Below, piece by piece: positions 1 to 64,000 of a DNA stretch of 64,000 nucleotides. Below the pieces are notes generated by a model that was given only the letters and a program-made list of their open reading frames with translations, was not told the DNA's origin and searched no databases. The stretch lies in NCBI GenBank assembly GCA_038887295.1, contig JAWAKW010000001.1, positions 100,795 through 164,794 of the forward strand. Reading direction: 5' to 3'. This stretch comes from Candidatus Anstonellaceae archaeon (lineage in GTDB: Archaea > Micrarchaeota > Micrarchaeia > Anstonellales > Anstonellaceae). Within the stretch, counting starts at the first letter, position 1. Every line of letters starts with the position of its first letter. The translations under genes and the position numbers were made by a program.

Positions 1-1
1 C

Positions 2-544
2 TCCCAGCAGCTTGCTGGTTTGGCAGCAGAAACCTCTGCCTTGGCAGCACTTTCTGCTTTTGAGCTTGAAATTGCGCTGACAGTGCGTAACTTTGCGCTT
101 GCTTTGTTTTTGCCTGCAGGGCTGCTGCTTCGCACCTTTTTTGCCACCCGGCGGCTTGGGGCAGCCATAATGGCAATTTCAGTTGCAGCCTACCTTATCT
201 ATCCCATCATTTTTCTTCACTCATTTCAGGTAAGTAAAACTTTGGAAGCAACCCAGCAGGCAATCAATGAGGCAGAAAGTTTCAGCAAATCCTTTGCCTC
301 TTTACCTCTGTTGGAGCTGGACCAGCCTGCAGCAGTGAAATCCAAAATAAGCCAAATGGCTCAAGGCGACTTCCCTGGCAAAGTCCAGGCACTGTTTCCG
401 ACAAGCGCCTATGCCATTTGGATGGCAAAAATAGACTTAATCTTTTACCCTCTACTTTCGCTTGTGGTTTGCGCAGTTGCTTCGCTTGAGCTTTACAGGC
501 TGTTTTCTGCGCAAGTCTTCTTTTCATTCATAGATTCCATTTGA
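2..544 (+). CDS. 5'-truncated membrane protein, paralog of the CedA/VirB6-like family at 54-64 kb
   Basis: Frame is open from position 2 (track start 20). Contains LFLPAGLLLRTFFATRRLGAAIMAISVAAYLIYP, matching the lP.g..lR.f..tR..G..l.a....y..yP motif of the six tandem paralogs. Confidence 0.7.
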   Translation, partial: SQQLAGLAAETSALAALSAFELEIALTVRNFALALFLPAGLLLRTFFATRRLGAAIMAISVAAYLIYPIIFLHSFQVSKTLEATQQAINEAESFSKSFASLPLLELDQPAAVKSKISQMAQGDFPGKVQALFPTSAYAIWMAKIDLIFYPLLSLVVCAVASLELYRLFSAQVFFSFIDSI

Positions 545-622
545 AGTTTTTTAAGTAACTTTAAGTTCCAGATAAAACACACTGCTTTTAATAAAGATGC
601 ATCACAAAGCCCTGCGATTTGT

Positions 623-1060
623 ATGGTGCAACTTCAACAGAACAAGTCTTCGGTGCAGCAGATCTTTCTTGCTGCGACAGTGTTTAGGGGAGGCTCATTT
701 GCGTCCTTTACATTTTTTTCCTCAGAAAAGCAAAGGCCGGGTGCTTGGCTCGTCAAAGAAGGACAGCTTTTCTACTCTGAGCCATTCCCAAGCGAGATTT
801 CAAAGTTCATCCCCAAGCCTTCCGGGATATACGAAATAGGCACAGCAACGTTTTTCATTGACAAGAACAACAAAGCGATTCTGCAGCATCTTACCCAAAA
901 CATTTTCTTCAGAGAAAACAAAGAATCTGCAATGAAAGCAGCGCTTCTTGAAGGGCTTATTCTGAAAGTGGCAAAAAGCTATCTTCAAAAATCCGGCATC
1001 TCATCATTTGCAGTAGCGTTTGACAAAGAATGTCCACTTCTGGAGCCGGCAATGGCATAA
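623..1060 (+). CDS. hypothetical protein (145 aa)
   Basis: Fills the gap between flanking genes; stop abuts the convergent gene stop at 1061; no motif recognised. Confidence 0.55.
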   Translation: MVQLQQNKSSVQQIFLAATVFRGGSFASFTFFSSEKQRPGAWLVKEGQLFYSEPFPSEISKFIPKPSGIYEIGTATFFIDKNNKAILQHLTQNIFFRENKESAMKAALLEGLILKVAKSYLQKSGISSFAVAFDKECPLLEPAMA

Positions 1061-1534
1061 TCAGAAGCTTTTTTCAATCAAAGAAAGCACTTTGCGTATT
1101 TTCTCAAACGAAGCCTCAAACCTTTGTCGATAGACATACGCAAGCCCTTCAGCAAGGTCATCGTTTTCCTGCATTGGAGAAAGCACAAACCGATACCTTC
1201 TTTTTTTCTGCTCAATTATGCCGAGCTTTTTGAGCTGGAGAAGATGGTAGTGCACCGCCTTCGGATTTGGGCTGCTCTTTTTTATCTGCGCTATCTTTTC
1301 AATTATTTGGTGGATATCAGGATCATTGTGGGTTTCCCTTTTTTGATAATGGAAAAAAAGCAAGGCTTCCAACACCTCTAGCAATCCTGTTCTGGATTCA
1401 TTTGGGTAAATTAGTCCAAGCGAGAGCGCAAGGTATCTTATAAGCCCCTTTCGCGTAAGCTTGACTTCCTCAGAAAGCTGCAAATCCCTTACAAGGCATT
1501 CCCCTCTAATCAGCCTTGATTCCGGCATTTCCAT
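1061..1534 (-). CDS. predicted winged-HTH transcriptional regulator
   Basis: C-terminal PKAVHYHLLQLKKLGIIEQKKRRYRF resembles a wHTH recognition helix plus wing; archaeal-type N-terminus. Confidence 0.65.
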   Translation of the reverse strand: MEMPESRLIRGECLVRDLQLSEEVKLTRKGLIRYLALSLGLIYPNESRTGLLEVLEALLFFHYQKRETHNDPDIHQIIEKIAQIKKSSPNPKAVHYHLLQLKKLGIIEQKKRRYRFVLSPMQENDDLAEGLAYVYRQRFEASFEKIRKVLSLIEKSF

Positions 1535-1584
1535 GCTTTGCTGTAGGCACCAAAAGTTAAAAACTCCAACGCAAATATCAGCTT

Positions 1585-1947
1585 ATGCTCAACCCTACCA
1601 CTCATTTTTACCCGATAAGGCTTGTTGCTTATGTGCGCAATGAAGTTGAAATGGAAGTGAGCGTGCACAATTCCGGCTCCGAGCCAAGATGGATAGAGTG
1701 TGATGTAGCAGTCCCAGAAGCCATCTCGCTTGCCCCCGACAGACAGCTTTCAAAAGGCAGAATGCGCGTAGGGATAGCTCTTCCTGGGGGGAAAGCAAGC
1801 AAAAAAGTCAAAATCTACGGCGGAGCAGGCTCTTACCCTGATACTTACACAATCAGGCTTACCATCTTTGGGTTCGGAGCAGACGGTGCAATAGCAGAAA
1901 GGTACGACCTTAAAGCAGAGCTCCGCTGCGAAAGGGTGGGACATTAA
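1585..1947 (+). CDS. hypothetical beta-sandwich (Ig-like) protein
   Basis: Alternating beta-strand pattern; 120 aa; overlaps the tmk stop by 4 nt. Confidence 0.6.
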   Translation: MLNPTTHFYPIRLVAYVRNEVEMEVSVHNSGSEPRWIECDVAVPEAISLAPDRQLSKGRMRVGIALPGGKASKKVKIYGGAGSYPDTYTIRLTIFGFGADGAIAERYDLKAELRCERVGH

Positions 1948-2561
1948 GACTTCATTCTTGTGATTATTGGCTCCAGGTGCGCAAGCACGCTTGCAAACAC
2001 CTCATCCTTCGGCTTGCTTGCATCCAAAACTGCAAAGCAGTATGAAAGAAAGCCATCCTGTACCATTCTCATGTAATTTTTCCTAACCAAAGAAAGAAAC
2101 TTCACATCATTTTCGTGCCTGTCCAATGCCTTTTGAACCACTTTCCTACTCCTGCCAACTGCAGGGTCAATATCCAAAATAAAAACCAAATCCGGTGTCT
2201 GCGCACTCAAACCCAAAATTTTCTCCTTCAGCCTCAAATAACCCATGCCCACCCCTTGGTATGCAAGGGTGGAGTGCAAATACCTGTCGCAAATCACCAC
2301 AAATCCAGCTTTAAGCTCCTTTTTGATTTTCCCTTGGCCGCCCATTATGTCATGGATGAAAATATCTGCAAGCTGGTCTGAAGGGATATCTGCCTTGCGC
2401 CTCAGGTGCAAAAATGCCTGCTTTGCCTTTTTGGTAGGGTATTTGTGGATTCTATATCTTATTTTCTTCTGCCTTAAATAAGAGGCAAGCAGCCGGATTT
2501 GCTCGCCTTTCCCCGAGCCATCAATCCCTTCAAAAGCCAAAAGCATGCCATTTTGTTGCAC
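1944..2561 (-). CDS. tmk: thymidylate (dTMP) kinase
   Basis: FEGIDGSGK P-loop, ICDRYLHS motif, TPDLVFILD; true start may be the Met of MLLAFEG. Confidence 0.9.
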   Translation of the reverse strand: MQQNGMLLAFEGIDGSGKGEQIRLLASYLRQKKIRYRIHKYPTKKAKQAFLHLRRKADIPSDQLADIFIHDIMGGQGKIKKELKAGFVVICDRYLHSTLAYQGVGMGYLRLKEKILGLSAQTPDLVFILDIDPAVGRSRKVVQKALDRHENDVKFLSLVRKNYMRMVQDGFLSYCFAVLDASKPKDEVFASVLAHLEPIITRMKS

Positions 2562-2594
2562 TGTAATTTTAAAGTGCTTCCCCTATTTTTTTGC

Positions 2595-3533
2595 ATGGCA
2601 GCTGTCTTGCTGGTTGGTGCCTCAGGCAGACTGGGCCGTGCCATTTCAAAAGAGCTTGCCAAGCAAGGCTACAAAGTAAGACAGGTGGTGCGAAAATACA
2701 AATCAAGCACAGATGTGATTGTTTGCGACCTTTCAAAATCGCAGCTGCCGCCATCTGCATTCTCTGGCATTGATTTTGTAGTTTTTGCAGCAGGTCTGAC
2801 AGGAAGCCACCCATATGAAAAATTGCGGCAAGCAAACGTGCTTACGATAAAAAACCTGCTTTCTTCATGCCCGCCATCAATCAAAAAGGTGGTGGTTGCA
2901 AGCTCAATTTCCGTATATGGGATGCATGAGGGAAAGCTCATCGACGAATCATTTCCACTTTTGCCAATGACGGACTATGGCAAAAGCAAGCTGGAAGGGG
3001 AACAGGTGGCAAGAGAATTTTGCCAAAAATTGCCAATAGTCTTCCTTAGGATTGGCATGATTTACGGCCCGGGCTTTGAGGAAGGGTATTTCAAAGTGCT
3101 GGAACTCCTTTCCAAAGGCAAGATGCCCCTTGTTGGGAGCGCAAACAACCGCATTCCGCTGGTGCACATTTCAGATGTAGTTTCTGCTTTTCTTTGCGCC
3201 ATAAAAAGCAAGACACCGCGCTGCGCAACATACAATATAGTTGGCAAAGAGCAGCTTACACAAAAAGAGCTTTTGTGCATGGCTTCAAGCAAGCTTGGCG
3301 CACCCCAACCGCAAATCCATATTCCAGTGTTTTTGCTTTCTTTGCTGGTGCGCGTCTGGGGCCTTGTGGGCAGACCCCCTTTTGACGTGGAAAACATCCA
3401 CCAGCTTTCCTCTGACCGGGCGTTTTCAACTGCCAAAGCAAAACAAGAGCTCGGCTGGCAGCCAAAGGTAAGCATAAAGCAAGGGCTTCCCCAAATGATA
3501 AAAATATATAAATTGAAGGCACAAGGCAAATAG
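2595..3533 (+). CDS. NAD-dependent epimerase/dehydratase (extended SDR)
   Basis: VGASGRLG Rossmann motif, ASSISVYG, YGKSK catalytic YxxxK; start moved from 2499 to ATG 2595. Confidence 0.9.
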   Translation: MAAVLLVGASGRLGRAISKELAKQGYKVRQVVRKYKSSTDVIVCDLSKSQLPPSAFSGIDFVVFAAGLTGSHPYEKLRQANVLTIKNLLSSCPPSIKKVVVASSISVYGMHEGKLIDESFPLLPMTDYGKSKLEGEQVAREFCQKLPIVFLRIGMIYGPGFEEGYFKVLELLSKGKMPLVGSANNRIPLVHISDVVSAFLCAIKSKTPRCATYNIVGKEQLTQKELLCMASSKLGAPQPQIHIPVFLLSLLVRVWGLVGRPPFDVENIHQLSSDRAFSTAKAKQELGWQPKVSIKQGLPQMIKIYKLKAQGK

Positions 3534-3542
3534 CGTGGTTTT

Positions 3543-4310
3543 GTGGAAGGAAAAGTTGAGCGATACATTAAAGATGAGCTTGCCCGCAAAGGAGGCTTGC
3601 TTTTCGCCTTGATTGACCCCGTGGATTACAAATCCAGCCAATTGGCAGCGCAGGCAGGAATCAGCGCAGCGGAAGCCGGCGCAGATGTGGTGTTGGTAGG
3701 GGGGAGCATAGGTGCTCAAGGAGAACTTTTGGACAGCGTCTGCAAAATGATAAAGGAAAAATCCTCGGTGCCAGTGGTGCTTTTTCCAGGAAATATCGCA
3801 ACTGTAAGCAAATACGCAGACGCGCTTTATTTCATGTCGCTTCTCAACAGTCGCAATCCGTATTGGATAAGCCAAGCCCAAATGCTTGCTGCCCCTATTA
3901 TCAAAAGAATGGGGCTGGAAGCCCTTCCTGTCGGCTACATTGTGGTTGAGCCAGGGGGGACAGTGGGGTTTGTGGGGGACGCTAACCTTGTCCCGCGCGA
4001 CAGGCCGCAAATTGCCGCAGCGCTGGCACTTTCTGCGCAGCTTCTTGGGCACCGCTTCGTGCTCACAGACAGCGGAAGCAATCCAAGGACAGGGCCGGTC
4101 CCCTTGGAGCTGGTCCGCGCTGTTTCAAGCCAAATTTCCATTCCTTACATTGTGGGTGGAGGTATAAAAACTCCAAAAGAGGCAGCTTCAATAATTTCTG
4201 CCGGCGCTGATGCAGTGCAGGTTGGCACTGCAATTGAGCAAGGAAGCGCAAAGGATAAGGTCAAGAAGCTTGCAGAGGCAGTGCACCAAGCAGGAAAAAA
4301 GAAACTGTAA
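3543..4310 (+). CDS. geranylgeranylglyceryl phosphate (GGGP) synthase, group II type
   Basis: LIDP, VGGS, VVLFPGN, MSLLNSRNPYWI and GGGI..P motifs of the GGGPS/PcrB family. Confidence 0.9.
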   Translation: MEGKVERYIKDELARKGGLLFALIDPVDYKSSQLAAQAGISAAEAGADVVLVGGSIGAQGELLDSVCKMIKEKSSVPVVLFPGNIATVSKYADALYFMSLLNSRNPYWISQAQMLAAPIIKRMGLEALPVGYIVVEPGGTVGFVGDANLVPRDRPQIAAALALSAQLLGHRFVLTDSGSNPRTGPVPLELVRAVSSQISIPYIVGGGIKTPKEAASIISAGADAVQVGTAIEQGSAKDKVKKLAEAVHQAGKKKL

Positions 4311-4338
4311 TCATCTTCTTGGTGATTTTATCAAAGAG

Positions 4339-4944
4339 GTGAAATTCGGCAGCCTGCAGCTTTCAATTTTCCCAACAGTTTATGAGCCAGCAGAAGATTC
4401 TTTTTTGCTTGCAAACTACGCATCCGTGCTTGCTGGGGGAATAAGAATATTGGATATGGGGTGCGGCTGCGGAATTGCTGCTCTTGCTTCAGCAAAGGCA
4501 GACTCTGCCAACAGGGTGCTGGGGGCAGACATAAACCCAGCGGCAGTTGCTTGCTCCAGCTTCAATGCCCGGGCAAACAAAATCACAAACTGCTCCTTTA
4601 TCCAATCCAACCTTTTTTCAAAGATACCAAAAATGCGCTTTGACGCCATACTTTTCAACCCGCCTTACCTTCCACTTCAGCCCAAGGAAAGGATGCGTGG
4701 GATAGAAAACAAAGCATATGACGGCGGCAAATCCGGCACAGAGGTCATTTTGAAATTCTGCAGCCAAGCAAGCAGATACCTGGAAGAAGGCGGGCATGTT
4801 GCAATAGTTGCAAGCTCCCTTGCAGATGGAATAGAGGTTTCCTCAAAAGCACTCCGCCAGCAATTTGGCAATTCAAGGCTGATTGCCCAAGAGAGTTTCT
4901 TTTTTGAGAAGATTGCACTGATTGAGGCGGTGAAATATGGCTGA
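4339..4944 (+). CDS. hemK: HemK2/MTQ2-like release-factor glutamine methyltransferase
   Basis: VYEPAEDSFLL, LDMGCGCG SAM motif, FNPPYLP; start moved to GTG 4339. Confidence 0.85.
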   Translation: MKFGSLQLSIFPTVYEPAEDSFLLANYASVLAGGIRILDMGCGCGIAALASAKADSANRVLGADINPAAVACSSFNARANKITNCSFIQSNLFSKIPKMRFDAILFNPPYLPLQPKERMRGIENKAYDGGKSGTEVILKFCSQASRYLEEGGHVAIVASSLADGIEVSSKALRQQFGNSRLIAQESFFFEKIALIEAVKYG

Positions 4945-5641
4945 AAAGTTCAGAGTGGTATTGGTTGAGCCAGAATACCAAATCAATGTCGGCGCAGTGG
5001 CACGTGTGATGAAGAACTTTGGCTATTCTGAGCTGTTTTTGGTCAACCCAAAATGCGACTATCTTGGGATAGATGCAATCAAACACTCCAAGCATGCACT
5101 TGAAATACTGGAGAAGGCCCAAGTGAAAAGCTCTCTTGAAGAGGCGGTTTTGGGCTGCAGCACTGTTGCGGGCACCACTGGGGTGCTTTACCGACATTGG
5201 CACAAAACGCTTCGCCTTCCACTTTCTCTTTTGGAATTCAAAAAGCTCCTCTCCCAAAGCCCTGACCAGAAAGTTGCGCTGGTTTTTGGCAACGAAGGCA
5301 GAGGGCTTTCAGAAAAAGACATCTCTTTTTGCGACATGCTGGTCACAATCCCTGCAAACCCACAATACCCAATACTCAACCTCTCTCATGCAGTTGCAGT
5401 GGTGCTTTATGAGCTTTCAGACATTCCATTTGTAGGCTATTCTCCGGCAGGAGAAAAGGAAAAGAAGCAGCTTTTAGAAGCCTTCTTTTCCCTAGTTGAG
5501 CGCTACAAAAGCAGCTTGAGAAACATAAACAAAACAAAAGTGGCCTTCCGCAGGATGGTCGGAAAGGCCATGCTTGCCGACAAGGAATGCGCAGCAATCC
5601 TGGGGGTAATAAAAAGGGCGCTACGCGAGCTTGAAAAATAG
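4937..5641 (+). CDS. trmJ: tRNA (C32/U32) 2'-O-methyltransferase, TrmJ/TrmH SPOUT family
   Basis: VVLVEP..QINVGAVARVMKNFG, VFGNEGRGLS, LNLSHAV motifs. Confidence 0.88.
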   Translation: MAEKFRVVLVEPEYQINVGAVARVMKNFGYSELFLVNPKCDYLGIDAIKHSKHALEILEKAQVKSSLEEAVLGCSTVAGTTGVLYRHWHKTLRLPLSLLEFKKLLSQSPDQKVALVFGNEGRGLSEKDISFCDMLVTIPANPQYPILNLSHAVAVVLYELSDIPFVGYSPAGEKEKKQLLEAFFSLVERYKSSLRNINKTKVAFRRMVGKAMLADKECAAILGVIKRALRELEK

Positions 5642-6007
5642 CTACTTTTTCTTGCTTTTTACTATCTTAACTTTGGATGGCGTAAGCAATATCTTGTCAT
5701 TGTCTATGCGAGCAATGTCTCCGTTTATTTTGGTTATGTGCATCTTTATGTTGTCAATTATCTGGCGCAGCTTGTTTGGCTGTTTGCTCATCGGGCTGAC
5801 GTTCAGAAGGATGATGTTTTTAGCTTTCAGTTCCTCCATGATTACATTCACATCATCTTCCTTTTCAAGAGCAAGCGGCTTCACATAAAAATCAGCAGCC
5901 TCGTGAAGAACATCTACATTCTCCATCTCAACTGCATTCATGTACTCCTCAAGGTTTATTTCCCTGCTGAGGCCAATGCTTTTGGTTATCTTTTCGAGTA
6001 TGCCCAT
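5642..6007 (-). CDS. sepF: cell division protein SepF
   Basis: ELKAKNIILLNV and NGDIARI..DKILLTP SepF core. Confidence 0.85.
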   Translation of the reverse strand: MGILEKITKSIGLSREINLEEYMNAVEMENVDVLHEAADFYVKPLALEKEDDVNVIMEELKAKNIILLNVSPMSKQPNKLRQIIDNIKMHITKINGDIARIDNDKILLTPSKVKIVKSKKK

Positions 6008-6101
6008 CCTCTCACCTCAATAATTGCAACATCGCTGTTTATTCGAAGTATAGTTTAATAAGGCTTATTCTTCCCATCAAAATCCCTGCAAGAGTGAGGC
6101 T

Positions 6102-7322
6102 ATGTCGCAATCCTTCTCTGAAATACTATCCAAGCCTACTGTATTTGCAGACCGCAATGTGCTCTCATCTCACTATGTGCCAGAAACCCTACCTTTTCGC
6201 GAGGCTGAAATACTCAAAATCATGGAAGGACTTTCCCCTGCATTGGCAAATCAAAGGCCAAGGAACATGTTCCTTTATGGTAAAACCGGGACGGGCAAGA
6301 CCGCATCAGTCAAGCATGTGATTGCAAAGTTTGAGGCATACAACCAAAATCAGGTGGCTGCAAAAGCAGTGTATATCAACTGCAGGATGTACAACTCGCG
6401 CTACCGCGTGGTGCAGAAAATAACCAAGGAGCTCTTGCCTCAAGTGGATTCCATGGGCTTTGGGCTTGCTTTGCTTTATGAAAAGATGAAGGAAGAGATA
6501 AACCAAAGGAAGCTTCATTTGGTGGTGGTGCTAGATGAGGTGGATATGGTAAAGGATTTGGACGATCTGCTTTACACCCTCACGCGCACCAATGATGAGC
6601 TTTCAGCAGGAAGCGTCTCTATTATAGGCATTTCAAACAAGCTGTCTTTCAAAGACCAATTAGATCCGCGCTCTCGAAGCTCACTTTGCGAAAACGAGTT
6701 TGTCTTCCCTGCTTATACTGCTCCACAGCTTCAAGCCATATTGTCTCAGCGGGCAAAGCTTGGGTTCAAGCCAGGGGCAGTCGAAGAGTCCGCCATCAAC
6801 CTTATCGCGGCAATAACAGCTCAAGAATCTGGGGATGCCAGATACGCTTTGAGACTTCTTATAAAATCAGGTGAGATTGCAGATGAGAAAGGAGTAAGCA
6901 AAATTTCAGACAAAGAGGTGGAAGAAGCCCGCCGCTCAGTGGACAGGGATGTGGCATTTGATGCAATTTGCACCCTTCCTGACCACCAGCAGCTGGTGCT
7001 GCTTGCAATTGCCAACCTCTCCTTGGACAAAAGCAAAAACACACGGCTTTCAGATTCAGCTTCAGACGACGATTTCTTTTTGACTTCCGGGGAAGTGTAT
7101 GAAGAATATTGCAGAGTTGCAAAAAAATACCGCAAGCCCCGCCGCTCCACCCGGTGGCACCGCGAGTATCTAAATGACCTTGAAATGCTGGGCCTGATTA
7201 CCACTTTGGAGTCTGGCGCTGGGATGCGCGGCAGGACGCGGCTGATTCGCATAGGTTATCCTCCTGCTGACATCAAAAAAATCATAGAAAAGAATTTCAC
7301 AATCATCGAATCTGGTGGATAA
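6102..7322 (+). CDS. cdc6: Orc1/Cdc6 replication initiator
   Basis: LPFRE, Walker A GKTGTGKT, YINC, Walker B VVLDEVD, GDARYAL, C-terminal wHTH (LEMLGLI). Confidence 0.95.
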   Translation: MSQSFSEILSKPTVFADRNVLSSHYVPETLPFREAEILKIMEGLSPALANQRPRNMFLYGKTGTGKTASVKHVIAKFEAYNQNQVAAKAVYINCRMYNSRYRVVQKITKELLPQVDSMGFGLALLYEKMKEEINQRKLHLVVVLDEVDMVKDLDDLLYTLTRTNDELSAGSVSIIGISNKLSFKDQLDPRSRSSLCENEFVFPAYTAPQLQAILSQRAKLGFKPGAVEESAINLIAAITAQESGDARYALRLLIKSGEIADEKGVSKISDKEVEEARRSVDRDVAFDAICTLPDHQQLVLLAIANLSLDKSKNTRLSDSASDDDFFLTSGEVYEEYCRVAKKYRKPRRSTRWHREYLNDLEMLGLITTLESGAGMRGRTRLIRIGYPPADIKKIIEKNFTIIESGG

Positions 7323-7845
7323 GATGATGCCTTCTGCAAAGCAAACCGCATGCATGATATTTGAATCTTTCCGCCTTAAGCGGCTGCCGCGGACAGGCTG
7401 GCTGGACTTCCATTTAGAAGCAGAATCTGTCGCAGACCATTCCTTTGGCACAGCCCTGATAGCGCTAGTGCTCTGCCGCATGGAAAATCTGAGCAAAGAA
7501 GAGGAGGCAGCTTTGCTTAAGCTTGCAATCCTTCATGATTTGCCAGAGGCAAAGACGGGCGACCTGTCTTGGCTTCAAAAGGAGTTTGTCAGCGCAGATG
7601 TGAAAAAGGCAAGCAAATCCCTCCTTTCAGGCACCTTCCTTGAAAGTGAGATAAGCGCTCCTTGTGAAGAAAAGTTGCTTCAGCTTTGCACAGATGCAGA
7701 CAGACTAGACATGTTGTTTCAGGCGCTAATCTATAAGAAATCTGGAGCAAAAACAGACGCGTTCATCCAAAGTGCGCTTTCGCAGATAAAGTCAAAAAGC
7801 GCAAGAAAGCTTGCAGCAGAAGCAATCAAGCTTACTCATCCATAA
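7315..7845 (+). CDS. HD-domain hydrolase (YfbR-like 5'-deoxynucleotidase)
   Basis: LKRLPRTGW, ESVADHSF, ILHDLPEA.TGD, DADRLD motifs. Confidence 0.85.
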   Translation: MDKMMPSAKQTACMIFESFRLKRLPRTGWLDFHLEAESVADHSFGTALIALVLCRMENLSKEEEAALLKLAILHDLPEAKTGDLSWLQKEFVSADVKKASKSLLSGTFLESEISAPCEEKLLQLCTDADRLDMLFQALIYKKSGAKTDAFIQSALSQIKSKSARKLAAEAIKLTHP

Positions 7846-8119
7846 GCTCAAGCGCCTTTTTTACAGACATCCCTTCCCTTATCCCCAAGTCATCTGCCCA
7901 GCTAGTGAAATACTTTATTTTTGCCTTGAAAAACTCGTCAAAATTCTTCACTCCTGTTACAAAAGCAGCAATATCTCCGTATTTTTCTGCGGCCTCTTTT
8001 GAAATATAGCCGCAGGCAACATATCCTCTTTTTGCCTTGACAATAAGCAAAGGCACATTCCCAAGCGGAAAGCTCAATCCAATGTATTCCCTCCCTTCAA
8101 AAGTAAGCTTCTCCTCCAT
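7832..8119 (-). CDS. YunC/DUF1805 family protein
   Basis: PLLIVKAKRGYVACGY...AAFVTGV...LGIREGMS pattern; start moved from 8209 to MEEK at 8119. Confidence 0.75.
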   Translation of the reverse strand: MEEKLTFEGREYIGLSFPLGNVPLLIVKAKRGYVACGYISKEAAEKYGDIAAFVTGVKNFDEFFKAKIKYFTSWADDLGIREGMSVKKALELMDE

Positions 8120-8141
8120 AGCTTCGCCTCCAGCAAAGCCT

Positions 8142-8435
8142 TTACCATCTTGGACCAGAATTCCATCTTTCAGTAGGCGGCCTGAAATTGCCTTCCCTGC
8201 TTGCCGCATGCCGTGCAGCCTTGCTTTTCAGCTTTTCAAATATCCTTCTGTGCTTGCCACATGAGATGCAATAATAGTTTTCAATGAAGCTTGTGGTTTT
8301 GACGTCATCACCAGTCTTAAGTTCTGTGGAAAATACGGTCACTCTCCCAAATTTTACTGCCTTATCCTTTGGCATAGTCCTTCCGCAAGCTGCGCATGTG
8401 ACTAGCCTTTCCCTTCCTCTTTTTTTGCTTGCCAT
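8142..8435 (-). CDS. rps26e: 30S ribosomal protein S26e
   Basis: VTCAACGRTMPKDKAVK and YYCISCGKHRRI zinc-binding motifs. Confidence 0.88.
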   Translation of the reverse strand: MASKKRGRERLVTCAACGRTMPKDKAVKFGRVTVFSTELKTGDDVKTTSFIENYYCISCGKHRRIFEKLKSKAARHAASREGNFRPPTERWNSGPRW

Positions 8436-8439
8436 ATTC

Positions 8440-8625
8440 TCACTTCTCTCTAATCTTTATAGCATAGCGCCCCACTACCTTGGCGCCAAGCTTTTGTGCA
8501 ATAGTTGATTTTTCTGGGTCAAGCACGATAAGTTGCCCAGAAAATTTTTCAGTGAGGTCACTGCTTTGGCAAACTGGACATGAATTGCCTTCAACAAGAA
8601 GCTTACATTTTTTGCAGGCCTTCAT
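8440..8625 (-). CDS. spt4: transcription elongation factor Spt4 (RpoE'')
   Basis: KACKKCK...CPVCQS Zn ribbon, LDPEKS.IA; immediately downstream of rpoE'; start at MKAC (8625). Confidence 0.92.
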   Translation of the reverse strand: MKACKKCKLLVEGNSCPVCQSSDLTEKFSGQLIVLDPEKSTIAQKLGAKVVGRYAIKIREK

Positions 8626-9197
8626 TTCTTCTTCTCCTCCTTTTTCTCTTCCTTTTTGGCAGCTGCTGCAGCCAGCCACTCATCCTTGCCTAACCCTTCC
8701 GGCCTCATAGTGAGCCCTATTTTGCTTTCTGGTATGCTCCCTTTTAGGCTTACTGTGGAAATCTTGGCAAATACTCTGTCGCCTTTTTTCAGCGTTTTTT
8801 TGCTTTCCTTTCCGGTAAATGACATGGTCTTCTTGTTGTAATTTAGGAAATCATTTGCAATTTGTGAAAGGTGGACCAGCCCTTCCATAGGCCCCAAAGA
8901 AAGAAAAACTCCAAACTCCACCACTTCAGAAACCTCAGACTCAACTATCTCATTTATCTGGGGAAGATAAGTCAAGACTTCAAATTCAACCTCGTAATAT
9001 GCCGCAGTGTCGCCAGGAACCACCAACCCATCCCCAAGCGCCTTAGCATTCCACACCGCAAGTATGACTCCCGCGTCTTTGTCTATCCTCCTTTCGTACT
9101 GCTCCCGCAATATCTGCGTGAGGGCCTCCTCCAGCTTCATTGAGAAGAACTGGGGCGGAAGGCGGACCTTATCTCTGCACTTTAGAACATAATACAT
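8622..9197 (-). CDS. rpoE1: RNA polymerase subunit E' (Rpo7)
   Basis: VRLPP, GDGLVVPGD, S1 domain FGVFLSLGPMEGLVHLSQI, KIGLTMRPEGLGK. Confidence 0.95.
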   Translation of the reverse strand: MYYVLKCRDKVRLPPQFFSMKLEEALTQILREQYERRIDKDAGVILAVWNAKALGDGLVVPGDTAAYYEVEFEVLTYLPQINEIVESEVSEVVEFGVFLSLGPMEGLVHLSQIANDFLNYNKKTMSFTGKESKKTLKKGDRVFAKISTVSLKGSIPESKIGLTMRPEGLGKDEWLAAAAAKKEEKKEEKKK

Positions 9198-9273
9198 AAT
9201 GCCACCTATAGCTTGCGCAACAGAATGACTGGCTTAAAGTGCCCCTATTTTCTCAAACAAGGTTTAAAATAGC

Positions 9274-10116
9274 CTACCTTACCTTTTGATATATCCCTTT
9301 GAGCAACAAAGCGTCCTTTTCAAGAAGGGGAGACTCGCAAATCACTCTGCCCCTCCAGCCGTTTTCCTTCCACGCCTGCGCAAGCGGCTTGAAAGGCGGA
9401 GAGTCAGAAGAAACTGGAAGGTGGTTTTTTTCACCCTTTGGGGTAAATTCTATCCCAGAAAAATGGCAATGGAAATCCTTGACAATTTTTGACCCAAGCC
9501 TATTTTCAACTACTTCCAATATCTCGATGTAGTCTTCTTTTGACGCAAGCCTTGCATGCCTTGCGTGGTAGTGGGCATAGTCTATTACAGGCACCACATT
9601 TTCCTGTCCAAAATGCTCAGACAAATCTATAATCTCCTCTAGAGAGCCGTAAGCAGAAGGTTTGCCAGTAAGTTCTGCGCCTAAGGCAACTCCTTTTATT
9701 CCAAGCGCCTTCATCTCATCCAAGCACCTCTGGTATGTTGCAATCACTTGTTTGCGACATTCCTGCGCCGGCCTGCCCATATAATGGCCGCTGTGTATTA
9801 CAATAGGGGAAGCACCAAGCCAAAATGCAGCTTGTGCAGTGGAAACTATATGCCTAATGCTTGCCTCTATTTTGTATTCTTCCTTTGCGCAACAGTTGAT
9901 GTAATAAGGGGCATGGCAGGAAAGCCGAACATTGTTTTTAGCCGCAGCCCGGCGCGCTTCCTCTGCCTTCTCCTTAGTCATCCTTACCCCATGCACAAAT
10001 TCCACTTCCATTGCCCCCAAACCAAGTTTCCTGCAGTAGGCAATCCCTTCTGCCGTGCCTGCGGGGGCAGGAGTTTCAATAGGTATGCCTGCCGGCCCAA
10101 ATTCAACCTCATCCAT
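9274..10116 (-). CDS. nfo: endonuclease IV (AP endonuclease, TIM barrel)
   Basis: FGPAGIP, MEVEFVHGV, SCHAPYYIN, ELTGKPSAYG, IDYAH, HCHFSGIE, GEKNH, ICESP. Confidence 0.88.
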   Translation of the reverse strand: MDEVEFGPAGIPIETPAPAGTAEGIAYCRKLGLGAMEVEFVHGVRMTKEKAEEARRAAAKNNVRLSCHAPYYINCCAKEEYKIEASIRHIVSTAQAAFWLGASPIVIHSGHYMGRPAQECRKQVIATYQRCLDEMKALGIKGVALGAELTGKPSAYGSLEEIIDLSEHFGQENVVPVIDYAHYHARHARLASKEDYIEILEVVENRLGSKIVKDFHCHFSGIEFTPKGEKNHLPVSSDSPPFKPLAQAWKENGWRGRVICESPLLEKDALLLKGIYQKVR

Positions 10117-10120
10117 AGCA

Positions 10121-10507
10121 TCACTTTCTGTTGAGATATTTGTAAAGCGCCAGCTTGAAAACCTTTAGCGGCAGCATGGCGCACCCTCTTCTTGCAGGCC
10201 CTGGTTCAATCCCTAAAAGCGCAAGCAGCAGCCTTTCATCCGCAGCCTCTGCTTCCTTCAGGCTTTTCCCCAGCATTTCCTCAGAAAGCATGGATGCAGA
10301 AGCGGTGCATATGACGCATCCTTCTGTCTGAAAGCCTATATCCGCTATTTTGCCATCTTCGATTTTCAGCTGCACCCTTACTCTGTCTCCGCAAAGCAAA
10401 TTCTCATCCACAGCCTCGGCAGAGCAGGAATCCAAAACCTTGTGGTTGCGCGGGCGCTTGTAGTGGTCAATGATATTTTCCTCATAAAGTTTGCGGTCCC
10501 AGACCAT
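10121..10507 (-). CDS. sufU: SufU/IscU-type Fe-S scaffold or sulfur-transfer protein
   Basis: LYEENIIDHYKRPRN, NLLCGD, GCVICTASAS, RGC; directly follows sufS. Confidence 0.88.
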   Translation of the reverse strand: MVWDRKLYEENIIDHYKRPRNHKVLDSCSAEAVDENLLCGDRVRVQLKIEDGKIADIGFQTEGCVICTASASMLSEEMLGKSLKEAEAADERLLLALLGIEPGPARRGCAMLPLKVFKLALYKYLNRK

Positions 10508-10511
10508 GCCC

Positions 10512-11723
10512 TTACCCCAAAATCTTTCCGCATTTTTCTAAAACCCAAACCAGCTTTTCCACCTCTTCCTCTGTATTGTAAATATAAAAGCTGGCTCTGC
10601 AGCTTGCCTTCTCTCCCAACTCCTTAAGCAACGGCTGCGAGCAGTGGTGCCCCGCCCTAATACAAATTCCTTCCATATTTGCAAACTCAGCCACATCGTG
10701 CGGGTGGATTTTTCCAATGTTGAATGAAACAAGACCAGCTTCTTTCCTTTTTGGGCCGTGTATCCTTGCTCGCGGAATCTTCTCTATTCTCTCAGCAAGC
10801 ATTTGCGCAAGCAAATTCACATGCTTGGAAATTTTTCCCATTCCGATTTTGCGCAAGTAGTCTATCGCAGCAGCCAGGCCCACTGCCCCTGCAACGTTTT
10901 GCGTACCTGCTTCAAACCTTTGCACAGAGTCTGCAAATTCAGTGCGATGCAAACTGACGCTTTTTATCATATTCCCTCCGAACAAAAATGGGGAAAGGTC
11001 TGCCTGTATCTCCTTTCTTATATAAAGCACTCCTACCCCCATGGGGCCACACATTTTGTGGCCAGAAAAAGCAAGAAAATCGCACCCTATCTCATGTACA
11101 TTAATTGGGAAGTGTGGTGCGCTTTGCGCAGCATCAATACAGCTGTATGCCCCTGCCTTGCGCGCCAGCCTGCAAAGCCTTTTTGCGTCATTTTCCACAC
11201 CAAGCACATTGGATGCATGGGCAAAGGAAAAAATTGCGCATTCATCTGCAAGCCTTTCTTCAGCCTCAGCGCAATCTATTTTCCAATCAGGTCCAATCCC
11301 GACATACTCAAGCTTTGCGCCAGTTGCTTGCGCAGCCGCTTGCCAAGGCACAATATTGCTATGGTGCTCAATCTTCGTCAAAAGCATCCTTGGCTTTTTT
11401 GCAAGCCTTCCCCTTATCATGTGCGAAACTGCATTCAAAGATTCAGTAGTATTGCGCGTAAATACTATCTCTTCTGCATCTGCCCCGATAAACTCTGCAA
11501 CCTTCTTCCTTGCCTGTTCGTATTCCTCTGTCGCCTCCACAGAAAGCCAATAAGATGAACGGTGGACATTTGCATTGGAATTCAGGTAGTACCTTCTGAT
11601 TGCTTCTACCACTTGGATCGGCTTTTGGGTGGTTGCAGCATTGTCCAAATAGACAAGCGGCTTCCCATTGACTTTCCTTTTGAGGATGGGGAAATCCTTT
11701 CTTATCCGCGATACATTAACCAT
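10512..11723 (-). CDS. sufS: cysteine desulfurase SufS
   Basis: IRKDFPIL, YLDNAATTQKP, EHHSNIVPW, FSGHKM (PLP Lys), RAGHHC; start moved from 11921 to 11723. Confidence 0.95.
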   Translation of the reverse strand: MVNVSRIRKDFPILKRKVNGKPLVYLDNAATTQKPIQVVEAIRRYYLNSNANVHRSSYWLSVEATEEYEQARKKVAEFIGADAEEIVFTRNTTESLNAVSHMIRGRLAKKPRMLLTKIEHHSNIVPWQAAAQATGAKLEYVGIGPDWKIDCAEAEERLADECAIFSFAHASNVLGVENDAKRLCRLARKAGAYSCIDAAQSAPHFPINVHEIGCDFLAFSGHKMCGPMGVGVLYIRKEIQADLSPFLFGGNMIKSVSLHRTEFADSVQRFEAGTQNVAGAVGLAAAIDYLRKIGMGKISKHVNLLAQMLAERIEKIPRARIHGPKRKEAGLVSFNIGKIHPHDVAEFANMEGICIRAGHHCSQPLLKELGEKASCRASFYIYNTEEEVEKLVWVLEKCGKILG

Positions 11724-12855
11724 CTTCAGCCTCCTTGCAAGCAACCGCAATCTTTCCATACACCATCTTTTCAATATGCTTGAAGGCAAATGAGCTTGCT
11801 TTGCCAAGTATCTCTGCCCCAAACCCTTCAATAAGCATTTTTTTTGCCTCTTTTTCAGGAAGCCCTCTGCTTTGAAGGTAAAAAAGCTGCTCTTGGTCAA
11901 ATGTAGAAACCGCAGAGCCATGCGAGGCGTTCACTTGGTTGTTGTGCACAAAAATCTGAGGAGAAAGCCGACAGCTTGCCTCGCTTGATGCAAGCAGAGA
12001 TTTTGCAACAAATGATGCATCCGCACCTTCTGCCTCCTGGGCTATATGCACTTTCCCTTCAAGAGTGCTTTTCGAGCTGCCAAAGCAGATATGTTTTACA
12101 TTAGCTCTTGAAAATGTGTCTTTTGCCAAATGGCTTATGCGAAGATCTTTTTTTAGTGTTTGCTCTCTAGCCATTACTGAAAGTCCATATCTTTCGCATT
12201 TGCTCCCTTGCTTTTCCTGGAAAATTGCCTCTTGGTGCTGCTTTTCAGACGCTCCAAGGTCAAAGTCAAAGATTTTTGCCCGGCTTTGCTTGCCCAACCT
12301 ATAAACATCTGCAGTTTCAATGCTGCAGCCTCCGCTTTCGTTGTGAAGCGCAGCAAACTCCAACCCGGCCTCGTCCCCAATAAAGAAAGTTCTGCACTCT
12401 GAAACGCTGCAGCTAACAGTGCTTTCAAGCACCACTTCAGCCTCAGCCCCGTCCTCCACAAGAAAAAACCAAGCAAAATACTCGGGCGGATTGCCGTGAC
12501 AGCTTATCTTGGCTTTGCTTTTCCCTTTTCCAAAAGCAGCAATAGCAGCGTCTGTAAAAAGCGCAAAGGACAAAAGATAGCTTTCCGGAAACTGCCTCTC
12601 AAAATGCCTTTCAAGCTGCTCTTTCAAGGCATTTCCTGCAGATATCGTTTCTTCAAAAGAAAGGACCTTACAAGGCCCCTCACACTCAGCTTTTATTTGC
12701 GCTTTCCCGCGCTCCATCCGGAACCCTTCCACCTCTCCACTTCCTTTCATTTTCTCAAGCAGCTGCACTGCCTGCAACCTTTTTGACAACATCCATTCCG
12801 GCTCGCCAAGAAAAGAAGAAATTGCTTCTGCTTGCTGGCTTAGCGGCACTTTCAT
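11716..12855 (-). CDS. sufD: Fe-S assembly protein SufD
   Basis: SufB/D beta-helix pattern, VNASHGS, EQLFYLQSRG; lies between sufB and sufS. Confidence 0.85.
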   Translation of the reverse strand: MKVPLSQQAEAISSFLGEPEWMLSKRLQAVQLLEKMKGSGEVEGFRMERGKAQIKAECEGPCKVLSFEETISAGNALKEQLERHFERQFPESYLLSFALFTDAAIAAFGKGKSKAKISCHGNPPEYFAWFFLVEDGAEAEVVLESTVSCSVSECRTFFIGDEAGLEFAALHNESGGCSIETADVYRLGKQSRAKIFDFDLGASEKQHQEAIFQEKQGSKCERYGLSVMAREQTLKKDLRISHLAKDTFSRANVKHICFGSSKSTLEGKVHIAQEAEGADASFVAKSLLASSEASCRLSPQIFVHNNQVNASHGSAVSTFDQEQLFYLQSRGLPEKEAKKMLIEGFGAEILGKASSFAFKHIEKMVYGKIAVACKEAEDG

Positions 12856-14255
12856 CCTACTGCACCTTCCAATTCCATTTCAATCAATCGGTCAAGCTCC
12901 ACCGCATACTCAAGCGGAAGGTGTCTTACTATCGGTTCCACAAAGCCGCGTACGAGCATCCCAAGCGCATCCTCGGGCTTTATCCCTCTGCTTTGAAGGT
13001 AAAAAAGCTGCTCTTCAGAAATCCTTCCTACAAAGGCTTCGTGCGCCACAGTGCAATTTGGATTTTTGATTTCCATCACAGGCACAGTTTCCGCCTTAGA
13101 TGAGGCATCTGCCATCATGCTGTCGCACCTTACGCTGCATCTTGCTCCGTCTGCACCCTTTGCTATGTGCACCAACCCGCGGTATCTTGCCACCCCGCCA
13201 GAATGGCAGATGCTTTTGCTTAATACTTTGCTGCTCGTGTTTTTTGCAAGGTGTATCACCTTTGCCCCAGTGTCTTTCACTTGCCCTTGCCCTGCAAGCG
13301 TGATGGACAAGTGCTCTGCGCGTGCCCCTTCCTCTGCAAGGACGCTGCAAGGATAAAGCATGGTCACTCCCGAGCCCAAGTTTCCTGAAATCCATTCCAT
13401 AGTTGCGCCCTCCCCCACTATTGCCCTCTTTGTGTTAAGGTTGTAGACATTTTTGCTCCAATTCTGTATTGAAATGTATTGCACCCTGCTTGCTTTCCTT
13501 GCAAATATTTCAACGACAGCAGAGTGCAGGGAATTTTTGGTATAGCGCGGAGCTGAGCAGCCTTCAATATACTGCACTTGGCTGCCTTCCTCGGCAATTA
13601 TCAGCGTATGCTCAAATTGCCCAAAGCCCGGGTAATTCATCATAAAATAGATATGTAGTGGCTGCGGAACCACTACGCCAGCAGGCACATAGACAAAGCT
13701 TCCGCCTGACCAGAATGCCCCATGCAGTGCAGCAAATTTGTTGTCTGATGGAGGGACGCAAGAAGTCATGAAATATTTTTTCACCAACTCTGGGTACTCC
13801 CGCACCGCACTATCCATGTCAGTAAAAATTACGCCTATGCTTTCCAAATTTTTCCTTACGCTCCTGTAAAGCACCTCTGAATCATACTGCGCAGAGACTC
13901 CAGCAAGGTATTTTCTTTCAGCTTCAGGGATGCCAAGCCTTTCAAAAGTTGCCTTTATGCTTTCAGGCACTTCCTCCCAGCGGTTTAGCAAATCCGTGCG
14001 CTTTCCTTTTGGCCTAACAAACCCCACCAGCTGCCCAAAATCCAAGCCACTCAAATTAGGGCCCCACGCTGGCATAGGTAGGCTTTCAAATATCTTGAAA
14101 GACTCCACCCTTTTTTCCCTCATCCAGTCCGGTTCGCCTTTCACATCTGAAATCTCATTTACAATGTCTAAAGTTAAGCCTAGCCGGCTCGCCTTGTAGC
14201 CTACAGTAAGCTGCTCGTCTGCACCAAATTCTGCTACAAGTCCAGTACCTACCAC
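12852..14255 (-). CDS. sufB: Fe-S assembly protein SufB
   Basis: KGEPDWM, LGIPEAE, WSGGSFVYVP, GQFEHTLII, YIEGCSAP, VAHEA. Confidence 0.95.
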   Translation of the reverse strand: MVGTGLVAEFGADEQLTVGYKASRLGLTLDIVNEISDVKGEPDWMREKRVESFKIFESLPMPAWGPNLSGLDFGQLVGFVRPKGKRTDLLNRWEEVPESIKATFERLGIPEAERKYLAGVSAQYDSEVLYRSVRKNLESIGVIFTDMDSAVREYPELVKKYFMTSCVPPSDNKFAALHGAFWSGGSFVYVPAGVVVPQPLHIYFMMNYPGFGQFEHTLIIAEEGSQVQYIEGCSAPRYTKNSLHSAVVEIFARKASRVQYISIQNWSKNVYNLNTKRAIVGEGATMEWISGNLGSGVTMLYPCSVLAEEGARAEHLSITLAGQGQVKDTGAKVIHLAKNTSSKVLSKSICHSGGVARYRGLVHIAKGADGARCSVRCDSMMADASSKAETVPVMEIKNPNCTVAHEAFVGRISEEQLFYLQSRGIKPEDALGMLVRGFVEPIVRHLPLEYAVELDRLIEMELEGAVG

Positions 14256-14267
14256 CTGCCATCCCCT

Positions 14268-15011
14268 TCAATCCCAAACACTTCTGTTCACCCAGCCATA
14301 CCCTTCCTCATCAATTTTTTTGGCAATCCGCTCATCCCCAGAAAGAACTATCTTGCCGTGCCTCATAATATGGACTGCGTCAAGCTTAATGCCACGAAGA
14401 AGCCTTGCATAATGTGTCACAATCAAAAGAGAGTTATCCTCTCTTTTGAGCTTTGCCAGCATTTCCGATATTTTTTTCACCCCATCCACATCCAGCCCAG
14501 AATCAAGCTCATCCACCAGTGCAAGCTTGGGCTCCAGAACAGCAAGCTGCAGCAGCTCGCTTTTCTTTTTTTCCCCACCTGAAAAGCCTTCATTGAGGCT
14601 GCGAGTTGCAAACTCCTCCCCCATCTCAAGCATCCTCATTTTTTCAGAAAGGATTTTGCCAAACTCAGAAACCGAAATTTCCTCTCCAAACCGCTCAGAA
14701 TAAGCCCTGCGCAAAAATGAAGCAAACGGCACCCCCGCAATTTCGTACGGGGATTGAAATGCCATTAGAATTCCTGCCTTTGCCCTCTCATGTGGCTTCA
14801 TCAAAGCTAAATCTTTGCCTTCAAAGGTTGCCCTGCCCTTTGCGCAAAGTCTTGGGTTGCCTGCCAATGCCGAAAGCAAGGTGGTTTTCCCAGCGCCATT
14901 TTGCCCCATTATTACGTGCACTTCCCCTTTTCCAATCTCAAGTGAAATGCCCTTGACAATCTCCTTTTCGCCAGCAAAAACAGAAAAATTTTCCAGTTCA
15001 AGCAAAGCCAT
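14268..15011 (-). CDS. sufC: Fe-S assembly ABC ATPase SufC
   Basis: GQNGAGKT, FQSPYEI, NEGFSGGEKK, LVDELDSGLD, VTHY. Confidence 0.95.
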   Translation of the reverse strand: MALLELENFSVFAGEKEIVKGISLEIGKGEVHVIMGQNGAGKTTLLSALAGNPRLCAKGRATFEGKDLALMKPHERAKAGILMAFQSPYEIAGVPFASFLRRAYSERFGEEISVSEFGKILSEKMRMLEMGEEFATRSLNEGFSGGEKKKSELLQLAVLEPKLALVDELDSGLDVDGVKKISEMLAKLKREDNSLLIVTHYARLLRGIKLDAVHIMRHGKIVLSGDERIAKKIDEEGYGWVNRSVWD

Positions 15012-15015
15012 TTTC

Positions 15016-15363
15016 TCACTTCACGCAAAGCAAGCAAGGGTTTTTTGAACCCCTCTTCTCTTTTTTTGCAAGCGCCACTATTTTTGCAAGCTCAAAATCA
15101 ATCGCAGACTGTCTCGTTTTGCCTTTTGCTATCCTGCTTGCAAGGCGAACGCACGCCTGCTTGGCTGCAAGCGGTATCCTTGCAGTCCCGCGCTTTCCGT
15201 TTATGTACTGCGATATTGCGGCTTCAGTAGTGCCAAGCAACCTTGCAATTTCAGACCGGCATATCCCCTCCCTTTCCATTGCAACCGCCAAATGCCTCGA
15301 GATAGCAGGCAATATTTTCCAGTGCACTTCAGAGCATGGAAGCATACAGCTGCATATGCGCAT
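15016..15363 (-). CDS. Cys-rich HTH transcriptional regulator at the head of the suf operon
   Basis: PCSEVHWKILPAI, EIARLLGTTEAAISQYINGKRG HTH, C-terminal CLLC; start may be 15345. Confidence 0.8.
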   Translation of the reverse strand: MRICSCMLPCSEVHWKILPAISRHLAVAMEREGICRSEIARLLGTTEAAISQYINGKRGTARIPLAAKQACVRLASRIAKGKTRQSAIDFELAKIVALAKKEKRGSKNPCLLCVK

Positions 15364-15387
15364 AACAATTGTTAAATTTATCGCTGG

Positions 15388-16011
15388 TCATTTGAAGAAA
15401 AAACCGGTTTCTCTTGCCCAGAAGAGCAAATCAGCATGCTCAATTGGCACCTTCATTTTTTTGCAAAAAGCAACCATTTTTTCCTCTATTTTCGAATACT
15501 GTGATTTTGTCAGGCTCTTTGGAGGTTTCTTTATTACTTTGTGCAAAGCCAAATTCTTAAGCACATGCCTGTCCAATATTGCAAGACCTTCACCGCGTCC
15601 GACATTCCTCAAATAATGCGTGGCTTCCTTTAAGCCAATCCCCTTCACATTTTTCACAAGAAGCTCCCTTGCTTTTTTGTTGTTTTCCATAAAAGTCAGC
15701 TCCTTGAGGCTTTTGAAGCCGTCCCTTCCAAAAAATTCTCTTGCAGCAACCAAAAAGCGCGCTTTGTTGTTGTGGAACCTTGCCTTTCCTTTAAGGACCG
15801 CAGCAATTTCCTTTTCATCACCTTCAAACAACAATCCACTTTTTTTAAGCTCCAGAATTGCTTCATGGCAAAGCACTGCCTTGCTTTGCGGAGTCAAGAT
15901 GCAAAATGCAAGCTCCTCAAACAGCTTTCTTGGGCTTGCTTTTTTCATACTGCAAAATTGCATCATCCTTTTTTCTATCTGCCTTCTCTTTTTGAAGTAC
16001 TCTTTAATCAT
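15388..16011 (-). CDS. ogg: 8-oxoguanine DNA glycosylase/AP lyase (archaeal Ogg)
   Basis: ELAFCILTPQS, ARFHNNKA, VKGIGLKEATHYLRNVG (catalytic Lys), AILDRH (catalytic Asp); start moved to 16011. Confidence 0.9.
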   Translation of the reverse strand: MIKEYFKKRRQIEKRMMQFCSMKKASPRKLFEELAFCILTPQSKAVLCHEAILELKKSGLLFEGDEKEIAAVLKGKARFHNNKARFLVAAREFFGRDGFKSLKELTFMENNKKARELLVKNVKGIGLKEATHYLRNVGRGEGLAILDRHVLKNLALHKVIKKPPKSLTKSQYSKIEEKMVAFCKKMKVPIEHADLLFWARETGFFFK

Positions 16012-16543
16012 GCCTTTCCTCCAAATCGCCATGACCAGGACAAAGGAGACGATAAGGAATCCTTTCAATTTTTTGCAAGCTTTGGCAAAGCTTTTCCCAG
16101 CTTCCCCCCACATCTACTCTTCCAAAAGCCCCATGGGCAAATTTTGTATCACCAGAAAACAAAACCCCAGTGCTTTTGTCAAAAATGCAGATGCTGCCGT
16201 CAGTATGCCCTGGTGTGTGAATGAACTCCAAAAGATGAGAGCCAAATCGGATAGGTTTCATCGGGTTGGGCACAGCATTAGAAGGAATCTTAATGTAAGG
16301 GCCCGCAAAGCCAAATTCATCCTTATGAAGAAGCACCCGCTTCCAATCTTCCTTCACTCCGCCAGTGTGGTCAAAGTGGCCATGCGTAAGTATGCATAAA
16401 TCAGGCACAAAATCCAGTAGGGCTTTCCCATCCCCAGCATCAACCAAAAGGCGCCTTTTGCCTTCTTGAATTAAGTAAATTGTGCTGCAAAGTCTGCCTT
16501 TGGAGAAAAGCATATATGTGTCTTTCTCTATTTTTTCAAACAT
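16004..16543 (-). CDS. MBL-fold metallohydrolase
   Basis: LVDAG, THGHFDH, HTPGHT, FSGD, PGHG. Confidence 0.9.
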   Translation of the reverse strand: MFEKIEKDTYMLFSKGRLCSTIYLIQEGKRRLLVDAGDGKALLDFVPDLCILTHGHFDHTGGVKEDWKRVLLHKDEFGFAGPYIKIPSNAVPNPMKPIRFGSHLLEFIHTPGHTDGSICIFDKSTGVLFSGDTKFAHGAFGRVDVGGSWEKLCQSLQKIERIPYRLLCPGHGDLEERHD

Positions 16544-17297
16544 TTTCCCCCTTTATGGAGAATTTTCCTGCAGGCAGCGCCAGCAAAACCTCCTCTTTCT
16601 CTACCCCAATCATACTTGCTATTACTTCTGCCGCCTTGCCTTTTTCAGTCTGCCCAGGAGCAATTGCCACGCCATTCTTTGCTTCCGGATGGCATATTGG
16701 AAGGCAGACTGCTTTGCCATCTTGTGCGACTACTGCCATACCTAGCGCCACAGCACGAATCCACTCCCGCCTTCCACTTATTGCAAACCCGCCCTTCCCA
16801 ATATATCCACCTTGGGCAGCTTTAGAAATCTGCTCCTTTTGCACAAAGTAAACGTCCACTGCTGCAGCCCCTATTTTCCATGCAGAGGAATGCGAGGCTG
16901 CAAACTGTGCAGCCTCTTTTTTTTCCTGCTCAGATGAGGATTTGCCATCAAAAAGGATGGTTGCAGGCGCACCTTGGATGTCTGCATGAAAAAACAAATC
17001 ATTCTCCTTCATCACTGACAAAACAAGCTGGTCGTTTTGCTTTGCATCTCTTCCTGCCACCACCAGCTTTTTTCCAGAGGTAAAAAACCAATGGTATTTT
17101 TCGTACCACTCCTTCTTCCTTTTCATTTTTGGCGCCTTCTGCACCTTTTTCCCAGAGCTTGTCTCCGCAAGCTTTTTTTCAGTCTCCAAAATAGCCTTTT
17201 TTACCCCCTCTGCTTTTTTTGCAAGAGATTTTGCAAGCTCAAAATGCGCTGCAGCGTTTTCCTGCGCGCTTTTTCTTATGTCTATTTTAACCTTCAT
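16536..17297 (-). CDS. stand-alone NFACT-R (DUF814) RNA-binding protein, Rqc2-like C-terminal half
   Basis: SAQENAAAHF, WYEKYHWF, VVAGRDAKQND, FFHADIQGAP, KGGFAISG. Confidence 0.85.
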   Translation of the reverse strand: MKVKIDIRKSAQENAAAHFELAKSLAKKAEGVKKAILETEKKLAETSSGKKVQKAPKMKRKKEWYEKYHWFFTSGKKLVVAGRDAKQNDQLVLSVMKENDLFFHADIQGAPATILFDGKSSSEQEKKEAAQFAASHSSAWKIGAAAVDVYFVQKEQISKAAQGGYIGKGGFAISGRREWIRAVALGMAVVAQDGKAVCLPICHPEAKNGVAIAPGQTEKGKAAEVIASMIGVEKEEVLLALPAGKFSIKGENV

Positions 17298-17358
17298 AGC
17301 TTAACCTCAGACTCCATAGTTTAAAAACTGTTTTTTCCAACAGACAATCGGTGTATAA

Positions 17359-17685
17359 ATGCGTCAAAAAGTGTTAGCTATCATTTTGCTTGCTTTATTG
17401 GGCTTAGCCTTTGCATCTTCCCAACCTACGCAGAGACTCAAGGACGCTTTGCAGCAGCTTTGCACCGGAATCAAAGACCTGATACCTATTGCCGCCATGA
17501 CTATGATAGTCCTCTCCGCAGTGATTTATGCAACAGGCCAAATGATGGGCGCAGAAACCCGTGCACGCGCAAACGTTTGGGCAACCTCCTGCCTTACAGG
17601 TGCTTTGATAGGCATCCTCATTGCAACCGTTGCTCCAAAAGTTTTGCAAATGCTTGCCCCACCAGGGACAACCCTATCATGCTGA
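17359..17685 (+). CDS. VirB2/TrbC-like small pilin-type membrane protein
   Basis: Signal peptide followed by two hydrophobic helices split by a charged loop (IYATGQMMGAETRARA); 108 aa. This is the architecture of conjugative/Ced-type pilins. Confidence 0.6.
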   Translation: MRQKVLAIILLALLGLAFASSQPTQRLKDALQQLCTGIKDLIPIAAMTMIVLSAVIYATGQMMGAETRARANVWATSCLTGALIGILIATVAPKVLQMLAPPGTTLSC

Positions 17686-17725
17686 TTCCCTCGGTTTTTA
17701 AATTTTTGACCTTTAAGCTAACGCT

Positions 17726-19462
17726 ATGGAGCCTGCATTTGCAGTAGGCATCAGCATCACTGTAATTATGCTTTTTGCCCTGCTTTTTGAGCGGCTGGGC
17801 ATGCCCCTCATTTTAGGCGTGCTTATTGCTGGGATGCTGGTGGGCCCATATTCCCCACTTGCAGGGACGGAGTGGATGGGCTTCAACTTCAACAGCCTGC
17901 TGATTTCAAACCCTGCAACAGTTGAAGTTTTTGCAGTTATAGGCTCAGCCTTGATCTTGTTTGGAATAGGGTTGGAATTCTCCATAATCCGCTTGACTCA
18001 GTCAGGCGTGCTGGTGTTCCTTGCCACTGCTTTGAAAATAGGGCTTGCCTACATCATCACCAATTCTCTTATGCTCATGATTGGCTTTCCAGCGCCAACT
18101 GCGACGCTGATCGCAATTGCAATTTCATTTTCCTCCACCCCAATAATCGTCAAGCTTCTTGAATCAGCAGGCAAAATAAGAAGGCCTGAAACCCTTCTTG
18201 TATTTTCAATCATCGTGATAGAGGATTTGCTGACAGTCTTTATCTTAGGGCTTATTGCAAGGCCACCAACGCAAAGTGAATATGCAGTTGCAATCTCCCT
18301 TATACGCGTAATAGCAACTTTCGTTTTTGCCTATCTGGTGCTTTTGCGTATAATTTCGCGCTTCCTTTCCATGATCTCGCATTCAGATGAACTTTTGATT
18401 TTGGGGACAGTAAGCCTGGTTCTCATGATAGGATATATTTCAGAAATGATAGGGCTTTCATTTTCGGTAGGCGCCTTTCTTGCAGGAAGCACAATTGCAG
18501 GCTCATTTGAATCCCGAAAAATAGAAGAGAAAATCAAGCCATTCAACTTTCTGTTTGCCTCATTCTTCTTTTTCTCAATAGGGCTAATGATAAATCTCTT
18601 TTTGCTGTTTTCAAACATGCTGCTGCTTTTGGTTTTCCTTTTCGTAGCGTTGGTTATTAGATTCATTTCAGCAGGCATCTCCTCTTATTTTGCCGGCTTT
18701 TCCGGCCGAAGCGCAAGCCTGTGTTCAGCAGCCATGCTCCCTGTTTCCGAGCTTTCTCTGCTTTTGATAAGCCAAGGAGTTGCCGACAAAATTTTGCAGT
18801 CGCAGCTACTTGGGGTTTTCGGTTTTTCAATAATCAGTTCCTCCTTTTTGTCCTCCTGGCTTTTGAACAAAGAGAATGAGATTTACAATGTCATTTTGCG
18901 CTTAAGCCCACCTCTCATCATCAAAAACATGCGCATTATAAGGATGACAATCTTGGGCATGCGGAGGGCATTTACCGAATCTTCGCGCTACTACCGAGTA
19001 GTTGAAAAGCTCCCTTCAATTTCCCAGATTTCCAGCGCAGTCTCCACCCGCGAGCAGCTTACCCTTACCTCAAAAAATGCTGCAATAGCAGGGGTGCTTT
19101 CACTGTTTTGCTTTGCAGGAATCTTCTTAATGCAGGACCCAGCATTCAGCGTAATCGGCTCGTTTTTCATTTTTCTTTTTTTACTATTCTTCTTCTTTTC
19201 CACAGTATTTTTAGTCAACCTCTATTCCTCGTTTTCAGGTGTTTCCAAGATGCTTGGGCGCTCAGGCAGCGGGCAAAAATATGAAGTTTTAATATACGCC
19301 CTTTCAGCATTCTCCTTCCTGATGCTTTCTGCATTTTACGCCCTTGCCTATATGCTTGCGCCACCCTCCCTTTCCATCATACTATCTCTCCCTTCGTTTG
19401 CCTTTGCAGCAAGAAGCATCCTGCTTGGAATCAAGGCCTTTTCGCTTGGCGCAAGGCTTTGA
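17726..19462 (+). CDS. cation:proton antiporter (CPA2/KefB-like) with extra C-terminal membrane domain
   Basis: LILFGIGLEFS, FSSTPIIVKLL, IEDL, GAFLAG, FFFSIG motifs. Confidence 0.85.
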   Translation: MEPAFAVGISITVIMLFALLFERLGMPLILGVLIAGMLVGPYSPLAGTEWMGFNFNSLLISNPATVEVFAVIGSALILFGIGLEFSIIRLTQSGVLVFLATALKIGLAYIITNSLMLMIGFPAPTATLIAIAISFSSTPIIVKLLESAGKIRRPETLLVFSIIVIEDLLTVFILGLIARPPTQSEYAVAISLIRVIATFVFAYLVLLRIISRFLSMISHSDELLILGTVSLVLMIGYISEMIGLSFSVGAFLAGSTIAGSFESRKIEEKIKPFNFLFASFFFFSIGLMINLFLLFSNMLLLLVFLFVALVIRFISAGISSYFAGFSGRSASLCSAAMLPVSELSLLLISQGVADKILQSQLLGVFGFSIISSSFLSSWLLNKENEIYNVILRLSPPLIIKNMRIIRMTILGMRRAFTESSRYYRVVEKLPSISQISSAVSTREQLTLTSKNAAIAGVLSLFCFAGIFLMQDPAFSVIGSFFIFLFLLFFFFSTVFLVNLYSSFSGVSKMLGRSGSGQKYEVLIYALSAFSFLMLSAFYALAYMLAPPSLSIILSLPSFAFAARSILLGIKAFSLGARL

Positions 19463-19867
19463 TTATTTTTTCGTCTGAGCCGGAGGCTGCGGACTGAGGG
19501 TTATCCTTGGAGGAACAATGGGGGGTGTTAGATTCACTATCCTTACCGCAAAGACACCATTTGTCCCGCAAGCGTAATTGAGCGCATTAAGCACCATTTC
19601 AGCGTAGGCATCAGGCAATCTCTTTTCCTTTGCCCATTTATCGCTTATTTCTTTGGCAAGCTTGGAGTCCTCTATAGCATAAAGGGTGCCGCTCATTTTC
19701 AGCTCACCTACTCCTTCTGCATACGCCGCAGAATAATTGAAGTTTATTTCAATTTGGTTGTTTTTCACATTGAGCGAATCAAGAGTAATATTGATATTCA
19801 GACCAGCAATTTCATTCTCATTGTCACGCCTTGCCTCCACCTTGTTTATTTTTATCCCAGTTATCAT
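19463..19867 (-). CDS. conserved archaeal hypothetical protein (SecB-like fold suspected)
   Basis: ITGIKINKVEA...NINI...C-terminal RIVNLTPPIVPPRI pattern recalled from a widespread archaeal family; start moved to 19867. Confidence 0.55.
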   Translation of the reverse strand: MITGIKINKVEARRDNENEIAGLNINITLDSLNVKNNQIEINFNYSAAYAEGVGELKMSGTLYAIEDSKLAKEISDKWAKEKRLPDAYAEMVLNALNYACGTNGVFAVRIVNLTPPIVPPRITLSPQPPAQTKK

Positions 19868-19911
19868 AAAACCGACCTCTTGCTTTGAATTGAGAAGCAA
19901 AATATTAAAAA

Positions 19912-20598
19912 TCAAAGCCGAAGCTGCTGTCCAACCTTTAGCACCACTCCTTTGGTGCTACTTCCCAAATCATCTGCAAATTCACTTGGCTCCTGCATAT
20001 TTTTCTCAAAAGTATTGTATCCCATAGGGATTGCAATTTTTGGCCTCATTTCCTTCACAGCGCTGCCTGCGGCAAATGGATCCATAGTTGCCCCGCCGCC
20101 GATAGGTACAATCGCAACATCACACCTAATCCTTCCCATATCAGTAAAGCTGTATGTATCTCCAGCATAATACACGCTTAACCCGTCTCCTTTCACCAGA
20201 TAGCCAACCGGGTATTCGGATTGCGGATGCACCGCTCTGATTACCTCAACATCTATCCCCTTCAGCGTGAACTTATCTTGCACATGGACTTCAACTTTGA
20301 ACCTTTCAGATATGTCGATCTTTGACAAAGCCGGCTTTGGGGCAATCACAATAGAAAAGCACCTTTCTGCAATTTCCTTTATTGTCGCTGGCTCGCAGTT
20401 TGCCGGCTCCTCGTTTGGGAGAAATATCATATCGCATTCGCGCACGCTTCTTGGGTTAAGCGAAGATCTAATCAGTCTCCTGTATTGCCCAATCTGCTCT
20501 GCAACCGCTGGGCTGAAAAGCATTACAATGTTACCTAGCCTTATCTCGAAGGAGTTGTGCCCCAAATATGTTATGCTGCGCACAGTTGCATTTGGCAC
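19912..20598 (-). CDS. MBL-fold protein (UPF0173-like) with degenerate metal site
   Basis: ITYLGHNSF, HP....VGYLV, YYAGDT, VPIGG..TMD, IAIPM present; HxHxDH absent. Confidence 0.75.
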   Translation of the reverse strand: MPNATVRSITYLGHNSFEIRLGNIVMLFSPAVAEQIGQYRRLIRSSLNPRSVRECDMIFLPNEEPANCEPATIKEIAERCFSIVIAPKPALSKIDISERFKVEVHVQDKFTLKGIDVEVIRAVHPQSEYPVGYLVKGDGLSVYYAGDTYSFTDMGRIRCDVAIVPIGGGATMDPFAAGSAVKEMRPKIAIPMGYNTFEKNMQEPSEFADDLGSSTKGVVLKVGQQLRL

Positions 20599-20635
20599 GC
20601 CGCAAATTTAAATAAATAATGGCAATAGTCCTTAT

Positions 20636-21490
20636 ATGAGGCAAAAATTGCAGGCATTTGCAAAGGCTATCTTGCTTCTTGTAATCCTCTTTTCTCCACT
20701 TTGCCACTCAGATTTCACCATGCGCTCCATCTCCGTGTTTATCAGGATAAACCAAGACGGAAGCGCCAACATAGAAGAAAAGTTTACAATCATGTTGAAT
20801 GGCTCCTCGCGGCAAATTTACGAGGACACAAGGGCTGTGTTTTCTGACTTGGCAACCTGGAGAGAAAGGACCGGCCTTTCTGAGGTGAGGCACCACATAA
20901 GCAGAGCCTATGCGGACATCAAAAACTTGCGGGTGCTTCCCCAGGCAATAGAACGCTGCAACCCTTATCTTGATTTATGCCATGCAACATTGATTCTAAC
21001 GTACGAAGTTCCAGCTTCAAAGCAAGGCTCAGGATTAGTCAAAGTAGACTGGTACAAGCCAAGAACCGCCAAATACTCAATACAGACACCAGCACTTTCA
21101 TTTGAGCAAACACGGACAGGCGATTTGATTCTGCCCCCAAACACCAATATCGTTTTTGCAATACCTCCCATTGCAGAGAAAATCTACTTTTCTAGCCTGC
21201 CTTTCAATATCGCAGAAGAAGACGAATCCCAATTTAGATATGATTACACCTCCAACTTGCGCTACTACATAGGAAAAGAAAGGGTATTCAGCTGGAAAGG
21301 GGACACCCTTTCCAAGTTCCAATTTACCTTTGAAATCGAATATCCACTTGAAACTGAAGCGATAGAATTCTTCAAGGAAGCGCAGGCAGCGGTCTTGGGG
21401 CTCTTTCTCGGGCAAGATGGGCTTGCAGCCATACTGCTCTTTGCAGCAGCCGCAGCAAGCTTATATTACTTCAACAGGCTTGAAAAATGA
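20636..21490 (+). CDS. secreted, C-terminally anchored surface protein
   Basis: Signal peptide, RINQDGSANIEEKF strand-turn-strand start, C-terminal hydrophobic helix. Confidence 0.7.
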   Translation: MRQKLQAFAKAILLLVILFSPLCHSDFTMRSISVFIRINQDGSANIEEKFTIMLNGSSRQIYEDTRAVFSDLATWRERTGLSEVRHHISRAYADIKNLRVLPQAIERCNPYLDLCHATLILTYEVPASKQGSGLVKVDWYKPRTAKYSIQTPALSFEQTRTGDLILPPNTNIVFAIPPIAEKIYFSSLPFNIAEEDESQFRYDYTSNLRYYIGKERVFSWKGDTLSKFQFTFEIEYPLETEAIEFFKEAQAAVLGLFLGQDGLAAILLFAAAAASLYYFNRLEK

Positions 21491-21500
21491 GGTCATCTGC

Positions 21501-22925
21501 ATGCTTCACCAAATAGAATCCAAGATATTGTCTCTGCTTTCATCAAAGAAAAGCTCAAAGCAGCTTGCAGCAGAATCCGGTCTTCCAGAAGATTCAATCT
21601 TCTCATTTGGTCAATCCCTCAAAGAAAAAGGACTGGTGACCATCAGTGTACAAACCCAGCAGCAGCTGAGGCTTACAAAGGAAGGGGAAAATTTCCTTTC
21701 AGAAGGTTTCCCAGAGGAAAGGGTGGCAAGAAAAGCAATGCAGAATGCCACCGTTTCCATGCTTTCTGCAGAAGAAAAATCTATCGGGCTTGGTTGGGCA
21801 ATCAAGAACAATTGGGTAAAGGTAGAGGGACAAAGGCTGATTTTAATTTCGCCACCACCTGACCCTTACCCTTTAAGGCAAGCTCTAGGCCAAATCCAGC
21901 AGGGCATCCAGCCAAGCAGTATACAGCTTGATTTGCTTATGAAAAGGAAACTTGTGGAATCCTTTGTTTCAAAGGAGATTTTTTTTGAGCCTACTGCAGC
22001 AAAGCCGCCACAAGAGCTGTCCACCTCCCAAATCAATGCTTTAACGAGAGAAATGTTGCTTTCTGGAAGCTGGAAACAAGCCGCCTTTAGGTCCTATGAT
22101 GTGCACACCCCAGTTGAAATCCCATCCGTTGCTTGCAGGCACTTAATTTCGCAAATCAAAAGACAGATAAGTCTTATTTTTGCCCAGATGGGCTTTGAAG
22201 AGATGGAAGGAGGAGAAATCCAGTCAAGCTTTTGGAATTTTGATGCGCTTTTCCAGCCGCAGGACCACCCAGCCCGCGACCTCGCAGACACATTCTATCT
22301 TATTGGCGAAGGTGGCGAAGGGGCTCTTCCGCAAGATGCCCAGCTTGTGGAAAGAGTCAAAAAAGTCCACGAGAAATACTGGGGCGGAAGGTGGCAGCCT
22401 TCCCTTGCCTCAAAGCTAGTGTTGCGAACCCATACAACTGCAATATCTGCCCACTACCTTTATCGTTTTTGCAAAGAAAAGCAGCCGAAGAAGTATTTCT
22501 GCATAGGCAAGGTTTTCAGAAATGAGGCAACCGACTATAAGCACCTTGCGGAATTTTTCCAAGTGGAAGGCATAGTGGTTTGGGAAGGGGCAACATTTAG
22601 GCATCTTCTCGGCTGCCTAAAAGAATTCTACCGCAAGCTTGGGTTTGAGAAAATCCGCTTCCAGCCTTCTTATTTCCCTTACACCGAGCCTTCCCTTGAG
22701 ATTTCTGTCTATTTTGAAAAAAAGAAGCAGTGGATTGAGCTGGGGGGGGCAGGGATTTTCAGGCCAGAAGTGTCAATCCCGCTTTGCGACCGCTACCCAG
22801 TGCTTGCATGGGGGCTTTCGCTTGAAAGACCGCTTATGCTCCTTTATGACATCGACGACATTCGCGAATTTTACAAAAGCAAAGTAGGTTGGCTGAGGTC
22901 CCAAAAAGTCCACGCTCACTATTAA
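21501..22925 (+). CDS. pheS: phenylalanine-tRNA ligase alpha subunit (archaeal long form)
   Basis: FWNFDALFQPQDHPARDLADTF, LRTHTT, FRNEATDYKHLAEFFQVEG, YFPYTEPS; start moved to 21501. Confidence 0.95.
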   Translation: MLHQIESKILSLLSSKKSSKQLAAESGLPEDSIFSFGQSLKEKGLVTISVQTQQQLRLTKEGENFLSEGFPEERVARKAMQNATVSMLSAEEKSIGLGWAIKNNWVKVEGQRLILISPPPDPYPLRQALGQIQQGIQPSSIQLDLLMKRKLVESFVSKEIFFEPTAAKPPQELSTSQINALTREMLLSGSWKQAAFRSYDVHTPVEIPSVACRHLISQIKRQISLIFAQMGFEEMEGGEIQSSFWNFDALFQPQDHPARDLADTFYLIGEGGEGALPQDAQLVERVKKVHEKYWGGRWQPSLASKLVLRTHTTAISAHYLYRFCKEKQPKKYFCIGKVFRNEATDYKHLAEFFQVEGIVVWEGATFRHLLGCLKEFYRKLGFEKIRFQPSYFPYTEPSLEISVYFEKKKQWIELGGAGIFRPEVSIPLCDRYPVLAWGLSLERPLMLLYDIDDIREFYKSKVGWLRSQKVHAHY

Positions 22926-22950
22926 ATACTCATCAGGTAATTTAGCAATT

Positions 22951-23634
22951 ATGACCAGTTTGGCGGGCATGGCGCTTTCCTACTTGCTTCTTGCTTCGTT
23001 CAGCTCTGAAACTGCACTCAATTTCTCCTCGCTTGACAAACTGGTGGATTTTGAGTTTGACTTTGCATATGAAGGGTTGATACCAAACCAGCCTTACAGC
23101 GGAAGCGTAAAAATATACTGGGCAATCCCAAACCAGTCCCTGCACAAGCTCCAATCCGACAAGCTGATAGTAAAAGTCAGGCTCATCTCCTTCTCAGATT
23201 CCATAAAATTCATCGTCAATTCCTCCCCAACCCAGCAAGCCGAGATTTTCCTTTTTTGCAAAATAGAAAATGGCAGCTGTTCAAACGAGTCAGTGCTTTA
23301 TTCGGAAGTTCCTACACTGGTGGTAGTAAGCAACTCCACTCCTGCAAACATCTCAATTCAATCAGAAATAGTGCCTGCCGAGCGCTTTGAAAACGCTAAA
23401 TTGGAACTGCCGCTTGGAAATATGGCTTCAATTAAGCTGAACTTTACCCCCTCTGCAGATTTTCTTCCCAGCCTGCCAAACCACTCTGATTCAGATTTCC
23501 TTGACGCTCTCAAGCCACAGGGGAACCACAAAGACCCAATCGAATATCTGAAAGAAAACCCAATTGTCTCTTTGACCGCCCTTGTAATAGTTATACTAAT
23601 CACTGGCGCATATCTTCTCAATTCCAAAGATTAG
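22951..23634 (+). CDS. hypothetical membrane-anchored protein
   Basis: N-terminal hydrophobic signal and C-terminal TM helix; fills the pheS-rnz gap. Confidence 0.6.
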   Translation: MTSLAGMALSYLLLASFSSETALNFSSLDKLVDFEFDFAYEGLIPNQPYSGSVKIYWAIPNQSLHKLQSDKLIVKVRLISFSDSIKFIVNSSPTQQAEIFLFCKIENGSCSNESVLYSEVPTLVVVSNSTPANISIQSEIVPAERFENAKLELPLGNMASIKLNFTPSADFLPSLPNHSDSDFLDALKPQGNHKDPIEYLKENPIVSLTALVIVILITGAYLLNSKD

Positions 23635-23670
23635 CAACTTATTTAACATATTCTGCCTATCCATTTCCTC

Positions 23671-24546
23671 ATGTTTGAAATCACAATGATTGGCACTTCT
23701 TCTGGCGTTCCCACACCACAGCGCGGGATGCCTGCAATTGCACTAAGAAGAGAGAATGTGCTTCTGCTTTTTGATTGCGGGGAAGGCACCCAAAGGCAGA
23801 TGATGTGCCTTGGCATATCCTACATGAAAGTCAGAGGGATATTCCTTTCTCATCTTCATCTGGACCATTACCTTGGAATATTCGGGCTGATTGAAACAAT
23901 GGCCCTCAACGGCAGGCAAGATCTGCTTGAAATTTTTGGTCCGCCTGGCACAAGAAAATCAATAGGCACCAAATACGAGCTTCGCCCTTTTGTAAAAATC
24001 AACGAAATCCAACCTGGTTCAGCTGTTGATTTCGGAAGCTTTACTGTCCGTGCTGTAGCAGTGCTCCACACGCAAAACTCCTTGGGGTTTGTCATAGAAG
24101 AAAAGGAAAAAATACGCTTTTACGAGGAAAGGGCGCATCTTGCAGGGCTTAGGGGCAAAATGTTTTCTGAAATATTAGAAAAAGGAGAGCTTTCCATTTC
24201 AGGAAAAAAAGTGAGGCTGAAAGACTTAACTTATGTGCAAAAAGGCAAAAAAGTAGCCTATTCTGGGGATACTGCGCCCTGCGCAGATTTTGCAAAAGCC
24301 GCAAAAGACTCAGACCTCATTATCCATGAAGCCACTTTCTCTTCCGAGCTGGAGCAGGATGCAAAGGAAGCAAACCATTCCACCGCTGCCCAGGCAGCAG
24401 CAATTGCAAAAAAAGCAAGGGCAAAACGACTCATCCTCACCCATATTTCGGGGCGCTACAAAGATCCTTCGGTTTTGGTGGAAGAGGCAAGAAAAATATT
24501 CCCAGCAACCGAGGCGGCTTATGACGGCATGAAGCTTCAGGTTTAG
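23671..24546 (+). CDS. rnz: ribonuclease Z
   Basis: GTSSGVPT..R, FDCGEGTQRQM, SHLHLDH, YSGDT, IHEATF, LTHIS.RY. Confidence 0.95.
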   Translation: MFEITMIGTSSGVPTPQRGMPAIALRRENVLLLFDCGEGTQRQMMCLGISYMKVRGIFLSHLHLDHYLGIFGLIETMALNGRQDLLEIFGPPGTRKSIGTKYELRPFVKINEIQPGSAVDFGSFTVRAVAVLHTQNSLGFVIEEKEKIRFYEERAHLAGLRGKMFSEILEKGELSISGKKVRLKDLTYVQKGKKVAYSGDTAPCADFAKAAKDSDLIIHEATFSSELEQDAKEANHSTAAQAAAIAKKARAKRLILTHISGRYKDPSVLVEEARKIFPATEAAYDGMKLQV

Positions 24547-24593
24547 TGTTTTTTAACTTTAGTTGCCATTTCACAGCTTGTTTGGGTGATTTT

Positions 24594-25634
24594 ATGATAG
24601 ATATGGACTTGCTTTGCAAGCTGACTGAGTCCTTCGGTGTTCCAGGCAACGAAAAGGAAATCGCAAACCTGATGCACTCTGAGCTTTCAAAATTGGGCTA
24701 CAAGACCCACATAGACAGATTCGGGAATGTTATTGCGTACTCACCTTCGGCAAAGAAAAAGCCGCTCATGCTTGGGGCCCACATGGATGAAATTGGAATG
24801 CTGGTCAAATTCATCAACGAGAAGGGCTTTATCCGCTTCATAAAGGTGGGTGGAATTGACAACAGAGTTCTTGTCAATCAGCGCGTGGTCATCCAAACTG
24901 AAAAAGGAAACATTTACGGTGTAATAGGGAGCAAGCCTCCACACATGCAAAAGCCAGAAGACATGAAAATGGCATATGACAACAAATCTCTATTCATCGA
25001 CATAGGGGCAAAAAGCCGAAAAGAAGCAGAAAAAATGGGGGTAAAAATTGGTGACCCAATCTGCTTTGACATCAGCACAAAAATGCTTAACAACAAGCTG
25101 GTTACCGGCAAAGCATTGGATGACCGCGTAGGCTGCTACATCTTGATTGAGGTAGCTAAAAAAGTCAAGCATAAAAACGTGGTGCTAGTTGGCACAGCAC
25201 AAGAAGAAGTTTCAACCTTCGGAAAAGGCGCAATGATTGCAGCATACAATCTTGAGCCTTCTGCGTTTATTGCAATCGATACTGCAATTGCAGGTGACCA
25301 CCCCGAAATGTCAGAGGACGAAGCCCTAATCCATCTTTTCAAAGGGCCAGCAATCTGCCTAGTGGAAGCAGGCGGAAGGGGGAATGTCGCAGATGCAGTC
25401 ATGAAAGAAAAATGTATCTCGGTTGCAAAAAAGAACAAAATACCGTACCAAATCGAAGTGATTGAGGGCGGGGCCACTGATGCAGCTTCAGTTTACGGTG
25501 AAAAGGGAGGCATCCCTTCAATTTCCATCAATGTCCCAACTCGCTATATCCACTCAAACGTTGCAGTGTGTGCAATAGAAGACATAGAAAAGACAATTGC
25601 TTATCTTGTGAAGCTTGTTGAAGAGCTTGCTTGA
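24594..25634 (+). CDS. M42 family aminopeptidase (TET/Frv)
   Basis: GAHMDEIG, ALDDRVG, QEEV, AIDT, GGATDA, PTRYIHS; start moved to 24594. Confidence 0.92.
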   Translation: MIDMDLLCKLTESFGVPGNEKEIANLMHSELSKLGYKTHIDRFGNVIAYSPSAKKKPLMLGAHMDEIGMLVKFINEKGFIRFIKVGGIDNRVLVNQRVVIQTEKGNIYGVIGSKPPHMQKPEDMKMAYDNKSLFIDIGAKSRKEAEKMGVKIGDPICFDISTKMLNNKLVTGKALDDRVGCYILIEVAKKVKHKNVVLVGTAQEEVSTFGKGAMIAAYNLEPSAFIAIDTAIAGDHPEMSEDEALIHLFKGPAICLVEAGGRGNVADAVMKEKCISVAKKNKIPYQIEVIEGGATDAASVYGEKGGIPSISINVPTRYIHSNVAVCAIEDIEKTIAYLVKLVEELA

Positions 25635-25637
25635 AGG

Positions 25638-26225
25638 TTGGCGATGGCAAAGGGAGTGTTTGCATTTTTTGTTGCCTCTATTTTTCTATTCGCCCTGCTT
25701 TCCTTTGCTGCACTGGTGCTTGAGGCAAAAAAGCCATCGTTTTTTGTGGGAACATACAAATTAGCGGAGCTTGAGGCATTTGCAGTCAAAAGAGCAATTC
25801 ATGATGCGGCAGCAGAAGGCGCGGCAAAGGGCATATTGCTTGCGCTTGCCAGTGGCGCAGAACCATATGTGGAGGCAAAAAGAGGAGTGCATCAGGCATT
25901 GGTTGAACTTGAGCAAAGCACCATTCAAGCTGGATTTCCAGTGAAGATTTGGTGCGGTCACCCTTCTTTTGAAGACCTCAGCTTAGCATCAGAAGAAATG
26001 GAAAAGCTCAAAGAACCTGTCATTCCAAAAAATGCCCATCACATTTCAAATAGCGACTGCCTAAAACTGATTTATGTGGACCTCAGCAGGCAAAGCATCC
26101 ATCTTTCTTCTTTTGGCTTTTCTGTTTTTTTAGAGCCTGCAGGCCAAGGCTCAGCATTTTTGCTTCCCGAAGATGAGGAGGTACGCTTTGATGCAGCAAA
26201 CCTTTCAGGGTCAATCTTCAATTGA
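25638..26225 (+). CDS. pilin-like protein (class III signal-like N-terminus)
   Basis: AKG|VFAFF followed by a hydrophobic helix; first of four overlapping small ORFs. Confidence 0.55.
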   Translation: MAMAKGVFAFFVASIFLFALLSFAALVLEAKKPSFFVGTYKLAELEAFAVKRAIHDAAAEGAAKGILLALASGAEPYVEAKRGVHQALVELEQSTIQAGFPVKIWCGHPSFEDLSLASEEMEKLKEPVIPKNAHHISNSDCLKLIYVDLSRQSIHLSSFGFSVFLEPAGQGSAFLLPEDEEVRFDAANLSGSIFN

Positions 26226-26538
26226 AGCCCTTGTTTCATTTTTTGCGCTGCTTTTGGCTATTTCAATCCTTTCGTTTTCAGCAAAGAATCTGACAGAAAG
26301 CAGCGCCCAAGCAATAAAGACAGACTACCAAAGAATCCAGCTTGCCAAGGTGGCCTTCCTGCTGGACACTGCTGCTTTCTCAAAAGCTCGCATCAAATCC
26401 TATGAAGACCTTTCATGGATGTGCATAAACATGAGCCAGATTTTCCACTGCGGCAACAAAAACGCCACTGAAAAGCTGCTTCATAATGCTTCGGTGGATG
26501 CGGAGGGCAAAATCCATGTGCAAATCAAACTCCCGTAA
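26191..26538 (+). CDS. type IV minor pilin-like protein
   Basis: QG|QSSIE class III signal with +5 Glu, then hydrophobic helix. Confidence 0.65.
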   Translation: MQQTFQGQSSIEALVSFFALLLAISILSFSAKNLTESSAQAIKTDYQRIQLAKVAFLLDTAAFSKARIKSYEDLSWMCINMSQIFHCGNKNATEKLLHNASVDAEGKIHVQIKLP

Positions 26539-26905
26539 AGCATTTTTTTCCCTGGACGCTTCAATTGCGTTCATTTCAACTTTGTTCACGTTTGCAGCAT
26601 TCCTGCAGCTTATTTATTATGCTTCAGAAAGTTTTTCTTCATATTCAAAATCAGTCTCATATACGCTTCTTTCGCTTAGAATTTCATCCGCTATCTTGGA
26701 CCAGCTTTATGAAGGCAATGCTAGCATAAATTTGGAGCCTCTAAGAGAGTCATTCAAGCTTTCCTCAGTCAAAGCCTCGCTTGTCTTTGAAGATGAAGCA
26801 AGCATAGATTGGAATCTTGGGGCTGAAAGCACACAAGTTTACTGCACAAAAAGGCTGGCTTTCCTTTCAGGAAAAATTGCCCTGCTTAGGGTGTGCATAT
26901 CATGA
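26516..26905 (+). CDS. type IV minor pilin-like protein
   Basis: RKA|FFSLD class III-like signal with acidic +5 residue, then hydrophobic helix. Confidence 0.6.
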   Translation: MCKSNSRKAFFSLDASIAFISTLFTFAAFLQLIYYASESFSSYSKSVSYTLLSLRISSAILDQLYEGNASINLEPLRESFKLSSVKASLVFEDEASIDWNLGAESTQVYCTKRLAFLSGKIALLRVCIS

Positions 26906-27240
26906 AAGCATTTGCAATGTCTTTTGAGGCCGCGGCATCCATTATCCTTTTGGTGCAATCTGCCTTTCTGTTGCATGCGTTTGCAGCCCAAATTCCAAAT
27001 GAGCCAGACCTTTTCCTTTGCTTTGATGCCTCCAGAGTCCTTATCGATTCTTCCTCTTTTTCAAACGATGCAGTATTAGATGAGCGGCTCCACCTAATTT
27101 ACAATCTTTCAGGCATCTGCATCCAAGCAGACGGCATTTCGACTTGCCAATATTTTGGCGGCAGCAAGACTAGCTTCACCTTTCCCGTATGGAGAAACAG
27201 CAAAGCCGAGGCAATCACGGTTGCTTGCTGGAGGCAGTAG
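26893..27240 (+). CDS. type IV minor pilin-like protein
   Basis: KA|FAMSFE.. followed by a hydrophobic helix; overlaps the previous ORF. Confidence 0.55.
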   Translation: MHIMKAFAMSFEAAASIILLVQSAFLLHAFAAQIPNEPDLFLCFDASRVLIDSSSFSNDAVLDERLHLIYNLSGICIQADGISTCQYFGGSKTSFTFPVWRNSKAEAITVACWRQ

Positions 27241-27272
27241 CCTTTTATTGATTGCACAATTAGATTCGATAG

Positions 27273-28328
27273 GTGATGTTGGTGAGCAGATTGTGGGTGG
27301 CGTTGGCACTGTTCCTTTTGCCTTTAGTGCACTCTTACACCCTCCAAATAAAGGTCCTAGTACCACCAGATACGATTGCAGTTGGGACAAACATTTCTCT
27401 TTTGCACGAAGGGGTGGAGATTGCTTCTGCCAAAGCAGGCAAAGACGGCACAGCATCATTTGAAGTTCTCCCAGCAAGCTATTTTGTGGTTCTCAAAAGA
27501 GGTGGATATCCAACGGCCGTGCATCTGCTCCGGATAGATAAAAACATGAACATTACATATATCTTGCGCGACCAGCTCCCATATGCAGGAATTTGGGGCA
27601 GAATATCTGGGCCTGCCGATTTTTCCAATTCTTCAATTACCATCTATTCTGAGGAAAAAATAGTAGCAAGATACAGCCACAAGAAGGACGGTATCCCAAA
27701 CAAAGACGGCTATTTTCTCATCTCGTTTCTACCGGAAGGGCAATACAGAGTAGTATTTGAGGTTCAAGGTTTCCTTCCAAAAGAGGAAGTCAAGAAGCTT
27801 TCTTTGTCAGATTTTGCAGAGCTTAATCTGGAGCTTGAACAGCCAAAGCAAGAGGCGCAGGCGCCAAAGCTTGCCCTTATTGTTACTTCTGAAAACAAAA
27901 AACACTCATTGATTGCTGTGCAGCTTCTCAATGGCAGCAGGCCGCTTGGAGGCGAAAAAATCCAAGTGGAGACCCCTTCAGGCCAAATAACTATTATTAC
28001 ATCATCAAATGGGACAGCATATCTTAATGCGGCAGAGGCAGGAACTTATGTGTTTTCCTATATGAACCTTTCTTCCACGCTCTTTATAGAGGAGGAAAAA
28101 ACAGAGCAAGAATCCACCTCACCTGCGCAAAACCAATCTGCAATTCAGCAGCCCCCACCTTCGCAGGAGCCAAAGCAGCTTTCTTCACCTTCTCGGTCTG
28201 AGGAGGAGCCTTGGGGTGGTGGTTTGCTTTTTGCTGTTTTGGGGGCGGCGGCTTTCCTTGTAGTGATTGCAGCTGTTTTGTTTTTGCTCAAAAGAAAACC
28301 GCACCACCACAAGAAGCACAAAAGGTGA
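27273..28328 (+). CDS. surface protein with carboxypeptidase-regulatory-like (transthyretin-fold) beta-sandwich repeats
   Basis: Signal peptide; repeated G....F...G.Y.v motifs; Q/P/S-rich linker; C-terminal TM plus basic/His tail. Confidence 0.7.
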   Translation: MMLVSRLWVALALFLLPLVHSYTLQIKVLVPPDTIAVGTNISLLHEGVEIASAKAGKDGTASFEVLPASYFVVLKRGGYPTAVHLLRIDKNMNITYILRDQLPYAGIWGRISGPADFSNSSITIYSEEKIVARYSHKKDGIPNKDGYFLISFLPEGQYRVVFEVQGFLPKEEVKKLSLSDFAELNLELEQPKQEAQAPKLALIVTSENKKHSLIAVQLLNGSRPLGGEKIQVETPSGQITIITSSNGTAYLNAAEAGTYVFSYMNLSSTLFIEEEKTEQESTSPAQNQSAIQQPPPSQEPKQLSSPSRSEEEPWGGGLLFAVLGAAAFLVVIAAVLFLLKRKPHHHKKHKR

Positions 28329-28334
28329 AGCCCA

Positions 28335-29291
28335 ATGTTTAATCCAGAAGCCTTTATCCAGGAAGCAATTCAGGAAATCAAAAAAGCAGTAGGAGATAGG
28401 ACTGCAATTATTGCAGTTTCTGGAGGCGTGGACTCCTCTGTTGCAGCAGCGCTTGCATCAAAGGCATTAGGAAAAAACGTCCACTGCATTTTTGTCGATA
28501 CAGGCTTGATGCGGAAAAATGAAGCTGAAGAAGTCAAATCCATGCTTGCAGCAGCAGGAGTTTCCTTAAAGGTCATCGATGCAAGCAAAAAGTTTCTGGC
28601 AGCCCTCAAAGGAGTCTCCAATCCAGAAAAGAAGCGCAAAATAATTGGCAAGCTTTTCATTAAAGTTTTTGAAGCAGAGGCAAAAAAGATGAAGGCAAAA
28701 TTCCTAGTGCAAGGTACAATTGCCCCTGATTGGATAGAATCAGGCTCTGGCCTTAGAGACACGATCAAATCCCACCACAATGTAGGCGGTCTGCCTAAGA
28801 AGATGGGCATGTTCCTTGTTGAGCCTCTGCGGGAGCTTTACAAGGATGAAGTAAGGAAAGTGGCTTTTGCCTTGGGCTTGCCTGAAAAAATCTGCAAGCG
28901 CCAGCCTTTCCCAGGCCCAGGGCTGGCAGTTCGGGTGCTTGGGCCAATCACGCAAGAAAAAATTGAAATAATCCGAGAAGCGTGCGCTATTGTGGAAGAG
29001 GAAATAGAGAAAGCGGTAGCAGAAGGGGTAATTCAGGAGCCTTGGCAATATTTCGCAGTCCTACTTCCGATAAAGTCAGTCGGAGTGCTTGGAGATGCCA
29101 GGGCATACGGCTATACAGTTGTAATACGTGCAGTAGAAAGTATAGACGGCATGACAGCAAAAGCCTCACCCATGCCTCCCACACTGCTGGAATCCATTGC
29201 AAACAGAATAACCCGCGAGCTTAAGAGACATGTCAACCGCGTAGTATTTGATGTCACAAGCAAGCCGCCTGCAACAATAGAATGGGAGTGA
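28335..29291 (+). CDS. guaAB: GMP synthase, ATP-pyrophosphatase subunit B
   Basis: SGGVDSS, QGTIAPD, IKSHHNVGGLP, PFPGPGLAVR, KPPATIEWE. Confidence 0.95.
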   Translation: MFNPEAFIQEAIQEIKKAVGDRTAIIAVSGGVDSSVAAALASKALGKNVHCIFVDTGLMRKNEAEEVKSMLAAAGVSLKVIDASKKFLAALKGVSNPEKKRKIIGKLFIKVFEAEAKKMKAKFLVQGTIAPDWIESGSGLRDTIKSHHNVGGLPKKMGMFLVEPLRELYKDEVRKVAFALGLPEKICKRQPFPGPGLAVRVLGPITQEKIEIIREACAIVEEEIEKAVAEGVIQEPWQYFAVLLPIKSVGVLGDARAYGYTVVIRAVESIDGMTAKASPMPPTLLESIANRITRELKRHVNRVVFDVTSKPPATIEWE

Positions 29292-29295
29292 AAAA

Positions 29296-29862
29296 ATGAA
29301 GGTTGCAATCATAGATTTTGGCTCGCAATGGACCCACCGCATCCACCGCACATTGAAGTATCTGGGGGCAAATTCAGAAATACTTCCTGTTACCACCCCT
29401 ACAAAAAAGATTTTGGAGTTTGATGCATTGATTTTCTCAGGTGGGGCAATCAGGATAGCACTAGGTGATGCAACGCAAACCGGAAATGCTGCAAAATATC
29501 TGAAAGAATTCAAAGGTCCTATAATGGGGATTTGCGCAGGGCAGCAATTCATAGGGCTTTATTTTGGAGGAACCGCTCAGGAATCCAAGGTCCCAGAATA
29601 TGGAAAAGTGGAGCTTTTCATAGACGAGCACAATGAAATTTTCGAAGGCCTGCCATCCAAATTTACAGTTTGGGCAAGCCACAATGACGAGGTAGTAAAC
29701 ACTCCCAACTTCCGCATACTTGCCCACTCAAAAGACTGCTCCAATCATGCCTTCAAATCTCTTTCCGCCCCAATCTACGGATGCCTTTTTCACCCAGAAG
29801 TGGAGCATACCCAATACGGCAGCCAAATCTACTCCAACTTCCTCAAAATCGCCAAACGCTAG
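29296..29862 (+). CDS. guaAA: GMP synthase, glutamine amidotransferase subunit A
   Basis: IDFGSQW, GICAGQQ (nucleophile Cys), SHND, FHPEV triad. Confidence 0.92.
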   Translation: MKVAIIDFGSQWTHRIHRTLKYLGANSEILPVTTPTKKILEFDALIFSGGAIRIALGDATQTGNAAKYLKEFKGPIMGICAGQQFIGLYFGGTAQESKVPEYGKVELFIDEHNEIFEGLPSKFTVWASHNDEVVNTPNFRILAHSKDCSNHAFKSLSAPIYGCLFHPEVEHTQYGSQIYSNFLKIAKR

Positions 29863-29986
29863 GGAAAGGGGAACACCAGAGTATCCGCAGTCCCCTTTCC
29901 TCAACCCCTAAGGCAAACACCAGTGGAAAGGGGAACACTAGATTTTCCACTGTCCCCTTTCCTCAACACCTAATGCCAACACCAGA
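29863..29986. repeat. two tandem 62-bp palindromic repeats
   Basis: Units 29863-29924 and 29925-29986 match at 53/62 positions. Each contains GGAAAGGGGA-N18-TCCCCTTTCC, a perfect 10-bp inverted repeat. Confidence 0.9.
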
Positions 29987-30066
29987 TCTGTTGGGGAGTT
30001 TGTGTGTTGAAGAAAAAAAGTTTGCAGAATAGATTTGAGTTGTCTTATTTTTGGCAAACTCTTTCC

Positions 30067-30119
30067 AAAAAATTGCGGTTGCCCTTTTGGGGTGAAACCC
30101 TCAGGGGGCCCTGAGGTTT
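30067..30119 (-). terminator. putative terminator/structured trailer downstream of tRNA-Leu
   Basis: On the minus strand, hairpin AAACCTCAGG-GCCC-CCTGAGGGTTT, small hairpin CCC-AAAA-GGG, then a T6 run. Confidence 0.4.
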
Positions 30120-30140
30120 AGATTAGTGCCCCCTAGGGAA

Positions 30141-30248
30141 TGCAGGGAGGGAGATTTGAACTCCCGATGACCTAAAGTCACCAGATTACCTATTGCCATA
30201 AGACAGATCTTGAGTCTGGCGCGTTAAACCTGGCTCCGCCATCCCTGC
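30141..30248 (-). tRNA. trnL: tRNA-Leu(CAA) with 22-nt intron at canonical 37/38 position
   Basis: Acceptor GCAGGGA/TCCCTGC-A; anticodon stem CCAGA/TCTGG around CTCAAG|A once intron 30187-30208 is removed; long variable arm; T-loop GTTCAAATC; no encoded CCA. Confidence 0.93.
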
Positions 30249-30274
30249 GGTTATATTTAGAAGCATAAAAAATA

Positions 30275-31543
30275 TTAGGATGGCGGCGGCGAAGAAATCT
30301 CTGTCATCTCCTTTTCCAGTTCTTTTTCCTTCTTCTTTTTCTGATAATAACTTATTGCATACAAAATAAGAACTAATGCAAGAAACGCACCCACATAATG
30401 TTCAGTGCCAAAATTCATCCCAAATAAGCCCTCCTCCTTCTTTTTTTCTTCCTTTTTCTTTTCAGTAGGGATTATGTAAACTCCGCTTGCGCTTCCTTCA
30501 TTTCCTTCCCTGTCTGTAACCTTAACAGTATATCTTACGGCCAAATCCTTCGGGACAGGAGGTATCTTGGCTTCAAATGTATTATACCCAATAGTATATG
30601 CGGACACTGATGAAGTAACATTTCGGATTTCGTAATACAAAACCACGCTTGCAATCCCGCTCGCTTTTGGGCCAGGCTCCTGTACATAAACATTGACTAA
30701 GGTTTCTCCGCTTTTTTGTATGCTGTGGTGCATATCTACGATTTTTGGCGGAGTCCTGTCAAATACAATCTGCACTTTTTCATCAGTTTTCAGATTTAGC
30801 ATCATGCGCTTGAAGCTTTGGTTGTAGCGGACAACAAGTTGGGGCTTTTCATTCGTGAGGTTTTCAAATTTTGCTATCCCTTCAGTTGTATTTTTCCTTT
30901 GTGTTTCTATCTCTACTTCTGCCTCAAGCGGCCTTGAAAAATCATCTAATACTTGCACTTCAAGTCTGTAGCGAGGGATTTCTATTACCACACTTTGGTC
31001 TTTGTCAAGAACCAAATCCACATTTCTTACAGTCCCTTCAACTTCTGCCCTTACGTTGTATTTGCCTGGCGGAAGCTGGAAGACAGCATCCTTTCCAATA
31101 TCAGTCATCAAAGTCCTATTGCCTATCGTCACCCTTGCCGCAAGAGGCTTCCCGTTCTGGTCCCGCACATGCACAACTGCAAAATACGCAGTGACAAACA
31201 TGCTGTATGTCCTATCTTTGGGCGGATTTTCTACCAGCAAATTGGCAGTTTTCAATTCGCTTCCGTATTTGACGTAAAGCGTGTAAGTGTATTTTACTTG
31301 CGACTCTAGCTCTTCCCAATTTGTAAATACAATCTCGGCAGTCCCATTTTCAGAAGTAAGTTTCGGCTTTGTCTTGGAATAGCCAATTATTGAGTTTACC
31401 TGATGCTCCACATAAACTTCTGCCCCACTAACCGGCCGCAAAGACTGGTCAAAAACCTGCACAAGCAGTCTCTGCGTGTAGCCTGCATAAATCCAACTTG
31501 CAAGAAGCAGTAGGCACAATCCAAACATTGCCAAATTTCTCAT
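30275..31543 (-). CDS. surface protein with carboxypeptidase-regulatory-like repeats and C-terminal TM anchor
   Basis: Signal peptide, repeated V.V.D...rPl.a.V motifs, C-terminal TM plus Lys/Glu tail; start moved to 31543. Confidence 0.75.
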   Translation of the reverse strand: MRNLAMFGLCLLLLASWIYAGYTQRLLVQVFDQSLRPVSGAEVYVEHQVNSIIGYSKTKPKLTSENGTAEIVFTNWEELESQVKYTYTLYVKYGSELKTANLLVENPPKDRTYSMFVTAYFAVVHVRDQNGKPLAARVTIGNRTLMTDIGKDAVFQLPPGKYNVRAEVEGTVRNVDLVLDKDQSVVIEIPRYRLEVQVLDDFSRPLEAEVEIETQRKNTTEGIAKFENLTNEKPQLVVRYNQSFKRMMLNLKTDEKVQIVFDRTPPKIVDMHHSIQKSGETLVNVYVQEPGPKASGIASVVLYYEIRNVTSSVSAYTIGYNTFEAKIPPVPKDLAVRYTVKVTDREGNEGSASGVYIIPTEKKKEEKKKEEGLFGMNFGTEHYVGAFLALVLILYAISYYQKKKKEKELEKEMTEISSPPPS

Positions 31544-31666
31544 GTCCTGTTTTTCCTGCATGCTACTATTTAATTTTGGCTGGGAAACAGAAGAAAAGCT
31601 TTTATATTCTACTTTCGAATGTTGCTGCAGAGTGTTAAAACTCAAAAGGCGAACAGGAGGGATGAA

Positions 31667-32128
31667 ATGGGTGTTCATATGAAAGGTCAAGGCGCAACCG
31701 AGTATCTCGTGTTGCTTGCGGTGGTTTTGATTATTGCACTGGTATCAATAGCACTTCTCGGATTCTTCCCAGGGCTGGCATCTGATGCAAAAATTACGCA
31801 GTCAAATGCATATTGGCGCGGAGAAGCTATGCCTTTTGGAATTCTTGAGCACTCGTTTGACTCTTCTGGAAACGGTAGCATCCTGATAGTAAACAGAGAT
31901 GCAGCCGGAACCCTTACAATTACCAATATTACAGTTGGCAACGCTTCATATTCTACTCCGACAGCACTTGCATCCGGAGACCAAAGGATAATCCCACTTT
32001 CAGGTGCGGGAGCTGGCTCTGTAGGTGGGACATACGAATATGATGTACGAATATCTTACACAACGCCAAACGGACTCCCACAAACACAATACGGAATGAA
32101 ACCATTGATTGGCAAATACCACTCCTGA
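31667..32128 (+). CDS. type IV pilin
   Basis: KG|QGATEYLVLLAVVLIIALV class III signal; SD-like AGGAGG upstream of ATG 31667. Confidence 0.85.
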   Translation: MGVHMKGQGATEYLVLLAVVLIIALVSIALLGFFPGLASDAKITQSNAYWRGEAMPFGILEHSFDSSGNGSILIVNRDAAGTLTITNITVGNASYSTPTALASGDQRIIPLSGAGAGSVGGTYEYDVRISYTTPNGLPQTQYGMKPLIGKYHS

Positions 32129-32155
32129 AACTTTTTTCCCCTTTTTTTGCTTTTT

Positions 32156-33115
32156 TTATTTTTCAGCCATCCACACCAGATTCTGATTTTTTGCTACATA
32201 GCAAAACGTTTTCCCAACGATTGTTTCCCCTTTTATTTGGACGAGCGCCTGCGGTGCTACTCCTTGCGGAACCTGTGTTATTCCAAGCAGTTGCAAAGCT
32301 TGCGGGATTGACACTTGGAATTTTTTATTCTCAATTTCAATTATGCAACTCTGGCCTTCAACCTTTACAGCACCTATTCTTCCAAGTTCTTGCTTTGCGC
32401 TTTTTATCAACCTTGATTTAGAATTGAAGTGTATTTCCCCGCTTTTGAAAACCACTCCGTCCAGCACCACCCAATCCCCTACAGAAAGCCCATAAGAAGA
32501 ATAATCAAAGTCCTCCACCCAAACCACCACCCTTCTGCACTGCTGCCTTCCACAAAGCTGAAAAGAAGACATCTTCCTTTCTTTTCCTGTCTTTTTGTCC
32601 ACATAAAAGTAGTCTGGCTCGATTTCCCCAACTCTTCCTTCTACAGTGCAGACTCCAGCAGTAAGCTCTTCAACTTGCATCCGCAAGGCAGGCTGAATCA
32701 GCCTCAAAAACCCCCCTTTCCCAATCCATATCTCACCATTCCTGAAATATGCCTCTTTCGCCTCCACTTCGTCCTTTTGGCACAGCTCAAATGCAACCTT
32801 TGCCTGCTCATTCCACAAAACCACAATAGCCTCAGCAGTCTGGTCATAAACGTGCACTCTTACAGAATAGTCCCCACCCGGGTAATGCTGCACAGGAAAA
32901 ACCCTCTTCACCTTTGCACGAAAGCTAAAAGGCAAAATTACCTTGCTTGCATCTGCAAGGCTAATTGGGTTTTGGATGTATATACCGTGCTGCTTGCAAA
33001 GTAGCCGTATTGCAGCTTCCCTCGTAAGAAGCCCGCCAAACTCCTCAATTTTTTGACGGATTGCATCCTCGGTTTTTTTGCCAAGGTGCTGCTGCAGCAT
33101 GGCTTCAATATCCAT
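32156..33115 (-). CDS. rpa: replication protein A-like OB-fold ssDNA-binding protein
   Basis: N-terminal KIEEFGGLLTREAAIRL helix, then two OB folds (DQTAEAIVVLWN; RRVVVW). Confidence 0.75.
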   Translation of the reverse strand: MDIEAMLQQHLGKKTEDAIRQKIEEFGGLLTREAAIRLLCKQHGIYIQNPISLADASKVILPFSFRAKVKRVFPVQHYPGGDYSVRVHVYDQTAEAIVVLWNEQAKVAFELCQKDEVEAKEAYFRNGEIWIGKGGFLRLIQPALRMQVEELTAGVCTVEGRVGEIEPDYFYVDKKTGKERKMSSFQLCGRQQCRRVVVWVEDFDYSSYGLSVGDWVVLDGVVFKSGEIHFNSKSRLIKSAKQELGRIGAVKVEGQSCIIEIENKKFQVSIPQALQLLGITQVPQGVAPQALVQIKGETIVGKTFCYVAKNQNLVWMAEK

Positions 33116-33165
33116 ATTGCAGCTTTTACCACCAAATTTTAAAATGTAAAAGGAGCCATATCTGC

Positions 33166-34062
33166 ATGCCGGATGTAGTGACAGTGGGGCATATCATTTA
33201 TGATATACGCAATTACGTGGTGGAGTTCCCTCAGCCAGACCAAACCGCAATAATGCGGATGCACCCGAAGGCAGGTGGCGGCGGATCAGCTGCAAATATA
33301 GCAGTAAATCTACGCAAGCTTGGGTTTTCCTCTGGGGTGGTGGGGAACGTCGGATCAGACCGGCACGGCAAGTTTTTGCTTGATGAGCTTGCGCGATTCA
33401 AAGTGGATACCTCACAAGTGAGAGTTTTCAAGGGCTTAAGCGGGCTTTCAGTCATAATAATAGATTCACATGGAGAGGTACGGATATTGGAAGATTACGG
33501 CGTTGCAGACAGAAGAAGGACAATCGACAAAGACTACATAAAAGAAGCAAAGTTTGTCCACCTCAGCGGCTGCGCCAAGCACCTCCTTGAGTCTGCAAGC
33601 AAAATCGCGTATTCATATGGTCTCCCAATCTCGTTTGACCCTGGCAGATCTGCTTCGCACCTCGGAGAAAGGAGGCTTTCCTCAGTGCTAAAAAGGTGCG
33701 ACTTTCTCATCATCAATCGCAAGGAGCTTTTTGCACTTGTCGGCAGCAGAGAGGAGGCAGAAGCAAGCAGGCTTGCAAGAAAATTCAACCTGGTTTGCCT
33801 GATAAAGCAAGGCGGCAGAGAGATAATTGTCAAGACAAACCACGGGCAGTCCTTTACTGTTGAGCCTTTCAAAGTGAATCCCGTGGATACTTTGGGAGCA
33901 GGGGATGCATTCTGCGCAGGGTTTATTGCAGGCATCTTGGAGAAGCGCTCACTTTTTGAATCGGTAAGGTTTGCAAATGCGGTAGCTGCAGCCAAGGTCC
34001 TTCGGAAAGGTGCACAGTCTTTGCCCTCAAGAAAATTCATCATGAAGAAGTTCAGAATTTAA
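33166..34062 (+). CDS. PfkB/ribokinase family carbohydrate or nucleoside kinase
   Basis: GGGSAANIA, GNVGSDRHG, VDTLGAGDAFCAGF signature; start moved to 33166. Confidence 0.92.
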   Translation: MPDVVTVGHIIYDIRNYVVEFPQPDQTAIMRMHPKAGGGGSAANIAVNLRKLGFSSGVVGNVGSDRHGKFLLDELARFKVDTSQVRVFKGLSGLSVIIIDSHGEVRILEDYGVADRRRTIDKDYIKEAKFVHLSGCAKHLLESASKIAYSYGLPISFDPGRSASHLGERRLSSVLKRCDFLIINRKELFALVGSREEAEASRLARKFNLVCLIKQGGREIIVKTNHGQSFTVEPFKVNPVDTLGAGDAFCAGFIAGILEKRSLFESVRFANAVAAAKVLRKGAQSLPSRKFIMKKFRI

Positions 34063-34071
34063 GGTGGCAAA

Positions 34072-34788
34072 ATGCTTCGGCGTGCGGCAGTAATTTCAAA
34101 TCCAAAAAAGCAAGCTGCAAAAGAGGTTGCAAAGCAAGTGAGGCAGCTTCTGAAGGCCTGCAGTATCAGCATCACAAAAAATTCACCCCAACTTATAATC
34201 ACAGTCGGAGGCGATGGCACAGTCCTTTTTGCAAAACAATACTATGGCATCCCTTTCTTTTCTATTGGAAGCAGAACTAGCTTTATCTGTCAGGCAACCT
34301 TTTCAGACTGGAAAAGGAAGCTTTCACGCACATTGAACGGTTTTTCCAAAGAGCCAAGGATATTGCTTGAGGCAAAAATAGACGGCGAGGATTTTCAGCC
34401 TGCACTAAATGAGGTCGGGGTAAGAAGCACAAAGCCCCAGCTTTTGTCATTCCAGCTTTTTGTAGGGAAGAAAAAATACGCATTCAGAGCAGACGGCATC
34501 CTCTTTTCCACTCCCACCGGCTCCCCTGCCTACTGCTATTCTTGCGGCGGCAAGCAAATGCCAAAGGAAAGCAAATCATATCAAGCAGTTGCGATCTGCC
34601 CTTTCCGGCGCGCCTTTAAGCCCCTGATCCTCCCCCCTTCAATCAAATGCAGGCTTTACCTTTTCGGAAAGCACAAGGCGCATTTCTTTGTGGATGGCAA
34701 AGTAGTAAGAAGCTTCAGCCAAAAAGATGTCCTTGAAGTAAAAGTAAGCAGCAGAAGGTTCTTTTTTGCTCAGCCAAAAAGAAGATGA
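34072..34788 (+). CDS. nadK: NAD(+) kinase
   Basis: VGGDGT, ALNE, ADG.LFSTPTGSPAY..S.GG. Confidence 0.88.
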   Translation: MLRRAAVISNPKKQAAKEVAKQVRQLLKACSISITKNSPQLIITVGGDGTVLFAKQYYGIPFFSIGSRTSFICQATFSDWKRKLSRTLNGFSKEPRILLEAKIDGEDFQPALNEVGVRSTKPQLLSFQLFVGKKKYAFRADGILFSTPTGSPAYCYSCGGKQMPKESKSYQAVAICPFRRAFKPLILPPSIKCRLYLFGKHKAHFFVDGKVVRSFSQKDVLEVKVSSRRFFFAQPKRR

Positions 34789-35981
34789 AGATAAAACCCC
34801 AAATCAGCTACTTTCTTTTTTGCCTCCCTGCTTGCAATCATTTCCGCAAGCTCTTGTCGCAGCCTCGGGCTTTTTTGCGCCTTTTTGATTATCAAATCAA
34901 GGAGCCATTCGTGTCTGCCTAAGTTTTGCATAAAATGGCTATATTTTATTTCATCTCCCATTTCTGTCAAAAGTGCCTTTTCATATTCAAGGCAATCTGA
35001 AGGCTGATATATTCCATCTGCAAGTAATCTTCCAAGCTTTTCTGCTGCAATCTTTGCGCTCCTCATTGCATTACCTATCCCTTCACCTGAAAAAGGGTCC
35101 ACTAAGGAAGCGGCATCTCCCACCAGAACAAACCCTTCTCCTGCGCATTTTCGTTTTGCAGAAGCAAGAGGTAGCATCCATCCTGAAAGTTCAGATTTGA
35201 GCTTGGCTTCTTCAAACCTTCCTCTAAATCTTGTACTCTTTGTGCACAAATCAAGCACATGCCAAAGATTCACTTTTTTTGCTTTGATATCTGAAAGAAG
35301 CATTCCAACCCCAACGTTTGCCTCGGTATCAGACACAGGAAATATCCAAAAGTAGCCAGGCATGCATTCTCGCAGAAAATGCACCTCTATATTTTTACCC
35401 AGTCCCTTGACATTTTCGTAATACCCTCTCACTGCAGAACACATATGAGAAAATTCATATTTTAAGCAGCCTGTCTTCCTTGCAACAACTGATGAGGCAC
35501 CATCAGCGCCAATTACGACCTTTGAAGTTATTTTTTCCTTTTTTTGGCCTTTTTTTACAATCACTCCTGCCACAGTAGTTCCGTCAAAAATTAAGTCAAC
35601 AACCTCGCTTCCTTCGCACACCCGGCAAACCTTTTTTGCATTTTCAAAAAGAATCTCATCAAATCTTTTTCTTTTGCAGACATAACCTGTGCCTCCGTTT
35701 TCAAACTCAGAAAGCGATATTTCAACCTGATTTCCTGCAGGAGAAGAGAAAACAATCCCACTATATCTTCTAAATCCTTCTGAAGCTATCTGTTTTCTTA
35801 TACCAAGTTGCTCTGCAATTGCAAGGGCTTTGGCGCCCACAGCATCTCCACATGGCTTATCTTTAGGGAAAACAGCCTTTTCAAGCAGAAGCACCTTACA
35901 GCCTTTTTTTGCAAGAAGATAAGCACAGGTGGAGCCTGCTGGACCAGCCCCTACTATTACGGCATCGTATTGGTGTGACAT
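34770..35981 (-). CDS. geranylgeranyl reductase family FAD oxidoreductase
   Basis: VIVGAGPAGS, FPKDKPCGD, IGADGASS, PGYFWIFP, VGDAASLVDPFSGEGI; start moved to 35981. Confidence 0.88.
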   Translation of the reverse strand: MSHQYDAVIVGAGPAGSTCAYLLAKKGCKVLLLEKAVFPKDKPCGDAVGAKALAIAEQLGIRKQIASEGFRRYSGIVFSSPAGNQVEISLSEFENGGTGYVCKRKRFDEILFENAKKVCRVCEGSEVVDLIFDGTTVAGVIVKKGQKKEKITSKVVIGADGASSVVARKTGCLKYEFSHMCSAVRGYYENVKGLGKNIEVHFLRECMPGYFWIFPVSDTEANVGVGMLLSDIKAKKVNLWHVLDLCTKSTRFRGRFEEAKLKSELSGWMLPLASAKRKCAGEGFVLVGDAASLVDPFSGEGIGNAMRSAKIAAEKLGRLLADGIYQPSDCLEYEKALLTEMGDEIKYSHFMQNLGRHEWLLDLIIKKAQKSPRLRQELAEMIASREAKKKVADLGFYLHLLFG

Positions 35982-36057
35982 AGCCTCCAACTTCCAAAGA
36001 AATAAATATAAATGCTCTGTGTTAAAATACGTAATAAAATGTTTGTTGGTGAAGAAC

Positions 36058-38205
36058 ATGGTTGGAAAAATGTTGGCAGCATTTTTTCTTGTATTGAGCT
36101 TGACCTTGCTCAATGCTCACGATAGCATTCCAACAGAAGATCCGGTGTTAGAAGACGAATTTCCTCCTTCGATTTCTACTTCAGTTTCTGTCTCAGGAAA
36201 TACCTATACAATCTCGGTTTCTGCTTCTGATCCAAGTGGAGTCAGGCTTATTGAAATTTACGTCAAGAAACCCACACAGTCCCAATACACCTTGGTAAAA
36301 ACCTGCCAATATTCCACTTCCTGCTCGTACACCAACACAGATACTGAAGGAACATATTTCTTCTATGCAAAAGCAGTTGATGGCTCTTCGCTTGCAAATC
36401 AAGCAACTTCTCAAGAAAAAAGTTTTACATTGGGCGATTCTTCGCCCCCGACAACATCTGTATCTGCTTCCGTGAATGGAAATATAGCAACTATCACTGC
36501 AGCAGCATCTGACCCAAGTGGAATTTCAAGCATCAAAATATATGTTGCTCAAGGTAGCCCTGCCGGGCATGGCCCATTTTCAGAAGTAAAATCCTGCTCT
36601 TCTTCCCCATGCCAGTACGTTTCTGGATTTAACAGTGGGACATATATAGCGTATGCATCTGCAACTGACAATTCCTCAAATATAGGCAATTCTTCATTAA
36701 TAACCTTTACAGTCGTTTCCTTACAAGGAACCGAGCCACTTTCCATCCTGACAGGCTCACTTCCGAAAGGCCAAATAGGTAAATCTTATATAGCAGAACT
36801 TGAAGGTAGCGGAGGAGAAAGGCCCTACACATGGAGAATCATTTCTGGCTCGCTTCCTCCAGGTCTTCAGCTTTCATCTGGCGCAGAAAAAGGTCTAATC
36901 AGTGGCACTCCAACTAAAGCGGGCACGTATTCTTTCATCGTGCAAATACAAGACATTCGAGGCCAAACTTCTGCAGGCAGAGGCTTAAGCATAACAATTG
37001 AAGGGGACTTTTCAAGAACCTGCAAAATAACTCCTTCTTCTCTTAATTTAGTTGCAGGATCAACACAGAGACTTTCAATTATTTGCTATCGGACTTCTGC
37101 AACTGGAATTACTGACGAAGACGAATGCCCGCCAGTTTCATGGGGCAGTACAATAGGTTCTATCTCTGGTAATTCACGTGGAGCAACATTTTCTGCAGGG
37201 CAGGCTGCAGGAAGCGGAAGGATCGTAGCTTCTGGAAATGACTTCTCCTGCTCAATTCCTGTTTCTGTTTATCTCTCATCCTCAGGCGGAGGAGGCGGTG
37301 GTGGAGGAACAGGTGGCGGAGGTGGCAGCAGTGGCGGAGGCACATTCAGAACTGCAATAACTGTCTCTGCAACTTGCATAGGGAAGCCAGTCGAAATCTT
37401 TGTCCGCTACATCAGCAATGCAACAGCACAGCCAAAGGCAACAGTGGACGTATATCACTATTCTGAGGCTCAAAAGAGGTACAACAAAGTATATACCAAC
37501 ACAATCAGCTCGTCTTCATTCATGTCATTTACGCCGACTTTGGCAGGAAAATATGAGGTTCGTGTTTCTCTTGGCACAGATCAAACTACGGCAAATTTTG
37601 TGCTTCAAGAATGCAGCCCAGAAATCCCAGAAAGACCAATCAACCTCACTTTACAGCTTTCTCCAAGCAAAGAAATTATTTTGAACAAGCGAGTTACTTA
37701 TTCAAACGGCTTTTCCAAAGATTTCCGAGTATATAGAATCACGGATGGTACTACAATATCTTACGAATCACAAGTAGAAGTTGCATTTGTTCCGAATTCA
37801 ACCAAAAACTTAACAGTAAGGGATTCAGTACCCAATTCTATCGTATCAAACATGCAGCAGATTACATTTGATGTTGCTCCAAGGAAAGTCGATTCTGGCC
37901 AGCCCGGCATGCTTGCATTCGAGTGGCAAGTTCAAGCAGAAGCAGGCAAAGCCATACGTTTCAGATATTCATTCAGCCGTCAGTTAACTGACCAGATGAT
38001 AGAAAGCATAGCCGCACCCACTCTTATTATTCCAGCCTCACAAACTCAAGAAGTGGGCCTTTCGTTGGAGGGCGTCTTCAACACAGCATCCGCTGCTTTA
38101 GTTGGCACTTTGGGCTCTGGCTGGTGGGTGATTGCAGGTCTTTTGGGGCTATTGCTTCTTGCAGTAATATACCTTTTCCTCTTCGGATCAAAGAAGGAAG
38201 GTTAG
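36058..38205 (+). CDS. large multi-Ig-domain surface protein with poly-Gly linker and C-terminal anchor
   Basis: Signal peptide; two ASDPSG Ig-like repeats; putative-Ig (He_PIG-like) domain GSLPPGL...ISGTPT.AGTYSF; Gly run; C-terminal TM. Confidence 0.8.
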   Translation: MVGKMLAAFFLVLSLTLLNAHDSIPTEDPVLEDEFPPSISTSVSVSGNTYTISVSASDPSGVRLIEIYVKKPTQSQYTLVKTCQYSTSCSYTNTDTEGTYFFYAKAVDGSSLANQATSQEKSFTLGDSSPPTTSVSASVNGNIATITAAASDPSGISSIKIYVAQGSPAGHGPFSEVKSCSSSPCQYVSGFNSGTYIAYASATDNSSNIGNSSLITFTVVSLQGTEPLSILTGSLPKGQIGKSYIAELEGSGGERPYTWRIISGSLPPGLQLSSGAEKGLISGTPTKAGTYSFIVQIQDIRGQTSAGRGLSITIEGDFSRTCKITPSSLNLVAGSTQRLSIICYRTSATGITDEDECPPVSWGSTIGSISGNSRGATFSAGQAAGSGRIVASGNDFSCSIPVSVYLSSSGGGGGGGGTGGGGGSSGGGTFRTAITVSATCIGKPVEIFVRYISNATAQPKATVDVYHYSEAQKRYNKVYTNTISSSSFMSFTPTLAGKYEVRVSLGTDQTTANFVLQECSPEIPERPINLTLQLSPSKEIILNKRVTYSNGFSKDFRVYRITDGTTISYESQVEVAFVPNSTKNLTVRDSVPNSIVSNMQQITFDVAPRKVDSGQPGMLAFEWQVQAEAGKAIRFRYSFSRQLTDQMIESIAAPTLIIPASQTQEVGLSLEGVFNTASAALVGTLGSGWWVIAGLLGLLLLAVIYLFLFGSKKEG
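37285..37341 (+). repeat. GGN-rich low-complexity tract encoding a Gly/Ser linker
   Basis: Encodes GGGGGGGTGGGGGSSGGG with mixed codons. Confidence 0.8.
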
Positions 38206-38669
38206 CCTTCCTTCTCTTCTGGAGAGTAGGTAAAATCTTCAAGAAGCCTGCGGTATGCATAGATTTCGTTAGGAGCAAAAAAGCGCTCGATTTCCTTCCT
38301 TGCAGTTTCCACAGAATCAGACGCATGAATTATGTTGCATTGCATAGAAAGGCCATAATCGCCTCTGATTGTTCCACTTGGTGCTTTTCTTGAATTGGTT
38401 GGTCCGCACATTGCCCTTACAGTTTCAACTGCCTCTTTGCCTTCTATTACTGCTACAATAACCGGAGTTGAAGACATGAATTTCTGTATCCCTGGAAAAA
38501 AAGGTTTGTCAGCAATATGTGCATAATGCTCCTTGAGAGTTTTTTGATCCAGCTTAATCATCTTAAGCCCAACAATTGAAAAGCCTCTCTTTTCAAATCT
38601 TGAAAGCACTTCGCCACAAAGTCCACGCTGTACGCAGTCTGGCTTGAGTATAATAAGGGTCCTTTCCAC
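38202..38669 (-). CDS. ndk: nucleoside diphosphate kinase
   Basis: TLIILKPD, GTIRGDYG, NIIHASDS. Confidence 0.95.
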   Translation of the reverse strand: MERTLIILKPDCVQRGLCGEVLSRFEKRGFSIVGLKMIKLDQKTLKEHYAHIADKPFFPGIQKFMSSTPVIVAVIEGKEAVETVRAMCGPTNSRKAPSGTIRGDYGLSMQCNIIHASDSVETARKEIERFFAPNEIYAYRRLLEDFTYSPEEKEG

Positions 38670-38673
38670 AAAA

Positions 38674-38949
38674 TCACCGCTTGCCTTCTTTCTTTGCTGC
38701 TTCCTTTTCTTTCAGCTTTTGCTCTATCTCTTTTGCAAGCGCAGATTCCTGTTTCTTTTCCTCCTTTTTTTCGCTTGAAAGTACTAATATCTTGCTGGTC
38801 CACTTCACTAGCCTGCCTTCGCGCCTAAGCTTTAGGTGGTTTTTTTTGCACTTGGACGAGCAAAATGAAAGAACTGCGCCATCACGAAGAACGTACATCT
38901 CCCCGCTTCCTGCAAGGATTTCGTTGTTGCAAAAAGAGCAAAATGCCAT
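38674..38949 (-). CDS. rpl24e: 50S ribosomal protein L24e
   Basis: CSFC...G.GEMYVLRDG..LSFCSSKC.KN, VKWT. Confidence 0.92.
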   Translation of the reverse strand: MAFCSFCNNEILAGSGEMYVLRDGAVLSFCSSKCKKNHLKLRREGRLVKWTSKILVLSSEKKEEKKQESALAKEIEQKLKEKEAAKKEGKR

Positions 38950-38958
38950 TTTTACCCC

Positions 38959-39177
38959 TCACTTAGCCTTGATTTCCTTTGCCTCTCTTTCGGTTTCAAG
39001 AAGAAGCATTATGTCTCCTTTTTTGACAGGTCCCTTGACGTTCCTTCTTATTACCCTGCCTTTGTCTTTGCCTTCTAGTATTTTGCACATTACCTGGTAT
39101 ACCTCTCCATGAATTCCAGTCTTTGTCAAAATCTCAACCACTTCGACTGGAACTGCAGTATCTTGTTGCGCAGGCAT
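38959..39177 (-). CDS. rps28e: 30S ribosomal protein S28e
   Basis: [34 protein letters not shown]. Confidence 0.95.
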
Positions 39178-39182
39178 TCAAA

Positions 39183-39662
39183 TCACTCCTTCTTTTTTGC
39201 CCTTCCTTTCTTCTTTGGGGCTTGCTCTCCTCCCTCAGCTTTTTGTTCCACCACCTCAGGGGGCTGCTGTTTTGGCGCTTCTTTCCTTGGCTCGTACTTA
39301 CCCATTTTTGTAAGCTTTTCAATTATGTCCCTTACCAGTTCTGCAGCATTTCCAGCCTTTTCTATTGCAACTGCAGAGCAAGCAACAGGAATCCCTGCTG
39401 CAGTGCCAAGCTCTTTTTTGGTTGCCACATAGCAAAAGGGCACATTTTTTTCTGCGCAAAGCAGCGGAAGATGCATCACCACTTCTTCCGGATCCACATC
39501 CTCTGCCATCACCACAAATGAAGCATTGCCTGCTTCTATTGCCTTGGTTGCCTCATTTGCCCCTTTTCTTACCCGTCCAGTATCCGAGGCAACGCTGATT
39601 GCTTCAAGCGCCTTCGCCTGAAGTTCCTTTGGCGTTTCAAATTTTACATAGCTTTTTGCCAT
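39183..39662 (-). CDS. rpl7ae: 50S ribosomal protein L7Ae with C-terminal charged extension
   Basis: KGANEATKAIE, AEDVDPEEVVMHLPLLC.EK, ELGTAAG; part of the conserved L7Ae-S28e-L24e-ndk order. Confidence 0.95.
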   Translation of the reverse strand: MAKSYVKFETPKELQAKALEAISVASDTGRVRKGANEATKAIEAGNASFVVMAEDVDPEEVVMHLPLLCAEKNVPFCYVATKKELGTAAGIPVACSAVAIEKAGNAAELVRDIIEKLTKMGKYEPRKEAPKQQPPEVVEQKAEGGEQAPKKKGRAKKKE

Positions 39663-39809
39663 CCTTTCACCTCTTTCTGGCTTGCGCCAGAGGCTCATAG
39701 GCTCATTCTTTTCAAGAAGAGCATTGCCTATAAGTAAGCATTTGTTTAAAAGCTATTCGGTGCGCACGAATACTTTTTATATTTTTTTTGTGTTAATAAA
39801 TATATTATC

Positions 39810-40469
39810 GTGGTTTTTATGTTTCAACACAAAGAACTACCGCAAGACAGCAGCAAAGGCTGCAAGAAAAGAAGCCCTAGCATTTTTTATAGAAAAATGC
39901 TGGACATTGCAGCTTCCTACCGGCCTTCAAGAAACAGCAAAATAAGCGAGTTTTTCGACCGCCTTGCAGAGGCTGAGCTTAACAAAGCAGAGCGCATCCA
40001 AAATAGTTGTTCGTGGAAACTGGCAGAGAATTTCTCCTCAGCCTACATGAAATTTACAGAAAAGAAAACAAGGCTACTTTTGAAGTTGGGCTTAGATGAA
40101 CGGCAGCTGATTGAAAAATTAGGGGTAAATCGGGCATTTGCCCTTGCAAAGCTTGGCTCAAGGCTGGATATCATCCAAGAGTGCACCTCACTATTCATTG
40201 GGACAGTAATAGGGTTCGGTGTGGCAGCAATTTCGGCAGCAGCCATTTACACTGCGGCTGTGCAAAAAGATTTTCAGAATATAGAGCACATACTCAAAAC
40301 AGTCATCCGGTTAGTTACTTTCACCTTGCCAGTAGCCGTTGCTTTGGCACCTTTTTTCAAAGCCCTCAATTGGATTGGCAATGCTTTGGATGTTTTGCAG
40401 CATGTGCTGGTGGATTCAATTTCAAGGAAGCTAAACTCTCCAGAGGCAAGAAAGCATTATTCCAATTGA
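39810..40469 (+). CDS. hypothetical two-TM membrane protein
   Basis: Two hydrophobic segments in the C-terminal half; start uncertain; no family recognised. Confidence 0.55.
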   Translation: MVFMFQHKELPQDSSKGCKKRSPSIFYRKMLDIAASYRPSRNSKISEFFDRLAEAELNKAERIQNSCSWKLAENFSSAYMKFTEKKTRLLLKLGLDERQLIEKLGVNRAFALAKLGSRLDIIQECTSLFIGTVIGFGVAAISAAAIYTAAVQKDFQNIEHILKTVIRLVTFTLPVAVALAPFFKALNWIGNALDVLQHVLVDSISRKLNSPEARKHYSN

Positions 40470-40660
40470 TGGTTGATGTTCTTCTCGGCACCATACCTAT
40501 TCCGCTCATAGACCTTCTGCGCCGCTTCCGCGCCATAAAGCTTGAGCTCCGCCAGCTTGGACACATAAACAGGCTAGAAAAGCTTTATGTTTCAACGCAG
40601 GCAAAAGAAGCTGAAAGCAAGCCGCCCAACGAAAGCTCGCAGGTGCAGCAGCCAGAATAG
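40469..40660 (+). CDS. small hypothetical protein (63 aa)
   Basis: ATG overlaps the upstream TGA (TGATG coupling); it is the 3' part of the track ORF 40181-40660. Confidence 0.4.
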   Translation: MVDVLLGTIPIPLIDLLRRFRAIKLELRQLGHINRLEKLYVSTQAKEAESKPPNESSQVQQPE

Positions 40661-40673
40661 CTTTGTTTCAAAA

Positions 40674-42140
40674 TTAGCCAAGGAAATTCCTCTTCCAAGC
40701 AGTCTTCATAATAGCATCAGTCAGGTTTGCTCGATTGTCTGAAAGCGCAATATCCATCACTTCTTTTGCGGCTTCGGAATAGTCCTGGTCAATTTGGCAG
40801 TCAAAATGTGATATCACACCCATTATCTGCTTGCCTATGCCATGTGGAAGGCGAGCAAGATTTTCCTTGCAGATATATTTAGTTGAATCAGAAATATCTT
40901 CATCAAATGCAATATACAATGTCCGGACACGGTCAAGTTCCTTTTCTGTCAGTGCAGAAAGGCCCAAAAGTTCTGGCGGAAGACCTATTGAATATAATGC
41001 AGCGCAAAATGGTATTGCTCTAGGCAAGCTAATCCCTTTCATAGAGCGTGCATAACCAAACAAGCCAATATGCAGTTTTCTTGATCTCCTCGAAGGAACA
41101 TATTTTGCAAGAATAGAAATAAGCGGGGAAAGTGCCTCTACTTCCTTTTGATATTGCGAAATAGTTTTGTCAACAATTGCACTTATTGTGTCTTCGTCAA
41201 CATGAAGGGGACTGCGCCTCCTGGTTTCATTTATTTCTTCATTACCGCTCCTCACAACGCTTTCAGGATAATCATATTTGTAAGAAGACTGCAGTGTGAA
41301 TGTTTGAACAGATGGGTACTCTCTGAGGCAGTTTTGCACATTGGTAGGCTTCAGGTTGCCACGAAAAGGCGCAGAGCCAACTCCTATTATTGGAAGTATT
41401 TCAATAGAAGTTTCTTCCTGCAACTGATGAAGCTTTTGCAAGCAAAGCTTGTTCAAAAGCACTGCAGCAAGAGAGCCGTAGTTTAGCGCAGGGTCAGAGC
41501 GTGCAAGAAACACCCTCTGGTATTCTGGTTTTCTCTGCTTTATAAACTCTCCAACAATTTTGTCTGCCTCTGTAAGCGATTTTCTGTCTTCAACTAAAGG
41601 TATCACAGAAATCTCAGAAGGCGAAAATTCACCTACCCATTCTGCCACGCTTATGCCTGCAACCACAGCAGTTCTTTTCCCAACCACTATTTTTTTGTAA
41701 TACTCATAAACCCTTTCAAGCTGATCTGATGAAGTGCACATTGGCAAAATTATCTCCCATACAGGGGCCACATCGCTTCCTGCAGCAGCTGCAATGTCAT
41801 AGTTTCTTGGTATAGTCTCCAAAGTTTCAAGAAGTATTTTTCCCTGCGTCTTTTCTACACTAGGGTTGGGCACGCGAAGCGTAAGGTAGACATCTTTTCC
41901 CAGTCTGTTTTCAGAAAAAAACTGCGGGTATCGAGTTAGCAGTTTCTCGACTACGTGATTATCTACCTCTTTACCTTCACAATCCCACATCTGCTCTCTG
42001 ATATTCAGGTGCGAAAAAACATAGTACGCTTCTTTTATCTCGGTTTCACCTGCAAGCACCTCAGTGTCGGCAAAAAAAGGGGAATTGACATTGTCAGGAT
42101 GCTGCGTGCTCATGCAGCGGGATACTTGTATTTTTGGCAT
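40674..42140 (-). CDS. ppcA: archaeal-type phosphoenolpyruvate carboxylase
   Basis: MSTQHPDN, MWDCEGK, RVFLARSDPALNYG, GVGSAPFRG, HIGLFGYAR, LPRAIPF. Confidence 0.95.
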   Translation of the reverse strand: MPKIQVSRCMSTQHPDNVNSPFFADTEVLAGETEIKEAYYVFSHLNIREQMWDCEGKEVDNHVVEKLLTRYPQFFSENRLGKDVYLTLRVPNPSVEKTQGKILLETLETIPRNYDIAAAAGSDVAPVWEIILPMCTSSDQLERVYEYYKKIVVGKRTAVVAGISVAEWVGEFSPSEISVIPLVEDRKSLTEADKIVGEFIKQRKPEYQRVFLARSDPALNYGSLAAVLLNKLCLQKLHQLQEETSIEILPIIGVGSAPFRGNLKPTNVQNCLREYPSVQTFTLQSSYKYDYPESVVRSGNEEINETRRRSPLHVDEDTISAIVDKTISQYQKEVEALSPLISILAKYVPSRRSRKLHIGLFGYARSMKGISLPRAIPFCAALYSIGLPPELLGLSALTEKELDRVRTLYIAFDEDISDSTKYICKENLARLPHGIGKQIMGVISHFDCQIDQDYSEAAKEVMDIALSDNRANLTDAIMKTAWKRNFLG

Positions 42141-42241
42141 GCACTCTTCTTGTATGATTGGCTTTTTATTTTATTGCAACTTAAGTCCTAGTATCTGTTT
42201 TTTTAAACATTTATTTTCATTATTTATAACAGGTGAGTCAA

Positions 42242-42616
42242 ATGTCGCCGAGATTATCCCAAAAGGAAGCGGTTTTCCTCCTTGAGAAATTTATGAGTAG
42301 GAAAGATGCCGAAGAATTAACTTCGCGCATAATCAATTCAAAGGATGGCATTAAGAAAGCGGTTGCAAGAGAGCTTCCTTTGTTCGTCTCTCCAAGCCCA
42401 TTTTATCGTTATCTTCTTGAAGACCTTACAGGTGGCCTTCTGAAGACTCCCGAAAGGAAAATAGCAAAAATTCTTTATTCAATTGACCCAAACAAAAAGG
42501 AAAAAACCCTCACCTGGAAGGAAATAAATAGAAAATACTACCTTGGTCTTTCAGATGAAGTGGCTCAAAAACTTGACGATCTTGAAAAGGAGCTGCAAGC
42601 CAGAAGAAGCTCTTGA
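42242..42616 (+). CDS. hypothetical protein
   Basis: SD-like GGTGA upstream of ATG 42242 and an AT-rich TATA-like region upstream; no family recognised. Confidence 0.6.
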   Translation: MSPRLSQKEAVFLLEKFMSRKDAEELTSRIINSKDGIKKAVARELPLFVSPSPFYRYLLEDLTGGLLKTPERKIAKILYSIDPNKKEKTLTWKEINRKYYLGLSDEVAQKLDDLEKELQARRSS

Positions 42617-42617
42617 G

Positions 42618-42631
42618 GCAAGATTTTTAAA
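42618..42631 (+). promoter_or_regulatory. putative BRE/TATA promoter of the 23S rRNA precursor
   Basis: GCAAGA-TTTTTAAA just after the upstream stop, followed by a structured leader and the 23S gene. Confidence 0.45.
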
Positions 42632-42882
42632 TCCATCCTTACTAATAGAAAGCCGCAATTATTCTGGGCGCATGCCCTGACATTAGCACCGGGGTTTTTC
42701 GGCTGCGATGCATACAATATGAATAAACCTCCACCGCTTCTTTTTGCGGTGAGAGGGAGGCTCACCGCACAGAGCCGCACTGTTATAGTCATACCCTTAT
42801 GACACGTCTTCCCCTCTTTGGGGAAGCGTAGCCTTAGCACAAGGCAACTTACATGCAGGCTCTGCATGTATTTCATGAGGAT

Positions 42883-42906
42883 GAAGAGAGGCAACTGAAG
42901 TTTGCC
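42883..42906 (+). other. 5' arm of the 23S pre-rRNA processing stem
   Basis: GAAGAGAGGCAACTGAAGTTTGCC is the exact reverse complement of 45837-45860. Confidence 0.85.
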
Positions 42907-42912
42907 GGATAT

Positions 42913-45832
42913 GCATGTTACGCCAATCAGTGGATGGCTAGGCTTCGGTAGTTTCACGGCCCCGTGGCAAGCTGCGAAAAGCTCCGGGTAGGAGCAGGCA
43001 TCCTTTGATCCGGAGATCGGGCGGTGTGCCGAAAGGCACAGATTACCCCGGGAATTAAAACATTCTAGTACCGGGAGGAAAAGAAACCAATAGGGATTCG
43101 GTAAGTAAGGGTGACTGAAAGCCGAAAAGCGCAAACCGAATGCAGTGCGGCAACGCACTGTAGATGTGGGCGGAGCATCCGTTTCCAGATTCGAGGTCGG
43201 CTGGAAAGCCGCGCCATAGAGGGTGAAAGCCCCGTAGATTAATGGAGGCGGAGCGAAGCAAATAAGAGTAGTGCTCATCGAGTATTGGGCATGAAGATGG
43301 CGGGACTAACCGCCAACGCTAAATATAACCGAAGACCGATAGCGAATTAGTAACGCGAGTGAACGCTGAAAAGGAGTCCGAAAGGACAGTTAAAAGAACT
43401 TGAAACTGATTGGTGACAGGTTGATGCAGCGTGGAAGGGCACGACTGCCAAAGCAACCAGCCGAGAGGCTGGAAGCGAGGCAGGCATACCAGCGTTGCAT
43501 CGTTCTTCTCGAAGCAAGAGCCAGGGAGTTGATGTGGTGTGGCGAGGCGAGAGCCGAAGCGAAAGCGAGTGGGCGCATCGAAAGAAAGGCCCGTCGTCCG
43601 AAAGGGCGACCAGTCACACTCATCAGACCTGAAGCCGATGTGAACTAAGCGCGCGCAGGTCGAAGCCAGCCTGACGGCTGGTGGAGGACCGCAACCGGTG
43701 CTAGTATATTCTGCTCGGGTGACGTGCGCTTAGGGGTGATAGTCCAATCGAACTCGGCAATAGCGGGTTCCCCTCGAAATGTCCCTCAGGACAGCCTCGA
43801 TGGAGGTTGGATGCGGGGTAGAGCACTGATCGTAAGGATTGGCCCCGAAAGGGGTCGCCTTGCTGTCAAACTCCGAATCTGCATCCGCCGTAGAAGTCGG
43901 GAGTCGGGTTCCGCTGGGTAAGCTAGCGGGCCATTACGGGAACGACCGGTGCCGCAGTTAAGGTCCCTAAATTCAGGCTAAGTGCTAATCCACAAGGAGT
44001 GTCCGGTCTAAAACAGCTGGAAGGTAGGCTTAGAAGCAGCCATCCTTTAAACAACGCGTAATAGCGGACCAGTCTAGATCGCACATTCCGAAGATGATCG
44101 GGGCTAAGCCTGGTACCGAAACTGCGGAGTTGCCCCAAAAGGGCAATCTGGTAGGGGGGCGAGCTGGCTGGGCAGAAGCAGGGCCGTGAGGTCCTGTGGA
44201 CTGGCCAGTTATGAATATCCTGGTATTAGTAACAGCATATCCAGGCGAGAATCCTGGACGCCGCATAGCACACGGGTTTCTGGGCAATGTTCTTCAGCTC
44301 AGAGTTAGGCGGTCCTAAGGCAATAGCTAATTGCGAATTGCCAAAAGGGAAAACGGTTAAAATTCCGTTCCTGCACAGGTAGATGCGGCAACGCAAGTTG
44401 TGTTCCTGACGCTTTGGGGTAGGGGTGGGGGAGGAGACTTCCCTTAAAGCCCATAATGCCTTGGAGTCTCATTATGAGGAGAAGAGGCATAAAGGGCCCA
44501 AATCGTCCTGATCCCTGGAGCCCATGAAAAGGGAGCGCAACCGACCCTGTGCATCCGTACCTAGAACTATTACAGGTGCTGCTGGCAGAACAAGCCAAGG
44601 CGTGTCAGGGCAATTCAGCTAAGGGAACTCGGCAAGTTAGTGGCTTAACTTCGGGAGAAGCCATGCCTGCCTTTCCGCAAGGATTGGCAGGTCGCAGTGA
44701 CAAGGGGAGGTCGACTGTTTACCAAAAACACAACTCGCAGCCAATCGGAAACGATTAGTACTGCGGGTGACGCCTGCTCACTACTGGTACGTGAAAGCCT
44801 GTTCCAACGGGCTTAAGCGCCAGCAAAGAGCGGGGGTAACTCTGACCCTCTTAAGGTAGCGTAATACCTCGCCGCTTAATTGGTGGCTTGCATGAAGGGC
44901 GTAACGAGCCTCCCACTGTCCCTAGCTGGAACCTGGTGAACTTACTACTCTGTGAGTATGCAGAGGACTTCTAGGGGGAAACGAAGACCCCGTGGAGCTT
45001 TACTATAGCCTGATCTTGTGATACGAGCGCTGCTGCGGAGCGTAAATGGGAGCCGCTATGTTGCACCTCTCGGGGTGCAAATAGGCGCCGTTGTAACACC
45101 ATTCAGCAGTGCTTGTATTGCTCACCGCAAGGGACAGGGTCAGGTGGATAGTTTGGCTGGGGCGGTACGCCCTCGATAAGGAAAATGCGCATAACCAGTT
45201 TTTAGAGGAGGGTTAGGCGCATCTTCAAACAAGGGCGCCCAATGTTCAGCTTAGGCGGGTCAGAAATCCGCCGTTAAGGGTTAAAGACAAATGCTGGACT
45301 GACTGTATCCTTAAAAGCGTGGGATGCAGAGACGAAAGTCGGGCTTAACGAACCTTGGTGCCTTTTTAGTGAGGGCCCAAGCTGTCAGACAAGCTACCCC
45401 GGGGGTAACAGGCTCGTCGCGGGCGAGAGTACACATCGACCCCGCGGTTTGGTACATCGCTGTCGGCTTAGGTCATCCTGGGGGTGCAGGAGCCCCCAAA
45501 GGTTGGGTTGTTCATCCATTAAAGACCTACATGAGCTGGGTTCAGAACGTCGCGAGACAGTTCGGTAGTATCTCCTAGGAGTGTTACCGTTTGAGAGGAA
45601 GAACCCATGAGTACGAGAGGAACTTGGGTTCGGCGCCTCTGGTCTACCGGTTGTGTCAAGCATCGCCGGGCAGCTACGCGCTATTGGATAAGACCTGAAA
45701 GCATCTAAGGTCGAAGCCAATCTCAAAACTAGACGGTGTAGGCGGTCATAGCAGATGACTTTGATAGGGCGGGGGTGTAAGTGGTTAGCTTACGCGAGCC
45801 ATTCAGCCTGCCGCTACTAAAGCCGTTCATGC
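42913..45832 (+). rRNA. rrl: 23S rRNA (archaeal, divergent; not linked to 16S or 5S here)
   Basis: Conserved landmarks GTGGATGGCTAGGCT, CTTAAGGTAGCG, GGCTGGGGCGG (P-loop), GAGCTGGGTTCAGAACGTCG, AGTACGAGAGGAAC (sarcin-ricin loop); ends inferred from GCATG/CATGC helix 1, plus or minus ~10 nt. Confidence 0.97.
45181..45226 (+). other. ~46-nt hairpin insertion (intron or expansion) in 23S helix 81 loop
   Basis: Interrupts CGCCCTC...AGGGCG; GAAAATGCGCATAACC pairs with GGTTAGGCGCATCTTC at 14 of 16 positions. Confidence 0.75.
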
Positions 45833-45836
45833 TCAA

Positions 45837-45860
45837 GGCAAACTTCAGTTGCCTCTCTTC
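45837..45860 (+). other. 3' arm of the 23S processing stem, overlapping the end of the convergent CDS
   Basis: Perfect 24-bp complement of 42883-42906; 45845-45860 also encode KRGN-stop on the minus strand. Confidence 0.85.
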
Positions 45861-48800
45861 TTGCTTTCTTCTTCTAACTTTTTCCAAGTTTCTTCTGTCC
45901 TTCTTTCAAGAGAGGGTCTCCACAGCTCATTTCTTCTTTTTTCCAATTCATCTTTGATTTGTTGGCTGTGCGCATCTCTTTTCTCTTCCTTTATGCTGTT
46001 TATTTCCAATTTGAGAAATTCAATATTTTGTTCTATTTTAAGCTGTATTTTTTCAGCATCCTTTCTTTCATGTACAAACACATCAGTAACAGTTTTATAA
46101 TCCGTCAGAAATGGGCTCCTTCCAACCCAATACTGTGAAGTCTCAGCAAGCCTCTCATTTTCGTATGGTGTCCCTTTTCCAAAAATCAAATCTTTTTCAC
46201 TCGGGGCAGTGTAAAGCTCATATTCGGTGTCTTTGACAATATCTATCAGTTTCGATATTCTGTTATAGTTTTGCGGAGTAGCAACTTGGAGCTCTGAAGA
46301 AAGATCACCAACCACCTTTTTCAACTCAACTGCTTGCTGGGAAACTGCAGAAGAATACATCTCCTTCTTTATTCCTTCTTCAATATTTTTTTGAATAATT
46401 GAAAGCATCTCCTTATCATTCTTTTTCATATTTTCCTCCCATATCTTCTCTTTTTCATCAACAGACATCTTTTTGTAGTCTTCCCACAAAATAGATTTAT
46501 CTTCATCTCCGTAAAGGCTGATGGTTGGCGGAATGCTTACCTTGCTGGTCAAAATAGCATTCTGCTTCTCAGCAAAACTCGTGTAAGGCCGAAGGTCTGA
46601 TTTAAGTGCTTCCATGCTGTTTCGCATCTCTGTATTAAGAAGAATCAAGTCTTTGAACGGGTCCCAGCTTTTCTTATCCTCCCCAGGAACTTCTACTTGC
46701 TTTGTGACTTCTCTTGTTGCAGAAACAGTAATTGCATAATCATTACCATATAGTGTCTGTCTTATCATGCTTGTTTTTGCATTCCTGAATGTGAAATAAA
46801 TATTGTTCTCTTTGTACTCTTCCATGTTCAATAAGTTTCGCAGATTCGTTTCATTTGTTTTAGATATGTCAATTGTTTTAACTTTACCTTCATCAACAAG
46901 AATTCGAATGTACTTTATCTCATTTTTTATCGTATCAAAGCTTATTTTTCCTTCATCCATCATTTTAATTAGATCTTGTCCGGTTTTTGCGATAAAATCA
47001 GGCCGCTCGATTTTTACCTTTGCACCCTCATTCTCATAAATTTTGATTTGGTCATTTTCCTTAACTGCGACGTAAACCTTCCCTTCTTCCAATTGTACCC
47101 CATCAAAAGTTTTTTCGCGCCCAGTAAAAACAACCACTTTTCCACTGTTCAATATTTCGTTTACATTAAGTATTTTCATTTCACTTTCATCTTTTTTCTT
47201 ATATTTTTCATAATACTTACTGATATCTAACATTCTTTCAAGTCCATTCTGTGTGACAATCCCCACTTCTTTTCCTTTTATTTCATTGTTTAGTCCAGCA
47301 TTATTTGCAACTTCAGTCATAAGAGCAAAGGAAAGAAGAAGATTATATTTCCATCCAAATGTTGCGCCATAATGTTCAGTTGGAACGCTTATCTTTATTA
47401 CCACCTCTTTATTGTTGCTATCCTCTGCAGCATTTTTTATTTCAGTAAAAAGACCCGCATTTCTTGTACTTTCTACAAATTCTTTGATTTCTTTAGGATT
47501 TCTCAGAGTTGAAATATACTCACGTAGAACACTTTTAATTTCACTCGTAAAGGTTTCCGTTTTCGTTTCTAATTTCTTTTCCGCTCCCCCTCCTGTTTCT
47601 TTATAATGAATGGCATCAGCAACCAAACTTAAAGCTTCATTCAAACTTTTCTTTTGGCCTTCAAATTCTTGCTTTTGTTTATCTGACATATTTTCTACAA
47701 GTGAATCCACCCACATTATCCCATTTGAATTCATTGCAATTTTTCCAATCTCACCCATTATTTTTTCAGCTTTTTCAACATTAATTTCTTGCCCATATTT
47801 TTCCCTTAAATATGTGGTAGCGTTGTAATATTTAGAAAATTCTTCAGAATTTACTATGCCTTTTCGCATCTTCAAAGCAATTTCATAATCACAGTCTGCC
47901 AAATATACCATATTCTCTGCATATCTTTTTAGGTCATCAATCCACCCACTTAGTTTTTCACTCTCAATTAGATTTTTTGCCTCATTGAGCTGTTCTTGGC
48001 TGGCACCATATATCTTTTCTAGTAAAGAAAGCTCAAATTTAAGCTGCTCGACTTGCTCAGGATTATTTTTCATCTTTTCTTCATATTCAGCCTTAGCTTG
48101 CTCCAAAGCCTTTTTCCTCCCATCTTCGTTTATCTCCTGCGCTTTTGAAATATGATGTTCTAAGAATTTGATTCTCTGACCTACTTCAAGAAGATAAGCA
48201 ACGCTTTCCACTCTTTCTTTTGCAGTCCTTTCAACAACAAATGCCGTTTTTATATCTTCGGCATTTCCTTGTCTGAGAGCCTTATAAGTGTCATGAAGGC
48301 TTTCTACATAGGCTGCCATAGCAGCAAGCATTCTCTCGTCTGCGCCACCAATTGACAGTTTTGTGAAAATAGCCTGATTGTAGCGCCACCTGTTCTTCTG
48401 AAATTGGGCAACTTCTTTGTTGTCAGAAGAAAGAATAAGCTTATTCCCGCTGGCATCATATAACAAAAATCCTTCCTTACCACGTTTGTCCTTTTCCAAT
48501 TGTTCGATTTCCTCTATCTTTCCATTCTTGTCAATCAATAGCCCTTTACCCCATCTGGTTTCGATATACAAACATTCTTTTCCGTTCTTCTCAACAATAT
48601 TTCCATATATGATAACCGTATCTTTACCTTTAGAATAAAGCACAGTCTCTACTTCAGCATTTATAAGTTGAATTGCATTTTGAAAGATATTCAACCCCAA
48701 TGGAAGCCGCGCAGGCTCATTTATATATGCTGCAATAAGAAATGCATCCTTACCTATCAGATTTTCTATTTTCTTCACCAATTTTTCAATAAAATCTTCA

Positions 48801-50305
48801 CTTCTGCTCTTATTCCTAAATGCCAGCCACTCAAGAAAAATAGTAAAAAGTGTCTTTCTCCATTCATCAGATGAAAATGCTTTCAAATTTAACGATTCTC
48901 TCAAACCAAAAAGAAGTGCAGCTGCAACTCTTTTCAAAACTCCTGCGTTTTCACCTGCCCCAATAGATTCCATGAACTCTTTCATATCCTTTTCTAGTCT
49001 GTTAACTCTTTTTTGTTCTTCAGAACTGAGGCCCGTGAAAAAAAGTCGCACCGCTTCAAATATATCAGTTGCAGTTAAAGCTACAATTCCTGGTTTGGGG
49101 GGCAGTCGTTCGTCATCTTTGCTTCGTGTTTTTGATGGACCCTCACTTCCCTCTTTACCCTTACCTCCAACTTCAACTACTTGCTGCCTTTGAAGGGAAT
49201 GTACTAAATTTTTATTTTGTAGTTTATTTTTTGAGTTTTCAATTTTTTTCTCCAATTCAACGATCCTTCCCTCTACTTTCTGTATTGTTGAATTCAGCTT
49301 TCCAAGGCTTCCTTTCAAATCATTTAGCTCTTTCTTTTCATTATTGGTCAGATTTTGTTTGCTTTCAAGCTCTCGAATCCTATTTTCAACTTTATTTTTT
49401 GTATTTTGCAGTTCAGAAAGAGTTTTTTTGCCTTCGTCCAACTTAATCTGTGTTTTGTTTAATTTTTCTGCATCGGTCAACCCGCCAGCTGCAAAGTACA
49501 AATACTGAGAACTTGTTTGCAAAAATTCCATAGCCTTAGCAAGTACCTTTCCTATAAGCATGTTCAGCTGCCCAGTTATGCTGATTTTACCCCCACTGAA
49601 CGTATCAGCCATCTTGTCGAAGCCGATTATATATTGGATTATATCAAAGCTTTTTTGCTGAACTCTCATTGAGTATTGTCTGCCTCTTCCCATTCGCGGA
49701 GCAGAAAAATCAAAGAAAGAAAATGGATTTCTTCCTGCTGCAAATGACGCCCCAAGAAGAAGAGAAAAAATCAGCATGAGAGGCCAGCAAAGAGGAGCCA
49801 TATCCACAGAAGGCGTATTGCATATGTAAAATTCGTTGTGAGAAGGCAAGTAGTTCAAATACTGAAGTGGTACCTTTCTCGTGCCGCATGGTGGAACAGC
49901 AGTATAGGTTTGAGGAATTGAGCTTAATCCGCTTTTGTTTAAGCATTCTTTCGTGTTTGCATCAACAGGACAAAAAATATACCAATAATCAATACATCTT
50001 TGGGCATTCGGATTGTATTCGTGTACAACTTTCCCTTCACTATCTGTCACATCATAGCATACACTAGGGTTAGTAAGCGGATCATTTTGCATTCCAGATA
50101 AGTTCACACGATACACAAGCGCATTTTGGATTGGCATCTTGTCATAGTTTCCGCTTATATTGTAGACTTTGACAATTATCTTTCCATATGTTTCATCCAC
50201 TACTATGTCCATGTATGAAGGTGTTGGTGCAGGAGGGCAAATAGGAGAAGAGTTTGCAAAAACAACCATTGCAACCAATAAAAGCGCAACAAACGCTCTC
50301 GTCAA
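45845..50305 (-). CDS. giant membrane-anchored coiled-coil protein (1486 aa), unknown function
   Basis: TTG start with GAGGTG SD; signal peptide; Cys-containing ectodomain of ~150 aa; TM at ~aa 172-190; heptad-rich segment at aa ~278-365; long Lys/Glu-rich helical remainder. Confidence 0.85.
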   Translation of the reverse strand: MTRAFVALLLVAMVVFANSSPICPPAPTPSYMDIVVDETYGKIIVKVYNISGNYDKMPIQNALVYRVNLSGMQNDPLTNPSVCYDVTDSEGKVVHEYNPNAQRCIDYWYIFCPVDANTKECLNKSGLSSIPQTYTAVPPCGTRKVPLQYLNYLPSHNEFYICNTPSVDMAPLCWPLMLIFSLLLGASFAAGRNPFSFFDFSAPRMGRGRQYSMRVQQKSFDIIQYIIGFDKMADTFSGGKISITGQLNMLIGKVLAKAMEFLQTSSQYLYFAAGGLTDAEKLNKTQIKLDEGKKTLSELQNTKNKVENRIRELESKQNLTNNEKKELNDLKGSLGKLNSTIQKVEGRIVELEKKIENSKNKLQNKNLVHSLQRQQVVEVGGKGKEGSEGPSKTRSKDDERLPPKPGIVALTATDIFEAVRLFFTGLSSEEQKRVNRLEKDMKEFMESIGAGENAGVLKRVAAALLFGLRESLNLKAFSSDEWRKTLFTIFLEWLAFRNKSRSEDFIEKLVKKIENLIGKDAFLIAAYINEPARLPLGLNIFQNAIQLINAEVETVLYSKGKDTVIIYGNIVEKNGKECLYIETRWGKGLLIDKNGKIEEIEQLEKDKRGKEGFLLYDASGNKLILSSDNKEVAQFQKNRWRYNQAIFTKLSIGGADERMLAAMAAYVESLHDTYKALRQGNAEDIKTAFVVERTAKERVESVAYLLEVGQRIKFLEHHISKAQEINEDGRKKALEQAKAEYEEKMKNNPEQVEQLKFELSLLEKIYGASQEQLNEAKNLIESEKLSGWIDDLKRYAENMVYLADCDYEIALKMRKGIVNSEEFSKYYNATTYLREKYGQEINVEKAEKIMGEIGKIAMNSNGIMWVDSLVENMSDKQKQEFEGQKKSLNEALSLVADAIHYKETGGGAEKKLETKTETFTSEIKSVLREYISTLRNPKEIKEFVESTRNAGLFTEIKNAAEDSNNKEVVIKISVPTEHYGATFGWKYNLLLSFALMTEVANNAGLNNEIKGKEVGIVTQNGLERMLDISKYYEKYKKKDESEMKILNVNEILNSGKVVVFTGREKTFDGVQLEEGKVYVAVKENDQIKIYENEGAKVKIERPDFIAKTGQDLIKMMDEGKISFDTIKNEIKYIRILVDEGKVKTIDISKTNETNLRNLLNMEEYKENNIYFTFRNAKTSMIRQTLYGNDYAITVSATREVTKQVEVPGEDKKSWDPFKDLILLNTEMRNSMEALKSDLRPYTSFAEKQNAILTSKVSIPPTISLYGDEDKSILWEDYKKMSVDEKEKIWEENMKKNDKEMLSIIQKNIEEGIKKEMYSSAVSQQAVELKKVVGDLSSELQVATPQNYNRISKLIDIVKDTEYELYTAPSEKDLIFGKGTPYENERLAETSQYWVGRSPFLTDYKTVTDVFVHERKDAEKIQLKIEQNIEFLKLEINSIKEEKRDAHSQQIKDELEKRRNELWRPSLERRTEETWKKLEEESKKRGN

Positions 50306-50314
50306 ATCCCCACC

Positions 50315-53300
50315 TCACGATATTCTAGAACAGAATAAATGATTATTCGTTATAGGTATTTTAACATTACAATATTGAAGTACGCTAGTATCTGGTACCC
50401 TTCCACAATCAACCCCAACCTCCCCTCTTCTTGGGTATTGTATAAGTTCGTTCCTTTGCTTGATTGCTTCAATTTTGCTATAAGTATACCTTATCTCCGA
50501 GCCAGTTCTGGCATCGCTTGTATTAAGGCAGCATTTATCCTTGTTTGGCACTGATGCAAGTATGTCCCAATAATCATCTGAAATGTCAGAGTAATTCTTC
50601 AGAGCTTGAAATATCTCACCCATGCTGGTTTCAATTCTGCAGAAAAGATTACTTTGCCCAGGTTGCGGCGCAGGCATCTGGCTGCATCTTGTGCATGCAG
50701 AAAAGTTCACACACATTGCAGGACATCTGTAATATGAGTAGTTCGTCCATGTCGGATCAGGCATACTACATTTTTTGCTGTCTAGGCAGTAAAGCTGTGG
50801 CAAGTCTTCATCACCAGGCTGGTAATTGACATTAGGCATGCAATAGCCACTTGCAATATCCGCTTGGCTGCAAGGCTCGCATATACATGTTTTGTTTTCT
50901 GCATAAACTTTCTGTCCATAAGTCATCTTGTTTATACCCAAAATCTTCCTCGAGTGATTTTGCAAGGAGCAAAACACATCAGTCTTGCTTTGCATCCCAA
51001 GTCTTTCAAGAGTTAACTCGTTTGCAGAAATAATATCTGTTGTACCAGTTTTTACCCCCTTGTCCCAGTTCGGTTTGTTATAATCTACATAAATCCTTCC
51101 ATCCTTAGTCAGCCATGCATCGTATATAAGTCCAATTACTCCAGCATCCACCATATCTGCCTGATGGTCGAACAAGTAGCTGAGAAACTTATCAATATTG
51201 CAATTTGTATTCCTTTCAAAATGAAATCTCCATATAATCGAAGGGCGAGAATAATTTTTCAGAAAATTCCTGCTAATGTTCATTCGATAATTGAATTCCC
51301 TCTCTATCTTTTCTTCGTCGCTCACTCCTCCTTTGTTGCACTTCGGCACCCATTCTTGAAGCAGCAAATCAACATAGCCCGGATACTCGTCAGGGACAGC
51401 ATTTGCTATTCTCCACTCCCTCCCTCTTTCTCCGGGCTTGTAAAAGAAATCATCAAGGGTCGAATATACATCCGCTTCTCTCCCTTCTGGATCGCCCACA
51501 TCAATTGCAATAAGCGGTGGGTTCTTGCTTGTTTTCTTAAAGTAGACTGCAGTGTAGATGGTGAGGTTTTTTCCTCCATTAAGATATATTCTCTCATTAT
51601 TGGATGTTTTTTTAATATTCAAATATTCTGCAAGTTCCATGTTATATGCCCCATCCATAGACCAAATCGAGCCCCTTAAGCTTTCGTTTTTTATATGTGT
51701 CAGATTGGCTATAGCATAAATAACTGCACCATCTATGTATGGTATTTTTTTCGTCTGAGAAAACTTTATTTCAGGCCCATATTTAGTTTTAAGAAGACCT
51801 TCTATTATCATCATGTGCCATTCGACGGCCGAAAGATACGGACCACCTTCGCTTATATCCAAGATAGGCATGACTCCTGCTGCAAGATAGTCCCTCGTCT
51901 TTTGAACTACAAATGGAAGAGACGGTTCCATCATGAGTGGCGTATGCCATCCATGCTCAGAAGATGAAAATCTAAATTCCACATTCCTTTCTGGATCAAA
52001 CCAATTCCGCCCCCACCCATCGGTGCATATATACTCTGCAGTATGTCCATCAACTCTTTGGTCATAAAATCCTCTTCCTAACCAACCATCTTGGTCATTT
52101 CTTATTTTTCCTTCAACTACAAAATCTCTGCTTACAGGATTAATATCATAAGCATTATTTCTTGTACTTCTTCCGTCAGCCATCATTGTTGGGATTCCAC
52201 CATCTGAAGCAGTGTAATTATAATAGGCTCTAAAAGAATAGCAATTATATTTCCAAGGGCTCATTCCAAAGGTTATTTTTTGAACAGCTAAAGTTGCATA
52301 CGTGCAAGGTGCACACCAACCAAGAGTTCTCAGCTCAAGGTAAGGTGCTGTTGCTGCTTGTGGCACGTCGGTCAGTTTGCATCTTCCAATCGCCCCCTGC
52401 CCGTTGACCGTAGTAAAATCAAGATGATATGCAGAAACATAAACTCTCCAGCCTTCTTTCTGCACTTTTTGTCCTGCAGCGTTATACGTCTCTTGCGTAC
52501 ATAGAGGCGAATCAGTAGAAGGAATTTTAATTGACGGAGAATTTTTAGAATAAAGTTTTATGACGCCAGATGTGTCAATCATGCACATTTCAACCTGAAC
52601 AAATACAGAAGGATCTAAAGCAGCTTGCTGTATTTGGGCTTGTGAAAATAAAAGGTCTGTCCTCAACGGTTTGACATTGCAATTCTTCAAAAATTTATTA
52701 GATTCATTTGGCAGTGCAGGTCTTGAAGAGGCATATTTCTGTGTTATAACATATATTGCACCTTTTTGTGGATTTATTCGCCCATCCAATACTAAATTGG
52801 ACTTAGAAAGTTCAAAGCCAAATTCATTAATTGACTTATTAAAAGTGTTAACTACATAAAACGTCCCACTCCCCGCAAATCCATCTTCAACATAACCACA
52901 GTTTATTCTATCTAACCCTTCCCTTTCACATCCGCAATCAATTAACCCCGGACCCATAACGTCTTTGCAAGAAGTCCTTTTGTAAACTGTCTTATCACAA
53001 ACTCCAGATAAGCAATCGATATCACTTTCACATTCAAAATCAGAAGCCTTTTGAGGATCGGATATTTGTTTTCCTAATTGCTTCTCATAGTATTTGTTGT
53101 CAAGTTCAAGAGAAAATTGTCTATGTTGTTTCCACTTCATTCCTTGTCTATGCCCCTCAGTCGCATCACTCCAGAGACATTCTCTTGTACCTTCTTTATC
53201 TAATGGACACGTATAAGGTGCCTTATCAGCACAGTCATGATGGAGATTGAACGTTGATCCTTCAGCCCTCCAATTTTCTTGCTTGCAAGCTTCTTTATAT

Positions 53301-54385
53301 GTTTGGTCACAACTTGAAAAAAGATTGCACGAGCTTAGATAAGTATTTGTTCCGTATATATAATCTGCCTGAAGCACGCTTCGATATCTTGCGTCTGGCT
53401 CAAGGAAAGGGAATTTTTGGCTGTCGTTTGAGCAAGCGTCAGGGTCAGAAAGTATTTGACATTCGTTGAGGCAAGCCTTCTTGTCATCATAAAGAAATTC
53501 TGTGTCTATGCATCGGTATTTTTGGCCTGCGCTTATGGGATTGCAATCCTGTGGCGGGAGAAGTCCAAAGCAGTAGTTTTGGCATTGCTGTTGACTTGAG
53601 AAGTTTAAGCCGTTTTTGCTACAATGATAAGCAATGCCACTGTATTCCCCACACCATGTTGAAGGAGCATTCAAATAATTCATGAATCTATCTTTCCCTC
53701 CCGTTCCGGTAAGCGAACAGAATCTGTCAGATACTGGAAAGAAATACCTTGCCTGCTCAAAATCAGAATAACTTCTCCCAACTCCAAATCTAAACGAATT
53801 TACCCAAAGATTTGTCTTAGCTTGGCGCATCTGATTGTAAAGCCTCTGGTTCATCTCCTTGAATGCACAACTTGTGCCAAATAAGCCTCTGCCAGATAAA
53901 GCGTCTCCACCTGATGCAGAAATAGGGGCAGTCTTCTTGCTTTCATCAAAGTCGCTTGCAACCGGAGTAGGACCAACCTCAAATTTTGAGTATCCACATA
54001 CCATTGCAACACATTTTTCATTTATACATTTTGAAGGCGCCGGATCTGCGCAAATTGGAAATATTTTGTATGCAAGCCCACCTTGGCAAATAGACTGTGT
54101 TTCATTCCAGTAGCAGCTGCTTGTCTTGAGGCATTCTGTTTTTGTCAGGCTAAGGCACTGTGTTCCATCGGTGCAATTTGCAGCACCTTTAGTGGTTGTT
54201 GCAACATCGCAGCTTCCATACACTGTGCCATTAGTGAAATTGCAAATCGGATTTGCAAGCATAACCGAAGGATCTGAACCATTCAAATCAAATATATACT
54301 GTCGCTGGCAGCAGGGGACATATTCATTGCTCGTGCAACCCAAGGCAAGAAACAAGAATCCAATTAAAACTGCCCATTTTTTCAT
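50315..54385 (-). CDS. giant Cys-rich secreted/lipoprotein-like protein (1356 aa)
   Basis: MKKWAVLIGFLFLALGC lipobox-like signal; dense Cys in N- and C-terminal regions; many N-x-S/T sequons; no C-terminal TM. Confidence 0.85.
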   Translation of the reverse strand: MKKWAVLIGFLFLALGCTSNEYVPCCQRQYIFDLNGSDPSVMLANPICNFTNGTVYGSCDVATTTKGAANCTDGTQCLSLTKTECLKTSSCYWNETQSICQGGLAYKIFPICADPAPSKCINEKCVAMVCGYSKFEVGPTPVASDFDESKKTAPISASGGDALSGRGLFGTSCAFKEMNQRLYNQMRQAKTNLWVNSFRFGVGRSYSDFEQARYFFPVSDRFCSLTGTGGKDRFMNYLNAPSTWCGEYSGIAYHCSKNGLNFSSQQQCQNYCFGLLPPQDCNPISAGQKYRCIDTEFLYDDKKACLNECQILSDPDACSNDSQKFPFLEPDARYRSVLQADYIYGTNTYLSSCNLFSSCDQTYKEACKQENWRAEGSTFNLHHDCADKAPYTCPLDKEGTRECLWSDATEGHRQGMKWKQHRQFSLELDNKYYEKQLGKQISDPQKASDFECESDIDCLSGVCDKTVYKRTSCKDVMGPGLIDCGCEREGLDRINCGYVEDGFAGSGTFYVVNTFNKSINEFGFELSKSNLVLDGRINPQKGAIYVITQKYASSRPALPNESNKFLKNCNVKPLRTDLLFSQAQIQQAALDPSVFVQVEMCMIDTSGVIKLYSKNSPSIKIPSTDSPLCTQETYNAAGQKVQKEGWRVYVSAYHLDFTTVNGQGAIGRCKLTDVPQAATAPYLELRTLGWCAPCTYATLAVQKITFGMSPWKYNCYSFRAYYNYTASDGGIPTMMADGRSTRNNAYDINPVSRDFVVEGKIRNDQDGWLGRGFYDQRVDGHTAEYICTDGWGRNWFDPERNVEFRFSSSEHGWHTPLMMEPSLPFVVQKTRDYLAAGVMPILDISEGGPYLSAVEWHMMIIEGLLKTKYGPEIKFSQTKKIPYIDGAVIYAIANLTHIKNESLRGSIWSMDGAYNMELAEYLNIKKTSNNERIYLNGGKNLTIYTAVYFKKTSKNPPLIAIDVGDPEGREADVYSTLDDFFYKPGERGREWRIANAVPDEYPGYVDLLLQEWVPKCNKGGVSDEEKIEREFNYRMNISRNFLKNYSRPSIIWRFHFERNTNCNIDKFLSYLFDHQADMVDAGVIGLIYDAWLTKDGRIYVDYNKPNWDKGVKTGTTDIISANELTLERLGMQSKTDVFCSLQNHSRKILGINKMTYGQKVYAENKTCICEPCSQADIASGYCMPNVNYQPGDEDLPQLYCLDSKKCSMPDPTWTNYSYYRCPAMCVNFSACTRCSQMPAPQPGQSNLFCRIETSMGEIFQALKNYSDISDDYWDILASVPNKDKCCLNTSDARTGSEIRYTYSKIEAIKQRNELIQYPRRGEVGVDCGRVPDTSVLQYCNVKIPITNNHLFCSRIS

Positions 54386-55492
54386 TCAGCTCAGCCTCGC
54401 AATTGCCCTCATCAGTTCCCCCAAATCGCCGCCTAGCAAGGGCGTTGCAGACCTGATAAATATCAATGTTATTGCAAGAGCTACGAATGGGTAAAAGATA
54501 GAAGTGATAGTTATTTGATAGAGTAATTCTTTCCCTTGAGCCATCGCAAGCGCGTTCTCATCTCTTTCCGCACCAATTTGAAGAGCAGTGTTCAGTATCA
54601 CAGCTACTCCCCTAAATCCACTAAAGCACATACCTGCAAGCTTATCATCAAATTTCTTGTCATTGGCTTTGATAAATGTTGGGTCTGTCAAAACAAAAAA
54701 GGTCGGCCACACAAAGTAAAACCCAACCGCAATTGCAATCAACAATCCGCCAATTCCTCTTGTAAGTGGAAGTATCCTAAGCAAAAGGCCAAGAGGAAGA
54801 AACACCGCAAGCATATTTTTTTGTACATAATCAGCAAGGGCATACTGTGCATGCAAAGAAATCAAAAGGCCAACTATCTTATTGCAAAGAAGATGCGCCT
54901 CTTCAACTGCTTTATGCACAGCTAAATCCCAGTCCCAACACCATACAGGAAATCCGAAGATGCTTATGCAGGTTGAAGCAAGAGTCTCCTTTGCCTTGTT
55001 GGCCTTGAATATATTTGCATAATGTCTGTCAAGCGCACTTACTTTTTCTTGTATCTTGCATTTGAATGCGCCAATCGGCCCGCCTCCATAATCAGCAGTT
55101 TTCCAAATATAATATCTCCCGCCTGGCACAGCATTGCAGGCAACACTGCCACCCGTGCCTATTAATTGCTCCATTATTCCAAAAGCTCCATAGTTTGATA
55201 CTTCAAAAAGAAGTTCCACAACAAAAAGAATCATTAAGGAAGATGCAGAGACTTGCAGCATTTCGGTTTTAGCATACCTCTTGAGATTTTCTGCTTGAAG
55301 TGCATATCCTACCATATAAATCAAAATATTCAAAAACAAGCAAACTAGCAGTGCATACCAAGCTATCCCTCTCCATTCTCCTGATGCACCCATCTTGCTT
55401 TCGAATTTTGCTTTTTCAGATTCTGCTAAATTACTTACATCAATTGGATAAAGAAGTGAAAACAATGCAAATAATAAAAGTATTCTTTTCAT
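54386..55492 (-). CDS. CedA/VirB6/TrbL-like membrane protein, paralog 6 of tandem array
   Basis: IYMVGYAL...AKTEMLQ hairpin, FLPLGLLLRILPLTRGIGGLLIAIAVGFYFVWP core, LGGDLG tail. Confidence 0.7.
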   Translation of the reverse strand: MKRILLLFALFSLLYPIDVSNLAESEKAKFESKMGASGEWRGIAWYALLVCLFLNILIYMVGYALQAENLKRYAKTEMLQVSASSLMILFVVELLFEVSNYGAFGIMEQLIGTGGSVACNAVPGGRYYIWKTADYGGGPIGAFKCKIQEKVSALDRHYANIFKANKAKETLASTCISIFGFPVWCWDWDLAVHKAVEEAHLLCNKIVGLLISLHAQYALADYVQKNMLAVFLPLGLLLRILPLTRGIGGLLIAIAVGFYFVWPTFFVLTDPTFIKANDKKFDDKLAGMCFSGFRGVAVILNTALQIGAERDENALAMAQGKELLYQITITSIFYPFVALAITLIFIRSATPLLGGDLGELMRAIARLS

Positions 55493-56820
55493 ATCATCTG
55501 CCCAAGCTTGCTTATATCTACTTCTTCCCCAAGCAAGTGCGCAACACCCCGCGCAACCGCAGCAATCACTATGAAATTGACTGCTGCAAAAAATACTACT
55601 GTGATAAATATTAATCCATTAGCGCGTATAACCATATCTAAAGACGCAGGCACAAATGGAAGGTCTGCAGTCAAACCTCCAAGGCCAAATTCAATTCTGT
55701 GGCCAGAGACAAGCGACTCTTCATTGTAGCATGCTTGAGACGGAGCACACATTACATTAGATGGTAAATCCTTATAGGAAAATATCTCTACCCCCTTGCA
55801 TCCACATGCATTAAATGATATGAGGCTTTGTGTGTTTGCCATCCCAGGCGCAATTGAAGCGTTTATCACCAACATTGTCGGGTACATGATATAAAGTGAA
55901 ATGCAGATTGCAACAAGTGCCCCTGCAAATTGCCTCATAAAAGGCAAAGAGCGCAATACAATCGCAATCGGAAGAAAAATTAAAAACAAGCCGTTGAGTA
56001 TATATTGAAGTACAAAATACTCAAATGCAGCAGTCAGATACGAAATGGTTGCTGTGTTTGCAAGGTTGTTAACTATTGCAAGATTTAAGGTCTCACCGCC
56101 ATGGGTTGCCTCATTATAACCTGCAAGTGAAATAAAGCAAGAGCCTTTGCAAACCATTTTTGTATATGTAGTCCTAATCTCATAGGCACCTGCCAAATAG
56201 CGCGAAGTTCGCAAATTGGAATGTGCTACATCCATCAGCTTTTCCAAATAAATTATGCTGCCATCATAAATCGATTTTGTCTGGTAAGGTTCGTATATTT
56301 TTGGCAGCCGGGTAAATATCGAAGCAATCTCCCCTATTTGCAGGGTGCAGAAAAGTTGGATAGTCCCAAAAACCACTCCGACAATGATGAGACTTGTAAA
56401 AATTTGCGCTGCCTCAGTTTTTGCCCAAGTAGTAAGTCTTGGATTTTGGATTGCTTCTCCTGCCATATAACCCAATGCTACTATAATTGCAGTTGCAATA
56501 GCTGCCAATGCGGCAAGCCAAAAGGTTTCGCTTGTACTAGACGCGCCACAGATTGGAGCAGACGTAGCAGTGCATACTGCATCAGGCGAGCCTGCAGGCT
56601 CACACTTGACATCGGGTGCCCCACAGCATCTGTTTGGGGTAGCGGCACACTTTGAGCCCAACGAAAGGCATTCTTTGCATGTAGGAGGATAGGAATTTAT
56701 GTCGCAAAAAAGAGCAGGGCAGCAAGGTTCTCCCTGGCATCTTTCACCCAAAGTTGCACACTCTGCCCAGATGCTTTGTGCAAAAGCCATCACAATAACA
56801 ACTAATGCAAAAAGCTTCAT
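55489..56820 (-). CDS. CedA/VirB6-like membrane protein with two N-terminal knottin-like modules (paralog 5)
   Basis: Signal peptide; two C-x6-C-xn-CC-xn-C-xn-C units; GYMAG...AKTEAAQ; FLPIAIVLRSLPFMRQFAGALVAICISLYIMYP; LGEEVDIS tail. Confidence 0.7.
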   Translation of the reverse strand: MKLFALVVIVMAFAQSIWAECATLGERCQGEPCCPALFCDINSYPPTCKECLSLGSKCAATPNRCCGAPDVKCEPAGSPDAVCTATSAPICGASSTSETFWLAALAAIATAIIVALGYMAGEAIQNPRLTTWAKTEAAQIFTSLIIVGVVFGTIQLFCTLQIGEIASIFTRLPKIYEPYQTKSIYDGSIIYLEKLMDVAHSNLRTSRYLAGAYEIRTTYTKMVCKGSCFISLAGYNEATHGGETLNLAIVNNLANTATISYLTAAFEYFVLQYILNGLFLIFLPIAIVLRSLPFMRQFAGALVAICISLYIMYPTMLVINASIAPGMANTQSLISFNACGCKGVEIFSYKDLPSNVMCAPSQACYNEESLVSGHRIEFGLGGLTADLPFVPASLDMVIRANGLIFITVVFFAAVNFIVIAAVARGVAHLLGEEVDISKLGQMI

Positions 56821-58640
56821 CCTATTCTCACCAACCCAGACAAATCTATCTCGCTGCCAAGCACTTTGGCAATGGATGCAATGAACCCAAGAGTTATTAT
56901 GAGGCTAATTATCGAAGTAAAAATTACCTTAACTAGGACAACATAAGTAAGATAGTCTGCTACTGAAGAATGGCTTAGCGCCATAGCGTAGTTTTGGAAC
57001 TGCTCCCTTGAAACAGATATATCCTTTTCATAAGGGTCGCAGGTTAATCCTGAAGGAATACTGGTAGATTGAGGAATAGGCAAAACATCATCCTGTTCTG
57101 CAAGAAGTTTGATCCCTGCCAATATCACCAATGGATAAACAGTGTAAAAGCCAAAACCTATTGCGATCAGAGCCCCGCCTCCCTGCCTGGTGGGTTTGAA
57201 ACATCTGAAAAAAAGGCCCAGAGGTATAAGCAAATTGAAGCCAAAATTTGCCCCCCAAGTAAGCAGAAATTGTTGAGCATACACATCTATCATGCCTGCA
57301 AGCACCGCAAACGACGCCGAAGTCAAGGTTCCCCTGAAAGCGTTAAGCGGGCTGCAGTTTACCAATGTAAAGCCAACTCCAAGCATGCTGCAATATATAC
57401 CTTTTGAGGCTTCCTTTGCTACACGGCTGTTCGCATCCTGAATCTGCAAAAGTATATTTTGTACTCCCAAAGAAGAAAGGCTGTTGTATGCAACGGTATA
57501 TATTTGGTTTGTTCCTGTAAGTGGAATGCTGGTGTCTCCAGAGATTGCAGAAAGAGAGGCAGTAAGATAATCATTTATCATATAAGTAATCCCCACAAGC
57601 AGAAGCGCAACAATCCCGCTAGCAAGCACTTGAAACAGTTCATCCTTTATTATTTCCCCCCAGTGTTGTATTCCAAAAGCCTTGGAAAACATATAGGCAA
57701 TTGCAAGTACTGCCAAAGCAACCAAAAGCGCATAGATGATATATTGAAGATAGCTTCCTGCTGGAAGAAGCTGTGGGGGAGGATAGGGCTTCACCTCTGC
57801 AGGCTCGGACCAGTCTGATTCATTGCATTCCGTGCCAATGCAATTTCTTGTCTGAAGATAAATCTGCTGTCCAGGCATGCAATTTTCTGCAGCGCAGTTG
57901 AAGCTTTCGAGAATCCCATTCCATGCATAGGGCATATCATTTATTTTCCATCGATAGTCTGTTGCAGTGCATCCAGAGACACAATCAACAATGCCATCAG
58001 GAAGGACTTCAATAGGTGCTATTTGTGGTTTTTGTGGCTTGGTTGGATGTCGCCTTTCGCATCTGTTAGTATTTGGGTTGCAAATATAATTTTGGCAACA
58101 ATCATCATTGCTAGTGCAAGATTCACTTGAGCTTTCATTTAGGCAACATTTCCCGCTTTGGCAGTTTTTGCTGCAGCATTGCACACTTTGGGTGCATTGG
58201 GTGTTTTTTGTATAGCATACGACACATACTCCACTTTGGTTGCAGAAGAGACCTGCACAGCATCCGTCAACACCAGGAAATTGATTGCAGCCATATACAT
58301 TTTCTGGAATGCAAGAGCTGCAAAACCCATTATAGCATTTAAGCCCGCTACAACACTCATTATCTGAAGCACACGACTGCCCGCTGCTCTTGCATTGCGG
58401 AACACAGACATTTTGGCTGCATTTTCCTGAGCAGCACTGACTATCTTCAGTGCAGGATGAGCCTAACGGACCGCAGCCGCTACCACCTCCTCCATACTCT
58501 CTGCAGTTACTTATACACTCCTGTATACATGTTTCACCCCGGCCTTCGCATATGTCCTCGCATTGATCACAAGGTACAGACACATCAGCAAATACCATGA
58601 TTGACAGTACAAGCATTAGTGCAATCAAAAGCATTCTCAT
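56817..58640 (-). CDS. CedA/VirB6-like membrane protein with five knottin-like repeats (paralog 4)
   Basis: Signal peptide; five six-Cys repeats at aa 56-194; AYMFSK...IKDELFQ; LIPLGLFFRCFKPTRQGGGALIAIGFGFYTVYP; LGSEIDLS tail. Confidence 0.7.
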   Translation of the reverse strand: MRMLLIALMLVLSIMVFADVSVPCDQCEDICEGRGETCIQECISNCREYGGGGSGCGPLGSSCTEDSQCCSGKCSQNVCVPQCKSSGQSCASDNECCSGLKCYNGFCSSCIPENVYGCNQFPGVDGCCAGLFCNQSGVCVVCYTKNTQCTQSVQCCSKNCQSGKCCLNESSSESCTSNDDCCQNYICNPNTNRCERRHPTKPQKPQIAPIEVLPDGIVDCVSGCTATDYRWKINDMPYAWNGILESFNCAAENCMPGQQIYLQTRNCIGTECNESDWSEPAEVKPYPPPQLLPAGSYLQYIIYALLVALAVLAIAYMFSKAFGIQHWGEIIKDELFQVLASGIVALLLVGITYMINDYLTASLSAISGDTSIPLTGTNQIYTVAYNSLSSLGVQNILLQIQDANSRVAKEASKGIYCSMLGVGFTLVNCSPLNAFRGTLTSASFAVLAGMIDVYAQQFLLTWGANFGFNLLIPLGLFFRCFKPTRQGGGALIAIGFGFYTVYPLVILAGIKLLAEQDDVLPIPQSTSIPSGLTCDPYEKDISVSREQFQNYAMALSHSSVADYLTYVVLVKVIFTSIISLIITLGFIASIAKVLGSEIDLSGLVRIG

Positions 58641-61600
58641 ATTATCCTACTCAGACCAGGTATATCAATATCTCCTCCTAAGGTGGAGGATAATACCCTT
58701 ACAAACGAAATTACCATAACAATAGAAAATAGTGGAAGAACAACCGCAGGAATCATCAAAACTCCAATATTTCTTACATCAACCGCACCCGTTGCAGAAC
58801 CAGGCAATGAAAGCAGCAATTCATCTACACTTGCTGTATCAGATGTAAGATCTTCTTGGCTACACACTTCAGCGCAATCAGTGCGCAAGGGTGGTTCATA
58901 AAGGCAATCATACGGGCAATCAAAGCATCCGTCACAGATACGGGCTGGGACAGGCGGCAAAGCACAACTTTGTTGCTGAGACGAACAGCTCACATAATTG
59001 CAATAGATTTCAGGCATAGGGTCTTGGTTGAGTCTCCTGCAGAGTACTGGGCAATCAAAATAAGGTAAAGAAGTTGGAATATAGCTTCTGCATTCTTGTG
59101 GTCCCCCTGACCTTTTGAGTGGAATGTCTACTCTACATTCGTTAGGGCAAGCGGCAAGGCTGCAGTCAACTTGTAAAGTCTTTATCTCCATATCCTTTAT
59201 CCGCCAATTTTCTGGGCACTGTTTGCATGAATCTATTTCGTTAAACGGATATTCTCGCTGTCCTATAGGTATGCGAACACTGCCTTTGTTTAACCATTCG
59301 CATTCTGTTCCTCTTGAGCGGCAATCTTCTTCTGAAGAAGCACCACCACACTCCCCGCTTGAGAAGTAATTTGATGTGTTATAACAACCCCACTCACCAA
59401 TTAAGTCACGGTTTCCTAAATATTCACTACATACTAATCCAGTTGCAGGGGGGATCCTTACTTTGCAAGAATCAGAGCAATTTTCAGATGCGCATCCCAA
59501 ACTGCTGCACCATAAAGCAAGCAATCCACTCCTAGAATATCCGTATTTGTCAGTTCCCTCAAATTTTATCCGGCATTCAATAGGACATTTGCGGCACTGC
59601 CCTATTTCTCCAGAGGCAAAGTCATAATCTTGACATTCTGGATTGGTTTGGCTATTCGGAACTTGGATCACTCGTTTGCATGCATCACTGCAAGAAGAAC
59701 AGTCTATAGTTTCTCCGTTTCTTTCAGCATAAAAGTTTGAGTTAAAAGCTGGCGGCCCAAAGTAATCAATATTTTCAGAAGAATTTTTATGTAAAAGCAG
59801 AATTCTTACTTCCTCTGGACAGTTCCTACAATATCCTGCTTGTCTATCAAACATATTTGATATCCTGCAGGTTGGCGGGCCCTTCTGAGGCCTACATTGG
59901 TTTTGGCATGCAGACACGGAGCAGTTAACTCCTTCGGCTGCGCATTCCACTGGAATCCCGCCTTCACGCTCAACTGCAGAATATTCGGTTATGAACGAAT
60001 AATCGTTGAATCTGCACATTTCAGGACAATCTGTGCAATTTGTAGATATGTAATTTTTCTGAGGATAAGGATAGCATGCGGGAGTTTCATCAAAAAGAGG
60101 ATTTGAAGGGATTCGGATTCTGCATTCCATTGGGCACTTACTGCAGGCTTCTCTTATTTGCTGATTGTTGCTGCAATAATTTTGCATGAAGTTTTGAATG
60201 TCGTATTTATCAAGCTGGCTGCCCCAGTTTACTCTGCATGGTTTTGGGCAGGACCCGCATACAGATGGGCTTTCACAATCAAAGGTTTCGCCTATCTTGC
60301 TTACATAAGAGCATTCCAGCGGACATCTGTTGCATGCATCGTTTGGAGCCTCTTTACAAAGTTTTTCATCTTTTCTTACAAGCTCCACACTACCGTCAGG
60401 ATTCACTTTTTTAAGAAGACACCAATTCGGGCAGTCTTTGCATACAGTGCAATCTACTGTCAACTTTGCAGCTACTGCATTCCCATCAGATTTGACATAG
60501 CATTTGTTTTCAAATGGAATACTGGCTTTGCATCCTTCCTGACAAAGGCTGGCCGGGCATTTTGAAGCACAATCGGTTCTAATTCTCATTACTTTACATC
60601 CAGGATTGCACTGGGCACAAGCTACAGGGTCGCATTTTGGCTTATTTCTTGGAAATGGAACCTCTCTGCATTCTTGGGGGCAACCGCTACAATCATTCTG
60701 AATACCATCCAACTCTTCACAAGCAACCAAGCCAGGAAATTCAGCTTTTCCATCTCCATTTATGTCCCCTGTCGCCCAATTGGTTGCATTTATGCCTGCA
60801 CGCTTCAAATCTTCTTTCGTTTTGAAGAGTATCAGCCCTCCAGTTGTATTGTTTATATAAAATGCAACAGGCGGAGAAAGTTTGCACTCAGCAGGGCAAT
60901 TTTCAGAGTCCTGCCCAACGCGCTCACCGTACACACTGATTTGGAGAGTGTACCAAGCAAACGCATATGTTAAAGGATAAACTACGAATATCGAGATTCC
61001 TATTGCAAGCAATAGCCCACCTAATCTTCTTGAAAAGAAAAAGGTGCGAAGCAATATCCCTAAAAGAAGAAGTATCGGAGCAAGCGCAAAGGCAACCACC
61101 TCTATAAAGTAGCGCTGTGCGTATATGCTTGCAAGCATCCTGGTTGCGTTCTCAAAAATTATTCCTGCCCTTTCTGCCTCAATTGATCTTCCTGCATTTG
61201 GCCGAATAACTACGCTTGCATAAGCCATCATTGCAACGTTTGCAACTGTATTTACACCAAGATTGGCAGACTTTTGTTCTTTTATGCTTTTTTTCAGCGC
61301 ATCCTGAGCATAGGTTGAACCTATCTTGTAAATGCTGTCAAGATAAGTTTTGGCAGCAGTGATATAGCAAGGTTCTGCGCCACTACAAACTATAGGAAGA
61401 TTGCTTGAAGCCACAACTGCACTTGAAATCTGGTCAAGGAAAATTATCACTCCGATTATGCTCAAAATTAATATTGCTGAAACAAATGCCTGTCCAAGTT
61501 CAATATCCACAAATGCCTTTATTTCATTTAAATTGAATGCATAGCCAACCATCGCAGCAATCGCAATTAGAAGGATTGCAATCATCACTCCTGTCAACGC

Positions 61601-61933
61601 AGAAAACTTCCAATCTGAAAACCATCCAGCCTGATATACCCCGCTTGTTTGCCCAATAGCACTTCCTTTTGTCCTGTTCCCTTCTTCAAGTGCTGTTATC
61701 ATCTGTGTGATATTCTTCTGAGGTAAATAAGGCACAGATGGCTGATATACATATTCCCATTCAGAAGGGAAAAGCTCACAAATAAGGGATGGTGGCTGGG
61801 TACATTTTCCTGAAGCCAAATCGCATATTAGAGGCGACACGCAATCTGAATTCTGGTTGCATGGCTGTGCGTATGAGCTTGCAGCAGAAATTGCCGGCAA
61901 AACCAAAATGAAAATCAAAAATTGCTTCATCAT
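58637..61933 (-). CDS. CedA/VirB6-like membrane protein with ~690-aa CxxCP-repeat loop (paralog 3)
   Basis: Signal peptide; AMVGYAF...VDIELGQ; LLGILLRTFFFSRRLGGLLLAIGISIFVVYP; long Cys-repeat insert; LGGDIDIP tail; start moved to ATG 61933 (GGTG SD). Confidence 0.72.
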   Translation of the reverse strand: MMKQFLIFILVLPAISAASSYAQPCNQNSDCVSPLICDLASGKCTQPPSLICELFPSEWEYVYQPSVPYLPQKNITQMITALEEGNRTKGSAIGQTSGVYQAGWFSDWKFSALTGVMIAILLIAIAAMVGYAFNLNEIKAFVDIELGQAFVSAILILSIIGVIIFLDQISSAVVASSNLPIVCSGAEPCYITAAKTYLDSIYKIGSTYAQDALKKSIKEQKSANLGVNTVANVAMMAYASVVIRPNAGRSIEAERAGIIFENATRMLASIYAQRYFIEVVAFALAPILLLLGILLRTFFFSRRLGGLLLAIGISIFVVYPLTYAFAWYTLQISVYGERVGQDSENCPAECKLSPPVAFYINNTTGGLILFKTKEDLKRAGINATNWATGDINGDGKAEFPGLVACEELDGIQNDCSGCPQECREVPFPRNKPKCDPVACAQCNPGCKVMRIRTDCASKCPASLCQEGCKASIPFENKCYVKSDGNAVAAKLTVDCTVCKDCPNWCLLKKVNPDGSVELVRKDEKLCKEAPNDACNRCPLECSYVSKIGETFDCESPSVCGSCPKPCRVNWGSQLDKYDIQNFMQNYCSNNQQIREACSKCPMECRIRIPSNPLFDETPACYPYPQKNYISTNCTDCPEMCRFNDYSFITEYSAVEREGGIPVECAAEGVNCSVSACQNQCRPQKGPPTCRISNMFDRQAGYCRNCPEEVRILLLHKNSSENIDYFGPPAFNSNFYAERNGETIDCSSCSDACKRVIQVPNSQTNPECQDYDFASGEIGQCRKCPIECRIKFEGTDKYGYSRSGLLALWCSSLGCASENCSDSCKVRIPPATGLVCSEYLGNRDLIGEWGCYNTSNYFSSGECGGASSEEDCRSRGTECEWLNKGSVRIPIGQREYPFNEIDSCKQCPENWRIKDMEIKTLQVDCSLAACPNECRVDIPLKRSGGPQECRSYIPTSLPYFDCPVLCRRLNQDPMPEIYCNYVSCSSQQQSCALPPVPARICDGCFDCPYDCLYEPPLRTDCAEVCSQEDLTSDTASVDELLLSLPGSATGAVDVRNIGVLMIPAVVLPLFSIVMVISFVRVLSSTLGGDIDIPGLSRII

Positions 61934-61937
61934 ATCT

Positions 61938-62861
61938 CTACACCGCAATTGTTCTTAAAGCTTTAGAGATGGCATTCACACAGGTTATCAGCACCACCAA
62001 CACAAGATTTGGGATGAAAATTGCCTGTGGTAAAGTGGAGGAGAGTCGATAAAGAAGGCTATCTTTTCCAGTCCCATCTCCAAAAGCTTGTTTGTCTTCA
62101 AACGAATGCCCCGCAATCTGATATGGATTTTGCATGATTTTTGCATACGTGTGCGCGCTTAAAGCATAAACCGAAGGAACAATTATGTATAGCCCGAAAA
62201 AAAGCGCAATCAAAATATTGCCATATTCGCGGGTCATTGGAAATATCCTCATGACAAACGCAAATGGCAAAAGCACAGCGGCACCTACAAACTCCACCAT
62301 TGAAAGGAGATATTTTTGTGCATTTAGGCTTGCAATTATCGGAATATAAAGATCTATTAGAAATTCTTTATGTGATGAAATTGCTCTCCATGCGGCCATA
62401 TGAGCCATCCCATAACCTTGATAAGGAGTAAATCCTACAAAAAGATAAGCAGTTGCATCAAGCTGATTGCCATAGCTGGAATAGACCAGCTCGCGCACTA
62501 TTGCAAGCCCATTATTTACAAGCAAAGAATTTATGTAAGCATATGAAGCTTCGAATGGGCTTTTGCCGATGTATTCCACTGCCAAGCGGCAAGACCCAGT
62601 GAAAAATGTAAGTAAGCCAACAAGCAGTACAATGGTAACTAGCAAATTCTGCGCCTCATCCTTTGCATAAGTTTCAGCCTTTATATTGTGCGCAAGCTTG
62701 CCATACATGTAAGCAATGCTTATGATAAGGGACGCAAGCGCAAGTGCATAACCTATGAATGGAAGAGCATCCGGATGGAAATTGCTTATCTCACATACAT
62801 CTGCATAATTGGCTGCAGCAACAGCAGGCACAAGCAATGCTACAATAAAAACAACATTCAT
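61938..62861 (-). CDS. CedA/VirB6-like membrane protein, minimal form (paralog 2)
   Basis: AYMYGKL...AKDEAQN; LLPFAFVMRIFPMTREYGNILIALFFGLYIIVP. Confidence 0.7.
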   Translation of the reverse strand: MNVVFIVALLVPAVAAANYADVCEISNFHPDALPFIGYALALASLIISIAYMYGKLAHNIKAETYAKDEAQNLLVTIVLLVGLLTFFTGSCRLAVEYIGKSPFEASYAYINSLLVNNGLAIVRELVYSSYGNQLDATAYLFVGFTPYQGYGMAHMAAWRAISSHKEFLIDLYIPIIASLNAQKYLLSMVEFVGAAVLLPFAFVMRIFPMTREYGNILIALFFGLYIIVPSVYALSAHTYAKIMQNPYQIAGHSFEDKQAFGDGTGKDSLLYRLSSTLPQAIFIPNLVLVVLITCVNAISKALRTIAV

Positions 62862-62863
62862 TT

Positions 62864-64000
62864 TTACACCAATTTGCTTAAGCCATAAAGCTGCGGCTCT
62901 CCTCCAAAATAAATTATGAAATTCCTTGCTGCAACCACACCTATTATTATCGGAAGTAAGGAGAAAACTAAAGCAAGCACCCCATACATGCTTGTTGCTG
63001 GAAGAGTATACTCTGTTACATTGGCTATGGCCGCATTAATATTAACATAACTATAAAGTGAAAGAAAGGGATACATCATCATGCTAAAGCCTGCCTTTGC
63101 AATAGCAAATACATTCCTTACATCGGCCCAGCATTGAGTTAGTGGGTAACCCGTAGTCACCTGAAGCACAGGGCATATCAACAAAGCCCATCCGTTTTCC
63201 CCACTTAGAATAACCCCACCAAATCCTCCAATCAAACTTCCGATCGACCCACCCACAGTTGAGGAGATAGCAGACACCACAACTCCAAGAGGGCTTTGGA
63301 TGAAGGCTTGCATTGAGGGGTCACATACAAAATTTGTAAGCGGTGGATTTGTAATGTCTGGCAACACATTAATGCCTTCTATGTATTGTACAATGTGCGG
63401 GGAAAAGGTGGAATAGATTTCATGAGAAATTGCAAACGAGGCAGGATAGATCACGGAAGCTGCAATCGAAGCCCCTAGAATGGTTCCGCCTATCTTTCTT
63501 GTAAGTGAAAAGCACCGCAAAAAAATACCTACAGGCAAAAAAATTGCAGCAGTGTTGACAAAGAAGATTACAAATGATTTTTGCGCAGACAAAAATAGCA
63601 GATAGTTTGCAATTCCATCCATTGCAAAGCCTAATTCTGCAATCAATGGTGCAAATCCTGCACCAGGGGTCTGAGTAAAGCTTGTGCTTACTAAATGGAG
63701 ATTCAACCCGGCAGTATAAGTATATGAAGCATATCTTGCGACATTGAAATAAGCTGTTGCAAGCTTAAGATAAAGTGTCCTCCCATCCTCTCTTATTTTT
63801 GAAATAGCATCCAAGGCGTACTGCCCTGCACCCATCTGCTTGCCTGAAAGAAAACTTGCTGCAGCATCTGCACTTGCAATCATTCCGACACAAAATACTG
63901 CAATCAGAACTCCTGCGAAAAGCTCCTGAAGCTCCACTTTAGTCCATGCCTCAAGCAACTTAAGCTCAAAAAAAGAGCCTATCATGTATGCAATTCCAAT
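62864..64000 (-). CDS. 5'-truncated CedA/VirB6-like membrane protein (paralog 1)
   Basis: Frame is open to the window edge (IGIAYMIGSFF), so the track ATG at 63985 is internal; WTKVELQE; FLPVGIFLRCFSLTRKIGGTILG..IYP; FGGEPQL tail. Confidence 0.7.
   Translation of the reverse strand: MGIAYMIGSFFELKLLEAWTKVELQELFAGVLIAVFCVGMIASADAAASFLSGKQMGAGQYALDAISKIREDGRTLYLKLATAYFNVARYASYTYTAGLNLHLVSTSFTQTPGAGFAPLIAELGFAMDGIANYLLFLSAQKSFVIFFVNTAAIFLPVGIFLRCFSLTRKIGGTILGASIAASVIYPASFAISHEIYSTFSPHIVQYIEGINVLPDITNPPLTNFVCDPSMQAFIQSPLGVVVSAISSTVGGSIGSLIGGFGGVILSGENGWALLICPVLQVTTGYPLTQCWADVRNVFAIAKAGFSMMMYPFLSLYSYVNINAAIANVTEYTLPATSMYGVLALVFSLLPIIIGVVAARNFIIYFGGEPQLYGLSKLV

Follow-up and report, generated by a model that had tools for sequence, protein, structure and literature searches.

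The 23S rRNA gene and the loop of helix 81

The window analysed here, a stretch of 64,000 nucleotides from a Candidatus Anstonellaceae archaeon of the phylum Micrarchaeota, contains a large-subunit (LSU) rRNA gene on the plus strand (42906-45839) that covers the full Rfam model RF02540 with a score of 2454 bits and is the only LSU rRNA match in the genome (0.87 Mb, 97.6% complete). The cmscan alignment, numbered by E. coli rrlH, places the P-loop (helix 80) at 45157-45167 (+), and the four Gs at 45159-45162 correspond to E. coli G2250-G2253. The hairpin that follows is helix 81 (E. coli 2259-2281); folding pairs the 5' strand of its stem (45168-45173, +) with the 3' strand (45232-45237, +, also placed by alignment), and all six base pairs are invariant across the four insert-bearing sequences described below. 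The apical loop is not of standard length for this helix: opposite two positions of the archaeal LSU model, cmscan leaves 47 bases unaligned.

Comparison of the site in related genomes, which a preliminary description of this DNA had proposed, gives an exact presence or absence of 45 nt: alignment with 24 relatives places the insertion at 45182-45226, in the apical loop of helix 81 (approximately E. coli 2270-2274 in rrlH numbering), and deletion of these 45 nt gives the loop common to the 24 relatives and about 114 genomes, which in intron-less relatives is 13 nt long. Because AAA stands at both junctions, the limits of the insertion can slide by up to 3 nt, as far as 45185-45229. The preliminary description had drawn a stem-loop of 46 nt, which the alignment shortens to 45 nt, with 14 of 16 positions paired, which folding confirms; it had also expected a loop of near-normal length upon removal of the stem-loop, and it is the exact consensus loop of the 24 relatives that is restored.

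The insert folds into 3, 6 and 5 bp separated by two 1x1 mismatches. The latter two segments constitute the inner helix, in which 45185-45196 (+) pairs with 45211-45222 (+, folding and alignment) as 6 bp, an A.G mismatch (45191/45216) and 5 bp, closed by an A/U-rich terminal loop of 14 nt (45197-45210, +). A 53-nt piece containing the insert has a folding energy of -16.5 kcal/mol (z = -4.26), and none of 200 shuffled sequences is as stable. In the lowest-energy fold the insert is a coaxial extension of helix 81. Rfam names no family inside the insert, and C/D box motifs are absent by eye. A repeated mobile palindromic element was considered and rejected, as a blastn-short search against all 30 contigs matches only the insert itself.

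Distribution among related genomes

The P-loop and helix 81 were sought by pattern in 401 genomes of the phylum, allowing inserts of 17-47 nt (34-64 nt in metagenomes). The region is uninterrupted in about 114 genomes, in which every genuine rRNA match is exactly 41 nt long, the few pattern matches of other lengths (chance or contaminant) having been left out of this number; the site is thus length-conserved, as the preliminary description had stated. A longer helix 81 was found in only four of the 401 genomes sampled: this genome (G000), G016, G200 and G229. Carriers of the insert therefore make up 4 of about 118 genomes in which the region is assembled, and they belong to two distant clades. 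G016 is a sister species whose 23S rRNA is 99.8% identical and whose independent assembly contains the insert with two small differences; G200 and G229 are two species of one genus in another order. Within the genus of G000, the insert is present in 2 of the 13 species that have the region, with ten other species lacking it, a pattern that is not the vertical inheritance through a clade by which an expansion segment is recognized. Two families of the phylum sample (f13 and f14, 177 genomes) yield zero matches to either helix 81 pattern; either their P-loop and helix 81 sequence is divergent or their LSU genes are unassembled. A pattern scan of genome contigs returned chance matches only, in high-GC bacteria.

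The insert of G229 and G200 also has 45 nt and occupies the same position, with about 40% of its bases identical to those of the G000 insert. As in G000, its helix comprises 11 bp and a single mismatch and closes a loop of 14 nt, whose sequence differs from that in G000, and five of the 12 inner-helix pairs show compensatory changes between G000 and G229/G200. By these similarities it is a diverged relative of the G000 insert; the compensatory pairs amount to a single evolutionary contrast between two independent lineages and indicate that the hairpin has been maintained, nothing more. A sliding comparison of G000 with G229 in the vicinity of the insert reveals no clear tract of raised similarity and is uninformative on horizontal transfer.

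Relaxed bulge-helix-bulge layout at the junctions

The junctions were scanned for bulge-helix-bulge motifs in two layouts, with boundary pairs limited to those yielding the intron-less sequence. The best solution for the helix 81 insert is layout A, which is tRNA-type. The exon strand of the predicted central helix is AAGG (45178-45181, +) and the intron strand is CUUC (45223-45226, +, from the scan and the alignment); 45179-45181 pair with 45223-45225, which gives three of four possible pairs, one of them G.U, and A45178 stands opposite C45226 as an A.C mismatch. The 5' bulge is a canonical AAA (45182-45184, +) with a predicted cut at 45183|45184, and the inner helix begins exactly one base past this cut. 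The best-scoring boundaries that restore the sequence of the relatives define a predicted excised intron of 45 nt (45184-45228, +), the deletion product of which is that of 45182-45226. At the 3' junction, the predicted cut (45228|45229) falls within another AAA (45227-45229, +); the outer helix is missing (h = 0 in the scan), and therefore the 3' site sits in an internal loop with no clean 3-nt bulge. The pair G45175-C45230 has an ensemble probability of 0.48. A 5' bulge of the form AA|N is found also in G229/G200, in three metagenomic inserts (L164-L166), in the 16S rRNA introns and in those of G014, all described below.

All four insert-bearing genomes retain the three pairs of the central helix, whereas the pair 45181-45226, by which a plain hairpin would be extended, is lost in G229/G200, for which the lowest-energy fold is itself the bulged form. 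In isolation, the G000 sequence folds as a plain extended hairpin at -26.6 kcal/mol versus -23.4 kcal/mol for the splice-competent form; because it is less stable by 3.2 kcal/mol, the splice-competent register makes up approximately 3% of the ensemble, and splicing in G000 would depend on recognition of this minor conformer by the enzyme. When all boundary pairs were ranked without constraint, 59 of 6162 outscored the predicted ones; the score also rewards plain long helices, and a control in which the boundaries were shifted by up to 8 nt was used instead. Four of 570 shifted pairs reach the score of the helix 81 insert, and in 8 of the 11 mini-insertions the true boundaries score higher than all of the roughly 570 shifted pairs; this control is partly circular for L164-L166, whose boundaries were chosen using the motif itself. 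We agree with the preliminary description that no canonical bulge-helix-bulge can be drawn at helix 81: the motif is a relaxed one, with a central helix of 3/4 and a 3' internal loop.

Mini-insertions of the same build

The geometry of the helix 81 insert is common to ten other mini-insertions in this genome and related sequences. A metagenome scan for helix 81 inserts of 34-64 nt revealed three more sequences, L164, L165 and L166, whose LSU genes have no more than about 70% identity with that of G000. Their inserts (42, 58 and 38 nt) are unrelated in sequence and lie 4 nt upstream in the helix 81 loop; their layout matches that of the G000 insert (central helices 4/4, 4/4 and 3/4; inner helices 5 bp), and their removal leaves loop sequences known from intron-less genomes.

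The 16S rRNA gene of G000 (L168; genome contig C1:200631-202244, minus strand), which lies outside the window, contains inserts of 48, 28 and 43 nt (16S positions 378-425, 533-560 and 764-806), as determined by comparison with relatives. Their central helices are 4/4, 4/4 and 3/4, their inner helices 10, 6 and 5 bp, and their outer helices 1, 0 and 2 bp. The 28-nt insert, which G016 and G019 also possess, is inside the 530 loop, where it is very unlikely to be tolerated; therefore we infer that G000 must splice such hairpin inserts. The 16S rRNA gene of G019 (L171) has two more inserts, of 52 and 34 nt. In the 23S rRNA gene (L036) of G014, a member of the same genus, inserts of 57, 47 and 45 nt with central helices of 4/4 interrupt conserved sites equivalent to window positions 44049, 44531 and 44996, and one of the segments adjoins the macrolide site.

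Processing enzymes and tRNA introns

The G000 genome encodes (contig C1, approximately 52216-53400, minus strand) a splicing endonuclease of 395 aa with an N-terminal endonuclease domain and two matches to the catalytic domain, which matches the EndA of ARMAN-2 (PDB 4FZ2) over its full length (E = 4e-129) and is, as judged from its sequence, an ARMAN-2-type (epsilon2), three-unit enzyme. Non-canonical introns are cut only by epsilon2 and (alpha-beta)2 endonucleases (PMC5829648). The genome also encodes an RtcB ligase (E = 8e-179), and neither PF14622 nor PF00636, the domains sought for RNase III, has a match in this 97.6%-complete genome. ARAGORN in intron mode predicts 30 tRNA genes, of which 17 are intron-bearing, with some doubtful calls; a tRNA gene of 108 nt on the minus strand of the window (30141-30248), interrupted by an intron of about 22 nt, is found by Rfam and missed by ARAGORN in default mode. 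The 23S processing stem was inspected for a bulge-helix-bulge motif as a guide to the local preferences of the enzyme: window positions 42883-42906 and 45837-45860 form a perfect 24-bp helix with zero bulges, the sole irregularity being a 6x4 internal loop beside helix 1. Because this stem is unbulged, the usual bulge-helix-bulge site for excision of pre-rRNA is not evident.

Interpretation of the helix 81 insert

We consider it probable, at about 0.8, that the 45-nt hairpin is a bulge-helix-bulge-type mini-intron spliced from the pre-23S rRNA. This estimate reflects the invariant length of the helix, the patchy distribution of the insert, the conservation of the central pairs and the similar mini-introns elsewhere in rRNA, which together outweigh the relaxed motif, the lesser stability of the splice-competent fold and the position in an apical loop, all of which weigh against splicing. 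A mini-intron with relaxed junctions was the first of the three readings offered in the preliminary description, and it is the one favoured by the relaxed bulge-helix-bulge and by a geometry like that of the ten other mini-insertions.

Cleavage, ligation and the identity of the bonds cut are predictions from sequence. In the precursor, CUU at the end of the intron (45223-45225) would pair with AGG of the exon (45179-45181), and AAA (45182-45184) would thereby be displaced into a 3-nt bulge that stacks on the 11-bp hairpin of the intron; the three-unit epsilon2 endonuclease would cut after A45183 and after A45228; RtcB would join the exons, producing a helix 81 loop of 13 nt as in the intron-less relatives; and the excised intron would leave as a small linear or circular RNA.

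The alternative that best survives, although unlikely, is that mature 23S rRNA keeps the hairpin, which would then be a lineage-specific lengthening of helix 81 by the P-loop. An apical loop is a natural place for a retained extension, the lowest-energy fold extends helix 81 coaxially, compensatory changes keep the hairpin, and the bulge-helix-bulge motif is imperfect. Nevertheless, an expansion of this kind, which the preliminary description had also entertained, fits poorly with an insert found in 4 of about 118 genomes from two distant clades and missing from ten species of the same genus, and with a helix that is otherwise invariant in length; helix 81 is not known to have any expansion segment. 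The loss of the closing pair of the extended hairpin in G229/G200, which keep the central-helix pairs, also argues against retention, as does an asymmetric build shared with inserts of the 530 loop and the rRNA core that a functional ribosome would very probably not accommodate. If the hairpin were retained, helix 81, otherwise length-invariant across life, would gain a 45-nt arm beside the P-loop in ultrasmall archaea.

Less likely still is excision without religation, by which the 23S rRNA would work as two fragments. Bacterial 23S rRNA is known to include hairpin inserts in place of helix tips whose removal is not followed by ligation, and such an intervening sequence had been suggested here; in the bacterial sense, the suggestion is disfavoured by the failure to find an RNase III domain in the 97.6%-complete genome. 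Furthermore, RtcB ligase is encoded, and the products of archaeal splicing endonucleases are normally ligated (PMC4496867, PMC7714728). An artefact, either a mis-assembly or an rRNA pseudogene containing junk, might be suspected of a genome assembled from a metagenome and is most improbable, given that four independent assemblies (that of G016 and those of two further genomes besides this one) have an insert at the helix 81 site and that the gene, which scores 2454 bits across the whole model, has no second LSU copy in its genome.

Possible origin and spread of the putative mini-intron

The mini-intron proposed for helix 81 has no ORF and hence no mobility of its own. The preliminary description took short ORF-less introns to be remnants of homing-endonuclease introns, an origin that would be hypothetical for this insert: no long intron came to light at the helix 81 site in scans covering inserts of 17-47 nt across the phylum and 34-64 nt in metagenomes. 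The nearest ORF-bearing intron to its site is located 20 nt upstream in G027 (L019:1715-2576, rRNA on the minus strand): 862 nt between the equivalents of E. coli G2252 and G2253, with 4/4 bulge-helix-bulge junctions (by eye, a 4-nt central helix and 3-nt bulges) and an ORF of 236 aa on the strand opposite to the rRNA that contains a LAGLIDADG_3 domain. This intron was considered as group I and rejected as such, having no Rfam match and bulge-helix-bulge junctions by eye. Among the hairpin introns of less than 50 nt with a bulge-helix-bulge motif that have been catalogued in the 16S rRNA genes of Thermoproteales, one owes its spread to co-conversion with an intron that encodes a homing endonuclease and lies 8 nt from it (PMC4496867). 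One possibility is that the helix 81 insert spread likewise, by co-conversion with a neighbouring homing-endonuclease intron such as that of G027. A 9-base A/U-rich word is common to the terminal loop of the insert (window 45197-45205) and the start of the G027 intron (approximately L019 2568-2576, minus strand); with a chance estimate of roughly 0.1, it may mean nothing. A milder alternative to retention of the hairpin in the ribosome would be that the loose specificity of epsilon2 endonuclease let ORF-less hairpin introns colonize the loop of helix 81 repeatedly, possibly by a route of mobility that needs no homing endonuclease.

Comparison with known systems

The insert most resembles the hairpin introns of Thermoproteales, such as Pog.S1205 (PMC4496867): both are ORF-less and essentially one hairpin (28-58 nt among the sequences described here), both occupy conserved rRNA sites patchily among close relatives, their removal restores the host sequence, and the tRNA splicing endonuclease and RtcB are presumed to process both. 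What is new with respect to these crenarchaeal 16S rRNA introns is the host phylum, which belongs to DPANN rather than Crenarchaeota; the site, which is helix 81 of the 23S rRNA, beside the P-loop, rather than in 16S rRNA; and the looser junction motif, with a 3/4 central helix, no outer helix and an epsilon2 partner enzyme. The long LAGLIDADG introns of rRNA genes (in the 23S rRNA of Desulfurococcus and Pyrobaculum, and in that of G027, where the intron is in the same host region) have the junction geometry that the helix 81 insert shows in relaxed form, but the insert lacks their ORF. As with the non-canonical tRNA introns of ARMAN-2 (PDB 4FZ2; PMC5829648), for which an enzyme of the family encoded here is responsible, the motif is relaxed, and its cleavage by a strict alpha4 or alpha'2 enzyme would not be expected; unlike those introns, the insert is hosted by rRNA, and epsilon2 cleavage of rRNA substrates is putative. 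Bacterial 23S intervening sequences and the expansion segments of eukaryotes and Asgard archaea are also hairpins at a helix tip, but the former need the RNase III that was not found in this genome, the latter are inherited by whole clades, unlike the patchy helix 81 insert, and neither needs the 4-nt exon-intron pairing.

The loop of helix 81 adjoins the active centre and is modified in eukaryotes, to m3U in yeast and, in human ribosomes, to m6A within a UAACG motif (PMC3950682, PMC10915109). Matched by eye, as the archaeal loop is 2 nt longer, the AAC motif appears to contain the predicted splice site. A limited search of the literature yielded no description of a helix 81 intron. At two positions of this loop, separated by 4 nt, at least four unrelated inserts have settled (the G000 and G229/G200 type, L164, L165 and L166). 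Within the reduced 0.87-Mb genome of this tiny symbiotic archaeon, two rRNA genes contain at least four such putative introns, one of them in the 530 loop of the decoding centre; therefore, we infer that ribosome production must depend on the epsilon2 endonuclease. A link between the broad specificity of the epsilon2 type and the spread of introns with relaxed motifs is thus open to test. Universal rRNA primer sites are interrupted by such inserts, which can also cause errors when DPANN genomes are annotated from rRNA.

Micrarchaeota rRNA genes are known to contain bulge-helix-bulge and group I introns together (PMC6125680). The 23S rRNA gene of G019, a species of the same genus as G000, has a group I intron recognized by Rfam in addition to an insertion of about 920 nt without an Rfam name, at L035:4037-4327 and the equivalent of window positions 44839-44850.

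Follow-up and report, generated by a model that had tools for sequence, protein, structure and literature searches.

Five knottin-like modules and a variable tip in the ectodomain of a CedA/VirB6-like membrane protein from the Micrarchaeota

A membrane protein of a hot-spring archaeon (Anstonellaceae, Micrarchaeota) carries five tandem six-cysteine modules that are knottin-like (ICK-like) by profile and predicted fold. Its open reading frame (56817..58640, minus strand, 607 amino acids) takes fourth place among the six paralogs of an operon on the window, the 64,000-nucleotide stretch of DNA analysed here; all positions below are those of the window and all features are on its minus strand. 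From the features described here we infer, with fair but far from full confidence, that the array serves a CedA/VirB6-like complex as a stable, disulfide-locked stalk ending in a variable contact tip.

The protein starts with a Sec-type signal peptide, MRMLLIALMLVLSIMVFAD (residues 1-19, 58584..58640; hydropathy 2.63). The distal tip (residues 24-46, 58503..58571) contains six cysteines, arranged as C-x2-C-x3-C ... C-x3-C-x3-C, and is modelled with low confidence as two short helices. It is followed by module 1 (residues 56-79, 58404..58475), module 2 (residues 83-107, 58320..58394), module 3 (residues 110-139, 58224..58313), module 4 (residues 142-165, 58146..58217) and module 5 (residues 166-194, 58059..58145). 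The linkers between modules are only 0-3 residues long, and module 5 abuts module 4 with none at all (Cys165-Cys166). Module 2 is the most canonical, with 53 other modules aligning to it; module 4 has the lowest confidence in the full-length model (pLDDT 41-50). A Pro/Lys-rich linker (..RRHPTKPQKPQIAPIEVLPDG.., residues 195-215, 57996..58058), in which PPxKPxxPxI is conserved in the family, leads to an Ig-like beta-sandwich with six cysteines (residues 216-290, 57771..57995). This domain is modelled at pLDDT above 90 and has the family motif CxxNCPPSPxPxDP...YxW...C..GC..G..I.L..RAC...C.ES. Residues 291-607 (56820..57770) make up a membrane domain of five transmembrane helices (5-TM), for which hydropathy and AF2 helices concur, with the amino-terminus outside. 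The ectodomain contains 42 cysteines, an even number in each segment (6+30+6). Together, an export signal, a 5-TM topology with the N-terminus outside and even cysteine counts place the modules outside the cytoplasm, bearing out the claim of the first-pass annotation that the array is displayed outside the cell. A motif scan of the 64-kb window for thioredoxin-type CxxC proteins gave no candidate.

The regular expression C-x3-9-C-x3-10-CC-x2-6-C-x3-10-C, applied to the six frames of the window, has eight matches: the five modules, two further knottin-like modules (56572..56760), N-terminal in the paralog that follows (443 amino acids, 55489-56820), and one stray match in a non-coding frame. 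The five tandem C-C-CC-C-C modules first reported at 58059-58475 are all there, each of the quoted peptides being in frame in the open reading frame 56817-58640. Shuffling residues 20-200 with their cysteine content of 20% kept (n = 2000) gave a mean of 0.2 matches and a maximum of 3, compared with the 5 observed. Short loops, rich in Ser, Gly, Asn and Gln, separate the cysteines, and neither an aromatic nor a basic patch is conserved in them. No tandem repeat is present across the modules at the DNA level, which makes them old, diverged duplicates; for the same reason, a recent tandem duplication or an assembly artefact was ruled out.

Divergence grows from the membrane towards the N-terminal tip. 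Identity to orthologs is 63-68% in the transmembrane domain, 48-60% in the Ig-like domain, 47-63% in modules 3-5 and 33-44% in modules 1-2, and the tips are unrelated. In a comparison with a 98%-identical strain, 7 of the 25 nucleotide differences are in codons 22-47 and the cysteine hairpin of the tip takes 6 of the 11 substitutions, whereas the 139-codon array has a single, synonymous difference, leaving the five modules identical at the protein level. A co-occurring strain from the same hot-spring sample cannot be aligned at 80% identity over 58263..58635, a stretch that runs from the signal peptide through the tip and modules 1-2 into module 3, half of which it includes, although the unitig of that strain has the same length of 505 nt. 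The steep gradient from membrane to tip probably marks the site of specificity.

In the proposed mechanism, the protein would act as one polytopic membrane subunit among six CedA/VirB6-like paralogs. Sec export and removal of the signal peptide would leave about 270 N-terminal residues outside the cell, ordered from the tip inwards as a six-cysteine helical hairpin, a Gly linker, five knottins, the Pro-rich linker and the Ig-like domain on the 5-TM domain. With joints of only 0-3 residues, the five knottins may form a rigid stalk that withstands heat, acid and proteases, and that holds the fast-evolving distal end clear of the membrane, probably by crossing the surface layer of the cell itself. 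The distal end could then contact another cell or a surface, and recognition of a host may be its purpose. In the course of evolution, the ectodomain may have behaved as a cassette that was moved, expanded and shrunk among the paralogs; the modules are carried by paralog 1, 3, 4 or 5 depending on the species, in 0-8 copies.

The modules might instead be ligand-binding or inhibitory units, directed at host glycans, an S-layer, a membrane protein or a protease, in which case the array would be multivalent and not a passive stalk. The profile and Foldseek matches presented below are all binders, the best of those in the PDB is a bivalent double-ICK protein, and known knottins bind channels, proteases and receptors. 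Modules 1-2 also diverge faster than modules 3-5 and are lost from the alignment with the co-occurring strain, and module number ranges from 0 to 8 among species. Against this, each of the five modules has the same protein sequence in the 98%-identical strains while the tip hairpin is changed at 6 positions, and the short loops offer neither a conserved aromatic nor a conserved basic patch. Some species, moreover, have no modules (L008 lacks them on every paralog), making them dispensable for the core machine. We regard binding by the modules themselves as rather unlikely. The invariant modules, the changing tip and the N-terminal divergence are more readily explained by a stalk with a variable tip than by five equivalent binders.

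A profile was built from 54 modules; these had been picked by the six-cysteine regular expression, so the profile cannot argue against that pattern. Searched against PDB sequences, it gave 96 matches at E<=10, the best of which (4.3e-7) is the double-ICK protein Xt3a, followed by hainantoxin, purotoxin-6 and asteropsins. The best 60 of the 96 are without exception cystine-knot-type mini-proteins, namely knottins from venoms, sponges and plants, and include neither an EGF domain nor a granulin. An AF2 model of modules 1-2 (pLDDT 87.1), which like the profile match is strongly driven by the cysteine pattern, contains hairpins at 20-23/26-29 and 49-51/54-56, bearing Cys V and VI. The best 50 of its 65 Foldseek matches at E<=10 are mostly knottins, which superpose with rmsds of 0.9-1.4 Å over 25-28 columns (target-normalised TM 0.6-0.7); for Pn3a, hanatoxin, SGTx1 and EETI-II the rmsd is about 1 Å. 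The E-values are weak overall (0.09-5, and only 0.7-2 for Pn3a, hanatoxin, SGTx1 and JzTx) because the domain is tiny. Profile matches and predicted fold thus support the earlier description of the modules as knottin-like, and the check it had proposed, AlphaFold followed by Foldseek, came out in favour of this when run on modules 1-2; they look neither EGF-like nor metal-cluster-like. The disulfides would be expected to pair I-IV, II-V and III-VI.

The modules could still be disulfide-rich without being knotted, forming a generic cysteine-rich spacer with EGF-, granulin- or Dickkopf/colipase-like folds or with ladder pairing. For the two-module model, Foldseek gives its two lowest E-values to the N-terminal region of Dkk4 and to draxin, and the 607-residue protein has a weak match to Pfam Dickkopf_N (18.8 bits, below the gathering score of 25). 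The Dkk4 superposition has an rmsd of 6.5 Å. All superpositions at 0.9-1.4 Å among the listed matches are to ICK knottins, as are the best 60 of the 96 profile matches; Dickkopf and colipase domains have 10 cysteines compared with 6 here, in separable repeats, and the CC doublet and the loop lengths suit the ICK framework. This makes an unknotted spacer improbable. A Dickkopf N-terminal or colipase fold as such is not supported, given six cysteines per unit and the Dickkopf_N score. The other sub-threshold matches of the protein are to Pfam Conotoxin_I2 (22.3 bits, gathering score 27) and UPF0506. A metallothionein-like role, with the cysteines holding Zn, Fe or Cu clusters, or a cytoplasmic position of the domain is very hard to sustain: the cysteine content is very high and the hot-spring habitat may be metal-rich, but the signal peptide and N-out topology, the lack of His/Asp ligand patterns, the fixed six-cysteine framework with its CC doublet, the even cysteine counts and the profile and fold matches, which are only to disulfide knots, all speak against it.

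The array is missing from the automated gene call of the window's assembly, which starts at M236 (nt 57935) and gives 372 amino acids. This call is truncated, and the region upstream of M236 is coding. The ATG at 58640 is the true start: it forms an ATGA overlap with the stop codon of the upstream gene, an arrangement also found elsewhere in the operon, and is followed by the signal peptide. All 235 codons ahead of M236 are open, which has a chance of about 6e-7, and M236 falls inside the domain modelled at pLDDT above 90. NCBI calls the ortholog in GCA_026413765.1 at 339 amino acids, and here too the start lies within a domain of pLDDT above 90, while in GCA_964392435.1 the long form (767 amino acids) is called; the orthologs keep the same N-terminal architecture. 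The cysteine-rich frame would be untranslated if the gene began at M236, with a non-coding or decayed remnant upstream, as the two short calls would have it. The N-terminal 200 residues also have no match in a word-indexed search of 5.8 billion proteins. However, the start-stop overlap, the open codons, the signal peptide, the two starts inside a confidently modelled domain, the long form called in a relative, the protein-level conservation of modules 3-5 and the synonymous nature of the sole difference in the array leave this reading with almost no credibility. The array is absent from protein databases because automated calls drop all of it; looking up the exact sequence of the 372-residue call found no record, and a word-indexed homolog search with residues 50-200 gave a single lipoprotein, of high GC and unrelated, whose repeats are similar. 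The sequencing runs that carry the locus are DNA runs, with no RNA run among them. Standard gene callers drop such cysteine-rich N-termini, so that this class of ectodomain is missing from protein databases and from the surveys that depend on them.

The 5-TM domain has a core hairpin with the consensus lPlGlffRcfkpTRxgGGaLIAiGfGfYtvYP and a cytoplasmic C-terminal motif, GSEIDLSGLVRIG, of which G-S-E-I-D-L-x-x-L is common to the paralogs. Of 86 family members, 24 match the NCBIfam model Ced_CedA (best 8.5e-8) and 10 match CedE (best 1e-5), while any other NCBIfam family is matched by at most one of them. The region matched by CedA, located in a second set of members, is the core transmembrane hairpin; the first ten family members scanned had no match to CedA. 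Scores are far below the curated cut-offs, as in the 368-residue paralog, which matches CedE at 3e-3 with 17.4 bits against a cut-off of 400. The 607-residue protein itself has no match to the CedA, TrbL and VirB6 models, a full-length family profile has none among PDB sequences, VirB6 included, and a Pfam scan of the 86 members gave nothing recurrent. The top Foldseek match of the full model, TrwI/VirB6 (7o3v_F), is marginal (E 1.1e-2, probability 0.82, target-normalised TM 0.29). These recurrent sub-threshold matches suggest that the six-paralog family is remotely related to CedA and VirB6. The putative channel subunit to which the modules had been said to be fused is, by the recurrent family matches on the core hairpin, a polytopic CedA/VirB6-like protein.

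CedA and CedE of the Ced DNA-import system of Sulfolobales, TedA and bacterial VirB6/TrwI are likewise polytopic proteins with five transmembrane helices. The Ced and VirB6 systems have one or two such genes compared with six tandem paralogs here. To our knowledge, neither large cysteine-rich ectodomains nor a conserved C-terminal GSEIDxxxL motif have been described for CedA or VirB6. In the Rickettsiales (Anaplasma, Rickettsia, Wolbachia), which are likewise obligately tied to a host and reduced in genome, the rvh type IV secretion system (T4SS) also includes several VirB6-like genes in tandem, whose hydrophilic extensions are large and variable. These bacteria have a complete VirB/D set in addition, and we know of no knottin arrays in the extensions of their paralogs. 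CedA and CedE are themselves paralogous and have been proposed to assemble as a hetero-oligomer (bioRxiv 10.1101/2024.09.27.615246). The SPEARE proteins of Nanohaloarchaeota, also DPANN, combine long extracellular arrays of Ig-like domains with a T4SS-type component and have been proposed to make host contact (PMC10266531). SPEARE has about 75 Ig-like repeats and an ATPase domain of the VirB4/TraG-like kind, whereas the protein described here has a VirB6/CedA-like membrane domain, a single Ig-like domain and knottin modules.

The modules share their C-C-CC-C-C framework and loop lengths with knottins such as spider, cone-snail and remipede toxins, sponge asteropsins and squash trypsin inhibitors, as well as a Gly after Cys I, an acidic residue or Ser before the CC doublet and Gly-Leu after it. 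This likeness could be due to common descent or to convergence. The knottins known so far are mostly eukaryotic and are secreted as free peptides of 30-40 residues, and tandem (double-ICK) forms such as Xt3a, the best profile match, are known. Here, in contrast, five are concatenated and fused, via an Ig-like domain, to an archaeal polytopic membrane protein, and no pharmacophore-like conserved loop is seen. The KNOTTIN database had knottins from all domains other than Archaea, where it listed them as absent in 2017 (PMC5753296), and we found no description in the literature of archaeal knottins or of a DPANN cluster of CedA/VirB6 paralogs. The knottin fold is valued because it is stable and can serve as a scaffold for drugs; modules from a hot-spring archaeon would widen its range and give naturally concatenated, presumably thermostable scaffolds. 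The six-paralog operon with its variable disulfide-rich ectodomains is a concrete, testable candidate for a contact machinery in the Micrarchaeota, of which cultivated co-cultures exist.

The operon (45845..64000) encodes the six CedA-like proteins, which are paralogs of one another: paralogs 1-3 are at 62864-64000+ (cut by the end of the window), 61938-62861 and 58637-61948, and paralogs 4-6 at 56817-58640, 55489-56820 and 54386-55492. They are followed by two giant proteins (50315-54385 and 45845-50305), which have no match among PDB sequences. A VirB4/CedB-like ATPase or VirB2/CedA1 pilin gene is found neither in the window nor within 10 kb of the operon in any locus. A small ORF with a zinc ribbon and two transmembrane helices, upstream of the operon in two relatives, was considered as a pilin-like partner and dropped, as it is absent in the 98%-identical strain. 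The six paralogs may assemble into one complex. As a tentative extension, doubtful at present, these could be the first knottins of Archaea, forming the outward crown of a hetero-oligomeric, six-paralog CedA/VirB6-like ring; this would be a conjugation-derived docking or transfer pore, kept in the core genome of Micrarchaeota to exploit hosts, with an arms race over host range causing the distal ends of its ectodomains to be swapped and to diversify between strains that occur together. The order of the paralogs is the same in all complete loci among the 19 fetched (about 14 distinct contigs, all from Micrarchaeota). Neighbouring genes in the window and in related loci are MetAP, KsgA, DUF655 and rRNA, and the operon adjoins MetAP, KsgA and DUF655 wherever the upstream flank was read. 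A mobile-element origin was ruled out, these housekeeping flanks being in the same order in distant relatives.

The five six-Cys modules lie in the N-terminal half of a 607-residue protein encoded on the minus strand (56817-58640), and the five peptides listed in the first-pass annotation are exactly in frame in it, at 58475-58059. A Sec-type signal peptide (residues 1-19) is directly followed by a distal Cys motif, C-x2-C-x3-C...C-x3-C-x3-C (residues 24-46, 58503-58571), modelled at low confidence as two short helices, and by a GGGGSG linker. Modules 1 (residues 56-79), 2 (83-107), 3 (110-139), 4 (142-165) and 5 (166-194) come next, each matching the six-Cys pattern, with only 0-3 residues between them. 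A Pro/Lys-rich linker connects them to an Ig-like sandwich containing six Cys (residues 216-290, 57771-57995, from the model), five transmembrane helices and the C-terminal tail GSEIDLSGLVRIG. The ectodomain is acidic, with its 42 Cys arranged as 6+30+6. Signal peptide and topology (N-out, C-in) place the modules outside the cell, as had been proposed, rather than in the cytoplasm.

A six-Cys regular expression applied to all six frames of the window gives eight matches: modules 1-5, two modules at the N-terminus of the next paralog, paralog 5 (56572-56760, minus strand), and one stray. When residues 20-200, 20 % of which are Cys, are shuffled, 0.2 matches are found on average and three at most. 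Tandem Repeats Finder detects no DNA-level repeat in the array, so the modules are old, diverged duplicates. In Foldseek, the Ig-like domain is weakly similar to the N-domain of chitinase A and to Fc-receptor Ig domains (E about 0.1-0.3); the domain, with its motif CxxNCPPSPxPxDP...YxW, has no Pfam model. Giant proteins of 2000-4800 residues found by the family profile (P0060, P0063, P0067, P0089 and P0095) contain 10-25 copies of it.

The automated gene call comprises only 372 residues and starts at Met236 (nucleotide 57935), and NCBI gives the GCA_026413765.1 ortholog only 339 residues; annotation truncates the family in both. The two short starts fall inside the Ig-like domain, where the AlphaFold pLDDT is above 90. 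Upstream of Met236, 235 additional codons are open (chance about 6e-7), and the long form begins with the signal peptide, its start overlapping the stop of the preceding gene in an ATGA, an arrangement also seen at other places in the operon. In the related locus L002 (8819-11020), the stop-to-stop frame of 735 residues has the same layout, and in GCA_964392435.1 the called gene is itself the long form, of 767 residues. In the 139-codon array, the sole nucleotide difference from a 98 %-identical strain (L005) is synonymous. Together with the conservation of the modules, these observations identify the 372-residue form as a gene-calling error. Cys-rich N-termini of this family are therefore missing from protein databases, and the N-terminal 200 residues have no match among 5.8 billion database proteins.

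The knottin-like structure proposed earlier was borne out at the level of prediction. Fifty-four modules, selected by Cys pattern, were taken from the protein and its paralog, from orthologous loci and from family members, and were then aligned (consensus xxCxxxGxxCxxxxxCCxGxxCxxxxxxC). Their profile matches 96 PDB sequences at E<=10, and the best 60 of these are all cystine-knot-type mini-proteins; among those listed are the double-ICK Xt3a (4.3e-7), hainantoxins, purotoxin-6, murinotoxin, asteropsins, a wrightide and squash trypsin inhibitors. AlphaFold2 with the module alignment models residues 53-109 at a mean pLDDT of 87.1, placing Cys V and VI of modules 1 and 2 on a beta-hairpin in each. 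In the full-length model, pLDDT is 73-87 for modules 1, 2 and 5, about 60-75 for module 3 and 41-50 for module 4. Foldseek gives 65 PDB matches to the two-module model at E<=10, and knottins dominate the 50 listed, including EETI-II and other squash inhibitors; Pn3a, hanatoxin, SGTx1, JzTx-XI and AcaTx1 superimpose at 0.9-1.4 Å over 25-28 columns (target-normalised TM 0.6-0.7). The E-values reach no better than 0.09-5, in line with a domain of just 25-30 residues. The two lowest come from alignments across both modules, with the N-terminal region of Dkk4 and with draxin; their rmsd is 6 Å, and we attribute them to the tandem query. Nothing supports an EGF-like, granulin-like or metal-cluster reading. 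A knottin (ICK) fold is thus strongly predicted rather than demonstrated, since the alignment was picked by Cys pattern; the disulfide pairing is that presumed for the fold.

The array is carried by a remote member of the CedA/VirB6 superfamily, in keeping with the putative channel subunit suggested before. Searching 1.84 billion representatives with a profile brought up 1953 relatives at E<=1e-3. In an NCBIfam scan of 86 short family members, 24 match Ced_CedA (best 8.5e-8) and 10 match CedE (best 1e-5), while every other family matches at most one. The Ced_CedA match spans a conserved transmembrane hairpin, lP.G..lR...tR..GG.LiA...g.Y..YP, and the 368-residue paralog matches CedE directly (3e-3). 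In the DNA-import system of Sulfolobales, CedA and CedE correspond to VirB6 (PMC9905601). The membrane domain is therefore taken as a remote member of this superfamily; its scores, far below the cut-offs, place it outside the curated CedA and CedE families. The top structural match of the full-length model, TrwI/VirB6 of R388 (7o3v_F), is weak (E 1.1e-2, probability 0.82, TM 0.29).

The window is archaeal chromosome, with a complete archaeal 23S rRNA gene and genes for Cdc6, SUF, PheRS and PEP carboxylase. From past position 64000 to 45845, eight minus-strand genes follow one another in the same direction, each overlapping or touching the next; the fourth encodes the 607-residue protein. An HMM of 33 orthologs also picks up the operon's other five membrane proteins (E 3e-25 to 6e-9), making the six proteins paralogs; their order is constant in 15 of 15 loci from species-representative genomes, all Micrarchaeota. 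In the four upstream flanks read, MetAP, KsgA and DUF655 adjoin the operon in constant order; the operon is therefore core chromosome, and a mobile-element origin is ruled out. Neither an ATPase nor a pilin gene was found in the window or within 10 kb of the operon in any related locus, and for the two giant proteins encoded downstream, Pfam, NCBIfam and PDB sequences show no recognisable relative. A small zinc-ribbon ORF with two transmembrane helices (112-118 residues) lies just upstream of the operon in L001 (3746-4102) and L003 (3852-4190); it is missing from L005, where the sole ORF at that place is antisense to MetAP. At 30141-30248 (minus strand) Rfam places a tRNA spanning 108 nt, while ARAGORN reports none in the window; the Rfam match is probably an archaeal tRNA with an intron.

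Across loci, the modules are not restricted to paralog 4. They are found on paralog 4 in the window (five), L001 (three), L002 (four), L010 and L016; on paralog 5 in the window (two), L003 and L019 (six; 10918-13827); and on paralog 1 in L011-L014, L017 and L018 (one to four; three to four in L013, 2904-4583, and L014). Paralog 3 occasionally carries one, and in L008 every paralog lacks them. In L003, paralog 4 is a bare 340 residues, and modules, linker and Ig-like domain are on paralog 5 (11007-13280, 757 residues); the occurrence of this cassette on different paralogs by species indicates domain shuffling between them. Modules are carried by 22 of the 174 family sequences retrieved, with up to eight in one protein, and other members have CARDB-like, beta-helix or multiple Ig-like ectodomains. 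As the carrier, module number and ectodomain type all vary, the ectodomain is a cassette that is shuffled and can expand, carried on a membrane platform that stays the same. P0039 and P0069 have about 1000 residues of N-terminal parallel beta-helix-like repeats instead of knottins, in P0069 on a paralog-1-type membrane domain. The sole match of a word-indexed search with the array (E 2.6e-3) is P0034, a high-GC, apparently bacterial 460-residue lipoprotein alternating six-Cys and four-Cys repeats like the archaeal modules.

Comparison of segments with two orthologs shows identity dropping from the membrane outward: 63-68 % for the transmembrane domain, 48-60 % for the Ig-like domain, 47-63 % for modules 3-5 and 33-44 %, mostly the Cys, for modules 1-2. 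The tip is unrelated, the orthologs having a different Cys-rich domain of about 150 residues. Of the 25 nucleotide differences between the window and L005, 7 lie in codons 22-47, as do 6 of the 11 amino-acid changes, although this stretch is 4 % of the gene (binomial p about 6e-5); no Cys is altered, and modules 1-5 have the same protein sequence in both strains. The motif at 58503-58571 is a candidate specificity tip. The locus is present in four hot-spring metagenomes, and in one sequencing run (X1) a second strain occurs at roughly a third of the depth. Its assembler unitigs, which are not a resolved allele, diverge by about 4.5 % in the transmembrane domain, 10 % over 57834-58186 and 14 % over 58161-58262; over 58263-58635 (signal peptide, tip and modules 1-3a) they cannot be aligned at 80 %. 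The unitig there has the same 505-nt length, is joined at both ends and re-joins at 58636, which is suggestive of a divergent N-terminal allele.

The best-supported reading of the array is a disulfide-locked stalk holding a rapidly diversifying distal element on a CedA/VirB6-like subunit. Its parts would be the five knottins, arranged in near-rigid series, together with the linker and the Ig-like domain; such a stalk would withstand heat, acid and proteases and keep the distal element away from the membrane. The stalk probably crosses the cell's own envelope, so that the distal element may contact another cell. An array for ligand binding, perhaps in host recognition, had been put forward earlier; this is plausible, and the present data sharpen it into a stalk whose tip varies. 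The main rival, a less likely reading, is that the modules themselves are multivalent binders or inhibitors, the role of all characterised knottins; they are invariant between close strains while the tip varies, which favours the stalk.

The closest concepts are the CedA-CedE pair of Sulfolobales, the tandem extended VirB6 paralogs of Rickettsiales and the SPEARE giants of Nanohaloarchaeota. SPEARE proteins join Ig-like arrays to a VirB4-like ATPase (PMC10266531). Full-text literature searches returned no description of a CedA/VirB6 paralog operon in Micrarchaeota or DPANN, and no report of archaeal knottins later than the 2017 KNOTTIN database, which lists them as absent (PMC5753296). The predicted fold is itself known; its occurrence in Archaea, another domain of life, and its fusion context are new.

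The six paralogs may assemble into one complex, as suggested by their fixed order and a shared C-terminal cytoplasmic motif. This motif, G-[SGE]-[ED]-x-[DQ]-[LI]-x-x-L-x-x-[IVL], is common to five of the six (56820-56858 and the ends of 54386.., 55489.., 58637.. and 62864..), is near-invariant across the family as GSEIDVSxLARIS, and could be a docking site for a putative cytoplasmic partner. Paralog 3 (1103 residues, 83 Cys) has an insertion of about 690 residues (58862-60928, minus strand), rich in CxxCPxxC-type repeats, in the extracellular loop between its last two transmembrane helices; the insertion is kept in every locus, where paralog 3 measures 1100-1580 residues.
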